Part shown: one piece after another, positions 1 to 64,000 of the stretch
How positions within the stretch are numbered: position 1 is the first letter of the stretch
How the letters are laid out: each line of letters starts with the position of its first letter
Assembly (NCBI GenBank): GCA_041192345.1
Contig: JBEEND010000001.1
Coordinates: forward strand, 87,068-151,067
DNA length: 64,000 nt
Direction: 5' to 3'
DNA from: Actinomycetota bacterium
Lineage (GTDB): Bacteria > Actinomycetota > Actinomycetes > S36-B12 > UBA5976
Translations under genes and position numbers: made by a program
The notes under the pieces: generated by a model
What the model saw: only the letters and a program-made list of their open reading frames with translations
Database searches by the model: none
Told to the model about the DNA's origin: nothing

Positions 1-819
1 AGTTTTAGAAACATAGTGCTGGACTACTTGTTCTCTGGTCCAAAATCCAGGACCACTTGTGACTTCCTGTGCCACTGGAATTTGGTTGCGCAATGTGTCG
101 CCCGCTTGGCTCCAGTAAACGAGTGAGATGGCCAAGTCAGAAATAGGGTCGCCAAGAGTGGACATCTCCCAATCCAGAACAGCAATAATCTCGCTAGTTT
201 TAGGATCCAAAATTACGTTATCTATCCGATAATCACCGTGCACAATGGCGGAAGGCAAGTTAGTTGGAAGTTTTGAAATCGCACCTTCAAGCCAAGTATG
301 GAGCTCTTCTATCTCTGCTAATTCCCGAGTTTTAGTTAATTGCCATTGCTCACCCCAGCGCTTAACTTGTCGCTGCAAATAACCCTCAGGACGACCTAGT
401 TGATCCAGTTCGGCTGCTACAGGATCAACGCGATGAAGATTTGCCAGAGTGTCAACTAAGTTTTGCGAAATCTCACTTGCTTGAACATTACTCAACGACA
501 TTGCAGTTTCAGCAGACTCGATAACCCGACCATCAACAAAGTCCATCAACATAAATTTTGAACCGATTATTGTTTCGTCATCGCAGAAACCTTGTGCCTT
601 GGGTGTTGGAAAGGAAACAGAATTTAAGCCAGATAAAACTCGGAACTCTCGGCCCATGTCGTGCGCCGATGGCATGATGTGGCCAAGTGGTGGTCGACGT
701 AACACCCAACTTGAACCGCTAGCATCGGTCAACTTATAGGAAATGTTTGAACGCCCTCCGGCTAACAAAGTTGTTTGCAACTTAGCGCTGTCATCTACTC
801 CAGAAATGTTTGACGACAT
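1..819 (-). CDS. APH-family phosphotransferase (acyl-CoA-dehydrogenase-associated kinase-like protein), 3' end beyond window edge
   Basis: It is absent from the ORF track because it runs off the window. My minus-strand translation from the ATG at 819-817 reads MSSNISGVDDSAKLQTTLLAGGRSNISYKL. Further on it contains IVHGDYRIDNVILD and AVLDWEMSTLGDP, the APH/choline-kinase catalytic and metal-binding motifs. An in-frame stop lies upstream at 844-846. Confidence 0.75.
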   Translation of the reverse strand, partial: MSSNISGVDDSAKLQTTLLAGGRSNISYKLTDASGSSWVLRRPPLGHIMPSAHDMGREFRVLSGLNSVSFPTPKAQGFCDDETIIGSKFMLMDFVDGRVIESAETAMSLSNVQASEISQNLVDTLANLHRVDPVAAELDQLGRPEGYLQRQVKRWGEQWQLTKTRELAEIEELHTWLEGAISKLPTNLPSAIVHGDYRIDNVILDPKTSEIIAVLDWEMSTLGDPISDLAISLVYWSQAGDTLRNQIPVAQEVTSGPGFWTREQVVQHYVSKT

Positions 820-866
820 CCACTGCAATAGCGAATCAAGTGTTAACCCAGTAGGGTCGGTAGGAC

Positions 867-2078
867 TCAAGCCCAGTCCCCAGGCAACTTGCCAGCCTGT
901 GAGTGACGCACGGAACGCCGCGAGATTGACCAGCGATGAACTTCTGAAGGACCATCGTAAATTCGAAACGGTCGGATGTCTCGGAAAATATGTGCAATTG
1001 GAAGTTCACTTGAAGTTCCTTTTGCACCGCATAACTGCATCGAACGGTCAACAATTCTAAATGTTGCCTCGGCAACGAAAGTTTTTGCAATCGATGTCTC
1101 CGCGCGGGCTGGCAAACCTTGGTCAAGAACCCAAGCAGCCCGATGAATCAAAGCGCGGCACGCGGCTATGTCAATTTCATTGTCGGCGATCATCTGTTGC
1201 GCCATACCAAGTGAGGCGAGTTCGGTGCCAAACATTGGTCGTGACGCTGCGTAGTCAACAGCAGATTCGTGTGCCCGACGCGCAGCGCCTAGCCAGCGCA
1301 TGCAATGTGTCAGGCGAGCGGGACCTAGACGAACTTGAGCATTTACAAAACCCTCATCGATCTGGCCAAGCACGGCCTCATCTGAAACTTCACAGTTCGT
1401 AAAGTCCACAACTCCATGCCCACCCGTAAAAGCGCTATCTAAAGTGTCGAGACTGCGAACCACTTTCATTCCAGGATTATCCGCGCCAACTAAGAACATA
1501 GTTGCGCCACCAGACGTCTTTGCCATCACTATTGAAAATGCCGCGCCATCTGCTCCAGTTATGAGCCACTTGTTTCCATTAATAACCCAACCTGAGCCAG
1601 ACTTTTGCGCTGAAGTGGAAAGTAAATTGGGATCTGCGCCAGCACCTGGACTTGGCTCGGTCATTGCAAAGGAAGACCTCACTTCACCTTTAGCCAGGGG
1701 TGCCAGATATTTAGCGCGCTGGGCTGGTGTTGCAATTTTGTTTAACAACAATATGTTGCCTTCATCTGGCGCTGCGCAGTTAAGTGCAGTTGGTCCCAAC
1801 AAACTGCGACCACTTTCTTCCAGGATTACAGCTTGCGCACAATGATTAAATCCATGACCACCAAACTCTTTTGGCGCAGTGGGAGCAAAAACATTTGCTG
1901 CTCGAGCTTTATTCTGCAACGTGATTCGCAAATCTGGATTTATTCCGTGTGAGTCTGGATTTAATTCTGGCTCATGTGGAATAACTTCAGCATTAATGAA
2001 ACTGCGAACGCGCAATGCGAACTCTTTAACTTGTGGGTCTTTATCAAACTCGTAACTCATGTGCGCAATCCATAACAC
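867..2078 (-). CDS. acyl-CoA dehydrogenase family protein
   Basis: 403-aa ORF with the overall ACAD layout. It is paired with an APH-like kinase downstream, a common actinobacterial arrangement. A GGAAAGAG-like RBS lies about 10 nt before the ATG at 2078; MSYEF at 2060 is an alternative start. Confidence 0.8.
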   Translation of the reverse strand: MLWIAHMSYEFDKDPQVKEFALRVRSFINAEVIPHEPELNPDSHGINPDLRITLQNKARAANVFAPTAPKEFGGHGFNHCAQAVILEESGRSLLGPTALNCAAPDEGNILLLNKIATPAQRAKYLAPLAKGEVRSSFAMTEPSPGAGADPNLLSTSAQKSGSGWVINGNKWLITGADGAAFSIVMAKTSGGATMFLVGADNPGMKVVRSLDTLDSAFTGGHGVVDFTNCEVSDEAVLGQIDEGFVNAQVRLGPARLTHCMRWLGAARRAHESAVDYAASRPMFGTELASLGMAQQMIADNEIDIAACRALIHRAAWVLDQGLPARAETSIAKTFVAEATFRIVDRSMQLCGAKGTSSELPIAHIFRDIRPFRIYDGPSEVHRWSISRRSVRHSQAGKLPGDWA

Positions 2079-2153
2079 TAGGTCTCTTTCCCTAGATCTT
2101 ATCTTCAGTTATGCTTAAAGAAATTGCTACTGGCCAGTTAGGGTTGCCTCCAA

Positions 2154-2801
2154 ATGACAGATTCCTCACCAAAAGGATCACTGACTTTTGAAGCGCTTAC
2201 ACGGTTACGCGATGAAATCATTCAGGGGAAAATTCGTCCCAATGAAAGATTGATTGCGGCAGATTTAGCGGAGCGATTAAACACCTCGCGCACGCCAATT
2301 CGAGAAGCCCTGCAATTACTTGAGGCTGAACAGTTGGTAGTTGCAGCAAAGCGTGGATATGTGGTCCGCGAACACACTAAAGAAGAAATTGTTGAGATTT
2401 ATGAAGTCCGCGCTGCCCTTGAGGGAATGGCGGCTCGATTAGCAGCCCAGAAAACTGGCACCAGCGCTTATAAGGAAATTGAAGCAATTGGAGCTCATAG
2501 GGACTCATTAATTGCCTCGAATGATCGCAAACTTATTGTTGATTTGAATGATGAATTCCATGCTGCCATTTTTTCGGCCTGTGGCAATTCCAGACTTGAT
2601 CGAATTAACCGAAGCAATAGTCAGCATTTTTTCAACTATCGAATTTCTGAGTTGTACACCAAAGAAGAAACCAAGATCTCAATTAAAGGTCACGCATTAA
2701 TTCTCAAAGCAATTAAAAATCATGATGGAGATCAAGCAGACTCCGCTGCGCAAGAGCATGTTCGGGAAGCACTGAAAGTAACGCTACTTAAGTTGCGTTA
2801 A
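2154..2801 (+). CDS. GntR family transcriptional regulator (FadR/FCD subfamily)
   Basis: N-terminal winged HTH (RLIAADLAERLNTSRTPIREALQLLEAEQLV) followed by an all-helical FCD-like C-terminal domain. 215 aa. Confidence 0.85.
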   Translation: MTDSSPKGSLTFEALTRLRDEIIQGKIRPNERLIAADLAERLNTSRTPIREALQLLEAEQLVVAAKRGYVVREHTKEEIVEIYEVRAALEGMAARLAAQKTGTSAYKEIEAIGAHRDSLIASNDRKLIVDLNDEFHAAIFSACGNSRLDRINRSNSQHFFNYRISELYTKEETKISIKGHALILKAIKNHDGDQADSAAQEHVREALKVTLLKLR

Positions 2802-2808
2802 AAACGAT

Positions 2809-3558
2809 TTAAGTATTGCCGTTTATAGTTATGCCACCATCAACAACGATGGTTTGGCCAGTTATGTAACTTGAGTCCGCGGACATCAAGAATTTAACTA
2901 CTTTTGCAATTTCACTAGGCTCAGCCAAGCGCTGTTGGGGAATTCGAGCAGTCAGAGCTGCTTCCGATAGCCTGCCGTCTTTAATGCCGCCAGCCACCAT
3001 CTCGGTGCGAGTCCAACCTGGGGCAACTGCGTTCACGCGAATGTCGCGGTTAGCCCATTCCAAACCAAGAGTTCGAGTCAAACCTTCAAGCCCAGCTTTG
3101 GCTGCGGTGTAACCCGCGCGGCCAGCAATCCCAACGCTGCCAGCTATTGAGCCAACATTAACTATTGTGGCGCCAGCAGATTTAACTAAGTCAGAGTAGG
3201 CAGCTTGGCTGCATTTGAAAACGCCACTTAAGTCAGTATCGATTACGGTATTCCAATCGTTCTCGCTTAGGACTTCTGATTCATCGCGAATAATTACGCC
3301 AGCGCAGTTGATTAAGGAATCAAGAGAATCGAACTCAGTTCGCATCTCGGTAAAAACTGCATCTATCGAAGCGCGATCACGCACATCCATGACTTTGCCA
3401 ACTGCTTTTCCAGGCCCTGTTGCTAGTCCTGCAACGGCGCTGGCAATAGCAGTTGCGTCGCGACCGGTAATAACTACATTCCAACCATCGCTGATTAGCT
3501 CTTGGCTAATTGCTAAACCAATTCCTTTAGCGCCACCAGTTATCAGAGCAGTTTTCAC
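2809..3558 (-). CDS. SDR family oxidoreductase
   Basis: TGGAKGIG Rossmann motif, NAAG-like segment and a YTAAK (YxxxK) catalytic motif. GTG start at 3558, only 6 nt after the upstream stop. Confidence 0.85.
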
Positions 3559-3564
3559 AATTAG

Positions 3565-4824
3565 CTACTTGCGGTAACTGCGAACAACAAATGGCTCCAT
3601 AGCGATTTCTGGGGTGCGACCAGCAATGATGTCCACTAGCGCAGCACTTGAACCACTTGCCATAGTCCAACCCATGTGGCCATGACCAGTGTTGTAGTAA
3701 AGATTTTGGTGCTTCTTACCTTTACCAATAATTGGAGGACCATCTGGTGTCATTGGACGCAAGCCAGCAGTCATTCGGCCGCCATCCCAATCAGCAGCAT
3801 CTGGCCAAAGTTCCTTAGCCGTTGAACGAATAGCTGAAAAATCTTCTGGTTTGTGTGACATATCAAAACCGGAAAATTGCGCAGTGGAAGACATCCGCAA
3901 TTGATTACCCATAGGTGACCAAGCAACTAGCGTTTTTTCATCGACGCCGCCAAGTTCTGGCGCAATGGATTTGTCTTTTAGATCAAAAGTCATGGAGAAA
4001 CCCTTGGCTGGATAAACCGGAAGGTCTTGCCCAACAGTGCGAGATAGGAACGGACTCCAAGCTCCCATAGCCAGCACGTAATTGTCTGCGGAAAGAAGTC
4101 CTTGGTCAGTTTGCAGCCCAATAACTCGATCACCATCAGCTACGAATGATTTTGCAGTAACACCAAGCTTGAACTCGACGCCTTTGCTAAGGAGAAGATC
4201 CGTTAGTTTCTGAGTGAATAACTCAGAGTTTCCGCTGCCATCATTAGGTGCATGAATTGCGCCCGCTAGTTCAACCTTTGAGTTTGCAAAAGCAGGGTCA
4301 ACAGCCGCCAGACCCTTCATATCTAATTGCTCAAGTTTTTGACCATTGTCAGTTAGTAATTTCATCTTGCCCATACCAAGTTCAAGTTCAGCAGCGTCTC
4401 GGTAGAGATAAAGCAAACCCTTGTCGACACCTTGGTAGTCAATGCCTTCAGCAAGTGCAATCTCATCTAATTTGGTTTGACTGTAATCACATAAGTGCAT
4501 TTTGGCCAAAGTGTTAATTGCAGCGCGCTCGGAAGTGCACTCTCGCATGAATTGTAAACCCCACCATAAAAAGCGAGGATTCAAAGTTGGTTTAACACGT
4601 ATTGAAGTCTTTTCACCAAGCAATGATTTAAATAGCATTTTTGGAGCAGCTGGTGATGCCCAGGCAAAGCAGTGTCCGGGCGCAATTAGTCCAGCGTTAA
4701 CCGAGGTCGCTTCCGATCCAACTGAGTTTGCCTTATCTACAACAACAACTTCATGACCTTCTTTAGAAAGGTAGTAAGCAGTTGTTACGCCGACGACTCC
4801 GCCACCAACAACGATTGTTTTCAC
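3565..4824 (-). CDS. FAD-dependent oxidoreductase, D-amino-acid dehydrogenase (DadA)-like
   Basis: N-terminus MKTIVVGGGVVGVTTAYYLSKEGHEVVVVDK shows the GxGxxG FAD fold. The 419-aa length and overall pattern are typical of DadA/DAO-family enzymes. Confidence 0.75.
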   Translation of the reverse strand: MKTIVVGGGVVGVTTAYYLSKEGHEVVVVDKANSVGSEATSVNAGLIAPGHCFAWASPAAPKMLFKSLLGEKTSIRVKPTLNPRFLWWGLQFMRECTSERAAINTLAKMHLCDYSQTKLDEIALAEGIDYQGVDKGLLYLYRDAAELELGMGKMKLLTDNGQKLEQLDMKGLAAVDPAFANSKVELAGAIHAPNDGSGNSELFTQKLTDLLLSKGVEFKLGVTAKSFVADGDRVIGLQTDQGLLSADNYVLAMGAWSPFLSRTVGQDLPVYPAKGFSMTFDLKDKSIAPELGGVDEKTLVAWSPMGNQLRMSSTAQFSGFDMSHKPEDFSAIRSTAKELWPDAADWDGGRMTAGLRPMTPDGPPIIGKGKKHQNLYYNTGHGHMGWTMASGSSAALVDIIAGRTPEIAMEPFVVRSYRK

Positions 4825-4869
4825 GCTGACTCCTAAGTTTTTCTACTTGAATCTATGGCTGATTAACCG

Positions 4870-5256
4870 TTATGGCAAGGCTGCAATTGCGGTAACTTCA
4901 ACGACTAGTCCTTCAATTAGTAACCCACATACGACAGTTGCGCGAGCCGGACGGTGATCTCCAAAGATTTCAGCCCAGGCCCTGTTGTATTCCGGCAAGT
5001 GCGCTAAGTCCGTTATGTATACCGAAGTAGATGCGATGTCATTTAAGGTCGCACCTTTTTCTGCAAGGATCACTTTGATTCGTCCTAGGATGTGCTTGGT
5101 CTGCTCATATGGATCATTTGGAGCAACGACGTTTGCCTCTGGATCGAGCGATACCTGTCCGGCTACAAAAACAAAACCATTTGCAACTGCGGCATTTGAG
5201 TAAGGCATGATTGCTGGGCCAAGTGAACTTGGATTGAATGTTTCGACGTTGCTCAT
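4870..5256 (-). CDS. ridA: RidA/YjgF family reactive-intermediate (imine) deaminase
   Basis: 128-aa ORF with a typical YjgF/RidA pattern (FVFVAGQVSLDP, ARATV, LIEGLVVEV). Confidence 0.8.
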   Translation of the reverse strand: MSNVETFNPSSLGPAIMPYSNAAVANGFVFVAGQVSLDPEANVVAPNDPYEQTKHILGRIKVILAEKGATLNDIASTSVYITDLAHLPEYNRAWAEIFGDHRPARATVVCGLLIEGLVVEVTAIAALP

Positions 5257-5284
5257 TATTTTCCTTTTTGTTTCCTAGTTAGAT

Positions 5285-6031
5285 CTAGACGATTCCACTG
5301 TAACTACGTGGAACTGTTGCGTTGTAGACATAGTTAATAAAGTTTGCCCAATCAAAGACGGGTAGGCCCGTGGCTTCTTCGATTGCCTTACTATACGGTG
5401 GCAAGTCGCTGCACTCCAACATAAATGCCCGGATGGCAGGATCACGCTTGATTGCATCTTTAGCAGCCTGGACAGATTCCATTCGCATTTTGTCTTCATC
5501 AAGAGTGCCTAATTCTTTCAAAATTACATCGTTGAAATGGTTGTAGGTTTCCATTCCTTGAATTGTTAATCGTGATGAATCAGTTATCCCTGCATTAGCA
5601 AGCAGGCCATCAGTGAGTGAGGCTGAGTTAGCAGTCAAAATACCAATGTGATGTTTGCTACCTAACATGTTTAACAACATTGGAATTTGCACCAAGCTCG
5701 TTAAGAAAACTGGAATGTTTACTTGACTAGCCACAAACTCTTGAAAGCCAGCCATAAAACCACAGTTGCCAGTTATCGCTCGCACACCTTCAGCTTCAAG
5801 TTTCTTGGCGGCGTCAGCCATAATTTGCGCATAATTTTCACCATTGCCACGCAGCACTTCCGCGCCGGAAACACCCTTCACAGATTCATAACGAACAGGA
5901 AAAGAGAAGGTCCCTGCGTTATTCAAATCACCTGGAATAAAAGGTATGTGCCACTCCGCACACAACATGCCAATTGCGTAACCGTAGGCAACTTGCCCCG
6001 TTCGAGCTTGGTAGATCACGGTGCCTCCCAA
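5285..6031 (-). CDS. Asp/Glu/hydantoin racemase superfamily protein
   Basis: 248 aa with two candidate catalytic Cys contexts (ITGNCGFM and MLECSDLPPY), as in two-base racemases and isomerases. Subfamily not resolved. Confidence 0.55.
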   Translation of the reverse strand: MGGTVIYQARTGQVAYGYAIGMLCAEWHIPFIPGDLNNAGTFSFPVRYESVKGVSGAEVLRGNGENYAQIMADAAKKLEAEGVRAITGNCGFMAGFQEFVASQVNIPVFLTSLVQIPMLLNMLGSKHHIGILTANSASLTDGLLANAGITDSSRLTIQGMETYNHFNDVILKELGTLDEDKMRMESVQAAKDAIKRDPAIRAFMLECSDLPPYSKAIEEATGLPVFDWANFINYVYNATVPRSYSGIV

Positions 6032-6144
6032 AGGCCCTTTTTGAATGCACTATTGCATGCAGTAATCATTCTTTGGCAAAAAAGTGCACAAGTCAAGGCT
6101 TTTACAACTTGCCAATGCTGGTTGGGGCGTGGAATAGTGCACAC

Positions 6145-7230
6145 ATGAGCATCTCTCGCTTCTTGCCAGACTTCGCCCCGATTGCGCCCTTTAGCCGCCT
6201 AAGTGAATCGGGAATTCTGGATTCTGGCTCGGCTCCAATGTCTGATGCTGCGGTAATTGAGGCGCTTCGCTACATGGTTTTAACTCGAGTTTTTGACGAC
6301 AAAGCAACAAGCATGCAACGACAAGGTCGGTTTGGAACTTTCTCTTCCGTTCGGGGGCAGGAAGCTTCTGTTGTCGGCGCAGCGACGGCGCTGGATCCAA
6401 AAAGAGACTGGATCGTTCCGCAGTATCGCGAATTTCCAGCCTTGATTCGTCACGGTTATCCAATGGAAAACTTTGCGCTTTATTTCATGGGCAATCCAAA
6501 AGGTGGAACTATTCCGCCGGAAGTAAATATGTTGCCGATGCAGATTTCTTTAGCTGCTCAAATTCCACAAGCAACTGGATTGGCCTGGGGATTAAAGATG
6601 CAAGGAGGTGAGGGAGTAGTCATTACCTTCTTTGGTGATGGCGCATCATCAGAAGGTGATTTCCACGAAAGTCTAAATCTTGCAGGAATTGTTAAAGCGC
6701 CAGTAATTTTCTTTCTGCAAAACAATGGTTGGGCAATTTCAACTCCGCGCGAATCACAGACTGCCGCACGTTCATTTGCAGAGCGCGCGATTGGTTACGG
6801 CGTTGAAGGCGTAATTGTCGATGGCAATGATTTACTTGCAGTCCACGAAGTTACCGCTAGCGCAGTGGCAAAAGCTCGCGCCGGTGGTGGACCAACATTA
6901 ATTGAATCTGTTACCTATCGAACCGGCGCACACAACACAGCTGATGATCCGTCTAAGTACATCGATCAACAAGAACTTGAGAAGTGGCAACAAAAGGATC
7001 CAGTTGTTCGGATAGAAAATTATCTGCGCAGTAAAGGTATTTGGAATGAAGAGCTTGCCAAGGAGATGCACGATAGCTGCGCCGAACAAGTAGATGCTGC
7101 AATGAATATCGCGCGTAACACCCCGCTTGCAACAAGTGATGCGCTATTTGATCATGTTTACGCCGAGCCACCACAGCGGATGTTGGATCAACAAGCTGAT
7201 TGGGCCAAGCGCAATGGCGGCGTCTTATGA
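6145..7230 (+). CDS. 2-oxoacid dehydrogenase E1 component, alpha subunit (TPP-dependent)
   Basis: TPP-binding motif GDGASSEGDFHESLNLAGIVKAPVIFFLQNNGWAIS. The track ORF starts at 5974, but that extension overlaps the divergent racemase-like gene, so I place the start at the ATG at 6145. Confidence 0.85.
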   Translation: MSISRFLPDFAPIAPFSRLSESGILDSGSAPMSDAAVIEALRYMVLTRVFDDKATSMQRQGRFGTFSSVRGQEASVVGAATALDPKRDWIVPQYREFPALIRHGYPMENFALYFMGNPKGGTIPPEVNMLPMQISLAAQIPQATGLAWGLKMQGGEGVVITFFGDGASSEGDFHESLNLAGIVKAPVIFFLQNNGWAISTPRESQTAARSFAERAIGYGVEGVIVDGNDLLAVHEVTASAVAKARAGGGPTLIESVTYRTGAHNTADDPSKYIDQQELEKWQQKDPVVRIENYLRSKGIWNEELAKEMHDSCAEQVDAAMNIARNTPLATSDALFDHVYAEPPQRMLDQQADWAKRNGGVL

Positions 7231-8210
7231 GCGAAAAAACAATGATTGAAGCAATCCGCGAATGCTTAACGCAAGAAATGCAAGAAGATAGCCGAGTTGT
7301 TGTAATTGGTGAAGATGTTGGCGTTCTTGGTGGCGTATTCCGCGCGACTGATGGACTGCAAGCTAAGTTCGGCAAAGATCGCGTTGTCGACATGCCACTT
7401 GCTGAAGGTGTGATTGTTGGATCAGGAATTGGATTAGCAATTAGTGGACTGCGTCCAGTTATTGAATTGCAGTTCCTTGGCTTTGGTCATCAAGCTTTTC
7501 ATCAAATCGGTCAGCAAGTTGCGCGGCTGCGATATCGATCACAGGGGCGACACTCCTTACCTTTAGTTATTCGCTCACCATTTGGTGGTGGCGTGCGAAC
7601 CCCTGAACTTCACTCTGATGCATTTGAAGCTTTCTACACCCACACCCCAGGCTTGAAAGTAGTTGCACCCGCGACTGCTTATGATGCAAAGGGGTTACTT
7701 GCAGAAGCAATGGCATGTGATGATCCAGTGCTATTTCTGGAACCGCTAAAGGGTTACCGCTTAACAAAAGATGAAGTTCCCGATGAGCGTTACCGAGTCC
7801 CGCTTGGCAAGTTGCGGATCGCGCAAGTTGGTACGGATGTAACTTTGATTGCTTGGTCGGCTGCAGTCAATGTTGCCCAGCGTGCCGCAGATGAATTAGC
7901 AGCCCAAGGCATCAGCGTGGAAGTGCTCGATTTACGTTCGCTTAATCCCTTGGACATACCTGGCATCAAAGAATCCGTAAGTAAAACTGGTCGAGTCGCA
8001 ATCTTGCACGAAGCTCCATTAACTGGGGGATTTGGTAGTGAACTGGTGGCAACTATTCAGCAAGAGTGTTTTTATGATTTGCAGTGCCCAATTATTAGAA
8101 TCTCTTCACCAGATACTCCATACCCACTTGGTGGCGTTGAAGATTTATACATTCCAGATGTTGATCGAGTTGTTTCGGAAGTTGGCGCCTTGGCCAGGAC
8201 CAGCGCATGA
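7227..8210 (+). CDS. 2-oxoacid dehydrogenase E1 component, beta subunit
   Basis: Transketolase-like pyrimidine-binding and C-terminal domains. The ATG at 7227 overlaps the E1-alpha stop (ATGA), which suggests translational coupling. Confidence 0.85.
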   Translation: MSEKTMIEAIRECLTQEMQEDSRVVVIGEDVGVLGGVFRATDGLQAKFGKDRVVDMPLAEGVIVGSGIGLAISGLRPVIELQFLGFGHQAFHQIGQQVARLRYRSQGRHSLPLVIRSPFGGGVRTPELHSDAFEAFYTHTPGLKVVAPATAYDAKGLLAEAMACDDPVLFLEPLKGYRLTKDEVPDERYRVPLGKLRIAQVGTDVTLIAWSAAVNVAQRAADELAAQGISVEVLDLRSLNPLDIPGIKESVSKTGRVAILHEAPLTGGFGSELVATIQQECFYDLQCPIIRISSPDTPYPLGGVEDLYIPDVDRVVSEVGALARTSA

Positions 8211-9439
8211 GCCAGATCGTTGATTACAAACTTGCTGACGTCGGCGAAGGAATCGCTGAAGCAGAAGTAATTGAGTGGCTCGTAGCAGTTGGCGATCTAG
8301 TCAGTGAAGATCAACCAGTAATTGTTGTTGAAACGGATAAGTCTCAAATTGAAATCCCAGCTCCAGTCTCAGGAAAAGTGATCGAACTATGTGTCGTTGC
8401 TGGTGACGTACTTGCTGTTGGATCCTCTCTGATGAAAATTGAAGCAAGTGGTGAAGTTTCCAATGACATTAGTGCGCACGCTTCGCCAGCAACTCCGTCT
8501 CCAATCGCAGTAACGACAAACGATAAATCAGATTCACCATCGACACCCGGCTCGCGTGCGACAAATGTTCGCCCGCTTGCCAGTCCAAGCACGAGGCGAC
8601 TAGCTGCCAGCCTTGGTGTGGTATTGGAGGATGTTTTAGGTTCAGGACCAAACGGTCAGATTACTTTCGAAGATATTCAGGCTGCCAGTGCAACAGCAGA
8701 ACCGACTACATCTCCAAAAGTTACGCCAATCGTTTTCGGACCGGGTGTAACCGTAATTCCACTTCGCGGTTTACGCAGGCAAATTGCTGCCAGCATGTCC
8801 CAGGCGCTAACGATTCCGCACATTTTGGAATTTAAGGAAATAGATGCCACAGCATTACTGGCTTTGCGAAGTGACTTAACGAAAGATTTCGAGGCGCAAG
8901 GACAAAAACTTTCTGTGACGCCTTTCTTAATGCGCGCTTGCGTGCTGGCACTTGCAAAACATAAAACATTTAATGCTCGCTTTGATTCTGAGGCTGCGGA
9001 AATTGCGCAATTTGAAAATGTGAACTTAGGTTTTGCAACTGCAACCGATGATGGGCTAATTGTTCCGGTGATTCAAAATGCCCAGAATCTTTCAGTAAAA
9101 GAACTTGCGCAGGAAACAGATAATTTAGTTGCCTTAGCAAAATCTCGGAAAGCATCGCTAGCGCAACTAAGTGGTGGCACATTTACGCTCACTAATTTTG
9201 GCTCCTTTGGCACTTGGCTCGGAACCCCAATTATTCATGCGCCAGAAGTTGCTATTGCTGGCTTTGGTCGAATCACAGAAAAAGTTTTAGCAGTTGACGG
9301 AATTCCAACAGTGCGGATGGTTTTGCCGATAGTTGTTGCCGCTGATCATCGGGTCAATGATGGCGCACATTTGGGTGCATTTGTTTCTGAAATTGCAGAC
9401 TTATTATTACGTCCACTCTCACTCCTAGAAAATAAGTAG
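8207..9439 (+). CDS. dihydrolipoamide acyltransferase E2 component
   Basis: Lipoyl domain with VETDKSQIEIP (lipoyl-lysine), an Ala/Pro/Ser linker, an E3-binding segment (ASPSTRRLAASLGV) and the catalytic DHRVNDG motif. The start overlaps the E1-beta stop by 4 nt. Confidence 0.9.
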   Translation: MSQIVDYKLADVGEGIAEAEVIEWLVAVGDLVSEDQPVIVVETDKSQIEIPAPVSGKVIELCVVAGDVLAVGSSLMKIEASGEVSNDISAHASPATPSPIAVTTNDKSDSPSTPGSRATNVRPLASPSTRRLAASLGVVLEDVLGSGPNGQITFEDIQAASATAEPTTSPKVTPIVFGPGVTVIPLRGLRRQIAASMSQALTIPHILEFKEIDATALLALRSDLTKDFEAQGQKLSVTPFLMRACVLALAKHKTFNARFDSEAAEIAQFENVNLGFATATDDGLIVPVIQNAQNLSVKELAQETDNLVALAKSRKASLAQLSGGTFTLTNFGSFGTWLGTPIIHAPEVAIAGFGRITEKVLAVDGIPTVRMVLPIVVAADHRVNDGAHLGAFVSEIADLLLRPLSLLENK

Positions 9440-9445
9440 GTAGTC

Positions 9446-10885
9446 GTGGTCGTTGGAGAAATGCCTTCATCAGTTGACTTACTTGTCATAGGCGGCGGCC
9501 CTGGTGGGTATGTTGCAGCAATAGCCGCTGCGCAATTGGGACGCAGCGTAGTTTTGGTTGACAGCAATGGCGAGGCCGGCTTGGGCGGCGTGTGTGTAAA
9601 CGTTGGCTGCATCCCGTCTAAAGCGTTAATTGAACTCGCACATGCGACACACAGCATTACTGATTGGGCAGCGCGTGGTATGAAAATCTCCGCGCAACCA
9701 AGTGTTGACATGAAAGATTTTCAAACTTGGAAAAATGAAGTGGTGACTGGACTAAATGGTGGCGTTCGACAATTACTTAAAACTGCCGGTGTTGAAGTCC
9801 GACAAGGCTTTTTTAGATTTACTCGCAAAGATCAAGGTGTTCTAGAGTTTGGCGAGGCGCCCCCAACTCACATCCAATTTAATAACGCCATCATTGCAAC
9901 AGGTTCTCGCCCCACCATGATTGCCGAATTACCACATGACGGCAGCCGCATCCTAGATTCATCAGACGTGTTGTCACTGGAGGTTTTGCCAAAAACCATT
10001 GCGATTGTTGGTGCTGGCTACATTGGCGTGGAACTGGGCACTGCTCTTGCGCAACTTGGCTCGACAGTTTTCATGATCGAGGCTGCCGATCGAATTCTGC
10101 CAGCACTGCCAGCAACATTAGTTGCGCCAGTTGCCCGTAGGCTCGCAGAAATTGGTGTTGAAGTCCGCACAAAAACTACAGTTGTCTCAGACGATGGTAA
10201 ATGTCTGACAGTGACAACTGACGGTGTTGCTTCACAAATAGCTGTGGATTATGTTGTGGTGGCAATTGGTCGCACGCCAAACACCGATGACTTGGGTCTT
10301 GAAGTAATAGGCGTTAAACCGAATGCTCGTGGAATTCTAGAAGTTGGCGCAGATCTTTTGGTCACTCCGAAGATCGCAGCAATCGGAGACATTACGCCGG
10401 GACCCGCGTTGGCACATAAAGCAAGCGCTGAAGCTCACGTTGCAGCTGAAGTTTTGAGCGGTCATGCAGCGCGCTTTGATCCAACTGCAATCCCAGCGGT
10501 AATTTTTAGTGATCCAGAAATTGCTATGACTGGACTAACGCTGGAAGAAGCAAGCGCAGCTGGTTACTCAGCGCAATTTGCCATGTTCCCAATGGCAGCA
10601 TCTGGACGGGCATTTACTTTGGGCGACAAAGCTGGTTTTGCACAATTGGTTCACACAACAGATGGCGTTGTTTTAGGCGCTCAAATTGTTGGACCCCGCG
10701 CCTCGGAATACATTGCTGAAGTTACTTTGGCAATTGAAATGGGCGCAAGTTTGCAAGATTTAGCTGACACCATTCACCCACATCCATCGATGAGTGAGAC
10801 TTTGCCCGAAGCTGCTCGTGTGGGCCTGGGTTTTCCAATTCATGTTTCACCAAAACGTCAACGTAATAACTCAGAAGGGAAGTAA
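9446..10885 (+). CDS. lpd: dihydrolipoyl dehydrogenase E3 component
   Basis: GGGPGGY FAD motif, redox-active disulfide GGVCVNVGCIPSK, and the C-terminal HPHPSMSE dimerisation motif. Start is GTG 9446 or ATG 9461. Confidence 0.9.
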   Translation: MVVGEMPSSVDLLVIGGGPGGYVAAIAAAQLGRSVVLVDSNGEAGLGGVCVNVGCIPSKALIELAHATHSITDWAARGMKISAQPSVDMKDFQTWKNEVVTGLNGGVRQLLKTAGVEVRQGFFRFTRKDQGVLEFGEAPPTHIQFNNAIIATGSRPTMIAELPHDGSRILDSSDVLSLEVLPKTIAIVGAGYIGVELGTALAQLGSTVFMIEAADRILPALPATLVAPVARRLAEIGVEVRTKTTVVSDDGKCLTVTTDGVASQIAVDYVVVAIGRTPNTDDLGLEVIGVKPNARGILEVGADLLVTPKIAAIGDITPGPALAHKASAEAHVAAEVLSGHAARFDPTAIPAVIFSDPEIAMTGLTLEEASAAGYSAQFAMFPMAASGRAFTLGDKAGFAQLVHTTDGVVLGAQIVGPRASEYIAEVTLAIEMGASLQDLADTIHPHPSMSETLPEAARVGLGFPIHVSPKRQRNNSEGK

Positions 10886-10894
10886 CATATACAA

Positions 10895-12217
10895 ATGCGT
10901 ATTACCGAAGCCGACAAGAAGTTCCTTAAAGCTGACATTGAGGTACTTAAGGCCCCAGAACTAGATTCCCCGCCAGCACAGCGATTACCTGAAGTAATCG
11001 AAACCGTTTCAAGGATGTTGCTCGAGATCGAGAAAAACGGCATTGATGCAGTCAAGAAGTACTCCCGTGATCTTGATAAGTGGGATAAAGATTTTGAACT
11101 TAGCGCTGCTGACTTAGCAAAAACTGGTGACACTTTGTCGCCAGAACTACGCAAGGCACTAGAAATTGGTTCAGAGCGCACCAAGATGTTTGCAGTTGAA
11201 ACTCGTAAGCACCTGGTTGATTTCGAATTAGAAACAACTCCAGGTGTGGTTCTTGGTCAGAAATATATTCCAATCGAGCGCGTTGGCGCATACTTACCTG
11301 CTGGTAACTTCCCAATTCTTTCCTCTGCATTCATGACGGTTGGGGTTTCAAAAGTTGCTGGCGTACCAATGACGATGGCTTGCACACCACCGATGTCAGA
11401 GTCTGGCGGTAATCCTGCTGTGCTTTACTCGGCATACCTATCTGGTGTTGATCGCACATTTATCATTGGTGGCGTTCAAGCATTAGCAGCTATGACTTTT
11501 GGACTACTTGGCGAAAAGCCAGTGGACATTCTTGTTGGCGCTGGAAATGCTTATGTTGCGGAAGCAAAGCGTCAACTTTTTGGTCGCGTTGGAATTGACT
11601 TACTTGCTGGTCCATCGGAAGTTGCGGTTATTGCCGATGACACTGCTGATGCCCGGATGGTTGCTTGCGACTTACTTGGTCAAGCAGAACACGGCATGCA
11701 GTCTCCAGCCTCACTTGTTACAACATCTCGCGAATTAGGTATGGCAGTTATTCTGGAAGTGAAGCGTCAACTCGCAGAACTTTCTACGGAATACATTGCC
11801 GGCCCAGCTTGGCGTGACTATGGCACGGTTTATTTAGTTAAGACTCCAGATGATGCCATTGAAGTTATGGATACTTTGGCGCCAGAGCACTTGGAAATCT
11901 TGACTGGTGACAATGACTATTACTTAAAGCACTTGAAGAACTATGGCTCACTGTTTATCGGAGAATGGTCCACAGTTTCTTACGCTGATAAGGGAACAAC
12001 TGGAACTAACCACGTGCTTCCAACTGGTGGCGGCGCTAAGTACACATCCGGCTTGTCAGTTGGTCGTTTCTTAAAGCCAGTTACTTACCAAACCTCAACT
12101 CGCGAATCCACTATGCAAGTTGCTCCTCATAACTCAGCAATTGCAGGGTTTGAGGGTATGTCCGCTCATAAGGCAACTGCTGACCTGCGAATTGAGTTAC
12201 TAAACGCTGGAAAGTAA
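10895..12217 (+). CDS. histidinol-dehydrogenase-family (HisD-like) NAD-dependent dehydrogenase, paralogue outside a his operon
   Basis: 440 aa with HisD-family signatures (LLGQAEHG, APEHLEI, GTNHVLPTGG). It lies immediately after the E3 gene and no other his genes are nearby. Confidence 0.75.
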   Translation: MRITEADKKFLKADIEVLKAPELDSPPAQRLPEVIETVSRMLLEIEKNGIDAVKKYSRDLDKWDKDFELSAADLAKTGDTLSPELRKALEIGSERTKMFAVETRKHLVDFELETTPGVVLGQKYIPIERVGAYLPAGNFPILSSAFMTVGVSKVAGVPMTMACTPPMSESGGNPAVLYSAYLSGVDRTFIIGGVQALAAMTFGLLGEKPVDILVGAGNAYVAEAKRQLFGRVGIDLLAGPSEVAVIADDTADARMVACDLLGQAEHGMQSPASLVTTSRELGMAVILEVKRQLAELSTEYIAGPAWRDYGTVYLVKTPDDAIEVMDTLAPEHLEILTGDNDYYLKHLKNYGSLFIGEWSTVSYADKGTTGTNHVLPTGGGAKYTSGLSVGRFLKPVTYQTSTRESTMQVAPHNSAIAGFEGMSAHKATADLRIELLNAGK

Positions 12218-12226
12218 ATCCAAAAA

Positions 12227-12266
12227 CTAAAGCCCGCTCTCAGATTTGGGAGCGGGCTTTAGTTTT
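12227..12266. terminator. bidirectional rho-independent terminator between the HisD-like gene and kup
   Basis: Perfect hairpin CTAAAGCCCGCTC / GAGCGGGCTTTAG (12227-12239 and 12250-12262) with A-run and T-run flanks. It sits between convergent genes. Confidence 0.8.
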
Positions 12267-12271
12267 GATTC

Positions 12272-14164
12272 TTATAAATCGATTCGAGTTCCGATTGTTA
12301 TTACTCGGCCATAAGGCAGCCCATAGAACTGAGTTGGCGAAACTGCATTTCGGTGCAAGATCTCAAAGATGTTCTCAGTACGTTTTCCTAAATTTCCCGC
12401 TTCAGAAGCTAAGAAGTGACGCTCAGATAAATAGTAAGTTGCCGTTTCTTCAACTCCACTTGTCAGAACTTCACGTTGTAATACCTCAGGAATCACAATC
12501 GTTTCCATGTACCCGGAGAAAATTGTTACTAAGCAAAGGCGGTCAGTTATGTGATCCACCAAAACTGGGGTGTTACTGATCGGCTGAGCATCTGATTTTA
12601 CCGTGACAACAATTACGGATTCAGGTAAAGAATGCATGATCGTCACGTGTGAGATTAAAGCTGACGGAACAACTTCAGCTGGTGATGCTAAGAAAATTCC
12701 AACTCCTGGAACCATTGCGATCTCGCCTGATTCACATCCAGCATATATTTCTTGCCAAGTTCGACTGGATTCTCGCATCTTTCGATTAAGCGCACGATTG
12801 CCTGCGCGCCAAATTAGCATCACTGCAAGGATCAATGCGCCTAGTACAACCGGAACCCAACCACCATCGAAGAATCTGCTTGCAGTTCCAATTAAGAATG
12901 CAATATCCAAGGATAAAAAGATGGCTGCCAGTGGCACGATTTTCCAAAGTGGCCATTTCCAAACTTGTCTCGCCACGATGGTAAACGCAATTGTTGTTAC
13001 TGACATAGTCCCTGCAATCGCAAGCACGTATGCACTGGCCAGGGCAGAGGACGATTTAAATGCAATAACCAATGCGATGCTGGTGAAGCCAACTAGCCAG
13101 TTTGCAATGGGGACATAGATTTGTCCCTCTTGATCGGCATTAGTGTGGCGAATTGTGAGTCGAGGGAATAATCCCAATTGCACAGCCTGTCGAGAGAGTG
13201 AGAACACTCCAGTTATTAAGGCTTGGGATGCAACGATAGTTGCTGCGGTGGCAACAATTACCAAAATTAACGTCGTAGTTTTATTTGGCGCAAGTGCAAA
13301 GAATGGATTTGAAATTGCCGCTGGGTCGTTCATTAAAACTGCTGCTTGGCCCAGGTAGCTCAACACCAATGCTGGTCCAACAATTATTGCCCAAGCAATC
13401 CGAATCGGCTTTGCTCCAAAGTGTCCCATGTCGGTATAGAGAGCTTCTGCTCCTGTTACCACAAGAATGACAGCTGCTAAAACAAAAACCGAATGCAAAC
13501 CATGGTCTAGAAAATATTGAATTGCATAAGTTGGCGAAAGTGCTTTCAAAACTTCAGGATGTTGCAAAATTCGGTAGATACCCAGAGATCCAATTAGCGC
13601 AAACCAAACAAAAGTAACTGGACCAAAGATTTTACCTATGGTGTTAGTGCCGCGAGATTGCACGGCAAAAAGAATTGCAAGAATGAAAACGGTAGCTGGA
13701 ACGGCTACTACCGCTAAATCAGGATTGATAAGTGCGAGCCCTTCAGTTGCCGAGAGCACACTAATGGCTGGTGTCAGTACGCCATCGCCGAAAAGCAGAG
13801 AGGTGCCAATAAGCACCAGAATCAAAAGTGCTAAATGTTTCCTAGATTTAGGGGAGCGGATGTGCTCTGGCATTAATGAAAGTAATGCCAGCATTCCACC
13901 TTCGCCTTTGTTATCGGCTCGCATTACGAAAGTTAAGTACTTGAGTGAAACTACGAGCATCAAGGCCCAAAAAATCATGGAAGCTATTCCAAAAATTTGA
14001 TCCGGTTCAGACCCAGAGATTAAAAACGTCTGTTTCATGGCATAGATAGGGCTCGTGCCAATGTCGCCGAACACTACTCCGGTGGCTCCAAGCACTAGAG
14101 CGGGAGTTCCAGCTTTGGTTGCGTGATTAGAGTTTGCTGCTTTTTTGCCATTTGGCTTGAACAT
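12272..14164 (-). CDS. kup: KUP/HAK/KT family potassium transporter
   Basis: 630 aa with the KUP signature VVFGDIGTSPIYA near the N-terminus, a polytopic membrane domain and a cytoplasmic C-terminal domain. Confidence 0.9.
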   Translation of the reverse strand: MFKPNGKKAANSNHATKAGTPALVLGATGVVFGDIGTSPIYAMKQTFLISGSEPDQIFGIASMIFWALMLVVSLKYLTFVMRADNKGEGGMLALLSLMPEHIRSPKSRKHLALLILVLIGTSLLFGDGVLTPAISVLSATEGLALINPDLAVVAVPATVFILAILFAVQSRGTNTIGKIFGPVTFVWFALIGSLGIYRILQHPEVLKALSPTYAIQYFLDHGLHSVFVLAAVILVVTGAEALYTDMGHFGAKPIRIAWAIIVGPALVLSYLGQAAVLMNDPAAISNPFFALAPNKTTTLILVIVATAATIVASQALITGVFSLSRQAVQLGLFPRLTIRHTNADQEGQIYVPIANWLVGFTSIALVIAFKSSSALASAYVLAIAGTMSVTTIAFTIVARQVWKWPLWKIVPLAAIFLSLDIAFLIGTASRFFDGGWVPVVLGALILAVMLIWRAGNRALNRKMRESSRTWQEIYAGCESGEIAMVPGVGIFLASPAEVVPSALISHVTIMHSLPESVIVVTVKSDAQPISNTPVLVDHITDRLCLVTIFSGYMETIVIPEVLQREVLTSGVEETATYYLSERHFLASEAGNLGKRTENIFEILHRNAVSPTQFYGLPYGRVITIGTRIDL

Positions 14165-14235
14165 CTAAAATCTCTCGGTACATCGGTGCACTTGGGTGAG
14201 CACGCTCTTTATCTTAGACAACTGCTGGGAATGGT

Positions 14236-15705
14236 TTACTCATCTGGGGCTTTCGCCACTTTTAAAGACTGGATTTTTGCGGGACGAGTCGGGCTCATTA
14301 GTAACTCAAGTTCAATTAGTCCAGATTCACCTGAAACGAGCCACTTTCCATGTGCTGGCGTATTTGAAGTCATACTGCCAGCCACCCGAGTAACACCAGA
14401 ACTACTAAGCACAATGCGAGCAATTGCAGCGGCTCGCTCCAAGCGTGGCTGATCAAGATCCATATTGCTAGCAAAGTTTTCATCTGCAATCTCGTCATCC
14501 CATGCAGTTATCAACTTTTCTACTAATGACATAGCAGCAGCAGTTTCCTGCCAAACATCAGATTCAGTTACAACTTTTGGCACTACGAAATCTCGAACAA
14601 TCATGGCAAGCGCCTCACTTGCAGCAAAGACCATTGGCGCATAAGTGCGATTACCCAGTGCCACAATTCCCCAACCAGATGCTGGATGCCATCGCATGTG
14701 GGAACCAAAGCCGGGGTAGCCGCCACTGTGCGAAACAAAGCGACCCAAGATCGAATCGTCGTCGACCATCAGCCCAAAAGCATATGAAGTAGTTATTGAC
14801 TTGATTTTGTTTGCATAATCATCATGTGACGCAGCGGTACGAGCATGTCGTTGCGGTTCTTGCATTTCGCGCCGACTCCAACTTTGCAGTGGATGAGTCG
14901 AAGATTCATTCCAAGCGGATTGAAAACCAGTAACCCATTTAGCAAGGTCGGCAACACTACTCAGTAACCCACCCATTGGGCTAAATGCTCCAGGAATAGT
15001 TAATGGCTCAGGCACAAAACCCGAAGCAAATTCTGCGTAACCTTGTACAAATTGCGCTGGCACCACATTTGATTGATGAAATGTGGTCGAAGACATTTCT
15101 AGTGGTGCGTGAATTTCATTTGCAACAAACTCCAAATAATCAACGCCACTAGTCACCGTAATGATCCGACCAAGAAGCGCGTAACCGAGATTTGAATACT
15201 CAAAACCCATGCGAGGTGCTCGAGTGAAGGAAAGGCCTTGGCTTACCAAGTCATCAAATGCTTCGATTTCCAAACTTTCTTGGCGATCGCCCCAGGGATC
15301 ATCTGTTGGGAATCCCGCATTCATAGTTAGTAAATCGCGAATTGTAATTACGTGCCCAAATTCTGGGATTCCAATGCTGTCGGTCCAAGGCAGATACGTA
15401 GTGATGTCATCATCTAGTCGAAGTAGACCTCGATCGCGAAGCAACAAAATTGCCATTGCAGTAAAACTCTTGGTCATGGAAGCTATGCGAAAAACACTTT
15501 CTTGCGTCGGAGTGTCCCGAGAATCAATTACTGTTTCGCCGAATCCATTGAAGTGAATTAGCTCGCCATCCTTGATCAAGCCATAAGCAATTCCCGGGAT
15601 ATTCTTATCAAGTTTGTAACTAGAAAAGCGTTGGTCCAGCAAATCGAAGATATGTTCGTAATCCATACTCTCCATATTGTCACTTTGTACTCTGCGTGCA
15701 TGCAC
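14236..15705 (-). CDS. serine hydrolase, beta-lactamase/transpeptidase-like family (class C / D-aminopeptidase-like)
   Basis: SxxK motif (ASMTKSFTA) and a YSN-like motif (EYSNLGYALLG), with an extra C-terminal domain. The start may be the internal MESMDY at about 15675. Confidence 0.75.
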   Translation of the reverse strand: MHARRVQSDNMESMDYEHIFDLLDQRFSSYKLDKNIPGIAYGLIKDGELIHFNGFGETVIDSRDTPTQESVFRIASMTKSFTAMAILLLRDRGLLRLDDDITTYLPWTDSIGIPEFGHVITIRDLLTMNAGFPTDDPWGDRQESLEIEAFDDLVSQGLSFTRAPRMGFEYSNLGYALLGRIITVTSGVDYLEFVANEIHAPLEMSSTTFHQSNVVPAQFVQGYAEFASGFVPEPLTIPGAFSPMGGLLSSVADLAKWVTGFQSAWNESSTHPLQSWSRREMQEPQRHARTAASHDDYANKIKSITTSYAFGLMVDDDSILGRFVSHSGGYPGFGSHMRWHPASGWGIVALGNRTYAPMVFAASEALAMIVRDFVVPKVVTESDVWQETAAAMSLVEKLITAWDDEIADENFASNMDLDQPRLERAAAIARIVLSSSGVTRVAGSMTSNTPAHGKWLVSGESGLIELELLMSPTRPAKIQSLKVAKAPDE

Positions 15706-15780
15706 GCAATAATTAAGTTCTGCGATGGCAGCGTTCTTCTCGTAGATTTATGAGGCAACGTTAACTAAGGAGAAATTACA

Positions 15781-16713
15781 GTGGCGACAAATGCGTTACA
15801 AGAACGCTTTGGCACCAGATTTCGCCGCATCATCACAAATACCGAAGATGGTGTTCCACCTTGGATGGCAGCCGTTGAGTCCGGGCAAACCCGAGGACTA
15901 TATCTCCCGCACGATGCACCATGGGTTGTTCATGGGGATGTCGCCACTTTAATCGGTGGAATTCGCGCATTATTAATGCAAGCTCTCCATCCAGGAAGTC
16001 TCACTGGAGTTGAACAACATTCCAGATACGAGCACGATCCACTTGGTCGTCTGGCGGGAACCACCAGGTGGTTAACAATTGCAACGTTCGGATCCGCTGA
16101 GGCCTTGGAAGCTGAGTCAACTCGGGTAAATCGCATGCATGATCACGTAAAAGGTCAGTATGTGACTGGTGCTGGTGTTACTAAAGATTACAAGGCAGCT
16201 GATCCAGATTTACTTGCCTGGGTACACATCGCTTTTACTGATTCATTCTTAACGACACATGAGCTTTTCGGCGAAGAAAAAATTCCCGGTGGAGCAGATG
16301 AATACGTTTCCCAGTGGTCAAAATCTGTTGTGCCACTTGGACTCACAAACGCACCGATGTCTCGCGCAGAATTAAAGGCCGAAATAAAAAGATATAAAGA
16401 CGAGGGAATTCTTTCGACGAGTGAAACCACTAAGCAAGTTGTGGAATTTATTCGTAAGCCGCCGTTATCGCGCGCTGCGCTAATTGCGTATGACCGAATG
16501 TTTGATGGCGCAGTTGCTTCGATACCCGCAGACTTACAAGCAATGCTTGGGCTTAAGGGCAAGAGTTTAAATGTTGCCGGCCCGATAACTCGTGGCTTGT
16601 TGCGAGCCATGCGCCTAGCTCTTGGACCAATTTCGCCATTGGAAGTTGCTGCGATTTCGCGCTTGAAGCGCACTGGCGATCTTCCACCAGAGTTCACTTC
16701 ACCAAAAATATAA
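15781..16713 (+). CDS. MpaB/DUF2236-family oxygenase-like protein
   Basis: 310 aa with a GTG start. The pattern LLMQALHPGSL...RLAGTTRWL is typical of DUF2236, recalled from memory. Confidence 0.55.
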   Translation: MATNALQERFGTRFRRIITNTEDGVPPWMAAVESGQTRGLYLPHDAPWVVHGDVATLIGGIRALLMQALHPGSLTGVEQHSRYEHDPLGRLAGTTRWLTIATFGSAEALEAESTRVNRMHDHVKGQYVTGAGVTKDYKAADPDLLAWVHIAFTDSFLTTHELFGEEKIPGGADEYVSQWSKSVVPLGLTNAPMSRAELKAEIKRYKDEGILSTSETTKQVVEFIRKPPLSRAALIAYDRMFDGAVASIPADLQAMLGLKGKSLNVAGPITRGLLRAMRLALGPISPLEVAAISRLKRTGDLPPEFTSPKI

Positions 16714-16715
16714 AA

Positions 16716-17471
16716 TTACATTCTTAAGTAAGAAGCGCCGTTGAAGTCGAGCACCGCTCCACTTGCCCACAACGAATCTTTCGAAGCCAAGAAATAAATA
16801 GCACGTGCTAATTCATCCGGCTCAGCAACGCGACCAAATGGACTTTGATTACGAATTTCATCCCCAGTTGGACCATCAAGTAAGACTGCTGCCATTTCGG
16901 TATCCACAAATCCAGGAGCTAATGTTGTTACGCCAATGCCTTCGGGTGCAAGGGCTTTGGCAATTGATTGACCAAAGGCAACAATTGCAGCTTTACTTGC
17001 GCCGTACGCCGGACTTACTGGTTCACCGCGAAATGCGCCACGAGATCCAACGTTTACGATTCGAGAATCACCATGACGTGGCATGTGTTGCAGCGCGCAC
17101 CAAGTCACGTTGGCTGCGCCAACTAAATTAATGCCTAAAGTATCAGCCCAAGCCTGCTGCCAAACTTCATAACTTGAAGACTCAATTGGGTGATCAAAAA
17201 ATACCCCCGCATTATTAATCAAAATATCTATCTGACCAAATTCTTTTGCCACTTGATCGACCATGGTTTTAATAGCAGCAGCATCTCGAAGATCTGCCTG
17301 CACAACAATGTGCCCAGTTCCAGGAAGGCCAGCAAGAACTTCTTTAGCTAGATCGCCATTAGCGCTGTAATGAACCGCAATGCGATCCCCTTGTGTTGCA
17401 AAGTGCTTTGCAATGCTGGCACCAATTCCGCGTGAACCACCGGTTACTAAAACGCTACGTTGATTAGTCAT
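16716..17471 (-). CDS. SDR family oxidoreductase
   Basis: TGGSRGIG, NNAG and YGASK (YxxxK) motifs. Confidence 0.85.
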   Translation of the reverse strand: MTNQRSVLVTGGSRGIGASIAKHFATQGDRIAVHYSANGDLAKEVLAGLPGTGHIVVQADLRDAAAIKTMVDQVAKEFGQIDILINNAGVFFDHPIESSSYEVWQQAWADTLGINLVGAANVTWCALQHMPRHGDSRIVNVGSRGAFRGEPVSPAYGASKAAIVAFGQSIAKALAPEGIGVTTLAPGFVDTEMAAVLLDGPTGDEIRNQSPFGRVAEPDELARAIYFLASKDSLWASGAVLDFNGASYLRM

Positions 17472-17483
17472 ACCGAGAGCGTA

Positions 17484-18527
17484 CTAAATTGTGGCGGTAT
17501 CAATGACGAAACGGTAGCGAACATCACTAGCTAGCACCCGATCGTAAGCAGCATCGATTTCACTGGCTGCAATGACTTCGATGTCACTTGTAATGTTGTG
17601 CTCACCGCAAAAATCAAGCATTTCTTGAGTTTCTTTAATGCTTCCAATGTTCGAACCCGACAGGCTGAGCTGGCGATTCATTAACGAAAAACCATCAATT
17701 GCGTATGGCTTTCCTGGTGCCCCAACGACAACGAGTGATCCCCATTGCCGCAAGATGTTGATGTAGCGACGAAGTTCAATGTCTGCCGAAACAGTGTTGA
17801 TGATGATGTCGATGGTGTTAGACAATTCTTTTAAGGCAACGCGGTCACTGGTGTCAACGAAGTGATGAGCTCCCATTGCCAGCGCGTCTTCGCGCTTGCT
17901 TGCACTGTGACTTAAAACCGTAACTCGGGCTCCCATTGCGACAGCGATCTTTACTGCCATGTGTCCTAGTCCACCCAATCCAAGCACTGCAACATTTTTG
18001 CCCGGTCCAGCGTTCCAATGGCGAAGTGGGGAATAAGTTGTGATGCCTGCGCAAAGCAGTGGCGCAGTACCGGCGCGATCTAAGTGAGCTGGAACTTTCA
18101 AGGCATAGTCCGCTTTGACCACAATGTTCTTGGAGTAACCACCGTAGGTAGGTGTCACGCCATCGCGTTCCATACCGTTGTAGGTGTACGCTGAGTTATC
18201 AAGGCACCAGTGATCGTTACCGTTTAGGCAGTATTCACACTCGCCACATGAATCAACAAAACAACCAACACCAGCGATGTCACCAACCTTGAACTTTTTT
18301 ACATCTGTGCCAACTGCAACAACTGTGCCGACAATTTCATGCCCAGGCACCATGGGAAACTTGGCAGCGCCCCACTCTTCTTTAACTTGGTGGATATCAG
18401 AATGACAGATTCCGGCAAATTCAATGTCAATTGAAATATCGTTAGCGCCGACATCGCGGCGCTGGAACTCCCAAGGCTCAATTTTCCCGTTTGGTGTTAA
18501 GGCTGCGTAGCCCTTGGTAATTGTCAT
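17484..18527 (-). CDS. zinc-dependent NAD(P) alcohol dehydrogenase (cinnamyl-alcohol-dehydrogenase-like)
   Basis: GHEIVGTVVAVG, structural-zinc Cys cluster CGECEYCLNGNDHWC, and GLGGLGH Rossmann motif. Confidence 0.85.
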   Translation of the reverse strand: MTITKGYAALTPNGKIEPWEFQRRDVGANDISIDIEFAGICHSDIHQVKEEWGAAKFPMVPGHEIVGTVVAVGTDVKKFKVGDIAGVGCFVDSCGECEYCLNGNDHWCLDNSAYTYNGMERDGVTPTYGGYSKNIVVKADYALKVPAHLDRAGTAPLLCAGITTYSPLRHWNAGPGKNVAVLGLGGLGHMAVKIAVAMGARVTVLSHSASKREDALAMGAHHFVDTSDRVALKELSNTIDIIINTVSADIELRRYINILRQWGSLVVVGAPGKPYAIDGFSLMNRQLSLSGSNIGSIKETQEMLDFCGEHNITSDIEVIAASEIDAAYDRVLASDVRYRFVIDTATI

Positions 18528-18591
18528 TGCTGCTCCTGAAGTACCTTTGCGATTATTTCCGCAAGTCTATCGAAGCAAAAATTAATTGCCG

Positions 18592-19101
18592 TTAGAGGTT
18601 AAAGCCTTCGTGCTGCAAAAGCTTGGCCTTCAATTCAATACCGAAACCATAACCGCCTAACGCACCACCTGTTTTAACTACTCGATGACACGGCACAATT
18701 GGCGCGATCAAATTTGTTGCCATTGCAGTTCCAGCAGCGCGAACTGCTAACGGCCGACCAGCTTTCGCAGCCAAGTCAGCGTAGGAAATAACAGTGCCAC
18801 CACGAACTTTGCGAAGCGATTTCCAAACTGCTTGGGTGAACTCGCCACCAGGTTGGCGAACTTTAAGGGCGTTGAAAGCATCCACATCACCAGCGATCCA
18901 GTCATTTACGATTGCGCTAACACCAGCAAGTTTTGAATCGGACTTAAATTCAACAATGCTTAATTTGTGCCCAGACTTCTTTAAGAATTTTGGAATGTCG
19001 CTAAACGCTGCGCCGATTACTACGGGTTCCTTACTGACATCAACAAAGGTTGCAATTGGTCCCCATGGAGTTTTGATTTCGTAACCCAACACTGAATTCA
19101 T
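18592..19101 (-). CDS. ogt: methylated-DNA-protein-cysteine methyltransferase
   Basis: Active-site PCHRVV motif. I start at MNSVLGYEI (ATG 19101) because the track start at 19134 overlaps the upstream VOC gene by 31 nt. Confidence 0.85.
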   Translation of the reverse strand: MNSVLGYEIKTPWGPIATFVDVSKEPVVIGAAFSDIPKFLKKSGHKLSIVEFKSDSKLAGVSAIVNDWIAGDVDAFNALKVRQPGGEFTQAVWKSLRKVRGGTVISYADLAAKAGRPLAVRAAGTAMATNLIAPIVPCHRVVKTGGALGGYGFGIELKAKLLQHEGFNL

Positions 19102-19103
19102 AA

Positions 19104-19496
19104 CTACTGACCTTTGCGTTCGATGAAATCCCATTTGTTGCCATACTTATCGGCGAACACGACGACCTTGCCAAATTCCTCGTAACGTGGCTCTTCGGTG
19201 AACGCAATATTATGTTTGGCCATGCGGGCATAGTCGCGATCAAAGTCGTCGGTGTAAAGAAAAAACATGACTCGCCCACCAGATTGATTTCCAATCGCTC
19301 TGCTCTGCTCTGGTGACGCCGCCTGCGCGAGTAACAAAGCTGCGCCTTGATTTTCATCAGGTGCGACAACAACCCAACGTTTAGTCTCAGACATCTTGGT
19401 GTCTTCCACCAAAGTGAATCCAAGTGCGGTTGTGTAGTAATCGATTGCTGTGTCGTAGTCATCGACCACAACGGTGATCATTCCAAGGTGAGACAT
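19104..19496 (-). CDS. VOC (glyoxalase/bleomycin-resistance/dioxygenase) family protein
   Basis: 130 aa, a typical single VOC module (MITVVVDDYDTAIDYYTTALGFTLVED). Confidence 0.7.
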   Translation of the reverse strand: MSHLGMITVVVDDYDTAIDYYTTALGFTLVEDTKMSETKRWVVVAPDENQGAALLLAQAASPEQSRAIGNQSGGRVMFFLYTDDFDRDYARMAKHNIAFTEEPRYEEFGKVVVFADKYGNKWDFIERKGQ

Positions 19497-20645
19497 TTAC
19501 TCCTCGAGCACACTTGCCATGCGGATAACAGCTTCTTTGATGATTTCTTTGCTGGTTGCCAGATTAAAGCGAACAAAGTCTTTGCCGACCCCACCAAAGT
19601 CAGTGCCATTACTCAAGGCAACTCTGCCTTTATCTAGAAGCAAAGTTGCAACATTTTCCTGACCGTATGCACTCAAATCAATCCAGGCTAGGTATGTGCT
19701 ATTAGGAACTGTGTACTTTGCTTTTGGTAAGTGCTTCTTAAGCAACTTAGCCAGGTAATGACGGTTGTCATCAATATTTTTAAGAACTGCTCTTAGCCAT
19801 GATTCACCTTGGTTATACGCAGCAATACTTGCCCACACCCCAAGTAACGAAGTACGCCACGGTGAAGCTATCGGTAACTGTAATAAGCGATCATTGATTG
19901 AAGAATTATCCGCAACTATTTGCGCACATTTCAATCCAGCAAGATTCCATGCCTTACTTGCCGAGGTAATGCAAAGTCCAGTCTCGCGCGCAGTATCGCT
20001 GACATTTAGATAAGGAATGAATTTGGCTTTGGAGAAAATTAATGGAGCATGGATTTCATCACTAATGACCAACACATTATATTTCTTAGCGAGCTCAGCA
20101 ATCTTTTCTAGTTCGTCCAAAGTGAAGATATGACCTACTGGATTATGTGGATGGCACAGAATGTAAGCCTTTGCCCCAGCGGCAAAAGCATCTTCTAGTG
20201 CAGTTAGATCCAGCGCCCATTCATCGCCCATGCGCGCAAGCGGAACATCAACTACTTCACACTTTGCTTCCTTGATCCAAGTAAAAAAGTTTAAGTAGAC
20301 GGGTGAATTAACTACAACTTTGTCACCAGGTTCGGTCCATAGCCGTAACACTTCCACCCCAGCAACGCCAACGTCAGTAGCCAAGTAAAACTGATCTTTG
20401 TTTACAGTCCAGTCCCAATTGCGTTTTGCATAGTTTGCAAAAGCTTGCGGAAGTTCCGGTGCAATTCCGGAGTATCCAGTATCGCTGCGCTTGATCATGT
20501 CGATTAATACATCGCGAATCGGTTTTGCAATTGGGAAATCCATTTCGGCAACCGGCAGCGGCAAAACATCATCTGGAAAAGTTCGCCACTTCGCACTGGT
20601 GCGCTTACGTAAAACCTCTAAGGAATCTGCAGAAACTCTAACCAT
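19497..20645 (-). CDS. PLP-dependent aminotransferase class I/II, MalY/PatB-type C-S lyase
   Basis: N-terminus SAKWRTFPDDVLPLPVAEMDF and the PLP-lysine context SASKAWNLAGLK are characteristic of MalY/PatB. Confidence 0.8.
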   Translation of the reverse strand: MVRVSADSLEVLRKRTSAKWRTFPDDVLPLPVAEMDFPIAKPIRDVLIDMIKRSDTGYSGIAPELPQAFANYAKRNWDWTVNKDQFYLATDVGVAGVEVLRLWTEPGDKVVVNSPVYLNFFTWIKEAKCEVVDVPLARMGDEWALDLTALEDAFAAGAKAYILCHPHNPVGHIFTLDELEKIAELAKKYNVLVISDEIHAPLIFSKAKFIPYLNVSDTARETGLCITSASKAWNLAGLKCAQIVADNSSINDRLLQLPIASPWRTSLLGVWASIAAYNQGESWLRAVLKNIDDNRHYLAKLLKKHLPKAKYTVPNSTYLAWIDLSAYGQENVATLLLDKGRVALSNGTDFGGVGKDFVRFNLATSKEIIKEAVIRMASVLEE

Positions 20646-20664
20646 GTTTACAGGCTAGCAATGC

Positions 20665-21708
20665 TTATGGCTTGATTATGGTGATACCCGGCAATGGGCT
20701 GGAGCCCAGGCCAGCAAGCGCATCGGGCACTTGTTCCAAAGTAATTGTGCGTTCCACCAAAGTGTCAGGACGTAATGTGCCATCGGCAATTTCACGGAGC
20801 ATCTGTGGATAGTGCGCAGCTGACATTCCATGACTTCCCATAACTGTTAATTCACGGCTAATCACAGTGTGCATCGGAATCGTTGCCTGATCTTTGACTT
20901 CGGCGGGTGGCAATAAACCAACTTGCACGTGTCGACCTAGTCGACGTAAAGATTCAATAGCCAATTTGCTAGTGGCAATACTGCCAAGAGCGTCGATAGT
21001 TAAATCTGCGCCAGCTGGATTGAGTTTCTTAAGTTCTTTGACAACATCATCGTGAATGGAATCTAAGACATAATCAGCGCCAGCTAAGCGGGCCCGATCT
21101 CGCGCAGGATTAGAAGTATCTATTCCAACAACTGTGGCGCCGCGTGACTTTGCAATCATTACGGCAGCAAGACCCACGCCACCACAGCCAAAGACTGCGA
21201 CGAGCTCACCAGCATGAACTTTTCCGACGTGCACAACGGCGCGATACGAAGTGGCAAAGCGACAACCTAACGCTGCTGCCGTTTCAAACGTCATGGAATC
21301 TGGAAGCGCTACGACATTAAAATCCGCATGCGGGATGCGAACGTACTCAGCAAAAGATCCTGGTCCGTCAAATCCTGGTTGCCATTGAAATAAGCAAACT
21401 TGTGCATTACCCGCTTTGCAATCGATGCAATCACCACAGCCGCAAACAAATGGCACAGTCACACGATCGCCAATTTTCCAATTCTTAACATCTGAGCCAA
21501 TTTCGGAAATGATGCCAGCGAATTCATGGCCAGGAACATGCGGAAGTTCAGTGATATCAGAATCGTGACCTTGCCAGCCATGCCAATCACTTCGACATAG
21601 CCCAGTTGCCAGAACCTGAATGACTACCCCGTGCGGGCGAGCTACTGGGACATCACGATCGGCTAGATGTAAGCATTGTCCAAAGGCATCAAATTGGGCT
21701 ACGCGCAT
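20665..21708 (-). CDS. zinc-binding alcohol dehydrogenase family protein
   Basis: GHEFAGIISEIG, Cys cluster CGCGDCIDCKAGNAQVC, and GCGGVG Rossmann motif. Confidence 0.85.
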   Translation of the reverse strand: MRVAQFDAFGQCLHLADRDVPVARPHGVVIQVLATGLCRSDWHGWQGHDSDITELPHVPGHEFAGIISEIGSDVKNWKIGDRVTVPFVCGCGDCIDCKAGNAQVCLFQWQPGFDGPGSFAEYVRIPHADFNVVALPDSMTFETAAALGCRFATSYRAVVHVGKVHAGELVAVFGCGGVGLAAVMIAKSRGATVVGIDTSNPARDRARLAGADYVLDSIHDDVVKELKKLNPAGADLTIDALGSIATSKLAIESLRRLGRHVQVGLLPPAEVKDQATIPMHTVISRELTVMGSHGMSAAHYPQMLREIADGTLRPDTLVERTITLEQVPDALAGLGSSPLPGITIIKP

Positions 21709-21788
21709 GGAATAAGGCTAATCCAGGATGAGGTCAGTAAGTTGCTAAGTTGAATCACTTTGGACTTAACGGACAATTCGCCTCTCCA

Positions 21789-21817
21789 TTGACCAAGTAG
21801 TTTGAAAATTGGATACT
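21789..21817 (+). promoter_or_regulatory. candidate sigma-70-type promoter of the tad operon
   Basis: TTGACC (21789-21794), a 17-nt spacer, then GATACT (21812-21817), about 90 nt upstream of flp. Identified by pattern match only. Confidence 0.3.
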
Positions 21818-21904
21818 TAGAGTGCAAGGTTTCCGTGGTCATCAAGTTATCCGTGGTTAAATTGCAACTAGGAGAAATTCTTCCCCAAAGAGAGGTAAAA
21901 GAAA

Positions 21905-22102
21905 ATGACGAAGTTATTTGCAAAATTCCAATCCTTCGCGAGTCAAGATCGTGGAGCAACTGCTGTCGAATATGGCTTACTCGTAGGTTTGATCGCTGTG
22001 GTAATTATTGTTGCGGTTCAACTATTGGGTGGAACGTTAAATGATACCTTTACAGGCGTTCAGAAATGCTTAGCAACCCCCAATGCAAACAACTGCTCAT
22101 AG
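21905..22102 (+). CDS. flp: Flp family type IVb pilin
   Basis: 65 aa with the Flp motif DRG/ATAVEYGLLVGLIAVVIIVAV (G-A cleavage site, E at +5, Y at +6). Two C-terminal Cys. GAGAGG RBS 9 nt upstream. Confidence 0.9.
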   Translation: MTKLFAKFQSFASQDRGATAVEYGLLVGLIAVVIIVAVQLLGGTLNDTFTGVQKCLATPNANNCS

Positions 22103-22139
22103 TACTGTCTTTTAATAAACATGCTTGACTTCATAGATC

Positions 22140-22613
22140 ATGAGGTTAAGCATGTTTAAAAAGGGTTTAAAAAGAGCAACGCTTTTGGACAACAGGGGAG
22201 CGGCGGCAGTTGAATTCGCAATAATTTTTCCATTGCTGATCCTCTTAATAGTTTTGCTGATTGATTTTGGCCGGCTTTTCTTTGTCCAAATTAGTCTAAA
22301 CGCGGCAAGCAGGGAAGCAGCTCGTTGGAGTTCGCTGTCAGTGGCTCCTTTAGACGTAGCCAATCGCACAAATGCTTCTTCACCTGGAGTTGCGGTTATG
22401 TCCTCGCTGAGTGCCTCCCAATTAGTAGTGACTTCAGTTACAACCTGTACCCCAACGCTTACCAACGAATCAACTGAGGTGACAGTAGCGATTAATTTTA
22501 AATGGATCACCCCAGGAGGACTCGTGAAGATTTTCTCACCTAATTCCACACTTGCAAACAGCGGCGGCATGCAGCTGCAAAGTAAAGGACAGATGTTATG
22601 CTCCGCTTTCTAA
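22140..22613 (+). CDS. tadE: TadE-like pseudopilin
   Basis: N-terminus NRGAAAVEFAIIFPLLILLIVLLIDFGRLFF matches the TadE family, with a prepilin-peptidase-type G/A site. The start could be MFKKG at 22152. Confidence 0.8.
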   Translation: MRLSMFKKGLKRATLLDNRGAAAVEFAIIFPLLILLIVLLIDFGRLFFVQISLNAASREAARWSSLSVAPLDVANRTNASSPGVAVMSSLSASQLVVTSVTTCTPTLTNESTEVTVAINFKWITPGGLVKIFSPNSTLANSGGMQLQSKGQMLCSAF

Positions 22614-23815
22614 AACGCCGCCAATTCGCAAGATCGATATCTGATGAAGCGGGCGCCACTACTGCTATTTTCGCTATTGTTGTCCTGGTTGGGGTTATGG
22701 CAGGCACATTTGCCTTAGTTGTTGATGCTGGTCAATTGTTTCTTGAGCGCAGGGTTGTGCAAAATGTTGCCGATGCATCTGCTGGGTACTTAACTCAGAG
22801 TTGCGCCACGGGGGGAATTTGCGCACCAACGATTCCAAGTTCCTATACCGAAAATAATTCACCTGATTCGAATACTGAAATTATTGAAATTTGTGGAACC
22901 CCCGAAGGCTTTGATCCGTGCACAGATTTAGTCGGTGACATTAGAGATTGCCTCACACCAACAACTGCTTTGGCTGATTCGAATTTCGTCAGGGTACGTT
23001 CGCAAACGCTAACGATTTCTAATAAATCCGCACTGTCACCAACATTTGCTCGATTATTTGGAGCAAGTTCGGATGATGGAAATTGGACTATACGTGGATG
23101 CTCGCAAGGGATTTGGGGTGGACCTTCATCAATGAAGGTAACTACGCCACTTGCCATATCTATTTGCAATTGGGAACCACCGACGAGCTCTTCCGTAGGC
23201 ACACCCAAAGTGGTTCTACCATGGTCTCTGAGTGCGAGTGGCCCGTGCTCAATAGTGGATTTGAATGGGAAACTTTTCAGCAAAGCTGGAACTCATAAAG
23301 GTGTGGCACCAGTTAGCATTCCAGGTATGGATCTCAATTGCATAGAGGGAACCACTTTAAGCGTCGGAGAAAAAATTATATATGCAAATGGTGCCAGCGC
23401 GCCAAAACTATTGTGTGACGGTATTGGCCGAAAGCTTAAATCGCTTATCACCGCGGCAGAGCCAATCTACATACCTATTTACGGTGCTTCTGAAAATGTG
23501 AATGGTAATTTAGAACTCACAGTGATTTCATTTGTGCGATTCAAGTTAACTGCGTATACCGTTAACCCACCACTCTCAACTGGATGCAAAAGCAGCAACA
23601 ACTGTGACGTAAATTGGGATTCTGAGAATCCTATTTTTGACCCTGCAGATCCTCTTTATGGTGGCACGACCTGGGTTGACGCGGACGCGGCATGTAATGG
23701 TAAGGATTTATGCGTGGCGGGTGAGTTCCTAGAGGGTACACCACCTTCAGGTAATATTTCGGGAGGCTCAGACGCTCCATCACTTGGCCCTCTTGCCTTT
23801 AATTTGATTCCTTAG
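22598..23815 (+). CDS. TadG/TadE-G-like pilus assembly protein with large Cys-rich C-terminal domain
   Basis: N-terminus EAGATTAIFAIVVLVGVMAGTFALVVDAGQLFLERRVVQNVADASA matches the Flp-pilus TadE/G-like N-terminal domain. The following roughly 330 aa contain 14 Cys. Confidence 0.65.
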   Translation: MLRFLKRRQFARSISDEAGATTAIFAIVVLVGVMAGTFALVVDAGQLFLERRVVQNVADASAGYLTQSCATGGICAPTIPSSYTENNSPDSNTEIIEICGTPEGFDPCTDLVGDIRDCLTPTTALADSNFVRVRSQTLTISNKSALSPTFARLFGASSDDGNWTIRGCSQGIWGGPSSMKVTTPLAISICNWEPPTSSSVGTPKVVLPWSLSASGPCSIVDLNGKLFSKAGTHKGVAPVSIPGMDLNCIEGTTLSVGEKIIYANGASAPKLLCDGIGRKLKSLITAAEPIYIPIYGASENVNGNLELTVISFVRFKLTAYTVNPPLSTGCKSSNNCDVNWDSENPIFDPADPLYGGTTWVDADAACNGKDLCVAGEFLEGTPPSGNISGGSDAPSLGPLAFNLIP

Positions 23816-23825
23816 GAGGGTACAA

Positions 23826-24419
23826 ATGAAAACTACAACCAGATACTTAATCATTGCCGCAATAATTGCCAGCGTAGTTGCGGTTTTGGTATTTCGCACA
23901 AATTCAAATTTAGATGAAGTTCCGATAACAGCCCCAACGGGTGTTAGCTTACAATCCGGAACTCCGGAGCCATCACCTACAGAAATTTTGGAAGGACCGC
24001 TGTCAGTACCCTCAGGAAAAATTGCAATTTCGGTTGAGCTATCTGATCCAGCTAAAGTTGGGAGTTTCCTGCGGCCAGGTTTGTTCATTACAGTTTTTAA
24101 CACCGTGGCCGCCATTGAAACTGCTGGCGATATCCCAGCTGAAACTGCTGGCGATATTCCAGTTCGAGAAACGCGGGTGCTTCTCACGAAAGTTCAAGTA
24201 TTAGGTATAGCTGGTTACACGGCTGTGGAAGAAGTAGATGCCACAATAACCGAAACCACAATGTTCTTGGTGACATTAGCAGTTACTCAGAATGAAGCGG
24301 AGCGGCTGGTACACGCCATTCAAACTGGAACCCTCTACTTCGGATTATTAAGCGCTGACACTCAAGTCATTCCAGGCGCTGGTGTAAATGACGAAACCAT
24401 ATTCTTAGGAGTAAATTAA
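23826..24419 (+). CDS. cpaB: CpaB/RcpC family Flp pilus assembly protein
   Basis: N-terminal TM anchor (YLIIAAIIASVVAVLVF) and a C-terminal RcpC-like pattern (VLLTKVQVLGIAG...FLVTLAVTQNEAERLVHAIQTGTLYFGL). Confidence 0.7.
   Translation: MKTTTRYLIIAAIIASVVAVLVFRTNSNLDEVPITAPTGVSLQSGTPEPSPTEILEGPLSVPSGKIAISVELSDPAKVGSFLRPGLFITVFNTVAAIETAGDIPAETAGDIPVRETRVLLTKVQVLGIAGYTAVEEVDATITETTMFLVTLAVTQNEAERLVHAIQTGTLYFGLLSADTQVIPGAGVNDETIFLGVN
24117..24164 (+). repeat. 24-bp tandem duplication inside cpaB (ETAGDIPA/ETAGDIPV)
   Basis: GAAACTGCTGGCGATATCCCAGCT is followed directly by GAAACTGCTGGCGATATTCCAGTT. Two mismatches, in frame. Confidence 0.9.
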
Positions 24420-25582
24420 TGGCTCTTGTTTTTGCCAACAGCCCCGAGATCAACGAGAGATTTAGATTCACATTAGGTAAAGATACGCTTTTTGTTGAAT
24501 CAGTTGTACAACTGGATGAATTTCTATCGGCTAATCCTGATGAAGCGTTAGTAATTGTTGGTCCAGATATCGATTTGAACATAGCCATGAATTTGGCTGA
24601 GAAGTTTCGAATATCTCGACCAAGTCTTGGAATTTTACTTACGCGACGACGCGTTGACCTTTCAACTCTCAATCTTGCCATTCGATCCGGGATTCGAGAA
24701 GTTATAAACGCAGATGATTCAGCTGAAATCTTAAGTGCCGTAAAGCGATCACAAGCACTTTCGAGTAAGTTTTCTGCTTTCGTGGATTCAAGTCCAATTC
24801 AGAAATTAGGCAAGACCATTCTGGTTTTTTCTGCGAAAGGTGGCTGTGGTAAAACAACAGTTTCAACTAATCTTTCAGAAGCATTATCTGTAACCTCTGG
24901 CGGCACCGTATGTTTAGTTGATCTTGATTTACAGTTTGGCGATGTAGGAATTGCATTGCGTATTGATCCAACTAAATCTATTTCAAACGCGGTCGAAATG
25001 AAAGATGATTTAGATAAACAGGCGTTATCTTCATTGGTAATAAATTATAAACCAAATTTCGACGTTTTGCTCGCGCCACCTAATCCTGTTGATGCCGAAT
25101 ATATAACTGGTGAATTATGTCGCATAGTTTTAACAGAGTTGCGTGAAATTTATGACTTTGTAGTTATAGATTCATCGCCCGCATTCACAGATGTAATTTT
25201 AGAAGCATTTGATATTGCTGACCTTCATGTGTTAATGACGACTCTCGAGGTACCGACACTTAAAAATCTTCGCGTTTCAAGTAGCACTTTGGATGAACTT
25301 GGTCTCCCGAAAAGTAAACGAATCTACATCGTGAACCAAAGTGATTTAAACTCAGGCCTCACTGTCGATGATGTAGAACGAGCTATCGGATCGACTGTTG
25401 CAATTCAAATACCTTCGAGCGTTGCCGTTCCAACATCGGTAAATCATGGCACAACGCTCTTTGGTTCTGACCCCAAGCATCCAGTAAGTAGAGCAGTTCA
25501 GTCCTTGGCTGATTTAATACTCGATAGACCTAGCGAAATACCCGTTCGTAGGTTCCGGAATAAGCGGGGGGTCAACAAATGA
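24419..25582 (+). CDS. tadZ: TadZ/CpaE ParA/MinD-like ATPase
   Basis: Deviant Walker A VFSAKGGCGKTTVSTNL preceded by a roughly 130-aa receiver-like N-terminal domain. The start shares 1 nt with the cpaB stop (TAATG). Confidence 0.85.
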   Translation: MALVFANSPEINERFRFTLGKDTLFVESVVQLDEFLSANPDEALVIVGPDIDLNIAMNLAEKFRISRPSLGILLTRRRVDLSTLNLAIRSGIREVINADDSAEILSAVKRSQALSSKFSAFVDSSPIQKLGKTILVFSAKGGCGKTTVSTNLSEALSVTSGGTVCLVDLDLQFGDVGIALRIDPTKSISNAVEMKDDLDKQALSSLVINYKPNFDVLLAPPNPVDAEYITGELCRIVLTELREIYDFVVIDSSPAFTDVILEAFDIADLHVLMTTLEVPTLKNLRVSSSTLDELGLPKSKRIYIVNQSDLNSGLTVDDVERAIGSTVAIQIPSSVAVPTSVNHGTTLFGSDPKHPVSRAVQSLADLILDRPSEIPVRRFRNKRGVNK

Positions 25583-26934
25583 CTTTGGCGGATCGCTTAT
25601 CAAGAAACGATGCAGCTGATGCAAAACAAGTTATTGCGGCGCAAAATTTACGTCAGATTGTGCAGGATATTGCAATTAATGACGAACAAGATATTAAGCT
25701 TCGAGTCCATGAGGAGCTAATAGAAATCTTGGGGCAGCAGCTGTATGGCGACCAGGTCGATATTGAGATTCTAGAAAAGCACGTATTCGATGCGACTACT
25801 AAAGTTTTGGGTGCCATAGATCGACCACTATCTGGTTCGGATCGCGCTCGCATGACACAGGAAATTACAGATGAAATTTTAGGCCTTGGGCCACTTCAAC
25901 CACTGCTACGTGATCCGAACGTTAGTGAAATCATGGTCAACGCGTTCGATAAAATATTTGTCGAGCGTGATGGAAATATTTTTCCATCACAAATGACATT
26001 TGTTAATGAAGAACATTTACGGCGCACCATTGATCGGATCGTAAGCAGTGTTGGTAGGCGCGTCGATGAATCAAGTCCAATGGTTGATGCTCGCCTGGCT
26101 GACGGTAGCCGTGTGAATGCGGTAGTTCCACCAATTGCGCTGGACGGATCTTCGTTGACCATTCGTAAATTCAGTGAAGATGCGTTTACCAGCCGTGACT
26201 TAGTGGCTATGGAAACTATTTCGCAAAATGCTATGGACGTGTTGGCGGCTTGCGTGCAAGGTCGACTAAACATGGTTATTAGTGGCGGTACAGGTTCAGG
26301 AAAAACGACAACCTTAAACGTTTTGTCTTCGTTCATTCCAGATGACGAAAGAATTATTACGGTTGAGGATGCGGCCGAGCTTTCCCTTAGTCAACCGCAT
26401 GTCGTGAGATTGGAAACTAGACCAACAAATAGCGAAGAAAAAGGGTTAGTCACAATTCGTGACCTAGTCAAGAACTCGCTTCGGATGCGGCCGGATCGAA
26501 TTGTTGTGGGCGAAGTTCGTGATGGTGCGGCGCTAGACATGTTGCAAGCAATGAATACTGGTCACGACGGTTCTTTAACCACAGTTCACGCGAATACTAC
26601 GCGCGACGCCCTTTCCAGAATTGAAACGATGGTTTTGATGGCAGGTATGGATCTTCCAGTAAGGGCAATCCGCGAACAGATCAAGAACGCTGTTAACGTT
26701 GTGGTTCAACAGTCAAGAATGCGGGATGGCTCTCGCCGCATTACAAAAATTAGTGAGATCACGGGTTTAGAGGGTGAAACCATCGTGATGCAAGATTTAT
26801 ATTCTTTTGATTATTCTGATTCAAATTCAGGTGGTGTAATAGGAAAGTTGCTTCCTACTGGAATTATGCCTGAATTCCTTGATCGTTTAGCGCAACGAGA
26901 TGTGCATCTATCTGCGGAGTATTTCCGAAGATGA
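25579..26934 (+). CDS. tadA: TadA/CpaF secretion ATPase
   Basis: Walker A GGTGSGKTT, Walker B/Asp box RIVVGEVRD, and His box TGHDGSLTTVHAN. 4-nt overlap with tadZ. Confidence 0.9.
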   Translation: MTLADRLSRNDAADAKQVIAAQNLRQIVQDIAINDEQDIKLRVHEELIEILGQQLYGDQVDIEILEKHVFDATTKVLGAIDRPLSGSDRARMTQEITDEILGLGPLQPLLRDPNVSEIMVNAFDKIFVERDGNIFPSQMTFVNEEHLRRTIDRIVSSVGRRVDESSPMVDARLADGSRVNAVVPPIALDGSSLTIRKFSEDAFTSRDLVAMETISQNAMDVLAACVQGRLNMVISGGTGSGKTTTLNVLSSFIPDDERIITVEDAAELSLSQPHVVRLETRPTNSEEKGLVTIRDLVKNSLRMRPDRIVVGEVRDGAALDMLQAMNTGHDGSLTTVHANTTRDALSRIETMVLMAGMDLPVRAIREQIKNAVNVVVQQSRMRDGSRRITKISEITGLEGETIVMQDLYSFDYSDSNSGGVIGKLLPTGIMPEFLDRLAQRDVHLSAEYFRR

Positions 26935-28616
26935 AGCTGTGGCTTCGGGCCTTACTAACTTCGCTTGCGCTGTTTGCGAATCCAATAGGTATCACCACTG
27001 CGAATGCAGCTTTGCCAGAAACTGTCATATTGGTTCTAGATGCAAGTGGTTCAATGAAGGGCGCCAAAATTACTTCGGCAATTGAGGCAGGAAAAACTTT
27101 CTTGAGTACGGTGCCTTCCGGTATAAAAGTTGGTTTAGTGACTTTTAACTCGAATGAAGTACTGGTTATTCCACCTACTCTGGACTTCTTGGTCTTGAGT
27201 GATGCCTTGAGTGCGGTAAAACCTGATGGTGGCACCGCTCTTTATGATGGAATTATATCTGCTATTAACTCAATTGAGTCTGGAGCAACCGCGAGAATTG
27301 TAGTGATAACGGATGGTGATGACACTGACAGTAAAGCCATACCAACTGAAGTGGTTACTGCCCTAAGTAATAGCCAAGTTTCCCTCGACGTAGTAACAGT
27401 TGGTGATGCTACCGAAGAAATTGGAATCCTTACAGAATTTGTTCAGGCAGGAAACGGCAGTTTGTTGCAGAATGTCGACGCGGCACAACTAGCAGAGGTA
27501 TTTACCAAAGTTTTGGCAACGCCTACACCAGACGCAGCAACTCCTAACCCAGACGCAGCAACGCCTACACCAGACACAGCAACTCCAGAAGTGAGTGCTC
27601 CTTTAATTGTTGCGCTCACAAATTCTGAGGTAATTAAATTACTCAAGGTAGCGGCTCTCATTCTGATATTAGGGCTGCTTTTAATTGGCATTCGAATATT
27701 GAATCACAGGAGGCAAGTTCTTAAACTTGTTAAAATGCTCGATAAATATACTATGTCTTTCGTACCAACTGCAGAAGCCGTTAAAGCAAAAAAACGTACT
27801 GAATATGTACCTTCAGATCGAAACATTAAACGACCGAAACTCTTAACTTTGGGCCCTAAAAAGTCAACTCTTTTCCCGGGCATTGCCGACAAACTGGATC
27901 GTGCTGGAATTGCAATGAGTTCCGAGCTATGGATAACGTACTGGATCATCGGTGGCCTGTCTATTGCTTTTGGCTTAACAATCATTTTCAGCCCATCAGC
28001 AATTAGTGTGACCTTTTCCTTAATTGCAGTATTTTTTATCCAGAAATCTTTTTTGAAATCTCGCAACGGTGCGCGAAAGCGAGAATTTGAAGAGCGGCTG
28101 GCAGATTTCTTAACAATCATTGCAAGTGGCTTGCGAGCTGGCCTAACCTTTGCTCAAGCAATCGAATCTGCGGTTGGAGATGGATACGGCGAAGTTGAAA
28201 AACAAGTCCGTAGAGCTTTAGCCGAAGTGCAAGTTGGCTCGACGTTAGATGCAGCACTTATGAGAGTGGCCAAAAAGATGGAGAGCGACGACTTAAAATG
28301 GACAATCGCTGCCATTCGAATTCAACGTGAAGTCGGTGGGAACCTGTCTAAGATCCTCGACACTGCATCAGTCACTATCAGAAATCGCGCTGAATTGAAG
28401 CGGGAAATTCGCACTTTGTCAGCGGAGGGCAGATTGTCAGCCTATGTGTTGCTGGCACTGCCTCTGGGAATCTTTGGTTTTTTGAGCCTTAGTCGCCGAG
28501 ATTACGTGGAGATTTTTTGGACAGAAACTGTTGGGATGATAATGCTTGCGGTTTTCGGAATGCTGGTGACGGCTGGTTGGTTCTGGATTCGTTCTGTAGT
28601 GACAGTGAAGGCTTAG
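26931..28616 (+). CDS. tadB: fusion protein: signal/anchor + von Willebrand A domain + Pro/Thr linker + TM + TadB (T2SS-F) platform domain
   Basis: A single uninterrupted 561-aa ORF. MIDAS residues are present: VLVLDASGSM (DxSxS), GGTALYDG (T) and VITDGDD (D). Linker ATPTPDAATPNPDAATPTPDTATPE. TM helix AALILILGLLLIGIRIL. C-terminal half is TadB-like (FLTIIASGLRAGLTFAQAIE...IQREVGGNLSKILD). Confidence 0.8.
   Translation: MKLWLRALLTSLALFANPIGITTANAALPETVILVLDASGSMKGAKITSAIEAGKTFLSTVPSGIKVGLVTFNSNEVLVIPPTLDFLVLSDALSAVKPDGGTALYDGIISAINSIESGATARIVVITDGDDTDSKAIPTEVVTALSNSQVSLDVVTVGDATEEIGILTEFVQAGNGSLLQNVDAAQLAEVFTKVLATPTPDAATPNPDAATPTPDTATPEVSAPLIVALTNSEVIKLLKVAALILILGLLLIGIRILNHRRQVLKLVKMLDKYTMSFVPTAEAVKAKKRTEYVPSDRNIKRPKLLTLGPKKSTLFPGIADKLDRAGIAMSSELWITYWIIGGLSIAFGLTIIFSPSAISVTFSLIAVFFIQKSFLKSRNGARKREFEERLADFLTIIASGLRAGLTFAQAIESAVGDGYGEVEKQVRRALAEVQVGSTLDAALMRVAKKMESDDLKWTIAAIRIQREVGGNLSKILDTASVTIRNRAELKREIRTLSAEGRLSAYVLLALPLGIFGFLSLSRRDYVEIFWTETVGMIMLAVFGMLVTAGWFWIRSVVTVKA
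27516..27590 (+). repeat. 21-bp (heptapeptide ATP[TN]PDA) tandem repeat, about 3.5 copies, in the VWA-TadB linker
   Basis: Units at 27516-27536, 27537-27557 and 27558-27578, plus a partial unit. In frame with few mismatches. Confidence 0.85.
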
Positions 28617-28620
28617 ATAA

Positions 28621-29526
28621 ATGTCTGCGCTGTCACTTTCGCTGCTTGTCTGGGTAGCAACATTTATTTTTTTGGCCGGGGCATTATTGCTGATATTAAA
28701 TCGGACAAGGAAACAATATAAAAAGACCGTTACAAGTTTACTAAATTCGTACGTGCCTACAATCGAAGAAATGTCTGAGGATGTAGCTCAGTTTTATAAG
28801 AAGAATATAATCGATGCAATTGGTGAATTGCTGATTTCACAAAGTTACCAAAAGCGTATACGCATTCGGTTGGTGGCGACGGGCAAGCAAGACATTAATG
28901 CCTATCGCGTGCTTGTTAGGCGGAAAGTAGTAGGCACCATAATTGGATTTTCTTACGGCTTACTGACTCAACTGGATGCTGGTTTGCGAGGAATATTCAT
29001 AATTCTTATTGCAAGCGCTTTAGGGTTCTTTTTGCCCGATGTATTGACATTTAACACTGGATCGAAAAGATCGTTGGAACTTGATCGAACCCTACCGGAT
29101 GCAATCGACATTCTGAATCTATGTGTCGAGTCAGGCTTAACATTTCAGGCTTCGATGGCACAAGTATCACTGATTCTTGAAGGTCCTATTTCCGATGAGT
29201 TCGCACGTGTCTTGCGACAAATGCAGTTAGGCCAATCATTGATTGCTTCACTGCAAGACTTATCTACTCGAAATAATAATAGTGATTTGAAACGTTTTGT
29301 TTCAGTAGTAATTCAAGCCGACAAGCTCGGTGTTCCGATTTCTACGGTACTTCAAGAACAAGCACGAGAAATGCGCAGCAAGCGGCGAGATCGGGCGCGC
29401 GAGCAGGCCCAAAAAGTGCCAGTAAAGATTCTGGGGCCAGTTATGCTGTGCTTTCTTCCCGGAATCTTTATTGTGATTCTTGGCCCAGCTATGGTTTCTA
29501 TTACTCGTGCCTTTTCCGGCATGTAA
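28621..29526 (+). CDS. tadC: TadC (type II secretion system F family) platform protein
   Basis: 301 aa with an N-terminal TM and a T2SS-F domain (LPDAIDILNLCVESGLTFQASMAQV...VIQADKLGVPISTVL). Confidence 0.8.
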   Translation: MSALSLSLLVWVATFIFLAGALLLILNRTRKQYKKTVTSLLNSYVPTIEEMSEDVAQFYKKNIIDAIGELLISQSYQKRIRIRLVATGKQDINAYRVLVRRKVVGTIIGFSYGLLTQLDAGLRGIFIILIASALGFFLPDVLTFNTGSKRSLELDRTLPDAIDILNLCVESGLTFQASMAQVSLILEGPISDEFARVLRQMQLGQSLIASLQDLSTRNNNSDLKRFVSVVIQADKLGVPISTVLQEQAREMRSKRRDRAREQAQKVPVKILGPVMLCFLPGIFIVILGPAMVSITRAFSGM

Positions 29527-29534
29527 AGTTCACT

Positions 29535-30005
29535 ATGGGCATGGATGCGCTTCAGCTAGCGCCACTGCTTGTATTTTTAGTTGTCGGCGGTCGACTGTCA
29601 CTAATTGATTTGCGAACCTACCGACTTCCAAATCGGCTTATTGCAATTTGTACGGCTGGAATACTCGCACTTCAGATCACCTACTGCTTTGCAATTGGAA
29701 CCTTTAGTGCACTCGTACAATCTGGTCAAACTCTTGGAAAAATATTTACAGCTTACGTATTGCTCTACATATTAAGTAGAGGCCAACTAGGTATGGGTGA
29801 TGTTAAATTTGCCATCCCAGTTGGATTGATCATCGGGTGGTTCCAACCAAATGCCTGGCTGATTTCATTACTAGTGACTTTTCTGCTTGCTGGGATAATT
29901 AGTTTAATTGGCCTGCTTTCTCGAAAGCTAGATAGAAAAAGCCACATTCCGCTTGGGCCCCTAATGTATGTTGGATCGTTTTTGACCCTACTTTTGGGCC
30001 GGTAG
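29535..30005 (+). CDS. tadV: A24-family prepilin peptidase (TadV/CpaA)
   Basis: Polytopic membrane protein with the second catalytic Asp context GMGDVKF. I start at ATG 29535 because the track start at 29448 overlaps tadC by 79 nt. Confidence 0.8.
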   Translation: MGMDALQLAPLLVFLVVGGRLSLIDLRTYRLPNRLIAICTAGILALQITYCFAIGTFSALVQSGQTLGKIFTAYVLLYILSRGQLGMGDVKFAIPVGLIIGWFQPNAWLISLLVTFLLAGIISLIGLLSRKLDRKSHIPLGPLMYVGSFLTLLLGR

Positions 30006-30026
30006 CACGCCAGTAATTGCTTAGTT

Positions 30027-30050
30027 ATCCACAGAAGTTCGGTGGATTTT
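30027..30050 (+). terminator. weak hairpin after tadV
   Basis: ATCCAC-N9-GTGGAT followed by TTTT. Short stem, low confidence. Confidence 0.3.
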
Positions 30051-30083
30051 GCAAATAATTCCTTTTTAGTTATGATAAAAGTC

Positions 30084-30104
30084 CTTGAGTCCACCCGACT
30101 CAAG
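30084..30104. promoter_or_regulatory. HAIR (HspR-associated inverted repeat) operator upstream of dnaK
   Basis: CTTGAGT-N7-ACTCAAG is an exact match to the published HAIR consensus. It lies 76 nt upstream of the dnaK ATG, and hspR is encoded at the end of the same operon. Confidence 0.9.
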
Positions 30105-30179
30105 GTATCTGATGCCGTAGGTTTCAGGTGCGGTGAGTCGGGTATGACTAAGGCGAACACCCTTATAGGAGGAAACAAA

Positions 30180-32003
30180 ATGGCTAAAGCCGTAGGAATC
30201 GACCTAGGAACCACAAATTCGGTGGTTTCAGTACTTGAGGGCGGCGAAGCCGTCGTCATTGCAAACGCAGAAGGCGCCCGCACCACACCAAGTGTTGTCG
30301 CATTTGCGAAAAATGGTGAAGTGCTAGTTGGCGAAGTTGCCAAGCGTCAGGCTGTCACCAACGTAAACCGCACGATCCGATCCGTAAAGCGTCACATGGG
30401 TGACACAAAATGGAACGTAGACATCGACGGTAAGAAATATAACGCCCAAGAAATCTCGGCACGTATTTTGCAAAAGCTAAAGCGTGACGCTGAGGCTTAC
30501 CTTGGCGATACCGTAACGGACGCAGTTATTACTGTTCCGGCTTACTTCAACGATGCCCAACGTCAGGCCACTAAAGATGCCGGACAGATCGCCGGGCTTA
30601 ACGTATTGCGTATTGTCAACGAGCCAACTGCAGCAGCGCTGGCATATGGATTAGATAAGGGCGACAAGGATCAAACAATTTTGGTGTTTGACCTTGGCGG
30701 TGGAACTTTCGACGTTTCACTTCTTGAGATCGGCGAAGGCATCGTGGAAGTTAAAGCCACAAGTGGCGATAACAACCTCGGTGGTGACGATTGGGATCAG
30801 CGCGTAGTTGATCACTTAGTTACCCAGTTCAAGAATTCAAATGGTGTTGATCTTTCAGCAGACAAAGTTGCGTTGCAACGTCTGCGTGAGGCAGCTGAAA
30901 AAGCAAAGATTGAATTGTCCTCTTCCCAGTCGGCAAGTATCAACCTTCCTTACATAACTGCATCTGATGCCGGACCACTTCACCTTGATGAAAATCTGAC
31001 TCGTGCAGATTTCCAGAAGATGACGTCCGATCTAATCGATCGCACTAAGTCACCGTTTAACCAAGTTATTAAAGATGCTGGCGTAAAAGTTGGTGACATC
31101 GATCACGTAGTTCTTGTCGGTGGATCAACTCGTATGCCGGCAGTAACTGATTTGGTTAAGGAGCTTACTGGCGGCCGCGAACCAAATAAGGGCGTAAACC
31201 CTGATGAGGTTGTTGCCGTCGGCGCTGCGCTTCAAGCTGGCGTACTTCGCGGTGAAGTTAAGGATGTTCTTCTTCTTGATGTGACACCGCTATCACTTGG
31301 TATCGAAACCAAGGGTGGCCTCATGACCAAGATGATCGAGCGCAACACCACGATCCCAACCAAGCGTTCGGAAATCTTCACAACTGCTGAAGATAGCCAG
31401 CCATCGGTTTTGATTCAGGTGTTCCAGGGCGAACGTGAAATGGCGGCTTACAACAAGAAGCTTGGAACTTTCGAGCTAACTGGTTTGCCTCCAGCGCCAC
31501 GTAACGTCCCACAGATTGAAGTTGCATTCGACATTGATGCCAACGGCATTGTGCACGTATCAGCTAAAGATCTAGGAACTGGCAAAGAACAGTCGATGAC
31601 TATCACAGGCGGTGGCGCTCTTTCTAAGGAAGAGATCGATCGCATGATGGCCGATGCTGAATCACATGCTGATGAAGATCGTGCGCGCCGCGAAGAAGCT
31701 GAAATTCGTAACCAAGCTGAATCTCTAATCTTCCAGACTGAAAAGTTCCTTGAGGAAAGTGGCGACAAAGTTCCAGCAGATGCCAAGGCAAATGTTGACG
31801 AACCACTTGCTGAACTAAAGGCAGCTATCGCTGGCGAAGACATCGCAGCAATCAAGGCTGCAGTTGAGAAAGTCGCAACTGCCAGCCAAGCACTGGGCGC
31901 AGCAATGTATGCAAATTCCCAGGATGATGCCAGCGAAACAGAGGCAGCCGGCGATGACGATGTCGTAGATGCCGAAATCGTAGATGAGAACGAAAAGGTA
32001 TGA
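30180..32003 (+). CDS. dnaK: molecular chaperone DnaK (Hsp70)
   Basis: [24 protein letters not shown], and other DnaK signatures. AGGAGGA RBS at 30167-30173. The track start at 30042 would read through the HAIR operator. Confidence 0.97.
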
Positions 32004-32563
32004 GCGAAAACGACCAAGACGTAGCACCACAAGGCGTCAAGGTCACTGATAAGCGCAAGCTTGATCCAGAAACTGGAGCTCCTCGCACACCCTCGGGTGA
32101 GCAGGAGGCTCCAGTTTCGGAGCAAGAAACGCCAAGTGATCCAGTGGCTGAGTTAACTGCTGACTTACAGCGGTTACAAGCTGAGTTTGCAAACTATCGT
32201 AAGCGCGTTGAACGTGATCGGGATTTAACTCGCGATTTAGTGGTTTCAAATACTTTGGCGCAGTTGTTGCCGGTAATTGATGACATCGGACGTGCTCGCA
32301 CACATGGCGAACTTGAAGGTGCCTTCAAAAGTGTTGGCGAGACACTTGAAGCAACAGTTGAACGCCTTGGGCTAAAACCGTTTGGCGAAGCTGGCGATGT
32401 ATTTGATCCAACTCGACACGAAGCAATTGCCCATGAGTTCAGTGATGAAGTGACAACATCGACTTGTATCGCAGTATTTCAACCAGGATATGAATTTGCG
32501 GGTCGAATCATTCGCGCTGCAATTGTCAGTGTGGCTGACCCCACGCCGGCAACCACGCCGTAA
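32000..32563 (+). CDS. grpE: nucleotide exchange factor GrpE
   Basis: The ATG overlaps the dnaK stop (ATGA). Contains the [15 protein letters not shown] motif. Confidence 0.9.
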
Positions 32564-32594
32564 TCAATAATTTGTAAAGCAGAAGGGAGACACC

Positions 32595-33563
32595 ATGGCT
32601 GCAAAAGATTTGTACGAAAAGGATTACTACAAAATCCTGGGTGTTTCCAAAGATGCTGATGCCTCAGCAATCAAAAAGTCCTATCGCAAACTAGCTAAAG
32701 ATCTTCACCCTGATAAGAACGCTGGGGATAAAAAGATTGAAGAGAAATTCAAAGCAGTCAGCGAAGCCTACGACGTGGTTTCTGATCCAAAGCGTCGCGC
32801 AGAGTATGACGAAGCCAGGCGCTATGGCGCAGGAAGCCCAATGGGAGGTGCTCGCCGCGGACCGCAAGGACGACCGGGCGGTTTCCCAGGTGGGCAAAAT
32901 GTAAATGCCGAAGACATTTTTGGCGGTGGCGATCTATCCGATATTTTTGGCGGACTATTTGGTGGCGGACGCCAACGCGGCCCACGCAAAGGCGCCGACT
33001 TAGAAACTTCCGTCACAATTTCCTTTGAAGATTCCATACATGGCGTAACTTTGCCACTTCGCCTGAGTGCTGGAAACATCTCAGCACGTCTCCCAGCTGG
33101 GGTAAAAAACGATCAGCGCATTCGACTTGCAGGAAAAGGCCAAGCCGGTGAACCAGGTGCTCCAGCTGGTGATTTATTTATCAACGTTGCGGTATCTCCG
33201 CACCCAGTATTTGGCCGTGATGGTGAGAACTTAACGGTGATTGTTCCCATCCGCTTTGAAGAAGCTGTGAATGGCGCCGACATCAAAGTTCCAGTTCTTG
33301 ATGGGCCTGCTGTCACAATTCGCATCCCAGCTGGTACTAAAACTGGCGCGAAGTTTCGAGCCCGCGGTAAAGGTGTTGTGCGATCAGAAAAATCAGGCGA
33401 CTTGATTGTTTCAGTTGACATTGCAGTTCCCAGTGAACTTTCACCCGCTGCAAAGAAAGCACTGGCTGAGTTCACAAGTGCAACTGAAAATTTTGATCCA
33501 CGTGAAGACTTGATGCGAAAGTCTGGCAATTTGTCAGGAGTCCGAAAGGGAGCTGATGACTGA
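32595..33563 (+). CDS. dnaJ: J-domain co-chaperone DnaJ lacking the zinc-finger domain (class II / CbpA-like)
   Basis: J domain with HPD (DLHPDKN), a G/F-rich region and C-terminal substrate-binding domains. The protein contains no Cys at all, so the CxxCxGxG repeats are absent. Confidence 0.85.
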   Translation: MAAKDLYEKDYYKILGVSKDADASAIKKSYRKLAKDLHPDKNAGDKKIEEKFKAVSEAYDVVSDPKRRAEYDEARRYGAGSPMGGARRGPQGRPGGFPGGQNVNAEDIFGGGDLSDIFGGLFGGGRQRGPRKGADLETSVTISFEDSIHGVTLPLRLSAGNISARLPAGVKNDQRIRLAGKGQAGEPGAPAGDLFINVAVSPHPVFGRDGENLTVIVPIRFEEAVNGADIKVPVLDGPAVTIRIPAGTKTGAKFRARGKGVVRSEKSGDLIVSVDIAVPSELSPAAKKALAEFTSATENFDPREDLMRKSGNLSGVRKGADD

Positions 33564-33897
33564 GTTTGAGCATGATGAAGAAGTTCCGGTTTACGTAATT
33601 TCAGTTGCAGCGCAGCTTGCTGGACTGCATCCACAGACATTGCGGCAATACGATCGAATCGGTTTAGTATCGCCGGGCAGATCAATTGGTCGAAACCGCC
33701 TTTATTCCTTGCGAGATATTCAACGGCTCCGAGAAGTCACAAAACTTTCCAATGAAGGCAATACGCTTTCGGGAATCATCCGGATTTTGATTTTAGAAGA
33801 GCAACTAGAACGAGCATTGAAGGAAAACATTCGCCTGCGTGAAGCAATGGGACCATCCACAGCTGTTGTGGTTTGGCGCCCGAACCGACGAGCCTAG
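33556..33897 (+). CDS. hspR: MerR-family heat-shock repressor HspR
   Basis: MerR HTH (YVISVAAQLAGLHPQTLRQYDRIGLVSPGR). It is the last gene of the dnaK operon and overlaps dnaJ by 8 nt. Confidence 0.9.
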   Translation: MTEFEHDEEVPVYVISVAAQLAGLHPQTLRQYDRIGLVSPGRSIGRNRLYSLRDIQRLREVTKLSNEGNTLSGIIRILILEEQLERALKENIRLREAMGPSTAVVVWRPNRRA

Positions 33898-33899
33898 TT

Positions 33900-34661
33900 A
33901 TGGTTGCCTTAATCACTGGAGCAAGTGCTGGAATTGGTACATCCTATGCAAAGCAATTAGCAAGTAAGGGAACTAATTTAGTTTTAGTAGCGCGCAGTGA
34001 GAGTCGACTCAATGCGTTAGCGCAAGAACTTATTACTCAGCACAACATCAAAGTCGAAGTTCTAGTTGCTGATTTATCTGATCGATCACAACTCGACAAA
34101 GTTGCAGCCCGCGCGGCAATGGATGACGTGGAGTTAGTAATCAACAATGCAGGCTTTGGCCTAAAACAACCATTTGTTGGTGGCACTTTAGCTGCCGAGC
34201 AGAATCTGCTAGATGTCTTGGTCACAGCAGTAATGCGCATCACTCACGCAGCAATGCCCGGAATGCTCGCTCGTAACCGAGGGGGTGTAATTAACGTCAG
34301 TTCAATCGCGGGTTGGATGACGAGCGGAACTTACAGCGCGACAAAATCATGGGCAACAACATTTAGTGAGTCACTGGCAACGCTGCACAAAGATTCAAAA
34401 GTACATGTCATGGCGCTGTGTCCTGGATATACCCGAACTGAGTTCCATAATCGGGCTGAAATGGAAATCGAAACTATTCCAAATTGGATGTGGCTCGACG
34501 TTGATCACGTAGTTAAAAAATCACTTTCTGATTTCGCTAAAGGTAAACCCATATGCGTGCCAGGAGCGCAGTACAAATTCTTTAGTTTGCTAGCGCAATA
34601 TTTACCTCGACCAATCGTTCGTAAACTTTCAGTCGCATCGCGCCGGCAGTCAGCCAAGTAA
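33900..34661 (+). CDS. SDR family oxidoreductase
   Basis: ITGASAGIG, NNAG and YSATK motifs. ATG 33900 was chosen because the track start overlaps hspR. Confidence 0.8.
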   Translation: MVALITGASAGIGTSYAKQLASKGTNLVLVARSESRLNALAQELITQHNIKVEVLVADLSDRSQLDKVAARAAMDDVELVINNAGFGLKQPFVGGTLAAEQNLLDVLVTAVMRITHAAMPGMLARNRGGVINVSSIAGWMTSGTYSATKSWATTFSESLATLHKDSKVHVMALCPGYTRTEFHNRAEMEIETIPNWMWLDVDHVVKKSLSDFAKGKPICVPGAQYKFFSLLAQYLPRPIVRKLSVASRRQSAK

Positions 34662-34662
34662 G

Positions 34663-35109
34663 TTACAGCGCAGCTAAAACTTCTTGCACTGGGTCAGTTG
34701 TCACTTTCCAACCGCGCAACCTAGATTGCAAGGAAGCTTCTTTAGCTAAGTCATTTGCATGTTCAGTAATAACAACAGTGACTGGCGCATCTGGCCAATC
34801 GCCATAATCGCCGCCAATAGATGGCATCACCGGATCAATCAATATGTAACCAACAGCTGGCCTGCGCTGGGAACGACGACTAAATCCGATAGCTGGTGCG
34901 TGAATACTCATCTCGCCGTGAAAAACCAAAACCAGCGGTTCGCCAGTATGCGAGAGTTCGCTAGCCACATGAGTAACCCAACGCATTGCTTCGGTTGGGG
35001 CGGAAACTACCAATGGCACAGCGGGTAATTTCACTTTTGCTGCCACTGTATTAATACATTGGGCTTCGGGCAGGAAAGCGATGGTTGCCATGACATAACT
35101 GTGCCACAA
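34663..35109 (-). CDS. hypothetical protein
   Basis: 148-aa ORF filling the gap between flanking genes. I recognise no motif. Start may be at 35091 (MATIAF). Confidence 0.4.
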   Translation of the reverse strand: MWHSYVMATIAFLPEAQCINTVAAKVKLPAVPLVVSAPTEAMRWVTHVASELSHTGEPLVLVFHGEMSIHAPAIGFSRRSQRRPAVGYILIDPVMPSIGGDYGDWPDAPVTVVITEHANDLAKEASLQSRLRGWKVTTDPVQEVLAAL

Positions 35110-35143
35110 ATAAGCATTTGTGTGACACTGACGTAATTATCAA

Positions 35144-35467
35144 ATGGCTTGGGTTTATTTATTGTTCGCAATTATTTTCGAATTAGTGGGGACCACTGCA
35201 CTAAAGCTTTCAGATGGTTTTACCAAGCTTTATTGGACCGTAGGAATGGCTGTCAGTTACGGACTTGCCTTTTATTTGCTAGCAATTGTTGTTAAGACAA
35301 TCCCTTTGGGAATTGCTTACGCAGTTTGGGCTGGTCTTGGTACATTGGGAGCCTTTTTCATTTCCATTTATATTTTTAAAACGGAGGCCAGCACCTTGGC
35401 TTGGGTTGGTGTATTTCTTGTGATCGCTGGAGTCGTACTCCTCAACGCGGGTAGCACTAGCCAATAG
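35144..35467 (+). CDS. SMR family small multidrug efflux transporter
   Basis: 107 aa with four TM helices and the conserved membrane Glu in helix 1 (IIFELVGTTALK). Confidence 0.85.
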   Translation: MAWVYLLFAIIFELVGTTALKLSDGFTKLYWTVGMAVSYGLAFYLLAIVVKTIPLGIAYAVWAGLGTLGAFFISIYIFKTEASTLAWVGVFLVIAGVVLLNAGSTSQ

Positions 35468-35505
35468 AGCGCAACTTGTAATCCATTTGTATTGCTTACG
35501 AGTAG

Positions 35506-36147
35506 TTAAAAATTTGGGTCTTCCCACTCACCTTGTTGCTCCATGATTGCGCGAAGAGTCTGGTCTGCATTACTAACCACTTCAAATGTCCGCGAAATTA
35601 ATTCCTGCGTAGATTCCGAACTCAACAAGTCCATTTGATCAAGTTCACCGATGGGAAGAATCCCCGCTAATTGCCAGCAAGCTTGCATCGGGTCATCACT
35701 TAGCGCAATCGTTGCACCAAACTGCAAATTAGTGAACTCGCTTGCAAAGGCCAGCAGCTGTCGCACTTTGGTTTCGAGTTGGTTCTTGGAATCCAATAGA
35801 TTCTCGTCCCAAATTAAATCAGGAACGAGTTCAATAACTGCCAGCGGATAGGGATCATCCGGCAGCCAACTGGTTACCCGAAATCTTTTTGTGCCGAAAG
35901 ACTCTAATCCGTAAAACTCTTCAGCGGTGCCTATGTTGACCACAGATGCGATAGTGCCAAGAGTCATACGCTTCTCGCCACCACCTACTTCATCGCCACG
36001 CTCGATAAGCACAACACCAAATTCCGGGTTCTCAGAGCCCATCAAATCCCCAAGCAGTTTTAGGTAGCGGGGTTCAAAGATGCGAAGGGGAAGTGGCATG
36101 GCTGGCATCAGCACTGACCCGAGTGGGAACATCGGCATTACCGTCAT
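35506..36147 (-). CDS. LON-N (Lon protease substrate-binding domain) family protein
   Basis: N-terminus PMFPLGSVLMPAMPLPLRIFEPRYLKLL is typical of stand-alone Lon N-terminal domain proteins. Confidence 0.7.
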   Translation of the reverse strand: MTVMPMFPLGSVLMPAMPLPLRIFEPRYLKLLGDLMGSENPEFGVVLIERGDEVGGGEKRMTLGTIASVVNIGTAEEFYGLESFGTKRFRVTSWLPDDPYPLAVIELVPDLIWDENLLDSKNQLETKVRQLLAFASEFTNLQFGATIALSDDPMQACWQLAGILPIGELDQMDLLSSESTQELISRTFEVVSNADQTLRAIMEQQGEWEDPNF

Positions 36148-36325
36148 TGCGCACCAGATCCATTCGCCGTATTTGAACTGAGTTTACTTAAGGTCAAACA
36201 AGAAGTCTTTTTATCAATTGCCACGATCGTCAATGAACCCCCGAGATACCAACGAAATTTTGGCCGTTAGCGCGTTGAACTTGGACCCAAAAAACCCTTA
36301 TTTTTCGGCATCCTGGGGATCTCGA

Positions 36326-36352
36326 TTTGCACTCTAGGGGGGAGAGTGCCAA
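36326..36352. promoter_or_regulatory. CIRCE element 1 (HrcA operator) upstream of groEL
   Basis: TTTGCACTC-N9-GAGTGCCAA compared with the consensus TTAGCACTC-N9-GAGTGCTAA: one mismatch per arm and canonical spacing. Confidence 0.8.
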
Positions 36353-36360
36353 CAATAGTA

Positions 36361-36386
36361 TTAGCACTCAGACCCCTGAGTGATAA
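36361..36386. promoter_or_regulatory. CIRCE-like element 2 upstream of groEL
   Basis: TTAGCACTC-N8-GAGTGATAA. The left arm is perfect and the right arm has one mismatch. By my count the spacer is 8 nt, one shorter than canonical. Confidence 0.65.
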
Positions 36387-38063
<1,677 letters not shown>

Positions 38064-38085
38064 GAAATCCATTTCCAATAAGAAC

Positions 38086-38130
38086 AAAAAAACAAGACCT
38101 GAACCAATTGGTTTGGGTCTTGTTTTTTTA
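38086..38130. terminator. bidirectional rho-independent terminator between groEL and the XPB helicase gene
   Basis: A-run, then hairpin CAAGACC..AACC / GGTT..GGTCTTG (38093-38122), then TTTTTTT. It sits between convergent genes. Confidence 0.8.
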
Positions 38131-38146
38131 TTACAGCAAGTATTAA

Positions 38147-39805
38147 TTAATCTGCTTTTGGCGTTCCATACAACAAATCATCCGCATCAACGATCCGGTA
38201 AGAATAACCCTGTTCGGCTAAGAAACGTTGACGATGGGCAGCGAAGTCGGCGTCCACAGTGTCTCTGGTAACGATTGAATAGAAGTGAGCCGAACGCTTG
38301 TCACCCTTTGGGCGAAGGATTCGCCCCAATCGTTGCGCCTCTTCTTGCCGGGAGCCAAAGGTGCCACTGATTTGAATCGCAACACCAGCTTCGGGCAGAT
38401 CAACTGAGAAGTTAGCAACTTTGGAAACTACAAGTACCCGCGTTTCACCCTCACGAAAGGATTGGAATAAGCGTTCGCGTTCTTTGACGGGGGTTGCTCC
38501 GGTAATAGTTGGCACACCGAGAAACTCGCTAATTTCGGCAAGTTGATCTAAGTACTGGCCAATTACCAAGATGTGGTCTTCTGGATGCAGATTTACCAGG
38601 TGCTCCACAACTCGGTTTTTAAATGAAGTTGTGGAAGCAAGTCGGTAACGTTCTTCTGGCTCTGCCATGGCGTAGGCCAACCGCTCGGCATCAGGAAGTG
38701 TCACTCGAACCTCGGCGCAGTCAGCAGGCGCGATGTAGCCCTGGGCTTCAATGTCTTTCCAAGGCGCGTCATATCGCTTTGGACCGATTAGGGAAAACAC
38801 TTCACCTTCCATGCCGTCTTCCCGAACTAAAGTCGCGGTTAAACCAAGGCGACGTCGTGCTTGAATGTCGGCGGTGAAACGAAATACCGGAGCGGGCAAT
38901 AGGTGCACTTCGTCATAAATAATCAATCCCCAGTCGCGGGCATCAAAGAGTTCCATATGTGAAAAGACTCCTTGGCGGCGCGTAGTCATAACTTGGTAAG
39001 TCGCAATTGTTACTGGTCTGATCTCTTTGCGCGCACCAGAGTATTCACCAATTTCTTCTTCTGTGAGTGTGGTGCGCTTCAATAATTCAGCTTTCCATTG
39101 CCGCGCTGAAACGGTGTTAGTTACCAAAATCAAAGTCGTTGCGCCAGCAAGGGCCATGGCAGCAGCGCCAACAATTGTTTTGCCAGCCCCACAAGGTAAG
39201 ACCACAACGCCAGAGCCGCCGTGCCAAAAACCTTCAGCTGCTTCACGCTGGTAAGTGCGCAATTCAAAGGAATTTTCAGCTAACGCAATTGGGTGCGCTT
39301 CACCATCAACGTAACCGGCTAGATCTTCAGCTGGCCAACCAAGTTTTAATAAAACTTGTTTAATGTTTCCGCGCTCACTACCGTGCACCGCAATGGTGTC
39401 TTCATCGATTCGCTTACCAACTAGTGGCTGGATTTTCTTTGAATGCAAAATTTCTTCGAGTACGGTTCGATCATTTGCAGTTAGTACAAGACCATGAACT
39501 GGATGCATATGTAATTGCAATCTTCCGTAGCGAGCCATAGTTTCGGCTATGTCTACCAGCAGTGCATGCGGAACTGGGTAGCGCGAATACTTGATCAAAG
39601 TGTCCACCACAGATTCAGCGTCATGTAAGGCAGCGCGCGCATTCCAAAGCCCAAGTGGGGTGATGCGGTATGTGTGGATATGTTCTGGCGCGCGCTCAAG
39701 CTCGGCAAATGGCGCAATAGCATGACGACATTCAGCGCTTAGTTCATGGTCAATCTCAAGCAATAACGTCTTATCGCTCTGAACGATCAATGGACCTTCA
39801 GTCAT
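38147..39805 (-). CDS. XPB/ERCC3-type DNA repair helicase (SF2)
   Basis: Walker A LPCGAGKT, DEVH box (IYDEVHLL) and helicase C-terminal motifs. N-terminus MTEGPLIVQSDKTLLLE is typical of actinobacterial XPB. Confidence 0.9.
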   Translation of the reverse strand: MTEGPLIVQSDKTLLLEIDHELSAECRHAIAPFAELERAPEHIHTYRITPLGLWNARAALHDAESVVDTLIKYSRYPVPHALLVDIAETMARYGRLQLHMHPVHGLVLTANDRTVLEEILHSKKIQPLVGKRIDEDTIAVHGSERGNIKQVLLKLGWPAEDLAGYVDGEAHPIALAENSFELRTYQREAAEGFWHGGSGVVVLPCGAGKTIVGAAAMALAGATTLILVTNTVSARQWKAELLKRTTLTEEEIGEYSGARKEIRPVTIATYQVMTTRRQGVFSHMELFDARDWGLIIYDEVHLLPAPVFRFTADIQARRRLGLTATLVREDGMEGEVFSLIGPKRYDAPWKDIEAQGYIAPADCAEVRVTLPDAERLAYAMAEPEERYRLASTTSFKNRVVEHLVNLHPEDHILVIGQYLDQLAEISEFLGVPTITGATPVKERERLFQSFREGETRVLVVSKVANFSVDLPEAGVAIQISGTFGSRQEEAQRLGRILRPKGDKRSAHFYSIVTRDTVDADFAAHRQRFLAEQGYSYRIVDADDLLYGTPKAD

Positions 39806-42108
39806 CAGGCACTTCCTTCTTCAGTAAAGTTCTCTTCCAGGGCAGCGCCAGTTATCCGCGCAATCGTAAATGTTCGCACTTCATTGGTTCGTACGTCGAA
39901 AGCAGTTAAGAACCCACCAGTAATTGTGAGCGGTTCAACGATTCGTTCGCTGGTCATGCCACCCTTGTCAGCGTAACCAATCCAAACTTCTTTTCCTTTT
40001 GCTAGGGCGTCATTGAGTAAAGCCAAAGTTTGCGAAGTTGTAGTTCGCGGACCATTCGTTGAAGCAGGTTTGCTGGAGTCCACACGTTCACCGGCGCGAA
40101 GGGCCTTAACGGCAGCAGCGACCAACCGGCTGGATGGACCGGTGACTGTGACTGGAGCAGGATTAACTTTCGTTGCAGTTCGCTTGGTATCTGGACGGTG
40201 TATTAACACTGTGCCCTCGGCGCTTTCGGCAACTGGGGCATAACCGCAGGAGCGCAGTTTTTCAAGGACAATGTCTGCTGGCGAAGAGCTAACCACAATG
40301 CCAGGGGCTAGCTGACGAAACCGCAAAGTTGCTAAGCGACGATCGGCCTGCACAGTTGCAACAAGTTGTTCATCATCACAGCGTAAATAGATAGAGGCAA
40401 CACCAACACGTAGCACGCCATGTTTGCGAGCTACATCCTCAATCAAATAAGTAAGTGGTTGCGGGATTGGGGTGCGGGAAAGTCCAGATAAGAAGTCCAA
40501 AATGTCATGCGCGGATTGGCCTTGATCAAGCGCGCGCCGGATTGAACTCTCAGTAAATCGATAAGTCGTTGCTGCGCCGGTTGATTCCACATCAGCAATC
40601 ACAGCCATAGTTCGGCGTTGGTTTGCTGGCAAGCGACCAGGAGCTAGAGCAGTTAAATCAGCTTGCACGATTACATGATCCACGGGCGCTGGAAGTAAGG
40701 CGCCTAAGACTTTTGTTGGATCTTTTCCTTCAGCGAGTGACTTACCAAATGAGGTAATCGCGCCGAGCGCGGTAACACCCATAGTTGCAGCTTCATCTAG
40801 CACTGCCGAAACTGCAGCAGCGCGAACCATTGAAGAGCGACGCGGGCGATGCCAATCTAAATGGTCCGTCAAAATAGCCGCGCTTGTTGTTGAGCCATCA
40901 GGTAAGCCAAGGTAAATATCGAGTAAGGAAATTCGTAGCGGATTAATAAAGCCGCGTTCAACAGCAGAGGTCAAAGCGTTGGTGCGATCAGCCCCGTCGC
41001 CACCAACTACGTGCGCAGCACGAGCCATATCGCGCCAGGATTGCGCAAGTAAAGTCCAGCGTGATGCATCATCAATGCCAAGCCATCTGTCATAAGCAGC
41101 AGTTGGTAACCAACCATCGGCAGTATCGGCGCCGAGTAATCCCGCTGCGTAAGCAACTTCGATGACTAAGGCTGTTAAGTGTTCAGAGACGCGCAACAAT
41201 TCCTTTGCCGCAGCTAAATCGCGAATCGCAAGTCCGCCGCCACGAAGTTGCGCTGGCGGCTCGATGGACCAAGTTTCCAGCAGAGTTTCTACCAATCGAA
41301 CAAAATCTAAAGCAGCGTGCGCGCCAGTGTCATTGATGCGTTTTACATCTGCGTTACCAAGTACTGGAAAGCCACGATCAGTTTTAATTTCCTTTAACAA
41401 CAAGCCATCGCGAAGTGCAAGTGAAACTTCGCGCGGTACCACAACCGAGTTGTCACTGATTGGCACTATTAGTTCTTGGGCAAGTAGCCATTCCAAAGGT
41501 GATTTAGCATCTTCAATTCGAACTGAACGATTTGCTTGGCGCATTGTTCCGGCAGGTATTGCCCACAAAAGTTGTCCCATAATTTCTCGCACATCATCGG
41601 GACCACTGGCTAATGTTTTGGCGGCAAGATTTTTCTTAGTTCCATAGTCACGAACCTTTCGGCGCGAGTCTGCAAATGAAGCAGCTAAGCCGCACGGATA
41701 GGCACCAAAAGATTCCCGCGCCACACGAACTAAATGCAATTCCTCGTCGTCACCCCAGACAAGTGCGCTAACAAGTAAACGATCGAGTGCAGCGTCAATT
41801 GCTTGCGCGTGATATCCAGTTGCCCCGGATAGTCCATCGTGCACATGAGAGCGCGCTGCTGGATCTGGCAAGGCAGCTAAAACTTCACAAACGCTTAGCT
41901 CAACATGATTAAGCGCATCAAGTGCTGAACTAACACTTGGCGAAGTGGTCGCACGAACTGCTAATTGTCCCAAGTCAGTTGGAACAGGGTGCAACAAATC
42001 TGGGCGTGTTGCGAATAAGACCTCTAATTGGGCATCAGTTCGGTGTCGCAAATCATCAGCTAAAGACCTTGGTCGAAGTTGGATTTCAGCTGTTTCAGAA
42101 GTGCGCAT
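39805..42108 (-). CDS. XPB-associated large conserved protein (helicase-associated; function unknown)
   Basis: 767-aa ORF whose TGA stop shares 1 nt with the XPB ATG (TGATG). The position matches the conserved partner gene upstream of xpb in actinobacteria, recalled from memory. The C-terminal roughly 75 aa resemble a WYL-type fold pattern. Confidence 0.6.
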   Translation of the reverse strand: MRTSETAEIQLRPRSLADDLRHRTDAQLEVLFATRPDLLHPVPTDLGQLAVRATTSPSVSSALDALNHVELSVCEVLAALPDPAARSHVHDGLSGATGYHAQAIDAALDRLLVSALVWGDDEELHLVRVARESFGAYPCGLAASFADSRRKVRDYGTKKNLAAKTLASGPDDVREIMGQLLWAIPAGTMRQANRSVRIEDAKSPLEWLLAQELIVPISDNSVVVPREVSLALRDGLLLKEIKTDRGFPVLGNADVKRINDTGAHAALDFVRLVETLLETWSIEPPAQLRGGGLAIRDLAAAKELLRVSEHLTALVIEVAYAAGLLGADTADGWLPTAAYDRWLGIDDASRWTLLAQSWRDMARAAHVVGGDGADRTNALTSAVERGFINPLRISLLDIYLGLPDGSTTSAAILTDHLDWHRPRRSSMVRAAAVSAVLDEAATMGVTALGAITSFGKSLAEGKDPTKVLGALLPAPVDHVIVQADLTALAPGRLPANQRRTMAVIADVESTGAATTYRFTESSIRRALDQGQSAHDILDFLSGLSRTPIPQPLTYLIEDVARKHGVLRVGVASIYLRCDDEQLVATVQADRRLATLRFRQLAPGIVVSSSPADIVLEKLRSCGYAPVAESAEGTVLIHRPDTKRTATKVNPAPVTVTGPSSRLVAAAVKALRAGERVDSSKPASTNGPRTTTSQTLALLNDALAKGKEVWIGYADKGGMTSERIVEPLTITGGFLTAFDVRTNEVRTFTIARITGAALEENFTEEGSA

Positions 42109-42282
42109 CTTTATACGTTACGCGCTTTTGGGTGGTTAGCGCCACTTGAGTTTTCTGAGAATCTGAAAGGTGAAATCTATCTAAATTTCCAGGTTTGGGT
42201 GGTTTAGCACTTTTCATCTAACCTTGAGTCAGGCAATCGGTTTTCGGCGGCCAAAATGATTATCCAGCGGAAGGAGAACACC

Positions 42283-42666
42283 GTGCCTACAGGCAAAGTC
42301 AAGTGGTATGACACTGAAAAAGGTTTCGGCTTTCTGCAAACGGATGAAGGCGAAGAAGTATTTTTGCACGCCTCGGCGCTCCCGGCTGGAACCCTAGCTC
42401 TTAAAAATGGCACTCGCTGCGAATTTGGTGTGGCCGATGGCAAGCGCGGAATGCAAGCACTTTCGGTGCGGGTAATCGAAGCACCACCGAGTGTGGCTAA
42501 AAGCGGCCGTAAAGATGCTGAAGATATGGCTATTGTGCTCGAAGATGTCATCAAAATGCTTGATGGGTACGCGGGCAACCTTCGTCGTGGCCGTTACCCA
42601 GATGACAAACAAACTGAGAAACTTGTTGCCGTTCTGCGTGGCGTCGCTGATCAGATTGATGCGTAG
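42283..42666 (+). CDS. csp: cold-shock-domain protein with C-terminal extension
   Basis: PTGKVKWYDTEKGFGFL (RNP1-like) and VFLHASAL (RNP2-like). The GTG start at 42283 is preceded by GGAAGGAGA. The roughly 60-aa C-terminal extension resembles long actinobacterial Csp proteins. Confidence 0.85.
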   Translation: MPTGKVKWYDTEKGFGFLQTDEGEEVFLHASALPAGTLALKNGTRCEFGVADGKRGMQALSVRVIEAPPSVAKSGRKDAEDMAIVLEDVIKMLDGYAGNLRRGRYPDDKQTEKLVAVLRGVADQIDA

Positions 42667-43668
42667 TTGAACACAGCAACTTCTTCGCTCGAGATTGCTC
42701 GAGCCGCGCTACTTGAATCTATTCCTGCCGACCATGTTGGCAAGGACTTGGACTGCGTTGTCGAGCCGTCACAAGATTCGTCAGTAACAATCACCAGCTA
42801 TACCTTTGAGTGCACTTCAGCTGGTTATCCAGGTTGGTACTGGGAAGTTAGCGTTGTTGAAATTTCTGGCCAGAGCCAGCCAACTGTTAGCGAAGTAAAT
42901 TTGTTGCCAGGTGCTGCGGCGCTTGTGCCAGCTGCGTGGAAACCATGGGCTGATCGCGTTGAAGCAGGGGACTTGGGTGTTGGCGACTTACTGCCACCAC
43001 CAGAAAATGATGAGCGCTTAACAGCAGGCTTTACCGGTCTTGGAGATTTAGAAGACATTTCTGATGACTTAGCTGCGCTGCATCCGGTGCAATGGGAACT
43101 TGGATTAGGCCGGGAAAAAGTTTTAAGCACAGTTGGCCTAGAGCGGGCCGTTAATCGTTGGTTCGAAAAACTTAATGGTCCAAAATCTGCGATGGCAAAG
43201 TCAGCTCCAGCGCATTGTGGTTCATGTGGCTTCTTAGTTGCCATTGGTGGATCAATGGGTCAAGTATTTGGTGTTTGTGGAAATGAATTTGGCGCAGCTG
43301 ATGGCCAAGTTGTGGCAACGACATTTGGTTGCGGCGCGCATTCATCTGTTCGCCAGGAACAAGCCGCGCCTATTCCAGTTGTGGACTTAGTTATTGATGA
43401 CCTGGCTGATTCCCAGAGTGATTCCAGCGACTTACCTGATTACGTTGCCGACCCTGTTGCGGACACTAGTGAATTCGACGAAGATGTTGATCTGGACGAT
43501 GCCGAGGGCGATAACGAAGATATCGCCTCAGAATTTGCTATGAAAGAAGCTGTCGAGGCAATCGAAGCCGCATCGGAATTCATGGAAATGGAAAACTTAG
43601 ACGCTGATGAAGCGGAGCAAGAAATTGCAGATTTTTATGGCGATTCAGAAAGTGACACAAAAATTTAA
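42667..43668 (+). CDS. DUF3027-family protein with Cys cluster and polyacidic tail
   Basis: The TTG start immediately follows the csp stop (TAGTTG). The pattern CGSCGFLVAIGGSMGQVFGVCGNEFGAADGQVVATTFGCGAHS is typical of DUF3027, recalled from memory. The C-terminal roughly 90 aa are very rich in D and E. Confidence 0.6.
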   Translation: MNTATSSLEIARAALLESIPADHVGKDLDCVVEPSQDSSVTITSYTFECTSAGYPGWYWEVSVVEISGQSQPTVSEVNLLPGAAALVPAAWKPWADRVEAGDLGVGDLLPPPENDERLTAGFTGLGDLEDISDDLAALHPVQWELGLGREKVLSTVGLERAVNRWFEKLNGPKSAMAKSAPAHCGSCGFLVAIGGSMGQVFGVCGNEFGAADGQVVATTFGCGAHSSVRQEQAAPIPVVDLVIDDLADSQSDSSDLPDYVADPVADTSEFDEDVDLDDAEGDNEDIASEFAMKEAVEAIEAASEFMEMENLDADEAEQEIADFYGDSESDTKI

Positions 43669-43686
43669 CTCAAGACGCAATTTTGC

Positions 43687-45822
43687 GTGTTGTATCTGAC
43701 TTTGTTTCCGCAATTTAGGCAGGCTTTAGACATGGCACTAATTGGATCTCGGCGCCTTGCCGACAAAGTCCTTGACGTAACTGTATTCATTCTTGCCACC
43801 GCAACACTTGCTTACTACTCCACGCGCTACTTCACCACCAGTGCATTGGTCGTTGCTGGCGTCTGGGTGGTATTTGCTTTACTGCTATTCATTTTGATCA
43901 GGCGCTTTACCGAAGTTGGGTTCTATGGCGAACCAGTTCCCGCGCCTTATTTAACTAGCGATCCGAGCCGGTATCGCAACAATGTCTTGGCTCGAAACGT
44001 AACTTGGGCTGGTTTGCTTGCAGCCACAATTGCCTATCTATACATCGGAAATAGACTTCCGAGTTTAAGTCCCTCCCAATGGGCTTTAATAATCCTGATC
44101 TTGGTGGCCATTGGTTCGGTAGTTGCCTTCAGATTGGCAAAAGCTCAAGTTGAAGTTGCAGCAGATTACAAAACTTTCCATTGGTTTGCTTGGTTAATCG
44201 CAGCAGGCATGGCATTAGTTGCTTCCGCAACTTTGCGACCACAAAGTGATGACACAAATTATGTAAATATTTCAACTTGGATTGCCGAGCGCGGCACGAT
44301 TTCGATTCGCGACACAGTTTACAGCAATGAATTTTTTGACACTAAGCCATTGGGTTCTGCCTGGGAATCAATGTGGGGAGTATTTGCATACGTTACCAAC
44401 ATGTCGGCGCCAACTCTGCTTTATGTGATCGCAGTTCCAATCTTGACTGCGATAAGTATTTTTGCTTTGGACCGAGGTATGCGATCGATGCATGTTCGCC
44501 ATACCAATTTCGCATTAATAATCGTGAGCTTATTCCTGATATTAGATGGCGAAAACATTTTCTCGTTTGGAGTTTTCCATGGACCGCGAATCTGGCAAGG
44601 AAAAGCTTTTTTTGTCTCTGCCATGATTCCACTGCTCATTGGCGCAGGAATCGTATGGGCTAGATCTGGAAGACGAAATGATCTGATTCGTTTTCTATTA
44701 GTTGCAATTGGTGCAACGGGTCTGACAACGACAGCAACCATGTTGATTCCAATGTTCACTTTGGTAATCGCGGGCGTTGTGGGCTACCAGCGGGGGATTA
44801 AAGATGCTGGTTGGACCTCACTTGCCATGTTGGCGCCACTTTATGTTGGCCTAGCTTTCCGAGGCACTCGTAGCGAAGACAGTAATGCCATGGGACATTT
44901 GGCTTCCGACACATTAGCTTTTGCGCAGCCAGCAACAATACTTTCTGGGCAAAGCGCGCTGCCAGATCCAAATGAATTTGTGCGCTTAATGGCCGAGCCA
45001 CAACTTCACGCGGCACTGTTTGCATTAGTAATGTGCTGGGGATGGTTAGGCAGCGAATCGCGAACTGCTCGCCGGGTAATTGCTGGATTGAGCTTGGTGT
45101 GGGCAATCGTTTATGTGCCACCAGTGCTAGCTGTAATTGAAGAAGTAACTGGGGTCGCGCAAGTATCTTGGCGTTTTTGGTGGCTGCTACCAATTCCAAT
45201 GTTGCTCGGCGCGGCTGCATCAGCTTGCGCCGCAGGCTTGATTCGAATCACCAGTATTAATCACCACAAAAATTTGACTCTAGGTTTGGCAACTGCGCTG
45301 TTGCTTGCGTTCATTGTGATCCCAGGCAAGCCAGTCTGGCTTTCTAGTTTGGGTCAAGTAAATCAGCAGGGCGCAAGATTGATGTGGCCACCAGGTTGGA
45401 AAGTTTTCGGTGGCTACTACGAAGCGATGGAGATCTTGGATGTCATTGCTAAAGATGGCGACATTGTTGCTGCTCGCCAAAACATCGAATTCTCCATGGC
45501 TGCGACAACAGTTCGAATCCATCCAGTGTTGCCGAAAGTTTACTGGTTCCCTGAGGTCACTGGACCAGTTGGACAAGCACAGTATCTAGATCGCATTACG
45601 ATTCACCAATTCACCTCGAGGAATCAAGATCCGTTTCTTCCCCCGCTAGATCTAAAGGTTTTACCTGGTGCGTTAAAGCGAGTCGGCGTTGACGTTGTTT
45701 GCTTAGATGCAGATCGACTGGATGCTATTAAATTAGTAAAAACTTTTGGTTACACCCAAGGCGCGCAAGTTGTTAAGTATGTATCTGGCCGTGGGCAATG
45801 GTGCGCTCGAATTTCTAAGTAG
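43687..45822 (+). CDS. large polytopic membrane protein of unknown function (possibly GT-C-like)
   Basis: 711-aa ORF with many hydrophobic helices and a soluble C-terminal domain of about 170 aa. The likely start is MALIGS at 43732. I recognise no catalytic motif. Confidence 0.45.
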   Translation: MLYLTLFPQFRQALDMALIGSRRLADKVLDVTVFILATATLAYYSTRYFTTSALVVAGVWVVFALLLFILIRRFTEVGFYGEPVPAPYLTSDPSRYRNNVLARNVTWAGLLAATIAYLYIGNRLPSLSPSQWALIILILVAIGSVVAFRLAKAQVEVAADYKTFHWFAWLIAAGMALVASATLRPQSDDTNYVNISTWIAERGTISIRDTVYSNEFFDTKPLGSAWESMWGVFAYVTNMSAPTLLYVIAVPILTAISIFALDRGMRSMHVRHTNFALIIVSLFLILDGENIFSFGVFHGPRIWQGKAFFVSAMIPLLIGAGIVWARSGRRNDLIRFLLVAIGATGLTTTATMLIPMFTLVIAGVVGYQRGIKDAGWTSLAMLAPLYVGLAFRGTRSEDSNAMGHLASDTLAFAQPATILSGQSALPDPNEFVRLMAEPQLHAALFALVMCWGWLGSESRTARRVIAGLSLVWAIVYVPPVLAVIEEVTGVAQVSWRFWWLLPIPMLLGAAASACAAGLIRITSINHHKNLTLGLATALLLAFIVIPGKPVWLSSLGQVNQQGARLMWPPGWKVFGGYYEAMEILDVIAKDGDIVAARQNIEFSMAATTVRIHPVLPKVYWFPEVTGPVGQAQYLDRITIHQFTSRNQDPFLPPLDLKVLPGALKRVGVDVVCLDADRLDAIKLVKTFGYTQGAQVVKYVSGRGQWCARISK

Positions 45823-46102
45823 AGCTGGCCTTAGCAATTCGCGCAGCCCGGCGACGTGTGTAGCGGATCCCAAGTAGTCCCAGTAAGACTCCGCAAGCAC
45901 AGATCCAGATCCAGTTTTCTCGACCTGAGGCTTCAAGTTGGTCGCGCATCAGCACCATGATCACGGTTGCCACAGTCCAGATAATTGTGCCCACTGTTAC
46001 TGCTGTGATTCCATTTATCTCAAGTGGCTCAAGAGTAAGTTTTCTCGCAGCGCTACTGGCTTCTTTGCCTGATTCGCTCAGAGAGTCTGCGTGGTTACTC
46101 AC
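45815..46102 (-). CDS. small membrane protein, DUF2530-like
   Basis: 95 aa with two TM helices and a basic C-terminus (YTRRRAARIAK). The 3' end overlaps the convergent upstream gene by 8 nt. Confidence 0.5.
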   Translation of the reverse strand: MSNHADSLSESGKEASSAARKLTLEPLEINGITAVTVGTIIWTVATVIMVLMRDQLEASGRENWIWICACGVLLGLLGIRYTRRRAARIAKASST

Positions 46103-46125
46103 AGGTAGAACACTAGCGTGTCGTT

Positions 46126-47601
46126 ATGGAAACCACCACAAAAACAACTGGTACTTCGGCATGGGATCGCTATTTCCACATGTCCGAACGCGGATCTAAC
46201 CTCGGGACTGAAGTGCGCGGCGGTGTTGTCACTTTCGTGACAATGGCCTACATCGTTGTACTTAATCCTCTCATCGTCGGCACTGCCAAAGACATCAATG
46301 GAAATTTTCCGGGTGGTGGCCAAGACATCGGCACGTCAATTGCGTTAGTAGCTGCTGCTACTGCGTTGGTTGCTGGCATCATGACAATTTTCATGGGTGT
46401 ATACGGTCGTTTCCCAGTAGCAATTGCTGCGGGTCTTGGACTTAACGGATTCTTGGCTTTTGGCCTAGCTCCTTTCATGACATGGCCACAAGCATTCGGC
46501 TTAGTCGTTATCGAAGGCTTTATAGTTTTGCTTTTGGTACTCACCGGCTTTCGTACTGCAGTATTTCACGCAGTGCCAGATTCACTTAAGTACTCAATCG
46601 GCGCAGGCATCGGCCTATTTATTGCATTGATTGGATTGGTAGATGCTGGCGTAGTTCGTCCAGGTGTTCCACTAATTTCCTTTGCAGTATTTGGCGAGCT
46701 TGCTGGTTGGCCAATCTTCACATTCGTATTTGGTCTGATGCTGATGATCATTTTGATCGCACTTCGTAAGCGTGCTGCCATCTTGATTGGTTTGCTAGTT
46801 ACAACTGTTATTGCAGTAGTACTTGAATCAACCCAAAAAATCGGCGGAGCAAATACTGATCCAAGCTTGCCGGGTCTAGAGAACCCAACAGGTTGGGGAC
46901 TAACTGTCCCAGCAATTCCAGATACGATCATTGGCTTTGTGGATCCAAGTCCGCTGTTTAAACTTGATCTCTTTGGGGCATTCGGCGCGATTGGCGCATT
47001 AGCCGCAGGTCTTGCAGTGTTCTCACTGTTGCTCAGCGACTTCTTCGACACCATTGGAACCGTTACTGGTCTTGCTACCGAAGCAGATCTAATGACCGCT
47101 GATGGTGAAGTTGACCACTTAGGACCAATCCTTGTAGTTGACTCCATTGCTGCGATGGCAGGCGGCCTGGCTGGAACTTCATCCAACACCGCTTATATCG
47201 AATCAGCTTCGGGAATCGGTGATGGCGCTCGCACTGGTATCGCCAGCTTGGTAACTGGATCCTTGTTCTTGCTGGCAATGTTTATTGCACCGCTGACAAA
47301 GATTGTTCCTTACGAAGCAGCAGCTCCAGCGTTGGTGATTGTTGGATTCTTGATGATGACGCAAATTCGTCACATTCCATTTGATGATTATGCAATTGCG
47401 ATTCCATCGTTCTTGACGATCATCTTGATGCCATTCACTTACTCGATCACCAACGGTATTGGCGCAGGTATGGTTTCCTACGTTGCTATCAAGATCGCCC
47501 AAGGTAAGTCAAAGGAGATTTCCGGATTGCTATGGATTATTGCCGCAGCATTCGTAATTTACTTTGGCGTGCATCCGCTAAAGGAACTCTTTGGCATGTA
47601 G
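46126..47601 (+). CDS. NCS2 family purine (adenine/guanine/hypoxanthine) permease, AzgA/PurP-like
   Basis: 491 aa. N-terminus FHMSERGSNLGTEVRGGVVTFVTMAYIVVLNP and the later TSSNTAYIESASGI are typical of AzgA-type permeases. Confidence 0.85.
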   Translation: METTTKTTGTSAWDRYFHMSERGSNLGTEVRGGVVTFVTMAYIVVLNPLIVGTAKDINGNFPGGGQDIGTSIALVAAATALVAGIMTIFMGVYGRFPVAIAAGLGLNGFLAFGLAPFMTWPQAFGLVVIEGFIVLLLVLTGFRTAVFHAVPDSLKYSIGAGIGLFIALIGLVDAGVVRPGVPLISFAVFGELAGWPIFTFVFGLMLMIILIALRKRAAILIGLLVTTVIAVVLESTQKIGGANTDPSLPGLENPTGWGLTVPAIPDTIIGFVDPSPLFKLDLFGAFGAIGALAAGLAVFSLLLSDFFDTIGTVTGLATEADLMTADGEVDHLGPILVVDSIAAMAGGLAGTSSNTAYIESASGIGDGARTGIASLVTGSLFLLAMFIAPLTKIVPYEAAAPALVIVGFLMMTQIRHIPFDDYAIAIPSFLTIILMPFTYSITNGIGAGMVSYVAIKIAQGKSKEISGLLWIIAAAFVIYFGVHPLKELFGM

Positions 47602-47617
47602 GTAACACCTAATCTTT

Positions 47618-47646
47618 GGGGCGTACTGTGAAAAGCGGTGCGCCCC
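47618..47646 (+). terminator. stem-loop terminator after the purine permease gene
   Basis: GGGGCGTACTGT-GAAAA-GCGGTGCGCCCC forms a 12-bp stem (three G-U pairs) with a 5-nt loop. The downstream U-tract is poor. Confidence 0.5.
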
Positions 47647-47690
47647 ATTGCTGTGTCCAAGAGCATTTAGTTATGCCTTATCGTTGAGTT

Positions 47691-47783
47691 ATGAATTCCC
47701 GCACGCGCCGCATCACAACGATCGTGGTCTTAGCCAGTTTTTTTATTGCAGTTGTGGCAGCTGCAGTTGCTCCTCTGGTGTAA
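47691..47783 (+). CDS. possible 30-aa small membrane peptide
   Basis: My translation is MNSRTRRITTIVVLASFFIAVVAAAVAPLV, a basic N-terminus followed by one hydrophobic helix. It lies in an otherwise empty 202-bp gap between convergent genes. No convincing RBS. Confidence 0.25.
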   Translation: MNSRTRRITTIVVLASFFIAVVAAAVAPLV

Positions 47784-47803
47784 CTAGTTGGTTCGACAGC
47801 TCT

Positions 47804-48973
47804 TTAATGTGAAGTTTCAACTGGTCGAAGCATTGCGATCGAAATTGCAAGTGCTAAACAAATTGGAACGATCACATACGCGCCCTGAATGCCAATTTGA
47901 TCAGCAAGAGTTCCAAGGGCAAAGGGCGCAACACCGCTAGCAAACCCAGTACCAATTGATAGCTTGCCGCCGCCGCGATCTGCTCGACCACCACTAGCGC
48001 GAAGTGCTCGCTCAAACCCAAATGGAAAATGCAGTGACATCCCAAGACCAGTTATTGTCAACGAAATCAACATGATCAGGCCAGAACTTGAAAGCCAGAA
48101 TCCGAGGAAGCCAAAGAACGAAAGAATCAGCGCCCCACGATACAAAAACTCAGAATCAAACTTTGAAGTTAACCGCGCGCCAACCAAACGCCCAACTGAC
48201 ATGCCACCAACTATTGTGGCAAGAGCTGCGGCGCTTGCGCCTTTTGTCAACCCACCTTGGGTAGACAAAACTTCAGGTGCCCAGAGCAACATTGAAAATT
48301 CCATGCTGGCTGTAAAAACCAGAATCAACCAAGACCACCAGAAGAGACTTGGGAATGGGCCGGGCACGTCATGATGATCAGACTCTTCATCTGCCACAGC
48401 TTTTGGCCCATAAGCATCGGTGTGCTTGCCGCGAATTATTTCGATAATGATTACGCCTACTGCAGCAACTTGTATTCCTGGCCGCCAACCAAATCCAACT
48501 GTGACCCCAATACCAACTAATACCGGTGCCAGCAATCCAATGGAAGAAGCAATGGCATGCAGTTCACTGATCGCAGCTGGCGCTGCTTGCTTTTGTTGAT
48601 AAGCCAAGTAAGAGGCTGTGCCCTGAATGATTAGGGAGCCGGCGCAAGTTGTGAACGCAACACCGATCAAAGTAAATGGTAACGATTTGCCGAGCGTGAA
48701 AAACAAAATTCCAGTAGCAAGCAAAATCGAAGCGTAGCGAAGCATTAAGCCTCGACCCGTTCGCTTGATGATCGCGCCAGTTGCCAGCCCTGCTGTTACT
48801 GAACCCACCGACATGGCGAGTGAGTGGAATGAAACGACAGTGCGCGAAAGGTCTAAGTCTTCACGCAGAAATTGCAACGCTCCGCCGAATCCAAAAATAA
48901 ACCAACCAAAGCAAGTTGCTTGTAGGTATGAGATCCAGGTGGTTTTATCTCGAACTGGTCGGCGTAAGGTCAC
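47804..48973 (-). CDS. MFS transporter
   Basis: 389 aa with about 12 hydrophobic helices and an MFS-like loop motif (IIKRTGRG). Confidence 0.75.
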   Translation of the reverse strand: MTLRRPVRDKTTWISYLQATCFGWFIFGFGGALQFLREDLDLSRTVVSFHSLAMSVGSVTAGLATGAIIKRTGRGLMLRYASILLATGILFFTLGKSLPFTLIGVAFTTCAGSLIIQGTASYLAYQQKQAAPAAISELHAIASSIGLLAPVLVGIGVTVGFGWRPGIQVAAVGVIIIEIIRGKHTDAYGPKAVADEESDHHDVPGPFPSLFWWSWLILVFTASMEFSMLLWAPEVLSTQGGLTKGASAAALATIVGGMSVGRLVGARLTSKFDSEFLYRGALILSFFGFLGFWLSSSGLIMLISLTITGLGMSLHFPFGFERALRASGGRADRGGGKLSIGTGFASGVAPFALGTLADQIGIQGAYVIVPICLALAISIAMLRPVETSH

Positions 48974-48995
48974 TGACTAACTGTACTTAAGTGGA

Positions 48996-50129
48996 TTACT
49001 TGGTCAGCTGCGCGATGACGAAATCGATGCACTTAAGTAATTGCCGAACATCATTTGGCTCAACTGCGGGAAATACCGAAATTCGAAGTTGGTTACGACC
49101 AAGTTTTCGATACGGCTCGGTGTCCACAACGCCATTTGCGCGCAAGACTTTAGCAACGGATTCAGCATCAATTGACTCGTCAAAATCTATTGTGGCAACA
49201 ACTTGGGAACGCTTAGCTGGATCGACCACAAATGGGGTGGCATGCACGCTGGCAGTAGCCCAGTCATAGATCGCATCTGATGATTCCTTAGTGCGAGAAA
49301 CGCACCAAGTTAAACCGCCATTGGCGTTAAACCATTTAACTTGTTCATTCATCATCATAATCGTGGCAACTGCTGGGGTGTTGTAAGTCTGATCCAATCG
49401 AGAGTTTTCAATGGCAGTGACTAAATCCAAGAAAGCCGGAATGTAGCGACCCGATGCTTTGATCTCTTCGGCGCGCGCAATTGCAGCCGGCGACATAATT
49501 GCAATGAATAAGCCGCCATCAGATGCGAAACATTTTTGTGGACTGAAGTAATAAACATCGACTACAGATAAATCAACGGGTAAGCCGCCAGCCCCAGATG
49601 TGGCATCAATTAGAACTAACGCATCCGCGTCAGCACCGTTTGGTCGAACTGGTGGGATTGCCACACCAGTTGAAGTTTCGTTGTGTGGGGTGCAATACGC
49701 ATCAATTCCAGCAAGCGGCGCAAACGCTGGCGCGTCACCAGGTTCAGATTTGATTACTGATTGCTCACCTAGAAATGGCGCATCAGTTGCACACTTTGCA
49801 AACTTGGCACCGAATTCGCCGAATGTCAGGAACTGTGCGCGATCCCGGATTAATCCAAAAGTTGCGATATCCCAAAATGCCGTGGTGCCACCATTACCAA
49901 TAACAACTTCGTAACCAGTTGGAATTGAAAACATTTCGGCAAGACCCGCGCGCATCTGCGCAACTTCATTTTTAACAGGTGCTTGGCGATGACTCGTGCC
50001 AAGAATTTTATTAGATTTAGCAACCAGCGCCTTTAGTTGTTCTGGGCGAACTTTGGATGGCCCAGCGCCAAACCTGCCATCAATGGGCAAAAGGTCAGCA
50101 GGAATCACGATTTCGGGGAAGTTAGCCAT
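48996..50129 (-). CDS. serC: phosphoserine aminotransferase, actinobacterial type
   Basis: N-terminus IPADLLPIDGRFGAGPSKVRPEQL and the PLP-lysine context YYFSPQKCFASDGG match the mycobacterial-type SerC. Confidence 0.85.
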   Translation of the reverse strand: MANFPEIVIPADLLPIDGRFGAGPSKVRPEQLKALVAKSNKILGTSHRQAPVKNEVAQMRAGLAEMFSIPTGYEVVIGNGGTTAFWDIATFGLIRDRAQFLTFGEFGAKFAKCATDAPFLGEQSVIKSEPGDAPAFAPLAGIDAYCTPHNETSTGVAIPPVRPNGADADALVLIDATSGAGGLPVDLSVVDVYYFSPQKCFASDGGLFIAIMSPAAIARAEEIKASGRYIPAFLDLVTAIENSRLDQTYNTPAVATIMMMNEQVKWFNANGGLTWCVSRTKESSDAIYDWATASVHATPFVVDPAKRSQVVATIDFDESIDAESVAKVLRANGVVDTEPYRKLGRNQLRISVFPAVEPNDVRQLLKCIDFVIAQLTK

Positions 50130-50232
50130 GCGCCAAGTTTAGATGAGATCAGGCAAAGCGCGCTGCCAAGGATTCGCAACAGCACAAGCGCCTCTTGAAA
50201 AAAGAAAATTGAGTCGCCTTACACTAAAAGCT

Positions 50233-50955
50233 ATGTATGGAAATCTTGGTCGCATCGGAGTGATCACACTTGCTACCGATACAAGCGTGCATCCGGAAAT
50301 TCAACGCTTAATGCCTGCTGGTGTTCACACATATCCCGCGCCTATTTTGTTACCCCGCGGTGAAGTGGACGCGCAAGCTCTGGCGGAAATGCTGGAAACT
50401 GACTCGCTGGAAAATGCAGCATCAATTCTGACTTGGACAGGTGCCAAAACTATTTTGTTTGCTTGCACGACAGGCAGCTTGGTGCATGGTCTGGGCTGGG
50501 ATAAGCAACTTGTTGATCGTGTTACAAAAGCATCTGGCCTTTCAGCGACCACGACCGCAACTGCAGTACTGCGAGCCTTTAAGGCTTTGAAGGTAACCAA
50601 ACTCGCAGTAGTAACGCCATACATCGATGAACTAAATCAAATTGAAAAAAGTTTTTTTGAAGACAGCGGATTCGCGGTTAAAGACATAGTTGGTCTTGGT
50701 TTAACGACTGATCCAGAAATTGGCGACCTGTATCCAAGTGACGCCCTTGCTAACATCGAAAAAATCTTTGATGAATCTTGTGATGGGATTTTTATTTCTT
50801 GCACAGATTGGCACATTGTTGAGTTAGTCCCAGAATTAGAAGCTAAGTACGGTGTTCCGGTGATTACAAGTAACTTAGCTGGCGCCTGGTCAGTACTTCG
50901 GGAAATCGGTTACAGCACACCACAGCCTGAAAATGGTCGACTTTTTACGGTTTAG
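50233..50955 (+). CDS. maleate isomerase / arylmalonate decarboxylase-like protein (Asp/Glu racemase superfamily)
   Basis: GRIGVITLATDTSVHPE, Cys contexts ILFACTTGS and IFISCTDW. ATG 50233 was chosen because the track extension has no support. Confidence 0.6.
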   Translation: MYGNLGRIGVITLATDTSVHPEIQRLMPAGVHTYPAPILLPRGEVDAQALAEMLETDSLENAASILTWTGAKTILFACTTGSLVHGLGWDKQLVDRVTKASGLSATTTATAVLRAFKALKVTKLAVVTPYIDELNQIEKSFFEDSGFAVKDIVGLGLTTDPEIGDLYPSDALANIEKIFDESCDGIFISCTDWHIVELVPELEAKYGVPVITSNLAGAWSVLREIGYSTPQPENGRLFTV

Positions 50956-50971
50956 GTTTAACACCAAAAGC

Positions 50972-51658
50972 TCAAGGTGAAAGTCGAATAACTTTCCAAG
51001 CAGTTGGATCAGAAAGATCACTTGAGTCGCCAGCTTTAACAAACCGCAACCGGTCGTGCAAACGCGAACGTCGACCTTGCCAAAATTCAATTGTTGAAAC
51101 TGTGATTAAGTAACCGCCCCAAACATCCGGCAGAGGCACGTGTGTGCCTTCGGGATATTGCGCTTCAAGTTCGGCCATCCGAGTTTCTAAAACTTCGCGA
51201 GAATCAATTACCAAAGACTGCGCGCTGACTATTGCGCCAAGCTTTGATCCATGCGGACGCGTCTCAAAGTAAGCGCCAGATTCCTCGCGCGAGACTTTTG
51301 TGGCTGTGCCCACTACATTTACTTGACGATGCAATGGATACCAAGGAAATGTAATGCTGACTTGGGAGTTAGCAGCAATTGCATCTGCTTTAGTTGAGCC
51401 ATAGTTAGTGTAAAAAGTTAGACCGCGGGCGTCAACACCTTTTAATAAAACCGAACGCGTCGATATCACATCATCAGCATTACGAACTGCAATAACCATT
51501 GCATTTGGTTCAATCAATTCATCTTTTCCAACAGCGACAGCCTCGCTTAGCCACTTAGTGAATTGCGCCAGCGGATTGCTGGCAAGATCCGTTTCGTTTA
51601 ATTGATCTTTGTCGTAGCTGATGCGCATGTCGGCTGGGTTTGGCGTATCGATACTCAT
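50972..51658 (-). CDS. pdxH: pyridoxamine 5'-phosphate oxidase
   Basis: N-terminus MRISYDKDQLNETDLASNPLAQFTKWL and the C-terminal EFWQGRRSRLHDRLRF...RLSP are characteristic of PdxH. Confidence 0.9.
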   Translation of the reverse strand: MSIDTPNPADMRISYDKDQLNETDLASNPLAQFTKWLSEAVAVGKDELIEPNAMVIAVRNADDVISTRSVLLKGVDARGLTFYTNYGSTKADAIAANSQVSITFPWYPLHRQVNVVGTATKVSREESGAYFETRPHGSKLGAIVSAQSLVIDSREVLETRMAELEAQYPEGTHVPLPDVWGGYLITVSTIEFWQGRRSRLHDRLRFVKAGDSSDLSDPTAWKVIRLSP

Positions 51659-51728
51659 GACTCAATTCTGGCGCAGATTGTCTGGGCCTGCGAGTGGTTA
51701 GAGTTGACCGGTTTGTGAGTTCAGGCAC

Positions 51729-53000
51729 GTGCTGTGCCAGAGTGTGAGTGTGCCCAAGCTGTTACTTGACTTAACGCCGCTTCGGCAAATCCCCGCATAT
51801 CGCAGACTTTTCACTGCGGTCTCAATAAGTAACATTGGCCAACAAATGGCTGCTGTCGCTGTTGGCATTCAGGTTTATGACATCACCAAATCTTCCTTTG
51901 CCGTTGGGATGGTTGGGCTATCCCAATTGCTGCCACTTATTTTGCTTGGGTTATTTGGTGGGGCAATGTCTGATTCCTACGACCGGCGAATGATTGGTTT
52001 TATTTCCGCAGTCGGTATGGCTGGCTCAAGTGTTTTGCTTTTAATCCAAGCCGTCCAAGATAACCAACAAGTATGGCCGCTGTACTTATTCGTTGCGATG
52101 TCATCTGGGTTTTATGCCATTGGAAATCCAGCGCGGCAAGCAATAATCCCGCGGATAGTTCCAACTGATCAATTGCAAGCAGCTAATTCACTTTCATTTT
52201 TAACTTGGAATATTGGATTCACTCTTGGTCCGTTACTTGGTGGCGCATTAATTGGTTTAACCGGGGATGTTGCTGTGGCATACGCAGTAGATGCCTTGGC
52301 GTTCACAGTGATGATGTGGGCCATGTGGACACTTCCAAAACTGCCACCGATGGCAGGCGCTCCAGCAAGACCAGATCTATCCAGCGTCAAAGAGGGTTTG
52401 AGATTTCTAAAAGGGAAACGAAATATTCAAACTACTTTCTATTTAGATCTGGCTGCCATGATCTTTGGCATGCCTCGTGCGTTATTTCCAGCGATCGCTT
52501 TGCTTTGGTATGGCGACTCGGCAGTTTCAACCGCATACATAGTTGGTTTGTTAACCGCCGCCCCAGCATTTGGCGCAGCGCTGTCCGCAATCTTTAGTGG
52601 ACCACTGCAACGTATCTACATGCACGGAACTGCGATTGTCTGGTCAATTGTTGGTTGGGGCGCAGCGATAACCGCTTTTGGTTTCACGCGCAATCTTTAT
52701 CTCGCGCTATTCTTTCTGGCGGTGGCAGGGGCTGCAGATAACATCAGTGCAATATTTAGAACCACAATGTTGCAGGTCGTGATTCCAGATGAATACCGCG
52801 GACGCTTACAGGGACTTTTCACAGTCGTAGTTGCTGGCGGTCCACGTCTTGGCGACTTTGAGGCGGGAAGTGTTGCAGCAGTGGGTGGCGAAGAGTTCTC
52901 GGTGGTTAGTGGCGGCCTAGCGTGCATTGTTTTCACTTACGCAATAGTCAGATGGCACAAACCATTTATGAAGTATGACTCGCGTGCACCGGTTGCTTAA
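51729..53000 (+). CDS. MFS transporter (EntS/DUF894-like)
   Basis: 423 aa, polytopic, with an N-terminal LDLTPLRQIPAYRRLF pattern. Start is GTG. Confidence 0.7.
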   Translation: MLCQSVSVPKLLLDLTPLRQIPAYRRLFTAVSISNIGQQMAAVAVGIQVYDITKSSFAVGMVGLSQLLPLILLGLFGGAMSDSYDRRMIGFISAVGMAGSSVLLLIQAVQDNQQVWPLYLFVAMSSGFYAIGNPARQAIIPRIVPTDQLQAANSLSFLTWNIGFTLGPLLGGALIGLTGDVAVAYAVDALAFTVMMWAMWTLPKLPPMAGAPARPDLSSVKEGLRFLKGKRNIQTTFYLDLAAMIFGMPRALFPAIALLWYGDSAVSTAYIVGLLTAAPAFGAALSAIFSGPLQRIYMHGTAIVWSIVGWGAAITAFGFTRNLYLALFFLAVAGAADNISAIFRTTMLQVVIPDEYRGRLQGLFTVVVAGGPRLGDFEAGSVAAVGGEEFSVVSGGLACIVFTYAIVRWHKPFMKYDSRAPVA

Positions 53001-54494
53001 TTATTCAAAGTCGTGGATTAGTTGAGAATCCTCAGCTGATTTCTTGCCTGCTGATTTCTTGGCCGCAACCTTTTTAGCAGGCTTGGCTTTTACACCTTCA
53101 TCATCCGGGTTACCTGCGGCTTGCCCACCCTTAGGCAGTTTACTTAATCGATCCAAAGATTCAAGGCGTTCAGCTGCGTGATCCACGATTGGTTCTGGAT
53201 AGCCATGATCAAGTCCGCCTAAAACTTTCCATGGCTCATGGACTTCAACACCTGGAATGTGGGCAAGTTCTGGAATGTATTTGCGCACGTAATCCCCATT
53301 GGGATCAAACTTTGCCCCTTGTCCAAGCGGATTAAATACTCGGTAATAAGGGGAGGCATCTGTGCCACAACCTGCAGTCCATTGCCAGCCATGACTATTG
53401 CTGGCTAAATCGCCATCTAGTAACCATTCAAAGAAATAGTTTGCCCCTCGTTGCCATTCGATATGCAGATCCTTGAGCAGAAATGAAGCAACCACCATGC
53501 GAACTCGGTTATGCATCCAGCCTTCAGTTCGAAGCTGGCGCATTCCAGCATCAACGAATGGATAGCCAGTTAGCCCTTGACACCAAGCAGCAAACTTTTC
53601 ATCAGCAGCTTTTCCAGTGTCGTACTTCATCTGGGCATAAAGCGGGTTGAAGTATTCCGTAATTGTCTCTGGACGCTGGAAAGCAATCTCGGCATAGAAC
53701 TCACGCCAAGCAATTTCTTTGCGAAAAACTTCATGCCCCGAACTATCGCCAAGACGGGCAAGTAATGTGCGGGGATGAATCTCGCCCCACTTGAGCGCGA
53801 TACTCAATTTTGAGGTGCCAGCTAAATCTGGCCGATTGCGATCATCGGAATAGTTCTCAATTGGTCCAGCTAAGAAAGTTTCAAATAATTCCAGCGCTGC
53901 CGCTTCGCCCGCAGTCGGAATCAAAACGCCTTGGGTATCCGGACGTGGCGGGTAACCATCGCAAGTCTGTGCGCCAATCCAATTTGGCCACTTGGCTGGA
54001 TCCGCAGCAGGTGCGCGCCAACCATGTATTAACCAGCGCTTATAAAACGGGGTATAGACCTTGTAATAAGTCGCGTCATCTTTAGTCACTCGCCCTGGCG
54101 CCACCGCATAACCCGAACCTGTTTTCACAAAATCAATTCCAGATTTTTCCAGGGTTGCGCCGATCTCGTTGTCGCGGGCAATTCCGTAGCCCGAATAATC
54201 CGCAGCGCAGTGCACCGAGGTCGCTTGGAACTCTTTGGCGATAGCAGGAATCACATCTTGAGCTTTGCCATGGCGGATAACTAAGTTGCCACCAAGTGAG
54301 GCATCCAGGCTGGTTAGGGAATCTATCAAGTAAGCCTGCTTGGCCGGGCCCCAAGTTGGCCAGAGAGCGGGGTCAATTAAGACCACTGGCACCACATTGC
54401 CATCGCCAGCAGCCCAAGCCGCATCGGTTGCCGCAACTAGCGCAGGGTTGTCATGGATCCGAAGGTCTCGTCGAAACCACAACACGCTCGTCAT
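53001..54494 (-). CDS. phr: deoxyribodipyrimidine photolyase / cryptochrome family with Lys/Ala-rich C-terminal tail
   Basis: N-terminus LWFRRDLRIHDNPAL, FAD-binding region TGYPFVDAGMRQL...WMHNRVRM...GWQW. Tail is VKAKPAKKVAAKKSAGKKSA. Confidence 0.9.
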   Translation of the reverse strand: MTSVLWFRRDLRIHDNPALVAATDAAWAAGDGNVVPVVLIDPALWPTWGPAKQAYLIDSLTSLDASLGGNLVIRHGKAQDVIPAIAKEFQATSVHCAADYSGYGIARDNEIGATLEKSGIDFVKTGSGYAVAPGRVTKDDATYYKVYTPFYKRWLIHGWRAPAADPAKWPNWIGAQTCDGYPPRPDTQGVLIPTAGEAAALELFETFLAGPIENYSDDRNRPDLAGTSKLSIALKWGEIHPRTLLARLGDSSGHEVFRKEIAWREFYAEIAFQRPETITEYFNPLYAQMKYDTGKAADEKFAAWCQGLTGYPFVDAGMRQLRTEGWMHNRVRMVVASFLLKDLHIEWQRGANYFFEWLLDGDLASNSHGWQWTAGCGTDASPYYRVFNPLGQGAKFDPNGDYVRKYIPELAHIPGVEVHEPWKVLGGLDHGYPEPIVDHAAERLESLDRLSKLPKGGQAAGNPDDEGVKAKPAKKVAAKKSAGKKSAEDSQLIHDFE

Positions 54495-54559
54495 GTCCCC
54501 AAGTTATAGCCAGGCCTTGACTCCCGCATAACCGCTACGCAGACTTTAATTCCCTCCAC

Positions 54560-54597
54560 TTGACTAATACTAGATTTCGCTCTAAATTTAGAGCGAA
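54560..54597 (+). promoter_or_regulatory. toxin-antitoxin promoter with overlapping palindromic operator
   Basis: TTGACT (54560-54565), a 17-nt spacer, then TAAATT (54583-54588). A perfect 22-bp palindrome TTCGCTCTAAATTTAGAGCGAA (54576-54597) covers the -10. AGGAGG RBS at 54601. Confidence 0.65.
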
Positions 54598-54611
54598 GAG
54601 AGGAGGAAACT

Positions 54612-54869
54612 ATGGATGCAGTACTAACTAAAGTCACCACGAGTATCAGTGAATTCAAAAAGAATCCAAACGAATTAGTCGCAAAAGCTGGAAATCAAGC
54701 GTTCGCTGTACTTACCAACAACAAACCAACGTTCTATGTCGTGCCGCCGGAACTTTTTGATGAAATCGCCGAAATTCTTTGGGAACGCGAAATCGCGCCG
54801 GTCATTTTGGAGCGCATTAAGAACTATGACAAGGCCATCCCGGTAACACTTGAAGAGCTAATGCTTTGA
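54612..54869 (+). CDS. type II antitoxin, Phd/YefM/StbD family
   Basis: 85 aa. The pattern SISEFKKNPNELVAKAGNQAFAVLTNNKPTFYVVPPELFDEI is typical of Phd/YefM-fold antitoxins. It overlaps the toxin gene by 4 nt. Confidence 0.8.
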   Translation: MDAVLTKVTTSISEFKKNPNELVAKAGNQAFAVLTNNKPTFYVVPPELFDEIAEILWEREIAPVILERIKNYDKAIPVTLEELML

Positions 54870-55165
54870 GTTACAAACTTAAATTTGACGCAAAGGCTCT
54901 CAAGGAATGGGAGGCATTGGATCATGGAATTCGTTCTAGGTGCCTGAAAATACTTGCAAGGAGACTTGAACATCCGCACGTGATCTCAGACTCCCTTTCG
55001 GGAGAACTCGCCGGCTGCTACAAGATCAGGCTGGGTGAATCGGGACATCGACTTGTTTACCTGATTAAAGAAAGTGACCAAGTCCTATTCATTTTGAGCA
55101 TTGGAAAACGTGCCGACAAAGCTGCCTACCGAGCAGCGATCCTTCGAATCCTTGATTCTGAGTAG
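54866..55165 (+). CDS. type II toxin, RelE/StbE (ParE superfamily)
   Basis: 99 aa with a TTG start. (M)SYKLKFDAKALKEWEALD and GCYKIRLGESGHRLVY...ILSIGKR match the RelE/StbE pattern. Confidence 0.8.
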   Translation: MSYKLKFDAKALKEWEALDHGIRSRCLKILARRLEHPHVISDSLSGELAGCYKIRLGESGHRLVYLIKESDQVLFILSIGKRADKAAYRAAILRILDSE

Positions 55166-55354
55166 CAAAATATCCAAAATCGGCGTGTCGCCGACTGGGG
55201 TATATGTCACATGAATCGGACCACATAGTGGGACCAGAGTTGGAAAACCCACTGTTTACGTTGAGTTATCCACAGGCTAGAGCGACACTAAAAATTAATC
55301 AACTTGTCAAAAAGGCTTATAAATAAACAAAAGGTAAACTTATAGAGTCGATTC

Positions 55355-55535
55355 CACCCGGAACCGATCCTTGCAGGGCGCCAAGTCTCACCACCTGCCA
55401 AGGGAAATAAATCTCTGGTGAGTGTGGGGGAACCACAGGTAAGTGGTCTGAATCAGACCTTGGGGTTAAGTCAGGAAACTGACCGGCTGCCTTCCCAGAG
55501 CCGCACCCGACAGCTCACCCCACCGGCGCTGGGAG
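55355..55535 (+). promoter_or_regulatory. ydaO/yuaA-class (cyclic-di-AMP) riboswitch in the leader of the NlpC/P60 hydrolase gene
   Basis: Three conserved cores are present: GGGGGAACCAC (55426-55436), TTGGGGTTAAGTC (55460-55472) and CCGCACCCGACAGCTCACC (55501-55519). They closely match the ydaO cores as I recall them from characterised RNAs. CTCACCA/TGGTGAG pairing occurs at 55387-55393 and 55427-55433. The element ends at the GGGAG RBS (55531-55535). Confidence 0.8.
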
Positions 55536-55539
55536 TCAA

Positions 55540-57591
55540 ATGTCTAGTGCTAAGTCGCGCGGGTCAATCCAGCGCGTAATCTCACTGCCAAAGGGTCTTC
55601 TGGACCGCTTTGAAGCGCGCCTTGACTCTAGCCTGGATGCTGGTTTTAACCGTGCAGACGCCCTGCTAGAGCGTCAAATCCACTCTGTTAGGTATTCGCA
55701 ACGCAGCCTGACCAGTGGCCTAGCCAACACAGCCAGCGCCGCGGACCGAGTTTTAGACTCCCGCATTCCCCAATCTGCATCCTCAGCGCAGGCCGCCCAA
55801 AGATTTAGTCGCGGACTTGCCAGCATGGTGCAAGCTACCGACTCGGCCCTTGACAAAAGAATTTCCGATCAGGACTCCACAAAGCTCAAAACCTCAACGC
55901 AGCGCTTCGTTTCCACCGTCAAGAAACTTGAAGTCAGAGTCGATGCCAAGTTAACCAGCAATCTGCAGGCAGTTGACCGCGCAGTTTCCGTTTGCACTAA
56001 CGCTGCTGGTGGGTCATTGGCAGCCAGTGCGCGACTAGTGAAGCGGTTGGAAAACCAGACCCAGCGCAGTTTCCATCGCGCTGATCAGCGAATCACTAAT
56101 GCCTCAAATCGCATTACTCATATCCGGACTAAAACTGCAGGGCTGATTTACCGCAACACGGCCCGGCTAGATCAAGGAATCGAAACCAGTTTTAATCGAG
56201 TCGATACTGGCCTTAGCCAAGCAATCAAGCACGGTGTGCTTGCGACTAATTCCGCCGTCACTGCTATGCAGGCCACATCCCAATCTCTTGATGTTGCCAT
56301 TGCTAATTCAGTTTCCAGTTTTGACGCCAAGGTAACTCGTAGCGTTAACCAAGTTCAGGTCGCCACCGCAACAACACGAAACTTAGTTAATGCAAAAACC
56401 CTGGCTTTTGAACGTGTTATGGAACTTGGCATCTCGCGCATTGATTCAGGCATAGATCACGGAATCACATCTAGTCGCACTGCTAATCAATCCCTCGTCG
56501 CGCGAGCAAGCAGCGCTGACCTGCATTTGACGTCCCGCCTAGCTCGTATAGATCGCAGACTAAGTGGCGCTATCGCCAAGGTCGCCCTGACTTCTTCGCA
56601 AATCTCCGGTTATGCCACGCGCAATCTCACCAGCGCCGATACTCGTTTAACAACAGGTCTAAAAACTACCGATGCCGGCATCGATACCGCAGTAACAGCA
56701 ATCGTTTCGGTAGCATCCGCAACAGCGAACTTTGCCACACGAAGTGCGCAATTAACTGATGCCACCTTGTTGCGCGGTGTGACAAAGGTTGATCAGTGCG
56801 TTGAAGTTTTTGCGCGCCAAAGCAACAAGAAATCAAGTCATGTTGGCACACGCGTAGCGCCAGCACCCGCGTGGGTTGCGGCGGGCTTAGCCCTAGTCTT
56901 GGGAACTTTAGGAACGGTAACCAGCACATCGGTAATCACGGCTGAATCCGCTCCGATTGAAATTGACAACTCCGCACAGAGCGAAACCATGGCTGCAAAG
57001 ACGGTTGTTTCGCAGTACATGACGGTGCGCGAATCCTTTGCTGCTTTGCAAGCATCCCGCTCTCGCACCATTTCGACTTTAGAAACCGAAATTGCCCAAG
57101 CCCAGGTCAGAGCGCAAGAAACCACGATTGATGGAAATGCCGTTATTAACATTGCGAGCAAGTATGCCGGTGCTTCCTATGCTCGCGGTGGCACAACACC
57201 AAAGGGATTCGACTGCTCAGGTTTTACCACATACGTCTTCAGGCAAGTTGGTGTGTCACTTCCTCGCACATCTGGCGAACAAGCCGCTTGGGCAGATCGA
57301 GTTGCTGACTCAGATCGTCAAGTTGGCGACTTAATGTTCTGGTCAGATCGTGGCGGTGTGCATCACGTAGCTATCTATGCTGGCGATGGCCTGATGTGGG
57401 ATTCCCCGCGTCCAGGTCGCAGAGTTGGCAAGATCAGTATTTGGGGCGATCCGTTTTACGGTCGTGTCCCAGCCGCTGCAGTTAACAGCGATGCCATCGC
57501 AGAGGTTGCCGACAAGACAGCTGAACTAGAAGAAGTAATAGCCGATGTGCCACGACTTGAAATTACGGTTGACCCAACACCCGTTGACTAA
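55540..57591 (+). CDS. bitopic NlpC/P60 peptidoglycan hydrolase with long repetitive N-terminal domain
   Basis: The C-terminal NlpC/P60 domain has the catalytic Cys context GFDCSGFTTYVF and His context GGVHHVAIYAG. A single TM (WVAAGLALVLGTLGTVTSTSVI) lies at about aa 445-466, preceded by basic residues. The N-terminal roughly 440 aa have no signal peptide and carry degenerate [FL]xR[AVI]DxxL/I repeats. Confidence 0.8.
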   Translation: MSSAKSRGSIQRVISLPKGLLDRFEARLDSSLDAGFNRADALLERQIHSVRYSQRSLTSGLANTASAADRVLDSRIPQSASSAQAAQRFSRGLASMVQATDSALDKRISDQDSTKLKTSTQRFVSTVKKLEVRVDAKLTSNLQAVDRAVSVCTNAAGGSLAASARLVKRLENQTQRSFHRADQRITNASNRITHIRTKTAGLIYRNTARLDQGIETSFNRVDTGLSQAIKHGVLATNSAVTAMQATSQSLDVAIANSVSSFDAKVTRSVNQVQVATATTRNLVNAKTLAFERVMELGISRIDSGIDHGITSSRTANQSLVARASSADLHLTSRLARIDRRLSGAIAKVALTSSQISGYATRNLTSADTRLTTGLKTTDAGIDTAVTAIVSVASATANFATRSAQLTDATLLRGVTKVDQCVEVFARQSNKKSSHVGTRVAPAPAWVAAGLALVLGTLGTVTSTSVITAESAPIEIDNSAQSETMAAKTVVSQYMTVRESFAALQASRSRTISTLETEIAQAQVRAQETTIDGNAVINIASKYAGASYARGGTTPKGFDCSGFTTYVFRQVGVSLPRTSGEQAAWADRVADSDRQVGDLMFWSDRGGVHHVAIYAGDGLMWDSPRPGRRVGKISIWGDPFYGRVPAAAVNSDAIAEVADKTAELEEVIADVPRLEITVDPTPVD

Positions 57592-57689
57592 GTACCAACA
57601 TTAAGTTGCACCTAAAGCTAAAAAGCGTAAATATTCAGCTTATTTTTCGACAAAAAAATTGGATCAGCTGGATTCAATTCGCTAAATCT

Positions 57690-58667
57690 CTATGTTTGGG
57701 ATTCCAGTTTCAAGTCATGCTCGACCATCATGGTCACCAACTCTTCAAAAGAAGTCTCTGGTACCCAACCTAGGTTCGCCTTTGCTTTTGCGGGATCACC
57801 AACAAGTGATGAGATATCAGCAGGTCGAAGCAGGTCATCAGAACTACTTACGTGATCCTCCCAATTTGAAATTCCAGCAACTGAAAACGCCAAACGCACT
57901 AAATCTCGTACCGAGTGAGTTTTACCCGTTGCAATCACATAATCATCTGCCACTTCTTGCTGCAACATCAACCACATAGCTTTTACGTAATCACCGGCAA
58001 ACCCCCAATCGCGCATGGCGTCCAGGTTTCCCATCACGATTGTTTTTTGTTTCCCAGTTGCAATGCGCGCTACTGATTGCGAAACTTTTCGAGTCACAAA
58101 CTCAGGGGTACGCCGAGGAGATTCATGGTTAAACAAAATTCCTGAACTCGCATGAAAACCATATGACTCTCGGTAATTAATCGTCATGTGGTGCCCAAAG
58201 ACTTTTGCTACACCATATGGGCTGCGCGGCCATAACAAAGTGGTTTCGCGCTGTGGGGTCTCTTGCGCCTTGCCGAACATCTCAGAGCTCGACGCTTGAT
58301 AAAAGCGAGGACGCCCTTGCGCATCTGGGTGACTAATTCGAATCGCCTCAAGTAAGTTCAATACCCCAATCGCAGTAACCTGGGCGGTTTGCTGAGCTTG
58401 TTCCCAGGAAAATGCCACATGGGATTTTGCGCCTAAGTTATAAACCTCATCAGGGGCAGCAATTTCTAGCGCTCGAAACAAGGTAGTGGTATCTGTTAGA
58501 TCCCCATTGATCAATTGAAGGCCAGGTACTTCAGTGGTTAGTTGAAGTTCGCGCTGTGGATCTACGGAATGGACAAGCCCAAATACTTTGTAGCCTTTTG
58601 CCAGCAACAACTCAGATAGATACAAACCATCTTGGCCGCTAACACCAGCAATAAGGGCAGAACGCAT
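57690..58667 (-). CDS. gmd: GDP-mannose 4,6-dehydratase
   Basis: N-terminus ALIAGVSGQDGLYLSELLLAKGY plus SSSEMFG and YGVAK catalytic motifs. Confidence 0.9.
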   Translation of the reverse strand: MRSALIAGVSGQDGLYLSELLLAKGYKVFGLVHSVDPQRELQLTTEVPGLQLINGDLTDTTTLFRALEIAAPDEVYNLGAKSHVAFSWEQAQQTAQVTAIGVLNLLEAIRISHPDAQGRPRFYQASSSEMFGKAQETPQRETTLLWPRSPYGVAKVFGHHMTINYRESYGFHASSGILFNHESPRRTPEFVTRKVSQSVARIATGKQKTIVMGNLDAMRDWGFAGDYVKAMWLMLQQEVADDYVIATGKTHSVRDLVRLAFSVAGISNWEDHVSSSDDLLRPADISSLVGDPAKAKANLGWVPETSFEELVTMMVEHDLKLESQT

Positions 58668-58702
58668 AAGTACTAAAGTATCGGACTTCTAGCTCGATCT
58701 TG

Positions 58703-59677
58703 TTACTTATGACTTACTTGCCAAGCATTCCATGCGCTTTGGACCATATCACGAAGTTGAAAACGACTTTGCCAACCAAGATTTTCTTTAGCCTTAGAAA
58801 CATTCGCAACCAACGCAGCTGGGTCGCCTGCGCGCCTTTCCACAATCTCAGGAACAAGTTTGATCCCAGTCACATCTTGGATCGTAGATAAAACTTCAAA
58901 GACACTAGCTCCAACCCCGGTGCCGATGTTTATTGCCTCAAATCCTGGTTGCATGGATTCAACTAAATCCATCGCAGCAACGTGAGATTCCGCTAAGTCC
59001 TGCACATGCACATAGTCACGAATACACGAACCGTCAGGAGTGCTGTAGTCATTTCCAAAAACTTTTGGGGCTATTCCAGAATCTATTGCTTCAAAAACTA
59101 TCGGCACCAAGTTAAATGCAAACTGGTCACCAAGTTCAGGCTGGCCAGCACCTGCCACATTGAAGTAGCGCAGCGCAGCAACTTTGAAACCATCAGAAAC
59201 TGACAGTGCCTTAGAAATAATTTCGCCTTCAAGCTTGGTCAAACCGTAAGGGTTAATTGGTGAACAGTTTTCGAATTCTGAAATAGTTTGGCCAGGCTCT
59301 ATTTTTGGCGTGCCATAAACCGCAGCAGAAGAACTAAAAACAAGATTCAGTACGCCGTGCTGCTTCATTGAATCAACAAGATTTTGAAACCCACCAACAT
59401 TTTCTTGCCAGTAATAATCTGGGCGCTCAACTGATTCCCCGACCTTTTTCTTGGCGGCTAAATGAATAACACCTTTAAAATCATGCTTTGCAAAAACCGA
59501 TTCAACTGCGCCGGCGTCGGTTAACGTGATTCTCTCGACCTCGATGCCCGAAGGAAGTCGAGCCGCAATCCCAGATGACAAGTCATCGAGCACAACTAGC
59601 TCACGTCCTGATTTCAAAGTTTCCGCAACCACGTGCGCACCGATGTATCCGGCGCCGCCAGTAATGAGCCAAGTCAT
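58703..59677 (-). CDS. galE: UDP-glucose 4-epimerase-like NAD-dependent epimerase
   Basis: ITGGAGYIGAHV Rossmann motif, SSSAAVYG and YGLTK (YxxxK). Confidence 0.8.
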   Translation of the reverse strand: MTWLITGGAGYIGAHVVAETLKSGRELVVLDDLSSGIAARLPSGIEVERITLTDAGAVESVFAKHDFKGVIHLAAKKKVGESVERPDYYWQENVGGFQNLVDSMKQHGVLNLVFSSSAAVYGTPKIEPGQTISEFENCSPINPYGLTKLEGEIISKALSVSDGFKVAALRYFNVAGAGQPELGDQFAFNLVPIVFEAIDSGIAPKVFGNDYSTPDGSCIRDYVHVQDLAESHVAAMDLVESMQPGFEAINIGTGVGASVFEVLSTIQDVTGIKLVPEIVERRAGDPAALVANVSKAKENLGWQSRFQLRDMVQSAWNAWQVSHK

Positions 59678-59750
59678 AACTTAAGTCTCGCAGAAATTAT
59701 CTCGAATCCCTCATGCATTTAAGGGATGACGAAGGGCAATCGACCAATAG

Positions 59751-60770
59751 CTATTTCTTTACGGAGCGAAATAGCCTTCTCAAGAATTTATCTCCTGTAC
59801 GCAAGAATCTTGTGGTCGCCCACGATTTAGATTTGAGCACTCGTTCCAGCCCTAAAAGGACATTGTCACGTTCGGCAACGGCGCTGTCACGTTCGGCAAC
59901 GGCGCTGTCACGTTCGGCAACGGCGCTGTCACGTTCGGCAACGGCGCTGTCACGTTCGGCAACGGCGCTGTCTTCAAAGAAAATAACCGGGCGTTCGACA
60001 AAATCCCAACGATTCGCGCTTCGGCAGTGATCTATGTAAACAGTAAAAAGTCGTTCGGAAATAAACCCGCTCCAACGGTATTGAAACCCCTTGGTAGGTA
60101 GCGAATCTGAAATGTCATCGAGAGCCTTTAATACTGGAAAAAGAAGCGCCACCCACTCGTTGTAGAAATCTGGGCTTCCGATCCACATGTTCCAGGGGTA
60201 AAGAAATTGGGTATTTTTCAAGTCCGATTTTGAATCAATAATTCCAAATGTCCCTTCAACACACTTATCAAATGCTAAACAAGCCACATCAAGTGCTCGC
60301 TCAAGTGGAGCATGGCAAACAATAAAATGTTCGTACACGCTAGATTTGAGATCCATTGGCTTGGGTACGACTATTTTATCTACGTAGCTGCACAAGAATT
60401 TAGCTTCCTTACCTGCACATGAGTACCGATTTTTTAAATCTTGTGTGTAATTTTGATCTTTAGGCTCATTCGGATTTAGGGAAAAAATTCTTCGGTAGTG
60501 AGTAATGCCAACTTGTTTCTTGTTTTCGAAAAATTGCCTTGCCCCAAGCAGGATAATGTTTTCCGAAAGTGATTCAGGATGGGCCACTAATCCTGAATCA
60601 CTTTCGACATAATGCTGGTAACCGTGGACTAATCCACTACTTAGGACTGCACAAATTTCGAGATAAGGAGGTTCGAGTTCTCTATAAATCGGTTCTAAAT
60701 GTGAGGCAACAAGAACTAAGGTGTCAACTTCATGCAGGTCTTCCATTTCACCGTCGTTCTCTAATTGCAT
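59751..60770 (-). CDS. DUF4422-like putative glycosyltransferase-associated protein with (DSAVAER)x5 repeat
   Basis: The ITHYRRIF motif and overall pattern resemble DUF4422, recalled from memory. The C-terminal region carries five identical heptapeptides, followed by a basic tail containing SKSWATTRFLR. The alternative start at ATG 60746 removes the 23-nt overlap with the upstream gene. Confidence 0.45.
   Translation of the reverse strand: MQLENDGEMEDLHEVDTLVLVASHLEPIYRELEPPYLEICAVLSSGLVHGYQHYVESDSGLVAHPESLSENIILLGARQFFENKKQVGITHYRRIFSLNPNEPKDQNYTQDLKNRYSCAGKEAKFLCSYVDKIVVPKPMDLKSSVYEHFIVCHAPLERALDVACLAFDKCVEGTFGIIDSKSDLKNTQFLYPWNMWIGSPDFYNEWVALLFPVLKALDDISDSLPTKGFQYRWSGFISERLFTVYIDHCRSANRWDFVERPVIFFEDSAVAERDSAVAERDSAVAERDSAVAERDSAVAERDNVLLGLERVLKSKSWATTRFLRTGDKFLRRLFRSVKK
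59864..59972. repeat. perfect 21-bp tandem repeat, 5 copies plus 4-nt partial
   Basis: TGTCACGTTCGGCAACGGCGC occurs at 59864, 59885, 59906, 59927 and 59948 with no mismatches. It is in frame on the minus strand and encodes DSAVAER. Confidence 0.97.
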
Positions 60771-63138
60771 TTATAAGCTTTTTAATGAATCTTTTTTTAT
60801 GAAGATTTTCAACGCGAATTCTAGTGAACTCTGCGGCACGCTCCATCGTAAATTCTGAGAGGACATCGATGCGGGCTTGATCACCTATGCGTGATCGAAG
60901 ACTCTCATCCCTACTTAGTTCTCGCATGGCGTTAGCTGCAAACTTAATGTCTGGTTGCGCCCAACGTGAATCTTCTGGGTAAGGAAATGCGTCAGCACCA
61001 ACGGGAACAAGTTCAAATGGCACCAAAATTGAATTTTCTGGCTTCATGAAATCCATGTTTCCTGAGTATCCAGTAGCAATTACCGGCCTACCTAAGGCCA
61101 TTGCCTCAGCTAGCGTGAGGCCGTACCCCTCGCTTCTATGAAGGGAAATATAAGTCTGACATTCGTTTAGGAGACTGTGTAGTTGTTCTCGAGAAAGATA
61201 TGAATCAATGATTACTATATCGTTTCGCTCGGAGGCAGTATTCCTGAGCTGATCTTGTTGAGATTTGTTCCTGTGGCCATTTACAGTCTTTATAACTAAC
61301 TTCGGCCCAGACTCCTCGGGAAAAGCCAAAACATGTGCAGCAATCAGGTCAAGTGGATTCTTGCGCTTGAACACACTGAAGTAATCGAACATAAACAAGT
61401 TAAATTCATCTTGTGCACCAATTCCAATTGCACTGCGATCAAGTTTTTCTGTGATGTTTGGAGCAACAATCGGTCCCGGAAAAACGAGTACCGGCTTCCT
61501 GGTCTGTGCCTTAATCGCGTCACGAACGAAGCTCGAGATTGCCCAGATTTCATCGACGAAGTCAAATACCGGAAAAAGATTTTTTGGAAAACTTTCAATT
61601 TCCCAAGCCCACACACCAACAAATTTGGAGTGGGATCTAAGTTCAGGTGGGAGTTGGGCTAACCAAGCAGAAAATTGATCTGCATTTACTGATCCAATTG
61701 TGACTGGATACAAAGCTTTTGAGTCTGTGAACTCAAATTCCTCATCCTGCCTTGATTCGGTTTGGCGATTGACCAGAGTAGTAACAGGAAGGCCAGAAGA
61801 TATCGCTGCCCGTGCGACTAATCTGCCAAATTGTCCAACTCCAAATTCCCCTTTGAAGTAACCAGCAACGTTCACACCTAAATCTTTTGTAAGCAATTTC
61901 TTATTGACGCTATCTAAGGTGTGATCATAGATTTTAATTGTTGATTCGTTGATAACTTTTTCATCGACACCAAATTGATGTGCCCATTTCAGCATTCCAG
62001 GAGCGTCAGTGCCAGTAGCTAGTGGAAAGGCTAGTTGTAAATCAGACCTTCCCTTCCATACGTCAAAGAGAGATACGTTCAATCTCCCAGATTCAGGAAT
62101 CTGACGATTTAGCCAATCTAAAATTTCGTTGGTGGATCCGGATGGAAGAGGAGGAAGATTTAAGTCCCCTTGTAAAGCAGCCATCAAGTCCGTGCGGTAG
62201 CGCCTGCGAATTTCGGGCGTCAGTCTTATGCCATCTATGAAGTTTAAATATCCATATTCGAGTGCCTTATTTGTTCCCCAGCCAAATTCAGATGCTCGCA
62301 GCCCATAACGGTCAGCAATATCTTTAACTAACGGTTCATCGGACATAACTACGCGTGGCGTGTCTGCCACGTGGCTACTTAGTAACCATGGCTTATTCGG
62401 CTTGTATCCGCTGAAATGAAAGAAACGAAGTGGATTTTTGTTTACGTAATACCCAGAATCTACTTTTGTAATGTCGCGTTCATGCAAATTCCAGTAGGCA
62501 ACGTTGTAGCCGTAATCGCGGATAACAGAAAATGAGTAATAACTAGGAACAAAATCTATCCAGCGCTGATCAGTGAACAAATTGTTTTCGACATCTGAAA
62601 TACAGTCATATTTCAATCGTTCGTTCCACCAGGTCAAGAACTCATAAGTTTGTGATGAGTTCTTTATAGCGATAAAGCCCAAATTGAAAATGCCCGACGA
62701 CATAATGTCGTAATCAGAGGGAGATAGTCCATCTCTTGGAATCTCATGCAGGGTATGCGGCGTCAAAGCAATGTTTGCTGATTCTAAATGCTGGGGAATC
62801 TCAATTAGTTCGGAAAATACTTCGATGTCAGGGTCTAGGTAAATGGCTATATCTGAGCCGGTATCAAGTAAGTACTTTAACCCCAGAGGCTTTAGTGCAG
62901 TAGAAAGTTCGGTGACGTCGTAATAAATTGCCATTCTCATAAAAACTTCCGGCGCAAGGTCAAGATCACTTGGTTTGATAATGGTAATTTCGGGGCCTAA
63001 ATCAATCGATATTCCGGGAACATCACCGTCCACTAGTAGTAAATAAAACTTTGATTCTGGATGAAATTTAAGAAAAGAGCTAGCCAAGATTTTTGCAAAA
63101 GGCAGGTAATTGGCCGCACAAATTGTCAATCCATTCAT
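60748..63138 (-). CDS. two-domain glycosyltransferase (N-terminal GT-A/GT8-like nucleotide-sugar transferase + C-terminal GT4/GT-B)
   Basis: The N-terminus ICAANYLPFAKILASSFLKFHPESKFYLLLVDGD fits the GT-A-like family. The C-terminal EGYGLTLAEAMALGRPVIATGYSGNMDF carries the EX7E motif of GT4 enzymes. 796 aa. Confidence 0.7.
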   Translation of the reverse strand: MNGLTICAANYLPFAKILASSFLKFHPESKFYLLLVDGDVPGISIDLGPEITIIKPSDLDLAPEVFMRMAIYYDVTELSTALKPLGLKYLLDTGSDIAIYLDPDIEVFSELIEIPQHLESANIALTPHTLHEIPRDGLSPSDYDIMSSGIFNLGFIAIKNSSQTYEFLTWWNERLKYDCISDVENNLFTDQRWIDFVPSYYSFSVIRDYGYNVAYWNLHERDITKVDSGYYVNKNPLRFFHFSGYKPNKPWLLSSHVADTPRVVMSDEPLVKDIADRYGLRASEFGWGTNKALEYGYLNFIDGIRLTPEIRRRYRTDLMAALQGDLNLPPLPSGSTNEILDWLNRQIPESGRLNVSLFDVWKGRSDLQLAFPLATGTDAPGMLKWAHQFGVDEKVINESTIKIYDHTLDSVNKKLLTKDLGVNVAGYFKGEFGVGQFGRLVARAAISSGLPVTTLVNRQTESRQDEEFEFTDSKALYPVTIGSVNADQFSAWLAQLPPELRSHSKFVGVWAWEIESFPKNLFPVFDFVDEIWAISSFVRDAIKAQTRKPVLVFPGPIVAPNITEKLDRSAIGIGAQDEFNLFMFDYFSVFKRKNPLDLIAAHVLAFPEESGPKLVIKTVNGHRNKSQQDQLRNTASERNDIVIIDSYLSREQLHSLLNECQTYISLHRSEGYGLTLAEAMALGRPVIATGYSGNMDFMKPENSILVPFELVPVGADAFPYPEDSRWAQPDIKFAANAMRELSRDESLRSRIGDQARIDVLSEFTMERAAEFTRIRVENLHKKRFIKKLINAIRERR

Positions 63139-63202
63139 CGCAAACTCCCATCTAAACTCACATGCGCACTTCCATTGTATTTCTGAGGTAGATCTTTAGT
63201 TT

Positions 63203-64000
63203 TCAAAGATTTTTATCCATCATTGCCTCGTCACACTCTGCGCGAGCAATTCTTCGGGAAATTTCAGAAATTAGTTTTCCAGCTTTGGACTTAGTCATTT
63301 GCTTCGTTTCGATTTGCGGATCGATCACTTTGCTGTTGGAAGTTGTAAGTCCTTGAAGAAGTGAGTTCATTACTTCGGCGACACCAATTTCAGAAACATT
63401 CCTGCGGTCACTTTCAAAGTATTCAAATGGTGCTTGCGGACCAGTGATAATTTCAAAGGCCGGGAAGTAAGAAACATTTTCTATCTGATTAGAAACTTGT
63501 TCGGCAACCACGCGCAGTACGGATTTACTATAAGTACTAGCAAGCAATACGTGAGATTGGGTAGCTGTAGCAACAAGTGGCACTGGGGAAACGGTAATGA
63601 TAAATCGCACTTTTGGATTTGATTCTCGAAGATGCTCAATAAATTTTGCAAGATCCTCAGTTATTTCTTCAACTGAAAAATTCTTAAATTCGTGCTTTTC
63701 CTCATCAAAAATTCCACTGATAGTTCCTGGGCAGGCTGGAAAGACAGAGCCATCCACTTTTGATTGCCACGCTTCAGTCAAACCCAAAGTGAACACAAAT
63801 ACAGTAGCTTTGTGAAATGCCGTGAGCACAGCCTTTAAATGCGAGGCTTTTAATAAATCAAATTCTGCGTCAGATTCGGCAGGGTAGGCCAGACCTGGAC
63901 GAAAAGGGTCAATAACCATTCCGTCTATGTGCCAGCGATCTTCGGCGGGAACTCTTACCCCCAAAGCTTGCTCGTATAGTTGGCGTAAATGTCTTGCCGT
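63203..64000 (-). CDS. GSCFA-family-like protein, 5' end beyond window
   Basis: The frame stays open upstream of the track ATG (63964) to the window edge. The TLGLTEAW...ITVSPVPL pattern resembles GSCFA/SGNH-like proteins, recalled from memory. The N-terminal signature lies outside the window. Confidence 0.4.
   Translation of the reverse strand, partial: TARHLRQLYEQALGVRVPAEDRWHIDGMVIDPFRPGLAYPAESDAEFDLLKASHLKAVLTAFHKATVFVFTLGLTEAWQSKVDGSVFPACPGTISGIFDEEKHEFKNFSVEEITEDLAKFIEHLRESNPKVRFIITVSPVPLVATATQSHVLLASTYSKSVLRVVAEQVSNQIENVSYFPAFEIITGPQAPFEYFESDRRNVSEIGVAEVMNSLLQGLTTSNSKVIDPQIETKQMTKSKAGKLISEISRRIARAECDEAMMDKNL

Follow-up and report, generated by a model that had tools for sequence, protein, structure and literature searches.

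Does the divergent gene arrangement at the start of this 64-kb stretch of DNA from a freshwater actinobacterium (hereafter the window, meaning the whole 64,000 nucleotides analyzed) encode a single catabolic route, and if so, which substrate would enter it? The earlier note had proposed that two divergent operons convert an amino acid via its D-isomer to an acyl-CoA, and the gene order, strands and families that it gave were all confirmed; inspection of the catalytic motifs found them intact in all enzymes of the locus. On the minus strand, the first gene encodes a two-cysteine protein of the Asp/Glu/hydantoin racemase superfamily, PRK07475 clade (5285–6019; NF005679/PRK07475, 272 bits), followed by a RidA-family imine/enamine deaminase (4870–5256; PF01042, with the arginine of the PAR motif present), a DadA-type FAD-dependent D-amino acid dehydrogenase (3565–4824; PF01266, and a full-length match to NF001933 of 383.4 bits at a cutoff of 383) and, as the last gene, a FabG-like SDR (2809–3558; PF13561/PF00106, NCAG and YTAAK motifs). 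The plus strand encodes the E1alpha (6145–7230; PF00676, GDG...NN thiamine-diphosphate motif; TIGR03181, 422 bits at a cutoff of 411) and E1beta (7227–8210; PF02779 and PF02780, its start overlapping the E1alpha stop as ATGA) of a heterotetrameric 2-oxoacid dehydrogenase, an E2 dihydrolipoyl acyltransferase with lipoyl, E3-binding and catalytic domains (8207–9439; PF00364, PF02817 and PF00198, ETDK and DHRVNDG motifs) and an E3 dihydrolipoyl dehydrogenase (9446–10885; TIGR01350, 441 bits at a cutoff of 409; CVNVGC and HPHPSMSE motifs). The 113-bp spacer described between the operons (6032–6144) holds for the longest open reading frame, which extends to TTG 6031; since both a Shine-Dalgarno sequence (GGGAGG) and comparison with homologous N-termini indicate GTG 6019 as the racemase start, the spacer then becomes 6020–6144. 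No transporter gene lies within the 64-kb window, and the divergon is therefore not as fully self-contained here as had been suggested. Our favored explanation, which we hold with reasonable though not high confidence, is that a catabolic regulon conserved in Actinomycetota, under repression by a GntR/FCD protein, is represented here in a local form and takes an amino acid through its D-form to an acyl-CoA.

Rather than being scattered in relatives, which the earlier note had named as the finding that would count against its proposal, the racemase-like, RidA, DadA-like and SDR genes are linked to those for E1alpha, E1beta, E2 and E3 in 10 of 17 independent actinobacterial lineage groups (racemases less than 80% identical between groups). 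Counted per gene, linkage extends to DadA in 15 groups, GntR in 14, RidA in 13, and E1alpha/beta and the SDR in 10 each. In L032–L037, L042 and L046, a single co-directional operon of 8 genes (E1a-E1b-E2-E3-Rac-RidA-DadA-SDR) is followed by five ABC-transporter genes, and in Nocardioides, Aeromicrobium and one Mycobacterium MAG the transporter downstream of this operon is of the Liv type. An IOR-type 2-oxoacid:ferredoxin oxidoreductase (NF009589, 1382 bits) stands in for the E1/E2/E3 complex in two lineages, where it immediately follows Rac-RidA-DadA (L035) or lies close to the locus (Blastococcus), a functional replacement that fits a step from 2-oxoacid to acyl-CoA. In L022, the complex was lost together with RidA and the SDR. 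These patterns support the core idea that racemase-like protein, DadA, RidA and 2-oxoacid dehydrogenase complex belong together as one functional unit conserved in Actinomycetota. A KEGG-style annotation would name the four complex genes pyruvate dehydrogenase complex, and a survey of Nanopelagicales isolates scored the PDH complex as complete in 48 of 92 genomes (PMC12817590) and could have counted this cluster; one might therefore see here a housekeeping pyruvate or branched-chain 2-oxoacid dehydrogenase that lies by chance beside unrelated D-amino-acid genes. However, the 8-gene operon in distant genera, the joint loss in L022, the IOR-type enzyme at the same place in other lineages and an operator common to complex, racemase and GntR genes strongly disfavor such a chance neighborhood, which we consider highly improbable. 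A literature search found no paper on this cluster. In Microbacterium, the locus carries genes for an Fe-ADH and an aldehyde dehydrogenase.

That operator includes the 14-bp palindrome ATGCACTATTGCAT (6045–6058), already put forward as a candidate, which lies inside a 20-bp element, O1 (6042–6061; TGAATGCACTATTGCATGCA), matching TGCATGCA-N4-TGCATGCA at 15 of 16 positions. When 785 kb of the window and related loci were scanned for matches of at least 13/16, 78 were found, compared with 2.65 expected from shuffled sequences. The matches sit where E1alpha, racemase, GntR and transporter-binding-protein genes begin, and occur in Nanopelagicales, Nocardioides, Mycobacterium, Rhodococcus, Nocardia, Blastococcus, Streptosporangiaceae and Nocardiopsaceae; O1 itself is kept in all Nanopelagicales loci and has counterparts at equivalent positions in distant genera. 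Conservation so far beyond chance supports the view that the palindrome is part of a real operator. A degenerate second candidate copy, O2 (6126–6145; 11 of 16), overlaps the -10 element and the E1alpha start, and at its position L023–L027 have a perfect or near-perfect operator. The promoter-like site of the racemase operon (6068–6096, minus strand; TTGACT, 17 nt, AAGAAT) has a -35 sequence, CTTGAC, that is conserved in the alignment, and O1 is predicted to cover about the first 20 nucleotides (+1 to +20) of the transcript of this operon. That of the E1alpha operon (6109–6138, plus strand; TTGCCA, 18 nt, TG-AATAGT) has transcription beginning at ATG 6145 or immediately beside it; the E1alpha mRNA is therefore probably leaderless, and no Shine-Dalgarno sequence was found before this ATG. 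These sites fit repression by occlusion, in which a repressor would occupy the strong site over the racemase transcript start and the degenerate one over the E1alpha -10 element and leaderless start. The earlier note had also pointed to AGTGCACA, and its two positions (6083–6090 and, within O2, 6136–6143) were confirmed; the sequence occurs nowhere else in the 64 kb, with 3.09 occurrences expected for the whole window. As a conserved operator pair it was rejected, because the first copy is not kept even in relatives with 92–99% identical proteins (GCGGAC in L005 and L006). This copy sits in the spacer of the racemase promoter-like site, whose sequence is not conserved.

The GntR/FCD transcription factor of the FadR subfamily (2154–2801, plus strand; PF00392 and PF07729) had been named as regulator, and the operator upstream of its gene in L033, L034, L036, L037 and L044 supports this. 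Together, the sites at E1alpha, racemase, transporter and GntR genes point to an autoregulated repressor of the regulon, and we infer that the repressor is this protein. Against this, the operator half-site departs from the usual GT/AC core of its subfamily. A comparable actinobacterial FadR-subfamily GntR/FCD protein is HypR, the autorepressor of L-hydroxyproline utilization in Streptomyces coelicolor, a pathway that likewise runs via a D-amino acid and a D-amino acid dehydrogenase (PMC6608401). The HypR operator, CTNTGC(A/C)ATGTCAC, differs from TGCATGCA-N4-TGCATGCA, and unlike the locus described here its pathway uses a proline-racemase-family epimerase and a three-subunit dehydrogenase, without a 2-oxoacid dehydrogenase complex.

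In the pathway that we favor, an alpha-amino acid would be taken up, in larger genomes by the Liv-type ABC or an MHS-type MFS transporter, and interconverted between its L and D forms by the racemase-like protein. Its Cys90 (GNCG) and Cys207 (ECSD) are invariant; a PDB sequence search returned no relative, the structural model (pLDDT 85) matches superfamily members only (TM about 0.6, identity at most 20%), and the match to the cysteate racemase CuyB is weak (E 1.7e-4). We propose that it is a PLP-independent amino acid racemase, but no solved structure exceeds 20% identity to it, and this remote superfamily member may instead be an isomerase or epimerase of a non-amino-acid substrate. The DadA-type flavoenzyme would oxidize the D form to a 2-imino acid, whose hydrolysis to the 2-oxoacid RidA would accelerate; RidA was lost in the 85–89% Nanopelagicales group, a sister group, so this step appears dispensable. 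The divergently encoded, Firmicutes-type complex would then convert the 2-oxoacid to an acyl-CoA, and we infer that flux runs in this direction.

A close precedent for the first half is the Pseudomonas aeruginosa dadRAX locus, in which a racemase, a DadA-type dehydrogenase and a RidA-family protein (dadX, dadA and PA5303) also lead from an L-amino acid to a 2-oxoacid via the D-isomer. Its racemase is the PLP-dependent DadX and its regulator the Lrp-type DadR, in place of the PLP-independent and GntR/FCD proteins here, and it has no linked 2-oxoacid dehydrogenase, whereas here a full E1/E2/E3 set, an SDR and an ACAD10/11-type pair are present. By the same dadAX logic, the locus could be its actinobacterial counterpart for alanine, with L-Ala racemized to D-Ala, oxidized to pyruvate and converted to acetyl-CoA by a dedicated PDH. 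The nearest solved structures to the complex are indeed Geobacillus PDH, for E1alpha (272 bits, versus 212 for BCKDH), E1beta (341, versus 315 for Thermus BCKDH) and E2 (130, versus 121 for BCKDH), and E1alpha passes TIGR03181. However, these margins are small, TIGR03181 is a family that we take to cover mycobacterial BkdA as well, and Bacillus PDH accepts branched-chain 2-oxoacids. As alanine catabolism would also leave the conserved SDR, the ACAD10/11-type pair and the Liv-type transporter without a role, we consider it unlikely.

A somewhat better, though still doubtful, alternative is catabolism of branched-chain or short aliphatic amino acids by a bkd-type operon, with racemase and DadA in place of a Leu/Val dehydrogenase or transaminase and the SDR as 3-hydroxy-2-methylbutyryl-CoA dehydrogenase. 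Bacillus subtilis pdhABCD and the bkd operons of Bacillus and Pseudomonas share with this locus an operon that encodes a heterotetrameric E1alpha-beta, an E2 and an E3 of its own; such a dedicated E3, counted by the earlier note among the features of a combination that is not a textbook cluster, is the rule in these operons, and it agrees with the bkd type. The usual PDH E1 of the Actinomycetota is the homodimeric AceE type. The bkd operons likewise couple the complex to an amino-acid deaminating enzyme, although there it is an NAD-dependent Leu/Val dehydrogenase or a transaminase, and here racemase, DadA and RidA. Further points in favor are the binding protein of the linked ABC transporter, which is most similar to Leu/Ile/Val-binding proteins, a Glyoxalase_4 (methylmalonyl-CoA-epimerase-like) gene in L035 and a Leu/Val-type dehydrogenase gene near the Blastococcus locus. 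Against them, the E2 catalytic domain is farther from the BCKDH E2 of M. tuberculosis and Listeria than from PDH E2, no isovaleryl-CoA or methylcrotonyl-CoA genes lie nearby, and the ACAD10/11-type pair, the HpsN-like gene and the Microbacterium Fe-ADH and aldehyde dehydrogenase go unexplained. In our preferred pathway, the SDR, whose orthologues are 53–63% identical and directly follow DadA in 10 of the 17 lineages, might act on a hydroxy or oxo group of the acyl thioester or its precursor, a role that is a guess.

What follows acyl-CoA formation in this lineage may be indicated by the neighboring ACAD-family enzyme (867–2078, minus strand; Pfam ACAD domains; likely start ATG 2060) and APH-family kinase, whose N-terminal ~290 aa are encoded at 1–880 (minus strand; HGDYRIDN and DWE motifs; partial, running off the window, start codon not fixed). 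The former, with best PDB matches to 4hr3 and ACAD11 (2wbi/8v3u), has all three ACAD10/11-LvaC signatures (PMC12440821): the HCMR motif, an Arg 8 residues upstream and the catalytic Asp in YDGPSE. These set it apart from an ordinary acyl-CoA dehydrogenase, and argue against the generic next dehydrogenation step that had been assigned to it. A full-length orthologue of the kinase (L010:14731-15819) matches the ACAD11 kinase domain 8v3v (170 bits), 9o56 and 3dxp. Together, the pair is predicted to be a split 4-hydroxyacyl-CoA kinase/phosphate-lyase, in which the kinase would phosphorylate a 4-hydroxyacyl-CoA and the ACAD-like enzyme would eliminate phosphate from the 4-phosphoacyl-CoA to give a 2-enoyl-CoA. 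The same combination of APH-family kinase and signature-bearing ACAD is found in the Pseudomonas putida lva operon (LvaD, LvaA, LvaC), which also has an SDR, and in mammalian ACAD10/ACAD11 (PMC11342911, PMC12440821); here kinase and ACAD are encoded by two genes instead of a fusion, the acyl-CoA synthetase LvaE and LvaB are absent, and the acyl-CoA would be formed when a 2-oxoacid derived from an amino acid is oxidatively decarboxylated. As candidate substrates we see a neutral aliphatic amino acid or one with a hydroxyl group that yields a 4-hydroxyacyl-CoA. Linkage of one or both genes to the module was seen in three separate lineages, including L028, where they share one strand with it, and Blastococcus, where they immediately follow the SDR; in 11 of 17 lineages neither lies within 10 kb. 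As the GntR-ACAD spacer holds no operator in Nanopelagicales, the pair may belong to another regulon.

The last plus-strand gene (10895–12217) encodes a HisD/HpsN-family protein, predicted from sequence to be an NAD- and Zn-dependent four-electron alcohol-to-acid dehydrogenase. It follows E3 after 9 nt with no terminator between them, and is probably co-transcribed with E1–E3. Counted by the earlier note as part of the combination, this HpsN-like paralogue occurs in 1 of 17 lineages, having joined the locus in Nanopelagicales only, and is thus a lineage-specific addition, which probably oxidizes a 2-amino or 2-hydroxy primary alcohol to the matching acid. Its best PDB match is the DHPS-3-dehydrogenase HpsN of Cupriavidus pinatubonensis (8v35, 372 bits; 8wwe, 330; versus 236 for HisD), with which it shares the Zn ligands, the Glu-His catalytic pair, a D-K pair and the sulfonate-contacting Lys. 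This similarity, together with the weak CuyB match of the racemase and the oxidation of L-cysteinolate to cysteate by HpsN homologues (PMC12814064), raises C3-sulfonate catabolism, in which DHPS or cysteinolate would be oxidized, cysteate racemized and oxidized to sulfopyruvate, and sulfoacetyl-CoA formed by the complex. However, the diagnostic GRY[AS]H of HpsN is replaced by GNFPI (PAG[RN]FP[IL] across the family), so that the sulfonate-binding, Zn-capping His126 is missing; Xsc, SuyAB, CuyA and sulfite-exporter families were absent from a Pfam scan of the window's larger ORFs, with no sulfonate-cleaving enzymes nearby; the neighbor of the HisD-like gene in Arthrobacter is not Xsc; and 16 of the 17 lineages that keep the module lack the gene. 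We therefore regard this route as improbable. Beyond the gene, the plus-strand operon ends at a hairpin with a 20-bp stem (12223–12266), which separates the HisD-like gene from the convergent kup.

The reading of this cluster that the comparisons support best, and one that we hold to be probable, is a GntR-repressed route with the general mechanism amino acid to 2-oxoacid to acyl-CoA. In such a route either enantiomer of an amino acid would be converted under GntR repression to the 2-oxoacid and then to the acyl-CoA, which would undergo SDR-dependent processing and, in some lineages, also processing of the ACAD10/11 type. The gene map and family calls of the earlier note agree with the ORF map and the domain and family matches obtained here. 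Encoded on the minus strand are a partial APH-family kinase (1-880), an acyl-CoA dehydrogenase (ACAD, 867-2078), an SDR (2809-3558), a DadA-type dehydrogenase (3565-4824), RidA (4870-5256) and a protein of the Asp/Glu racemase family (5285-6019). The plus strand carries a GntR/FCD regulator (2154-2801) and, past a divergent spacer, E1alpha (6145-7230), E1beta (7227-8210), E2 (8207-9439), E3 (9446-10885) and a HisD-family protein (10895-12217). On inspection of motifs, the catalytic signatures are intact in every enzyme of the cluster. The spacer had been placed at 6032-6144; its end at 6144 stands, but its start is more likely 6020, because a GGGAGG Shine-Dalgarno sequence precedes GTG 6019 and homologues open with MIYxAR, making GTG 6019 rather than TTG 6031 the most likely start of the racemase gene. 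The cluster region has the GC content of the remaining window, and among genome records the nearest come from MAGs of freshwater Nanopelagicales (acI), whose racemase proteins are 95-98% identical. One related record (L006, CAMBGF010000052.1) bears the title 'MAG: Bifidobacterium breve', but it shares 98% identity with the window in the racemase and 93-98% in the remaining cluster proteins; a wrong taxonomic label or a contaminated bin seems to be the cause.

Scanning a single genome for each species yielded 42 loci, and the twelve window proteins were mapped on these and on four loci fetched earlier, after which the loci were collapsed to 17 lineage groups with racemases less than 80% identical between groups. 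In this comparison, in which several absences fall on truncated contigs, DadA was found in 15 of the 17 lineages, the GntR/FCD regulator in 14, RidA in 13, E1alpha/E1beta and the SDR in ten each, ACAD and a Liv-type binding protein in six each, APH in five, an MHS-type MFS transporter in three and the HisD-like protein in one. Across these lineages the genes form a linked set, rather than orthologues scattered in unrelated contexts, the outcome that the earlier note had named as contrary to a dedicated regulon. A single co-directional operon in the order E1alpha-E1beta-E2-E3-racemase-RidA-DadA-SDR occurs in Nocardioides, Aeromicrobium and a Mycobacterium MAG, with five ABC-transporter genes after the eight genes. 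In a Nocardioides locus that lacks the complex (L035), the racemase-RidA-DadA genes are followed straight away by a glyoxalase-fold protein and then by a 2-oxoacid:ferredoxin oxidoreductase of the IOR family (1168 aa; NF009589, 1382 bits), and the same IOR-family enzyme lies near the module in Blastococcus. Because one enzyme for the 2-oxoacid-to-acyl-CoA step replaces another, this step appears to be part of the pathway, which is the strongest comparative argument that we have. RidA has been lost in the Nanopelagicales group of 85-89% identity and is therefore dispensable. Locus decay within Nanopelagicales looks stepwise (L009-L021 and L022 8531-14878): beyond the loss of RidA in the 85-89% group, the L022 locus is without E1/E2/E3, RidA and SDR, and keeps the HisD-like protein, racemase, DadA, GntR, ACAD, APH and the operator described below.

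The racemase-like protein matches NCBIfam NF005679 (PRK07475), a model named only 'hypothetical protein', as well as PF01177 (33.8 bits against a cut-off of 31), and its Cys90 and Cys207 are invariant. By sequence it has no match in the PDB, and we know of no characterised close relative. Its AlphaFold model (pLDDT 85) gave superfamily matches at probability 1.0, with TM values of about 0.6 and at most 20% identity, and resembled arylmalonate decarboxylase and the hydantoin, aspartate, glutamate and allantoin racemases about equally; the fold search thus yielded superfamily membership alone and no narrower identity. Membership in the Asp/Glu/hydantoin racemase superfamily, with a two-domain fold and two cysteines, is established, and from the constant pairing with DadA and RidA we infer racemase activity on an amino acid. 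The DadA-type protein matches NF001933 over its full length, with a score barely above the curated cut-off (383.4 bits against 383, residues 1-418), and has the FAD-binding GxGxxG motif as GGGVVG at residue 7.

E1alpha passes the PdhA/BkdA-type model TIGR03181 (422 bits against a cut-off of 411) and has the ThDP motif; E1beta, E2 and E3 share its operon, and E3 passes the lipoamide dehydrogenase model. Against solved structures, the best match of each of the three other subunits was the Geobacillus pyruvate dehydrogenase, with 272 bits for E1alpha (human BCKDH 212), 341 bits for E1beta (Thermus BCKDH 315) and 130 bits for the E2 catalytic domain (BCKDH of bovine origin 121, of Listeria 114 and of M. 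tuberculosis 109). The three subunits lean towards the pyruvate dehydrogenases of Firmicutes by margins too small to fix the substrate. Judged by these matches, the complex is a Firmicutes-type pdhABCD-like unit rather than one orthologous to the mycobacterial Bkd E2. Genes for leucine or valine catabolism are absent from its surroundings. The dedicated E3 had been taken as a sign of novelty, a point that we do not retain, as an E3 within the operon is the norm for 2-oxoacid dehydrogenases of this kind.

As to regulation, the earlier note had proposed two candidate operators in the spacer, a 14-bp palindrome and a repeated AGTGCACA (6083-6090 and 6136-6143). Alignment of orthologous spacers places the palindrome inside a conserved 20-bp element, TGCATGCA-N4-TG(C/T)ATGCA, beside the racemase gene (6042-6061). 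The repeat, by contrast, was rejected as an operator on comparison with close relatives, its first copy being unconserved even where proteins are 92-99% identical; this copy sits between conserved TTGACT and AAGAAT. In the 68-73% identity group, the spacer alignment shows a second operator copy, inverted and abutting the E1alpha start codon; in the window the second copy is degenerate (6126-6145, 11/16) and includes the second AGTGCACA. Scanning the spacer for promoters gave two sites and no more. One points toward the racemase operon, and the operator lies immediately downstream of its -10 element; the other points toward E1alpha, and its extended -10 ends 6 nt before ATG 6145, implying a leaderless E1alpha mRNA. 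In 785 kb (the window and the loci), the 20-bp model reached 13/16 or better 78 times, compared with 2.65 times in shuffled sequence, and nearly all of the 78 matches lie at the starts of E1alpha, racemase, transporter-binding-protein and GntR genes; this placement also holds in high-GC Nocardioides, Mycobacterium, Rhodococcus, Nocardia, Blastococcus, Streptosporangiaceae and Nocardiopsaceae.

The regulator of the window combines a GntR winged helix-turn-helix with an FCD domain (FadR subfamily). In five distant loci the operator lies upstream of the GntR gene, besides the target starts, and a site before a regulator's own gene is the usual signature of autoregulation. Because the site precedes the only conserved regulator gene, the GntR/FCD protein is its likely binder. 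An operator was also looked for in the GntR-ACAD spacer and ruled out, with none found in the window (2079-2153) or in the other Nanopelagicales loci. In the Nanopelagicales group of 70% identity, this spacer (L001 13834-13945; L024 9414-9510) contains a different inverted repeat, GAGCATAGC-N5-GCTATGCTC in L001, which may serve ACAD-APH as an operator of its own; nothing equivalent was recognised in the window spacer.

ACAD and its neighbour bear on the fate of the acyl-CoA. The marks specific to ACAD10, ACAD11 and LvaC are a catalytic Asp (YDG), an HCMR motif and an Arg eight residues upstream that binds phosphate (PMC12440821). The window ACAD has the catalytic Asp in place of the usual ACAD Glu (YDGPSE at residue 374) and the HCMR motif with the upstream Arg (RLGPARLTHCMR at residues 250-261), so that, at the level of sequence motifs, it carries every feature given in that study; its top matches in the structural database are a mycobacterial ACAD and ACAD11. 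The gene adjoining it downstream encodes an APH-type kinase with HGDxxxxN and DWE motifs, and a full-length orthologue of this kinase in L010, another of the related loci, matches the ACAD11 kinase domain with 170 bits. Bacterial kinase/ACAD pairs phosphorylate 4-hydroxyacyl-CoA and then eliminate phosphate to give 2-enoyl-CoA (PMC11342911), and the window pair is predicted to convert 4-phosphoacyl-CoA to 2-enoyl-CoA. Three lineages have both genes, or the kinase gene by itself, linked to the module: Nanopelagicales, a Micromonospora MAG (on the same strand as racemase-RidA-DadA) and Blastococcus (directly after SDR). This suggests, without proving it, that their acyl-CoA either bears a 4-hydroxy group or gains one. 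An LvaD-like role is conceivable for the FabG-like SDR, as is that of a 3-hydroxyacyl-CoA dehydrogenase.

The HisD-like gene, which follows E3 after a terminator-free gap of 9 nt, is joined to the locus only in Nanopelagicales. Its product passes TIGR00069 with 412 bits, although this is a domain-level model. It scores higher against two solved DHPS-3-dehydrogenases (HpsN; 372 and 330 bits) than against histidinol dehydrogenases (225-236), has D-K after the Zn-binding Asp, as do both HpsN enzymes, where Brucella HisD has D-Y, and belongs to a clade of which Streptomyces and Gordonia loci carry an additional copy; on these grounds housekeeping hisD was set aside as the leading reading. No histidine-biosynthesis domains were found in a Pfam scan of the window's larger ORFs. 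The protein also keeps the HpsN Zn ligands (Gln, His, Asp, His*), the catalytic Glu-His and the sulfonate-contacting Lys353, a position taken by Tyr in HisD, and its GQAEH, EHLE, ADKG and SAH motifs align with residues of CpHpsN. In HpsN, His126 of the diagnostic G-R-Y-A/S-H motif binds sulfonate (Zn-capping; PMC11382572). Both solved enzymes have GRY[AS]H at this position, whereas the window protein has G137-N-F-P-I141 and 120 close homologues have PAG[RNQ]FP[IL]. The missing motif weakens the case for a bona fide HpsN or for a sulfonate pathway, as does the absence, in the same Pfam scan, of the sulfolactate, sulfoacetaldehyde and cysteate sulfo-lyase pathway families. Taken together, the scores and residues make it a third type in the HisD/HpsN family, with PAG[RN]FP[IL] shared by the whole of an actinobacterial clade of 62-72% identity (Arthrobacter, Streptomyces, Gordonia) in varying gene contexts.

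The HisD-like protein is also the most conserved of the locus (96-99% amino acid identity, against 68-93% for its neighbours, in L005-L022). Its third-codon identity is similar to that of its neighbours, or at most slightly higher, and because synonymous divergence is thus ordinary, the conservation speaks for purifying selection and not for recent transfer; this selection is unusually strong for an accessory catabolic enzyme. A long, perfect-looking hairpin with a 20-bp stem (12223-12266), probably a bidirectional terminator, separates the HisD-like gene from the convergent kup gene. In Arthrobacter (L047 9001-14561), the HisD-like clade occurs with a LysR regulator, a ThDP enzyme that is PRK08199-type and not Xsc, and an aldehyde dehydrogenase resembling succinate-semialdehyde dehydrogenase, again pairing an alcohol-to-acid dehydrogenase with a 2-oxoacid-decarboxylating enzyme. 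In Streptomyces and Gordonia (L048 13096-18015; L049 1-4444), a further HisD-family paralogue lies a few kb from the HisD-like clade in a conserved cluster of cupin, alpha/beta-hydrolase, HisD-like, SDR and HpcH/HpaI-aldolase genes with a LacI regulator.

The substrate could not be read from the accessory genes, whose clues point in different directions. The transporter, with its likeness to Leu/Ile/Val-binding proteins, and a gene similar to methylmalonyl-CoA epimerase speak for aliphatic amino acids; the ACAD10/11-type pair and, in Microbacterium, an operon of Fe-alcohol dehydrogenase, aldehyde dehydrogenase, MFS and SDR genes beside the module favour a hydroxylated amino acid; and the similarity to pyruvate dehydrogenase favours alanine. 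Accessory genes in acI include one of the arginase family in two lineages and one of the proline-racemase family in one (L001/L023/L027); elsewhere they include OCD and a second DAO in Rhodococcus, the Fe-ADH and aldehyde dehydrogenase in Microbacterium, and SIS-domain and GNAT genes in Nocardia. A bolder proposal, which we consider rather unlikely, is that the regulon is a new route in which a hydroxylated or oxo amino acid would be deaminated via its D-isomer by a new PLP-independent racemase family (PRK07475) and DadA, decarboxylated to 4-hydroxy- or 4-oxo-acyl-CoA and passed into beta-oxidation by phosphorylation and elimination of the ACAD10/11 type, with the HpsN-like enzyme of acI, of new specificity, as a second entry point. 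If true, it would give bacterial ACAD10/11 homologues their first physiological role in amino acid catabolism. Known systems parallel every part (dadA-ridA-dadX, pdhABCD and bkd, lva and ACAD10/11, HpsN, the HypR regulon); for the combination in one cluster, the racemase clade and the operator, no description was found in the literature searched.

Nanopelagicales (acI) outnumber all other freshwater bacterioplankton, and what is known of their metabolism comes almost wholly from genomes. Automatic labels for the cluster genes ('pyruvate dehydrogenase', 'histidinol dehydrogenase', 'acyl-CoA dehydrogenase', 'aminoglycoside phosphotransferase') could skew inferences on central carbon flow and histidine prototrophy in this group. 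The cluster offers a testable handle on the use of D/L-amino acids from dissolved organic matter by streamlined and soil Actinobacteria; it gives a racemase-superfamily clade without a characterised member a context, and hence a screening strategy, and it supplies a well-defined candidate GntR/FCD operator for experiments.

Elsewhere in the window, a PF17645 match marks another protein of the Asp/Glu racemase superfamily, of the arylmalonate decarboxylase/maleate isomerase type (50143-50955). Its gene diverges from one for a class-V aminotransferase (48996-50129), and an MFS transporter and a xanthine/uracil-type permease adjoin. The stretches 22140-29526 and 30042-38063 carry Tad/Flp pilus genes, which encode TadE, RcpC/CpaB, CpaF, a CpaE-like ATPase and a pair of TadB/C-like proteins (one VWA-fused), and after them dnaK-grpE-dnaJ and a groEL copy. 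GC content dips to 0.42 at 24001-26000 and 60001-64000, against about 0.47-0.49 elsewhere; glycosyltransferase, DUF4422 and GSCFA genes in the latter stretch point to a possible island for cell-surface glycans.

Follow-up and report, generated by a model that had tools for sequence, protein, structure and literature searches.

A predicted Tad pilus cassette in the adh–dnaK spacer of freshwater actinobacteria, present in some lineages and absent from others

The DNA analyzed here is a 64-kb stretch of an actinobacterial genome (hereafter, the window). At positions 21905–30005 it carries nine genes of a Flp/Tad pilus system, all on the plus strand. An earlier note, made from the sequence alone, had described a nine-gene, one-strand operon with junctions of 1–16-nt overlaps or gaps of at most 38 nt and with no secretin gene. 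Each of these points is upheld: Pfam matches, motifs, and gene order identify the nine genes, the recomputed spacings agree, and Pfam finds no secretin domain in any of the nine proteins. From flp to tadV, the successive spacings are a gap of 37 nt, an overlap of 16, a gap of 10, overlaps of 1, 4, and 4, and gaps of 4 and 8 nt, the last of which presumes that tadV starts at ATG 29535; the mechanical ORF from GTG 29448 would overlap tadC by 79 nt. The ATG start is favored by the 154–160-aa orthologs in related loci (L081, L084, and L169–L172). All nine ORFs are full length compared with their orthologs.

The nine genes fill an inserted cassette of ~8.3 kb (21726–30023, ends good to ~3 nt), which consists of the flp promoter region, the tad genes, and an 18-nt tail. 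A promoter-like site, TTGACC-17 nt-GATACT (21789–21817), lies 88 nt upstream of flp and is recognized by consensus match only. Upstream regions containing TTGACT are seen in L084 and L081 too. The flp gene (21905–22102) encodes a small Flp-family major prepilin of 65 aa, identified by comparison with relatives, its motif, and a Flp_Fap match (8.7e-16; 57.9 bits vs a Pfam cutoff of 32.2). It has a G/XXXXEY-type processing site, G/ATAVEY (GATAVEY is residues 17–23), and a C-x8-C extension at its C terminus. An RNA hairpin (inverted repeat I6, 22116–22158) stands 3' of flp, with a folding energy of −27.2 kcal/mol (z −6.3; 0/200 shuffles as stable). Because the tadE start codon falls within the 3' arm of this hairpin, it probably lowers expression of the genes downstream of flp. 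The hairpin is the same in L172 and is missing in the L083 and L084 alleles.

Two minor pilins follow. The first is the 157-aa pseudopilin TadE (22140–22613; Pfam TadE 7.4e-17, 61.6 bits), with the motif G/AAAVEF, and the second is a large TadG-like protein of 405 aa (22598–23815; Pfam Tad 2.7e-06, 28 bits vs a cutoff of 22.3). The TadG-like protein has an N-terminal pilin-like helix with the sequence G/ATTAIF, lacking Glu5, and a Cys-rich ectodomain in which the cysteines are conserved. It is hypervariable, with 39–53% identity to relatives, and has only 16 homologs among 5.8 billion proteins. Its AlphaFold model, built from 16 sequences, is poor (pLDDT 62, pTM 0.51); a Foldseek search of the model against the PDB returned nothing below E 0.38, and the ectodomain has no recognizable domain. 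Next comes a 197-aa CpaB/RcpC homolog with one predicted N-terminal membrane helix (23826–24419; Pfam RcpC 1.6e-16). It scores 48.9 bits against TIGR03177, under the cutoff of 71, and a sequence search found no solved structure of a relative.

The motor and platform genes come next. A TadZ/CpaE-like ATPase of the ParA/MinD family (387 aa, 24419–25582; ParA/AAA_31 1.1e-14) matches AAA_31, CbiA, and ParA and has the deviant Walker A motif KGGCGKT; the locus pairs a TadZ/CpaE ParA-like ATPase with TadE/TadF-type pseudopilins. The secretion ATPase (451 aa, 25579–26934; T2SSE 2.4e-64, 217.7 bits; Walker A GGTGSGKT) belongs to the TadA/CpaF clade. Caulobacter CpaF structures match its residues 59–437 at E 2.5e-119, and its TIGR03819 score of 326.7 bits is under the equivalog cutoff of 373. 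The locus encodes two platform proteins, with T2SSF scores of 70.4 bits for TadB and 66.4 for TadC vs a cutoff of 25.2. TadB is a 561-aa fusion (26931–28616) with VWA_2 (8.3e-15) and T2SSF (1.7e-19) in one protein, laid out as a signal-peptide-like N terminus, a VWA domain with the MIDAS motif DASGS, Pro/Thr/Ala-rich 7-aa repeats (D1), a membrane helix, and the T2SSF domain. TadC (301 aa, 28621–29526; T2SSF 3e-18) is followed by a TadV-type prepilin peptidase of 156 aa (29535–30005; Peptidase_A24 1.5e-10, 41.9 bits vs 26.5), which has Asp25 and the GMGD Asp89 and lacks a methyltransferase domain. An Rfam search gave no match within or beside the locus. As judged from its genes, the operon is an intact, self-contained type IVc (Tad/Flp) locus of the actinobacterial subtype flp-tadE-tadG-cpaB-tadZ-tadA-VWA::tadB-tadC, with tadV appended.

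The surroundings are also as the earlier note had them, with detoxification genes on the left and the dnaK operon on the right. On the minus strand to the left is a Zn-ADH/aminotransferase/glyoxalase/MGMT/ADH/SDR block, and dnaK-grpE-dnaJ-hspR, with a perfect HAIR operator, follows on the right. DnaK is 96–100% identical to proteins named Candidatus Nanopelagicales or Actinomycetota MAG. This match bears out the proposed monoderm host, which by protein identity is a member of Candidatus Nanopelagicales (acI), a freshwater actinobacterium. The acI/Nanopelagicales are the most abundant freshwater bacterioplankton and are regarded as strictly free-living and streamlined. ARAGORN finds zero tRNA genes in the 64-kb window, so the tRNA flanking that marks some flexible islands is lacking here, and neither comEA nor comEC was found within the same 64 kb.

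Relatives show the site with and without the operon. A comparison of synteny between adh and dnaK, which the earlier note had proposed, finds many relatives empty at the exact site. Alignments of their sequences to the window break off at 21725/21726 and pick up again at 30022–30024, with the junction sequences read directly. Empty sites, in which an adh ortholog lies ~180 nt from dnaK, occur in at least 26 metagenome contigs plus L088 and L173–176 (the count takes in 25 contigs from an adh-anchored scan, plus L091, L088, and L173–176). The junctions agree down to an adh identity of 74–81% (L108, L113, and L119), and empty sites with adh identity of at least 74% share a single junction with no tad remnant. 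In the most distant contigs (L111/L112, L115, and L117; adh 69–76%), the adjacency is kept and the spacer is more diverged. Occupied sites with the same conserved flanks are found in the window, L083, L084–87, and L169–172; the ratio of occupied to empty sites is not a population frequency, as metagenome contigs break at variable regions. Recurrence of the occupied state in independent assemblies (L083, L169–172, and a 198-kb MAG contig carrying P0247 and P0128) rejects an assembly artifact. The island suspicion is thus borne out by exact empty sites in many relatives and not by composition, and the locus is far from being present here in all relatives, most of which are empty.

In a neighbor-joining tree of dnaK-grpE-dnaJ, the occupied loci make up two distinct branches, with empty loci around them. 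The site is empty in each of the four outgroups, and the spacer is the more diverged one in L111, L115, and L117. The nearest empty relatives are ~7% diverged in dnaK-grpE-dnaJ, and each of the four loci within 95% of the window has the cassette, so the polymorphism shown by the loci compared is one between close lineages rather than within one species. The content of the site also varies from lineage to lineage. The tad genes are alone at the site in the window, L172, and L083. The L084/L107 lineage has ~22 kb there, in the order subtilase, beta-helix/OmpA protein, a 2806-aa peroxidase/RTX/fn3/invasin-like protein, and then tad, and L094 and L103 carry unrelated ORFs. The same operon is found in L081 at another genomic location. 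On these comparisons, the adh|dnaK spacer, which separates a Zn-alcohol-dehydrogenase gene from the HspR-controlled dnaK operon, is best regarded as a flexible-island hotspot.

The ends of the insert were searched for long inverted or direct repeats, and only an imperfect direct repeat was found. Its left copy, CAGTAAGTTGCTAAGTT (21735–21751, +), lies just inside the left end, and its right copy, CAGTAATTGCTTAGTT (30011–30026, +), spans the right junction. The copies match at 16/17 positions with one gap (p ~0.004–0.008 vs shuffles and random pairs). The repeat is imperfect and is not conserved in L083, and it is not taken to be an att site. Nor does the insert resemble an integrase-mediated island, ICE, or prophage, as it holds tad genes only, with no integrase, transposase, or tRNA. 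A search for close tad relatives on plasmids or viral contigs found none, and carriage by a plasmid or phage is rejected: TadA matches on plasmids reach no more than 56% identity, and viral contigs give just one match, to VWA at 29%.

The explanation that we consider likely is that an intact Tad cassette was gained in at least two lineages from the lineages' own gene pool, at an adh|dnaK hotspot. The adjacency of adh and dnaK would be the ancestral state, and in at least two lineages the cassette would have entered by insertion or through homologous recombination in the conserved flanks, with no part played by an integrase, tRNA, plasmid, or phage. The gene pool of the lineage itself is put forward as the source, and not a distant donor, because all of the closest tad alleles are on metagenome contigs of acI or freshwater actinobacteria and because, wherever the flanks allow a comparison, tad divergence is about that of the flanks. 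Identities for tad vs flanks are 86% vs 87% in L083, 74–77% vs 78% in L084, and 72% vs 70–78% in L081. Single-locus TFF systems are transferred more often (PMC6668835). Gain is preferred to loss on grounds of parsimony and because the junctions are alike.

An unlikely alternative is that the operon is ancestral at the site and was repeatedly lost by deletion, the window keeping the old state. The similar divergence of tad and flanks between lineages would fit long residence in the Nanopelagicales, and decay is in progress in L083, where tadV is deleted to its last ~45 nt. However, the empty sites with adh identity of at least 74% share one junction without a tad remnant, the four outgroups are empty, and the flank tree would require one gain and at least four precise, identical losses. 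L169 also stands against this alternative, with near-identical flanks yet much more divergent tad genes: identity steps at ~30000 from 65–89% in tad to 92–97% in the first 2 kb of the dnaK operon. Divergence is also uneven within the operon. In L083 the motor genes are 91–95% identical and the pilin module only 52–78%; as seen in such comparisons, the pilin module (flp, tadE, and tadG) evolves much faster than the motor.

Base composition had first hinted at horizontal acquisition. The low-GC lines quoted in the earlier note (35, 40, and 48%) are confirmed, but the flanks are not at ~58%: dnaK has 49.5% GC, lpd 49.4%, and the XPB partner gene 50.6%, and just 6.6% of the 60-nt lines taken from elsewhere in the window have 58% or more. 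The insert has 44.2% GC vs 47.6% in the remaining window, so the implied contrast of 10–20 points was about fourfold too high. The recommended profile of GC and codon usage gives a divided answer. The insert is the 8.3-kb stretch of the window with the lowest GC and the greatest tetranucleotide deviation, and its codon-usage distance is at the 5% tail of contiguous control runs, but GC3 is nearly uniform (0.378 per gene in tad vs 0.406, p=0.08, not significant). The difference lies mostly in GC1 (0.521 vs 0.587, p=2e-4). Because this reflects the amino-acid makeup of membrane and secreted proteins, the GC gap by itself is no proof of foreign origin. Near-uniform GC3 would have pointed wrongly against island status. 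The island part of the early hint stands, whereas a distant donor does not: a classical foreign island from a distant, AT-richer source, for which the low GC, tetranucleotide deviation, and codon usage speak, is very improbable given a GC gap of 3.4 points that lies in GC1, the lack of any integrase, transposase, tRNA, or plasmid or phage relative, and nearest TadB (67–98% identical) and TadG homologs that are all from freshwater or acI-type contigs, while named genera reach only ~30–41% in TadB and at best 64% in TadA among the GTDB matches listed. No close TadA relative is among the matches listed from the TadA-anchored GTDB scan, and an exact-sequence look-up with TadA gave no match.

How the machine works can be proposed from the protein families, and formation of a pilus by the carrier is a prediction. 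TadV would process the three pilins (Flp, TadE, and the TadG-like protein) by a cut after the conserved Gly. A TadA hexamer, docked on the TadB/TadC platform and placed by TadZ, would power Flp polymerization, and TadE and TadG would prime or tip the fiber. CpaB and the extracellular, MIDAS-bearing VWA domain of TadB may work at the outer face of the membrane, with a secretin presumably unnecessary in a monoderm.

For the output, we tentatively favor a thin adhesive pilus that would give some lineages an option for attachment to surfaces or particles. This preference is weakly based: one lineage has surface proteins encoded alongside, TadB has a MIDAS ectodomain, and the operon itself is accessory. 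The main alternative, somewhat doubtful but a real contender, is DNA uptake: as in Micrococcus luteus, a competence pilus would act together with ComEA/ComEC. The DNA would serve as a source of nucleotides or as substrate for recombination, and the cassette's own spread might even be aided. Transformation of M. luteus requires Flp pili, and tad and comEA/EC are widely found together in Actinobacteria (PMC4322843). Darkness induces tad and com genes together in Rhodoluna lacicola, a freshwater actinobacterium (PMC8591293), Planktophila is depicted with competence proteins among its general features (PMC12817590), and mosaic identity patterns imply frequent recombination in the population. Yet most related lineages lack the operon and are equally mosaic, the gene set is unlike that of M. 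luteus (tadZ, cpaB, VWA::tadB, and a linked tadV here), and com genes are absent from the 64-kb window. A broader joint reading is improbable. It would make adh|dnaK a swap site at which whole surface cassettes (tad, tad with giant adhesin-like proteins, or other ORFs) pass between acI lineages that live together, through homologous recombination for which the highly conserved dnaK serves as anchor. The tad genes would be a self-promoting competence island, a DNA-capturing pilus letting carriers take up and install cassettes, and the extracellular VWA/MIDAS domain of TadB would stand in for the diderm secretin complex.

The complete pilus machine, which some lineages have and their neighbors cleanly lack at the same spot, marks a concrete, testable trait difference. 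What differs could be attachment, DNA capture, or susceptibility to phage. With the exact junction sequences, metagenomic reads can be used for a direct count of both alleles. Proteins with the VWA::TadB architecture are widespread among Actinomycetota: the fusion is common to all of the best 120 of 871 TadB matches and occurs in 19/76 TadA-anchored loci among the matches listed from GTDB genomes. A full-text search of the literature library consulted found no paper on TadB with a von Willebrand domain in Actinobacteria, and structural studies of the fusion would be a sensible way to approach how Tad pili get through a monoderm envelope. The cassette illustrates well a kind of flexible island that is already known and does not represent a new system, and it leaves the current picture of Tad systems and flexible islands unchanged.

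The operon shares with the Aggregatibacter tad and Caulobacter cpa loci a Flp pilin with G/XXXXEY, TadE-type pseudopilins, CpaB/RcpC, TadZ/CpaE, TadA/CpaF, a split TadB/TadC platform, and an in-locus TadV peptidase without a methyltransferase domain, all in a single operon. Unlike those loci, it lacks the secretin (RcpA/CpaC), TadD, and other outer-membrane parts, and it has a TadB with an N-terminal extracellular VWA domain and a large minor pilin with a Cys-rich ectodomain. Actinobacterial VWA::TadB operons (Kribbella, Nocardioides, Krasilnikovia, Planosporangium, Pedococcus, Phycicoccus, and others) have their genes in the same order (flp-tadE-tadG-cpaB-tadZ-tadA-VWA::tadB-tadC), and their platform protein is fused in the same way, with a signal peptide, a MIDAS motif, and a membrane helix. 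Their fusion protein is ~650 aa, with an extra N-terminal module ahead of VWA, compared with 561 aa in the window, and among the matches listed no adjacent tadV was detected.

The tad-1/tad-2 competence Flp pili of M. luteus (PMC4322843) are likewise from a monoderm actinobacterium with a TadV-type peptidase and G/XXXXE[YF] substrates. They are encoded at two loci without tadZ and with tadV unlinked, whereas here one operon includes tadZ, cpaB, and a linked tadV. Pilus genes in flexible islands of Planktophila, a Nanopelagicales genus, are already published: GI2 carries CpaF, TadB, TadC, and TadG in a small additive flexible island and was read by its authors as surface-structure variation under the constant-diversity model (PMC12817590). 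Whereas GI2, compared here by its description, is tRNA-flanked and also holds AraH and IclR (PMC12817590), the present cassette has no tRNA within 64 kb, consists of tad genes only, and occupies the adh|dnaK spacer.

What we regard as the decisive evidence that the tad operon forms an island comes from synteny at the spacer between adh, a Zn-alcohol dehydrogenase gene, and the dnaK operon. Metagenome contigs were scanned with the adh protein (20665–21708) as anchor and the loci were classed by tblastn. In 25 contigs with an adh orthologue 69–96% identical, adh lies directly beside dnaK (counts of occupied and empty contigs do not equal allele frequencies). One further empty contig, L091, was found with blastn, and L088 and L173–L176 are empty as well, with 10 kb of conserved synteny on each side. 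Empty loci align to the window until 21725/21726 and then again from 30022–30024, delimiting an insert of about 8.3 kb (21726–30023). The empty spacer reads ...GGGTATTCCAAGGCTG/GTTATCCACAGAAG... across the junction (also given as ...TATTCCAAGGCTG/GTTATCCACAG...), while the window reads ...GGCTAATCCAGGATG/AGGTCAGTAAG... on the left and ...CAGTAATTGCTTA/GTTATCCACAGAAG... on the right (also given as ...CAGTAATTGCTTA/GTTATCCACAG...). No tad remnant was found in the spacers of close empty relatives. The same junction is recognizable down to identities of 74–81% for adh and 88–97% for DnaK (L108, L113, L119), and in the most distant loci (L111/L112, L115, L117; adh 69–76%) the two genes are still adjacent, across a more diverged spacer. 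The occupied state recurs in other assemblies, with the full adh–tad–dnaK arrangement in L172 and further cases in L171, L169/L170, and L083, which rules out an assembly artefact. The L083 relative is otherwise intact and has lost tadV except for its last ~45 nt (L083 12576–12700), which points either to a decaying cassette or to the use of a peptidase from another locus.

A neighbor-joining tree of the dnaK–grpE–dnaJ region bears on whether the operon was gained or lost. The window, L171, L172, and L169 form one tight branch (95–97% identity) nested among the empty loci L089, L173–L176, L099, L093, and L114. The occupied locus L084 stands alone as sister to seven empty loci, and all four outgroups are empty. 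A single gain would call for at least four losses, each leaving an identical scar-free junction; two gains, or a gain and a transfer, would be more parsimonious. This is evidence that the ancestral state of the site was empty. In this flank, even the nearest empty loci show ~7% divergence, so the presence/absence polymorphism has been shown for close lineages rather than inside a single species.

The earlier note had suspected horizontal acquisition from base composition. The island idea is supported, but by evidence other than GC, and the GC argument was overstated. The three 60-nt lines it quoted from inside the locus are right (35, 40, and 48%), but ~58% is not representative of the flanks: dnaK has 49.5% GC, lpd 49.4%, and the XPB-partner gene 50.6%, and only 6.6% of the 60-nt lines outside the locus reach 58% or more. 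The insert has 44.2% GC versus 47.6% for the rest of the window. It is the window's lowest-GC 8.3-kb stretch, has the most deviant tetranucleotides, and falls in the 5% tail of contiguous control runs for codon usage. Per gene, GC1 is 0.521 for tad genes versus 0.587 for the others (p = 2e-4); there is no difference at GC2 (p = 0.35) and a weak one at GC3 (0.378 versus 0.406, p = 0.08). The GC dip is real but small. It largely mirrors the amino acid make-up of membrane and secreted proteins and alone would not establish a foreign origin. Another lower-GC stretch, 57690–64000 (42–43% over the last 4 kb), is a cell-surface glycan cluster encoding a GDP-mannose 4,6-dehydratase, an epimerase, a DUF4422 protein, a 796-aa GT4 glycosyltransferase, and a GSCFA protein, possibly the first part of the large replacement island known from Planktophila. 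Elsewhere in the window, a c-di-AMP riboswitch (55386–55542, 55 bits) lies directly 5' of the gene for a 683-aa NlpC/P60 cell-wall hydrolase (55540–57591).

Nine co-directional ORFs fill 21905–30005, and a profile search matched each to the family proposed for it: flp (Flp_Fap), tadE (TadE), a tadG-like gene (Tad, weak at 28 bits yet above cutoff), cpaB (RcpC/CpaB), tadZ (ParA-like AAA_31/CbiA), tadA (T2SSE), VWA::tadB (VWA and T2SSF within a single 561-aa protein), tadC (T2SSF), and tadV (Peptidase_A24), all in Pfam. TadA has a strong NCBIfam match under the equivalog cutoff and aligns with solved Caulobacter CpaF structures at E 2.5e-119. The processing motifs of Flp (G/ATAVEY) and TadE (G/AAAVEF) are intact; that of the TadG-like protein (G/ATTAIF) lacks Glu5. 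Walker A motifs are present in TadA (GGTGSGKT) and TadZ (KGGCGKT), the VWA domain carries the MIDAS motif DASGS, and TadV has Asp25 and the GMGD Asp89 and lacks the methyltransferase domain. Mechanical ORF calling begins tadV at GTG 29448, which gives a 79-nt overlap with tadC; the ATG at 29535 is preferred because orthologues are 154–160 aa long. With that start, the junctions comprise gaps of 37, 10, 4, and 8 nt and overlaps of 16, 1, 4, and 4 nt, the tight coupling that had been claimed. A secretin domain is absent from all nine proteins, again as claimed, and pilus assembly may be inferred with confidence from the gene families.

The assumption of a monoderm host holds up as well. The window's DnaK is 96–100% identical to many metagenomic proteins; those with a name are labeled Candidatus Nanopelagicales, Actinomycetota MAG, or freshwater metagenome. 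A 198-kb MAG contig (locus tags RI895_102–111) carries both the TadG-like protein (RI895_104) and DnaK (RI895_111), at a spacing consistent with nine tad genes followed by dnaK. The DnaK identity and this linkage place the operon in an acI freshwater actinobacterium, a monoderm. Overall, the earlier observation was sound.

The adh–dnaK spacer is a hotspot, given its varied contents. In the L084–87 lineage, tad abuts dnaK at the identical right junction, and upstream of it is a 2806-aa protein with An_peroxidase (animal haem peroxidase), RTX, fn3, and Invasin_D3 domains (L084 1–1583). L107, part of a 542-kb contig that also holds the DnaK of this lineage, begins at the same left junction after adh with a subtilase, a beta-helix/OmpA protein, and the start of the peroxidase/RTX giant (L107 1–9800). 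All three genes are co-directional with tad, and the two ends together imply an island of ~22 kb of surface and secreted proteins plus tad. L094 and L103 have unrelated ORFs beside adh with no Pfam match. Within the order, the tad operon also occupies more than one location: L081/L082 (TadA 88%, TadB 67%) have it, here with two flp genes, flanked by an SDR gene and a FAD_binding_4/ALO gene, in a region syntenic with window 1–13 kb.

The cassette consists of the flp leader and nine genes, nothing more. It contains no integrase or transposase, and there is no tRNA gene in the 64-kb window. Plasmids hold no close relative (TadA at most 56%), and neither do viral contigs. All of the closest homologues of TadB and TadG come from metagenomes; those few that are named are labeled freshwater metagenome, Actinomycetes, or Actinomycetota MAG. 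Divergence from the window is of the same order for tad and flank in L083, L084, and L081. In L169, identity steps at ~30000 from 65–89% in tad to 92–97% over the initial 2 kb of the dnaK operon, then 89–99% farther on. In L083, the motor genes (91–95% identical) are nearer to the window than the adh flank is (78–94%), with flp–tadE–tadG at only 52–78%. The histories of tad and flank are nevertheless locally decoupled in L169 and L083. On the simplest reading, members of the acI gene pool exchange the cassette by homologous recombination, and the exposed pilins are under diversifying selection.

The two insert ends share an imperfect direct repeat, CAGTAAGTTGCTAAGTT/CAGTAATTGCTTAGTT (p ~0.004–0.008), that L083 does not conserve. 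One 11-mer from the right end, CAGTAATTGCT, has 9 copies in the window with at most one mismatch, versus 1.6 expected; no shuffle reached 9, and the remaining copies are intragenic. The right junction itself coincides with a perfect DnaA-box consensus, TTATCCACA (30025–30033), within a small hairpin, ATCCAC-N9-GTGGAT. The 9-mer occurs only twice in 64 kb and is retained in closer empty-site relatives; more distant ones have ATATCCACA. A dnaK promoter-like site, TTTGCA-17-TATGAT, and then a perfect HspR operator (HAIR, CTTGAGT-N7-ACTCAAG, 30084–30104) follow within 30048–30104, undisturbed by the insertion and conserved in relatives.

The pilin genes have distinctive features. A hairpin between flp and tadE (22116–22158, -27 kcal/mol, z -6.3) buries the tadE start codon and probably sets a high pilin-to-machinery ratio. 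It is specific to the window's pilin allele; L172 also has it, and L083 and L084 lack it. The Flp C terminus (22060–22102) bears a C-x8-C extension, KCLATPNANNCS, in the window and L172 that is absent from the 58–59-aa Flp of L083, L084, and L081; it may form a disulfide loop, unusual among Flp pilins. The TadG-like protein has just 16 homologues in 5.8 billion sequences, which conserve the pilin-like helix and many cysteines; its predicted model was too poor for a fold assignment.

The VWA::TadB subtype is widespread. Among the matches listed, the order flp–tadE–tadG–cpaB–tadZ–tadA–VWA::tadB–tadC also occurs in Kribbella, Krasilnikovia, Planosporangium, and other Actinomycetota, and the fusion is found in 19 of 76 TadA-anchored loci with TadB detected, all 19 Actinomycetota by record title. 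Both VWA and T2SSF occur in all of the best 120 of 871 TadB matches. Because the family conserves a signal-peptide-like N terminus, the MIDAS motif, and a membrane helix following the ectodomain, we infer that the VWA domain faces outwards. Among solved structures, those closest to it in sequence are BatB-type VWA proteins and the VWA domain of the Mfa5 fimbrial subunit. Three tandem 21-nt repeats (27516–27586) encode a Pro/Thr/Ala-rich linker of ATPTPDA-type heptads that joins the VWA domain to the first membrane helix; no other part of TadB varies as much between relatives (65–75% nucleotide identity in L169). A search of one literature library found no paper on this subtype.

As to function, we lean toward attachment because the operon is accessory, because in the L084/L107 island its neighbors are giant adhesin-like and other surface proteins, and because the platform protein has an ectodomain with a MIDAS motif. 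DNA capture is a serious alternative, with a precedent in M. luteus (PMC4322843), dark-induced tad and com genes in Rhodoluna (PMC8591293), and competence proteins shown as general Planktophila features (PMC12817590). No com genes lie within the 64-kb window. Pili often serve as phage receptors. The hypervariable pilins would be consistent with such a role, as would the constant-diversity interpretation of Planktophila islands (PMC12817590). Attachment remains the role toward which we lean.

The tad cassette belongs to a known type of system, as pilus genes in a small additive Planktophila island have been published already (PMC12817590). Unlike in other Actinobacteria, where tadV is usually unlinked (Angelov et al., PMC4322843), tadV is here the last gene of the operon, making the cassette self-sufficient. 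This fits the more frequent transfer of type IV filament systems encoded in a single locus (PMC6668835). Added here are the exact site in the adh–dnaK spacer, which lacks a tRNA gene, with base-level junctions, evidence for an ancestral empty state, the alternative contents of the site, and the modular divergence of pilin genes versus motor genes.

Follow-up and report, generated by a model that had tools for sequence, protein, structure and literature searches.

The gene at positions 55540..57591 (+ strand) of the window, the 64,000-nucleotide stretch of DNA analysed here, encodes a 683-aa protein predicted to be a peptidoglycan hydrolase of the D,L-endopeptidase type (NlpC/P60). In the reading that we favour with modest confidence, it is a riboswitch-controlled, membrane-spanning hydrolase with a cytoplasmic coiled-coil rod that clusters or positions the enzyme. 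The product is identical to P0001, recorded under 'MAG Actinomycetota bacterium RI895_135', and its host is a freshwater Candidatus Nanopelagicales bacterium.

The gene structure and the riboswitch are computationally supported. A complete c-di-AMP (ydaO/kimA-type) riboswitch aptamer was found at 55386..55542 (+) (Rfam RF00379, E 3.4e-11; all 134 model positions matched, and the 55.1 bits exceed the gathering score of 38). A sequence-only reading of this DNA had let the riboswitch end at the ribosome-binding site of ATG 55540; it ends on that ATG, its 3' end running through the Shine-Dalgarno sequence (GGGAG, 55531..55535, +, 4 nt 5' of the ATG by direct sequence reading). The Shine-Dalgarno context GGCGCTGGGAG was invariant in 8 loci, and the riboswitch together with the invariant CTGGGAG adjoined the ATG in 7/7 orthologous loci with enough upstream DNA. 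An RF00379 element ended at the start codon both in loci with the long form of the gene (L001-L006 and L009) and in loci with the short form described below (L010, L012 and L013). A comparison of the orthologous loci revealed no conserved internal start with a Shine-Dalgarno sequence near the hydrophobic segment of the protein. The earlier placement of the start at 55540, and not downstream, was thus borne out.

A promoter scan found no sigma-70-like promoter at the gene, and a terminator scan found no convincing terminator 3' of either the aptamer or the gene. The absence of an intrinsic terminator 3' of the aptamer fits translational control. Translational repression by c-di-AMP has been documented for actinobacterial nlpC, cg2402 of Corynebacterium glutamicum (PMC9960051), which likewise has an RF00379 aptamer directly upstream of an NlpC/P60 gene, no obvious terminator and an aptamer 3' end adjoining the ribosome-binding site. 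By likeness to this gene, c-di-AMP would bind the element found here and repress expression by throttling translation, thereby setting the amount of enzyme. Riboswitch-preceded cell-wall genes of Actinobacteria at large (PMC9960051; Nelson et al. 2013 as cited there) are close counterparts too. Because c-di-AMP riboswitch control of an actinobacterial NlpC/P60 gene is already known (PMC9960051), such control is not novel here; what would be new is a straight cytoplasmic coiled-coil rod on a hydrolase controlled in this way. The description of C. glutamicum nlpC in PMC9960051 includes no cytoplasmic N-terminal domain, whereas the present protein begins with a signal-less repeat domain of 438 aa.

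This N-terminal domain (aa 1-438, 55540..56853, +) is all-helical according to its periodicity and AlphaFold2, and is predicted to be cytoplasmic. Residues 1-440 contain no Trp, 3 Tyr, 10 Phe, 2 Cys and 2 Pro, both Pro lying within the 438 aa of the domain. The sequence-only reading was therefore right about the scarcity of Pro and Cys; its statement that aromatic residues were almost lacking held for Trp and Tyr, but not for Phe. The same residues include 42 Arg, 18 Lys, 26 Asp and 8 Glu, giving a net charge of +26. This charge is not conserved: it ranged from 0 to +26 across homologues, being positive in most of them and 0 in P0022 (full-length) and P0025 (a fragment). Binding of DNA or of anionic lipids through positive charge was consequently rejected as a conserved property. 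A single-alpha-helix domain of the E/K-rich (SAH) type was rejected as well, since Glu makes up only 1.8%.

The domain is built from about eleven repeats of about 40 residues (aa 25-434, 55612..56841, +), each with two hDxxh motifs spaced 11 residues apart. An aliphatic residue followed Asp at +3 in 23 of 26 cases, against 6.1 +/- 2.2 expected (0/2000 shuffles reached this value), and the strict motif [FLIVM]xR[AVIFT]Dxx[LIVF] occurred in 5 copies against 0.05 expected. In profile-profile comparisons, segments of the domain matched each other with up to 94% probability (E about 1e-7). The long, repetitive and signal-less N-terminal part noticed earlier is thus repetitive far beyond chance. The at least a dozen copies of a short motif then counted reflected a genuine enrichment, refined here to some 11 units with two motifs each. 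The repeat consensus was h-D-x2-h-x3-h-x-R-h-D-x2-h; the typical unit of 40 residues (11 turns) breaks down as 11+11+11+7, and variants have 36, 32 and 30 residues. At the DNA level, Tandem Repeats Finder and a seed-based search over the gene gave only one chance-level 21-nt match in two copies. The repeats are old and can be seen in the protein sequence only. No significant match to a named domain was obtained for the N-terminal part in Pfam (searched with the single sequence and with 7 members), NCBIfam, PHROGs or a PDB profile search, in agreement with the view that the repeat is unnamed; it is also lineage-specific.

The hydrophobic periodicity of the domain was 3.63-3.64 residues (z 31-38), and the 3.63 period was kept in every homologue (z 22-38). 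Between aa 111 and 438, the helical phase varied by no more than about +/-25 degrees. An exact 40-residue repeat alone yields an 11th-harmonic peak at 3.636, so phase coherence by itself is no proof of a continuous helix. The units of 36, 32 and 30 residues, which keep the phase, argue together with AlphaFold2 that the helix is real: the fragment aa 282-438 was modelled as one unbroken helix of 149 residues (H4-152 of the fragment) with a mean pLDDT of 85.8. In the full-length AlphaFold2 monomer, pLDDT was below 50 over aa 1-484; this low-confidence part was left out of the fold comparison, and for the same reason a Foldseek search of the PDB with the full-length model returned the catalytic domain only.

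In an undistorted alpha-helix one turn takes 3.63 residues, and coiled coils of the hendecad type show almost no supercoil (PMC9858780). A seam with the period of the undistorted helix implies that there is no supercoil. In six homologues, the hydrophobic seam was narrow (+/-50 degrees, 51-55% LIVFM, 2-7% charged) and accompanied by a stripe of Asp/Glu at +80 to +116 degrees (resultant length 0.67-0.88) and one of Arg at -110 to -160 degrees. The repeat architecture and the helix prediction are computationally supported. The extension is predicted to be one very long amphipathic alpha-helix, and the stripe geometry favours its assembly into a homo-oligomeric coiled coil, parallel and in register, which would make a rod some 50-65 nm in length. 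A parallel arrangement would be consistent with each chain being anchored by a conserved transmembrane helix bearing a stripe of small residues.

We then consider the relatives of the domain. A profile search of 1.84 billion representative proteins recovered only 12 relatives of the N-terminal domain, all in this hydrolase family. A search for the domain alone, as had been suggested, thus never found it apart from this hydrolase; the fusions form about a dozen clusters at 50% identity. All loci from genome assemblies came from MAGs of Nanopelagicales or of unclassified Actinomycetota. The 1.3-kb frame of the domain was open in all homologues, down to 34-37% N-domain identity, and dN/dS for the domain was 0.12-0.26. 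Indels between homologues measured 40 aa (at three separate sites) or 120 aa; they are whole units that keep the helical phase. Residues 1-438 are a real protein domain under purifying selection, a conclusion that is computationally supported. The hydrolase family evolves faster than the neighbouring genes.

Two short proteins from related actinobacterial metagenome contigs bear on the origin of the extension. P0061 (265 aa) lies in the same photolyase / riboswitch / hydrolase / LTD-PASTA synteny as the gene studied here, and its photolyase is 68% identical; P0062 (246 aa) likewise sits after a riboswitch. Both share the riboswitch, the signal/anchor segment, the helix outside the membrane, the NlpC/P60 domain and the C-terminal helix with the long form but differ in having none of the N-terminal repeat domain: their hydrophobic segment is N-terminal, behind a basic stretch of about 12-25 residues. 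Sequence comparison gives computational support for the orthology of the long and short forms. The ancestral gene would then have comprised the riboswitch, a signal peptide, the conserved helix, the NlpC/P60 domain and the C-terminal helix, a short form that related lineages still have at the same locus. In the present lineage, some 270-440 residues were added after the start codon and ahead of the export signal, and the insert grew through duplication of the 40-residue (11-turn) unit.

The segment at aa 439-468 (56854..56943, +) was the only hydrophobic stretch in the protein and, by Kyte-Doolittle analysis and homologue alignment, is a single signal-anchor or internal signal peptide. It is only moderately hydrophobic, with a peak 19-residue Kyte-Doolittle mean of 1.74 and 48-74% Gly/Ala/Ser/Thr, and has RQSNKKSSHVGTR on its N-terminal side and an acidic stretch on its C-terminal side. 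Small residues form a conserved stripe along it (A448, A451, G455, G458 and position 462, mostly Gly and Ser here). Nine positions, L450, V453-G458, T461 and S464, were invariant, placing the segment among the best conserved parts of the protein; such high conservation of a transmembrane segment suggests helix-helix packing. A conserved [VIL]-x-A motif closes it at A468. The sequence-only reading had passed over the weak hydrophobicity and this motif, as well as the variable net charge of the N-terminal domain.

The insert precedes the only export signal and should for that reason stay in the cytoplasm. The short orthologues begin with the segment as their signal peptide, so the rod was added in front of this signal and again should lie inside. 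Together with the single segment and its basic N-flank and acidic C-flank, these comparisons fit the N-in/C-out orientation proposed earlier: the N-terminal domain would be cytoplasmic, the segment would span the membrane and the hydrolase would lie outside. A Tat signal was considered, as RR precedes the segment in some homologues, and was rejected because the consensus is unmet and this protein has TR. Release of the Gly/Ala/Ser/Thr-rich segment in the manner of a SAR endolysin was also rejected, as an N-terminal domain of 438 aa could not cross the membrane behind it.

On the predicted extracellular side, a juxtamembrane PxEIDNS motif is followed by a highly conserved long helix (aa 477-525) and a second helix (532-540), recognised by invariant columns and AlphaFold2 (56944..57159, +; pLDDT of the two helices 65-82); the same element was present in the short orthologues. 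The NlpC/P60 (C40) catalytic domain spans aa 544-628 (57169..57423, +; Pfam PF00877, 79.2 bits against a cut-off of 23, E 2.7e-22). Cys559 (57214-57216, in DCSG), His609 and Asp621 were invariant in 18 family members. By analogy, Asp621 is the putative third residue of the triad, its spacing from the His resembling that of H432 to E444 in RipA. Matches of the catalytic domain among PDB sequences included SagA, RipA, RipC and LytE, and Foldseek matched NlpC/P60 structures; the best of the isolated catalytic-domain structures reached TM-scores (to target) of 0.70-0.78. Against the NCBIfam RipA and RipC models, the protein scored 53.8 bits (cut-off 625) and 62 bits (cut-off 425), respectively, and these matches covered mostly the catalytic domain. 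A C-terminal amphipathic helix (aa 645-668, 57472..57543, +; AlphaFold2 helices 645-648 and 650-668) was conserved in the family and in P0061.

Whether the segment stays in the membrane is where the strongest alternative departs. It is possible, though we hold it only tentatively, that the segment is a cleavable internal signal peptide. The motif ending at A468 could be a signal-peptidase site, and cleavage there by signal peptidase I would part the rod from the enzyme, freeing an ectodomain of about 215 aa, while the N-terminal 468 aa would remain as a coiled-coil protein tail-anchored on the cytoplasmic side. The only use of the fusion would then be to bring the hydrolase through the membrane at the rod's location or to keep the two products at a 1:1 ratio. 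The n-h-c layout of the segment speaks for such a precursor: a basic n-region, then an h-core (WVAAGLALVLGTLG, about 14 residues) and a polar c-region, rich in Ser/Thr, whose conserved [VIL]-[TN]-A end is followed by E, N, S or A. So do its marginal hydrophobicity and its positional homology to the signal peptides of P0061 (…GLIA|QS) and P0062 (…VHA|WS). However, ordinary signal peptides are far less conserved than a segment with nine invariant positions in proteins whose N-terminal domains are only 37% identical, and a small-residue stripe is typical of packed transmembrane helices.

A more ambitious form of the favoured reading, which we regard as rather speculative, treats the rod as a membrane-anchored cytoskeletal or 'ruler' element with a strict surface period of 40 residues (about 6 nm). 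Parallel rods would bundle, or lie along a periodic cytoplasmic polymer as tropomyosin does on actin, so that a line or patch of endopeptidase is laid on the membrane exterior. The protein would then be a crescentin-plus-hydrolase-like device in one polypeptide that patterns wall cleavage in ultra-small, streamlined cells. A curved-rod shape has been reported for Planktophila (PMC12817590). If the ruler reading were true, patterned cleavage would set cell separation or such a curved-rod shape.

The long helix could also lie flat against the membrane on its cytoplasmic side, as the 11-mer repeats of apolipoproteins, alpha-synuclein and perilipins do, and not form a coiled coil at all; it would then be a sensor or shaper of membrane curvature, tension or lipid packing to which the hydrolase is coupled. 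We consider this unlikely. In its favour, a helix has to be unsupercoiled to lie flat, as the period of 3.63 indicates, the domain is tethered beside the membrane, its net charge is positive in most homologues, and the AlphaFold2 monomer is a single helix without tertiary packing. On the other hand, the apolar face spans only about 90-120 degrees and contains much Ala, Ser and Thr, and the domain has no Trp and little Tyr. The wide apolar face with basic residues at both interfaces that marks the apolipoprotein, alpha-synuclein and perilipin type was not found: basic residues occupy one side only, and the acidic stripe flanking the seam would be unfavourable on an anionic bacterial membrane. 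The net charge of 0 in P0022 and in the P0025 fragment also goes against it.

The N-terminal domain might also be a wall-spanning or regulatory coiled coil exported by an unrecognised route, like the N-terminal ones of the secreted hydrolases RipA/RipC, PcsB, CwlO and SagA, in which a coiled coil regularly precedes the NlpC/P60 or CHAP domain (PMC9897464, PMC10694151). The fast evolution of the family relative to its neighbours would suit an extracellular stalk of this kind. Nevertheless, it appears very improbable, as the protein lacks both an N-terminal signal peptide and any hydrophobic stretch ahead of aa 439, and the short orthologues use the segment as the N-terminal export signal of the catalytic part. 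Because the single segment sits between the two domains, both cannot be outside. Nor is Sec known to translocate 438 residues with a net charge of up to +26 without a signal. Least probable of all, to the point of being negligible, is that the long reading frame is an annotation artefact: translation would begin near the segment, the upstream 1.3 kb would be no functional protein and the product would be a conventional secreted hydrolase of about 260 aa, the very architecture of the short orthologues. Against it speak the riboswitch and the invariant Shine-Dalgarno sequence, which sit at ATG 55540 in every locus, the lack of a conserved start codon or Shine-Dalgarno sequence upstream of the segment, the frame kept open in even the most distant homologues, the indels of whole 120-nt units, the low dN/dS and the conserved helical periodicity.

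Cytoplasmic control of wall cleavage through a membrane-spanning element is established for RipA-SteAB and for RipC, PcsB and CwlO with FtsEX (PMC9897464, PMC10694151, PMC6705773, PMC6705760). RipA/Cg1735 with SteA-SteB (Cg1603-Cg1604), RipC-FtsEX, PcsB-FtsEX and CwlO-FtsEX-SweCD resemble the present protein in having an extracellular helix before the NlpC/P60 or CHAP domain. In those systems, however, the coiled coil is extracellular and the transmembrane and cytoplasmic parts are separate proteins, whereas here the large predicted coiled coil is cytoplasmic and fused in cis. From the membrane to the catalytic domain the chain has no more than a helix of about 50-65 residues (aa 477-540), and the 438-aa coiled coil precedes the only export signal.

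The closest likeness of the predicted rod itself is to Scy and FilP, hendecad-rich coiled-coil proteins of the Streptomyces cytoskeleton (PMC9858780), which are also non-heptad actinobacterial cytoplasmic rods with a period of about 3.63-3.64, almost no supercoil and many small residues in the seam. The rod described here differs in the conserved Asp/Arg stripes flanking its seam and in sharing one covalent chain with a membrane anchor and an enzyme predicted to lie outside the cell. Its 40-residue unit (11+11+11+7) also differs from that of Scy, for which Walshaw et al. in 2010 reportedly gave a 51-residue repeat (51/14 = 3.64). Neither homology to Scy, FilP or DivIVA nor a DivIVA-like N-terminal motif was detected with Pfam or in the profile search of 1.84 billion representatives.

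In the favoured reading of a membrane-spanning hydrolase with a cytoplasmic rod, the rod would oligomerise or cluster the enzyme and tether or position it from inside the cell, and wall cleavage would be confined to the rod's location. The neighbouring genes (an MFS transporter, a photolyase, a Phd/ParE toxin-antitoxin pair and sugar-nucleotide enzymes) were not informative in this respect, and no FtsEX, SteAB or DivIVA-like partner gene was found among the 18 flanking ORFs scanned between 38 kb and the end of the window. With no partner gene in the neighbourhood, positioning of the enzyme by the rod is pure inference, and so are inside-out regulation and docking to the divisome or cytoskeleton.

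Spatial control of wall-cutting enzymes from inside the cell usually passes through relays of several proteins, FtsEX-RipC/PcsB/CwlO and SteAB-RipA among them. In the present case a cytoplasmic rod of 50-65 nm appears to be part of the enzyme's own chain, at the price of about 1.3 kb of extra coding sequence. The host lineage is among the most streamlined and most abundant bacterial lineages of fresh water, and purifying selection on 1.3 kb in a streamlined lineage argues that the rod does something important. The N-terminal domain, as a predicted clean natural example of an unsupercoiled coiled coil with a 40-residue (11-turn) repeat and conserved acidic and basic stripes, is of interest for coiled-coil structural biology and design. 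Were the segment cleaved instead, a signal peptide would stand behind more than 400 residues, which is unusual. Should the rod indeed position or cluster the hydrolase, the protein would offer a minimal system, in a single chain, in which to study how wall cleavage is controlled from the inside out.

The 683-aa ORF at 55540..57591 (+) encodes a product identical to P0001, a hypothetical protein from a metagenome-assembled "Actinomycetota bacterium." The sole Rfam match in the 64-kb window, at 55386-55542 (+), is a complete aptamer of the c-di-AMP riboswitch (RF00379; 55.1 bits versus a gathering score of 38, E value of 3.4e-11). The last bases of this match include the ATG and the Shine-Dalgarno sequence GGGAG (55531-55535, +). 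The closing helix of the aptamer stops 3 nt upstream of the Shine-Dalgarno sequence, and a search for a terminator 3' of the aptamer in the window gave none. By analogy with C. glutamicum nlpC, where c-di-AMP blocks translation initiation (PMC9960051), c-di-AMP bound to the aptamer would most likely have the same effect here. The NlpC/P60 domain (aa 544-628, + strand; Pfam E value of 2.7e-22) resembles solved NlpC/P60 structures in both sequence and fold, and Cys559, His609, and Asp621 are invariant throughout the hydrolase family. The sequence-only reading had therefore described the gene correctly: the ORF, the riboswitch ending at the ATG, the NlpC/P60 domain, and a single hydrophobic stretch at aa ~439-468 were all found.

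The residues upstream of the hydrophobic segment, referred to here as the N-domain, could be dismissed if translation started near that segment. In each of the seven orthologous loci for which upstream DNA was available, the riboswitch runs up to the start codon. The start context GGCGCTGGGAG-N4-ATG is invariant among the orthologous loci, and no start codon preceded by a Shine-Dalgarno sequence is conserved just 5' of the hydrophobic segment. These results uphold the earlier proposal that translation starts at ATG 55540. The N-domain frame is uninterrupted in every homologue, even where N-domain identity is as low as 34-37%. Pairwise dN/dS was 0.12-0.26 in the N-domain, against 0.06-0.14 elsewhere in the protein, with both ranges approximate because dS is close to saturation, in a family of small depth (about 20-30 sequences). 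The N-terminal 438 residues are thus a real protein domain under constraint.

The N-domain had been described as a series of degenerate short helical motifs. Asp with an aliphatic residue at +3 occurs in 23 of 26 cases, compared with 6.1 +/- 2.2 in shuffled sequences (0 of 2,000 shuffles reached 23), and profile-profile comparison of N-domain segments gave probabilities of up to 94%. The repeat was thus recovered, and its unit could be refined: Asp spacing alternates between 11 and 29 residues, which yields about eleven 40-residue units (variants have 36, 32, or 30 residues). Their consensus reads h-D-x2-h-x3-h-x-R-h-D-x2-h-x3-h, and the half of the unit after it is less conserved. Length differences between homologues correspond to whole units, either 40 aa, seen at three distinct sites, or 120 aa; a few smaller indels lie within the N-terminal 110 residues. 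No DNA-level repeat was found in the hydrolase gene, indicating that the duplications are old.

Hydrophobicity in the N-domain of the window protein has a single, sharp period of 3.63-3.64 residues (z of 31-38), and all full-length homologues peak at 3.615-3.635 (z of 22-38). This period matches 40 residues over 11 turns (3.636), so the hydrophobic seam would run straight along the helix without supercoiling. An exact 40-residue repeat alone gives a harmonic at 3.636; the case for a continuous helix is built on the shorter units, which preserve the phase, on the low content of Pro and Gly (only 2 Pro, 4.5% Gly), and on an AlphaFold2 model of aa 282-438. This model, built from 14 aligned sequences, is one unbroken 149-residue helix with a mean pLDDT of 85.8, and together with the composition it favors a long continuous helix over a hairpin bundle. 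In the full-length monomer model, the N-terminal part is all helical with a pLDDT of <50, and its tertiary arrangement was not interpreted. The helical phase is steady to about +/-25 degrees over aa 111-438, with one shift near aa 100-115. On a helical wheel, the seam is narrow (51-55% LIVFM and 2-7% charged residues within +/-50 degrees) and is flanked by a tight Asp/Glu stripe at +80 to +116 degrees (resultant length of 0.67-0.88) and an Arg stripe at -110 to -160 degrees, a pattern that holds in six homologues with identity down to about 35%. The Glu/Lys-rich single-alpha-helix type was ruled out because Glu makes up only 1.8% of the N-domain, and the helix must be stabilized by oligomerization or by a surface. 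A parallel, in-register coiled coil would suit a narrow seam that is acidic on one side and basic on the other, since parallel pairing sets acid opposite base on both sides of the seam, whereas antiparallel pairing brings like charges together. It would also fit chains that are all anchored via a C-terminal transmembrane helix. If fully helical, at 0.15 nm per residue, the rod would measure about 49 nm (aa 111-438) or about 65 nm (whole domain), a sizeable length for cells with volumes of <0.1 cubic micrometre (PMC12817590).

An N-in/C-out orientation, as proposed earlier, is predicted by three lines of evidence that agree. First, the only hydrophobic segment lies between the two domains, so the membrane must separate them, provided that the protein is inserted. 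Second, the segment has basic residues directly before it and an acidic stretch after it; across the family, the 20-residue flanks carry charges of -1 to +3 on the N side and 0 to -3 on the C side, so that the window protein shows a clear bias and the most distant homologues a weak one. Third, and most telling, are two short-form orthologues of 265 aa (P0061; locus L012, 2091-3058) and 246 aa (P0062; locus L010, 2855-3741), each with the same riboswitch ending at the start codon. The gene for P0061 is flanked by the same photolyase gene (68% identical) on one side and by an LTD-PASTA gene on the other, the latter also being found 3' of the long-form gene in other Nanopelagicales. Both proteins open with an ordinary signal peptide, made up of a short basic region and the hydrophobic segment homologous to that of the long form; the conserved helix, the NlpC/P60 domain, and the C-terminal helix then come as they do in the long form. 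This architecture indicates that the Nanopelagicales long form arose when the repeat domain was inserted behind the start codon and ahead of the export signal; a domain in that position should remain cytoplasmic.

The main rival explanation, a point absent from the sequence-only reading, is that signal peptidase I cleaves the segment and releases the enzyme. Hydrophobicity of the segment is only moderate (peak Kyte-Doolittle mean of 1.74), its Gly/Ala/Ser/Thr content is 48-74%, and a conserved [VIL]-[TN]-A motif stands at its end, ahead of an acidic or polar residue. However, the segment ranks with the most conserved parts of the protein (with L450, V453-G458, T461, and S464 invariant), and its stripe of small residues (positions 448, 451, 455, 458, and 462) is typical of tightly packed transmembrane helices. 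We regard cleavage as rather unlikely and a membrane anchor as the preferred reading.

A search of 1.84 billion clusters with the N-domain profile returned only 12 representatives, all with the same architecture or fragments thereof. The nine long-form loci from GTDB species genomes (L001-L009) all belong to "Candidatus Nanopelagicales" or unclassified Actinomycetota MAGs, and lake samples are the source of several. Upstream synteny is conserved (aminotransferase, PNP oxidase, MFS transporter, and photolyase), with protein identities of 79-97% (83-96% for most pairs), while the hydrolase itself is just 42-64% identical. A Phd/YefM antitoxin and ParE toxin pair (54612-55165, +) between the photolyase gene and the riboswitch is missing from L001-L009, indicating a strain-specific insertion. 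Downstream of the hydrolase gene, other Nanopelagicales (compared at 8035-12557 of L002 and L009) carry first a convergent LTD(+PASTA) gene of ~660-680 aa and then a DUF11/cadherin-like/Big_9 surface protein gene. In the window, these are replaced by genes for a GDP-mannose 4,6-dehydratase, an epimerase, a DUF4422 protein, a GT4 glycosyltransferase, and a GSCFA protein (57690-63964, -), and the hydrolase gene is at the edge of a putative variable glycan island. Near the C terminus of the DUF4422 (glycosyltransferase-like) protein (ORF 59751-60770, -), a perfect 21-nt tandem repeat (59864-59972; 5.2 copies, TRF score of 218, 100% matches) encodes DSAVAER x5; because the copies are identical, the repeat may have expanded recently or the surface-glycan gene may vary in length. 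Two more short tandem repeats of in-frame length occur in central-cluster ORFs, at 27516-27583 (21 nt, 3.2 copies) and 24116-24162 (24 nt, 2 copies). Having no connection to the hydrolase, an XPB/ERCC3-like helicase (552 aa) adjoins a 767-aa Helicase_C_3 and WYL-domain protein (38147-42108, -), a pairing reminiscent of actinobacterial XPB-Bax1-like or defense-associated modules. No ftsEX, steAB, or divIVA-like gene was found near the hydrolase gene in the window.

Our conclusions on the topology, oligomeric state, and function of the rod are all computational or inferential. The protein would be inserted N-in/C-out, with its catalytic domain outside the membrane between two helices: a PxEIDNS juxtamembrane motif with a long helix (56944-57159, aa 469-540) and a C-terminal helix (57472-57543, aa 645-668), each about as conserved as the catalytic domain. 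These helices might control access to the active site in the way that coiled coils do in RipA/Cg1735 (PMC9897464). Inside the cell, the helix of 40-residue repeats would form a parallel coiled-coil rod, and we propose that this rod oligomerizes the enzyme and tethers or positions it, on the indirect evidence of the purifying selection on it in a streamlined genome, its constant fusion to the hydrolase, and its conserved surface stripes. The repeat unit of Scy and FilP is 51 residues long versus 40 in the N-domain, and no sequence homology between them was found. Like the predicted rod, Scy and FilP are unsupercoiled, of the hendecad type (PMC9858780). Cytoplasmic control of division hydrolases is known from FtsEX with RipC, PcsB, or CwlO and from SteAB with RipA (PMC9897464, PMC10694151, PMC6705773), but those systems use separate proteins and extracellular coiled coils, whereas here a cytoplasmic rod would be fused in cis. 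In the literature searched, we found no description of a cytoplasmic straight coiled-coil rod and an extracellular endopeptidase in cis. Although NlpC/P60 genes under riboswitch control are already known in Actinobacteria (PMC9960051), a straight cytoplasmic coiled-coil rod joined via an ancestral export signal to an extracellular endopeptidase would apparently be new.
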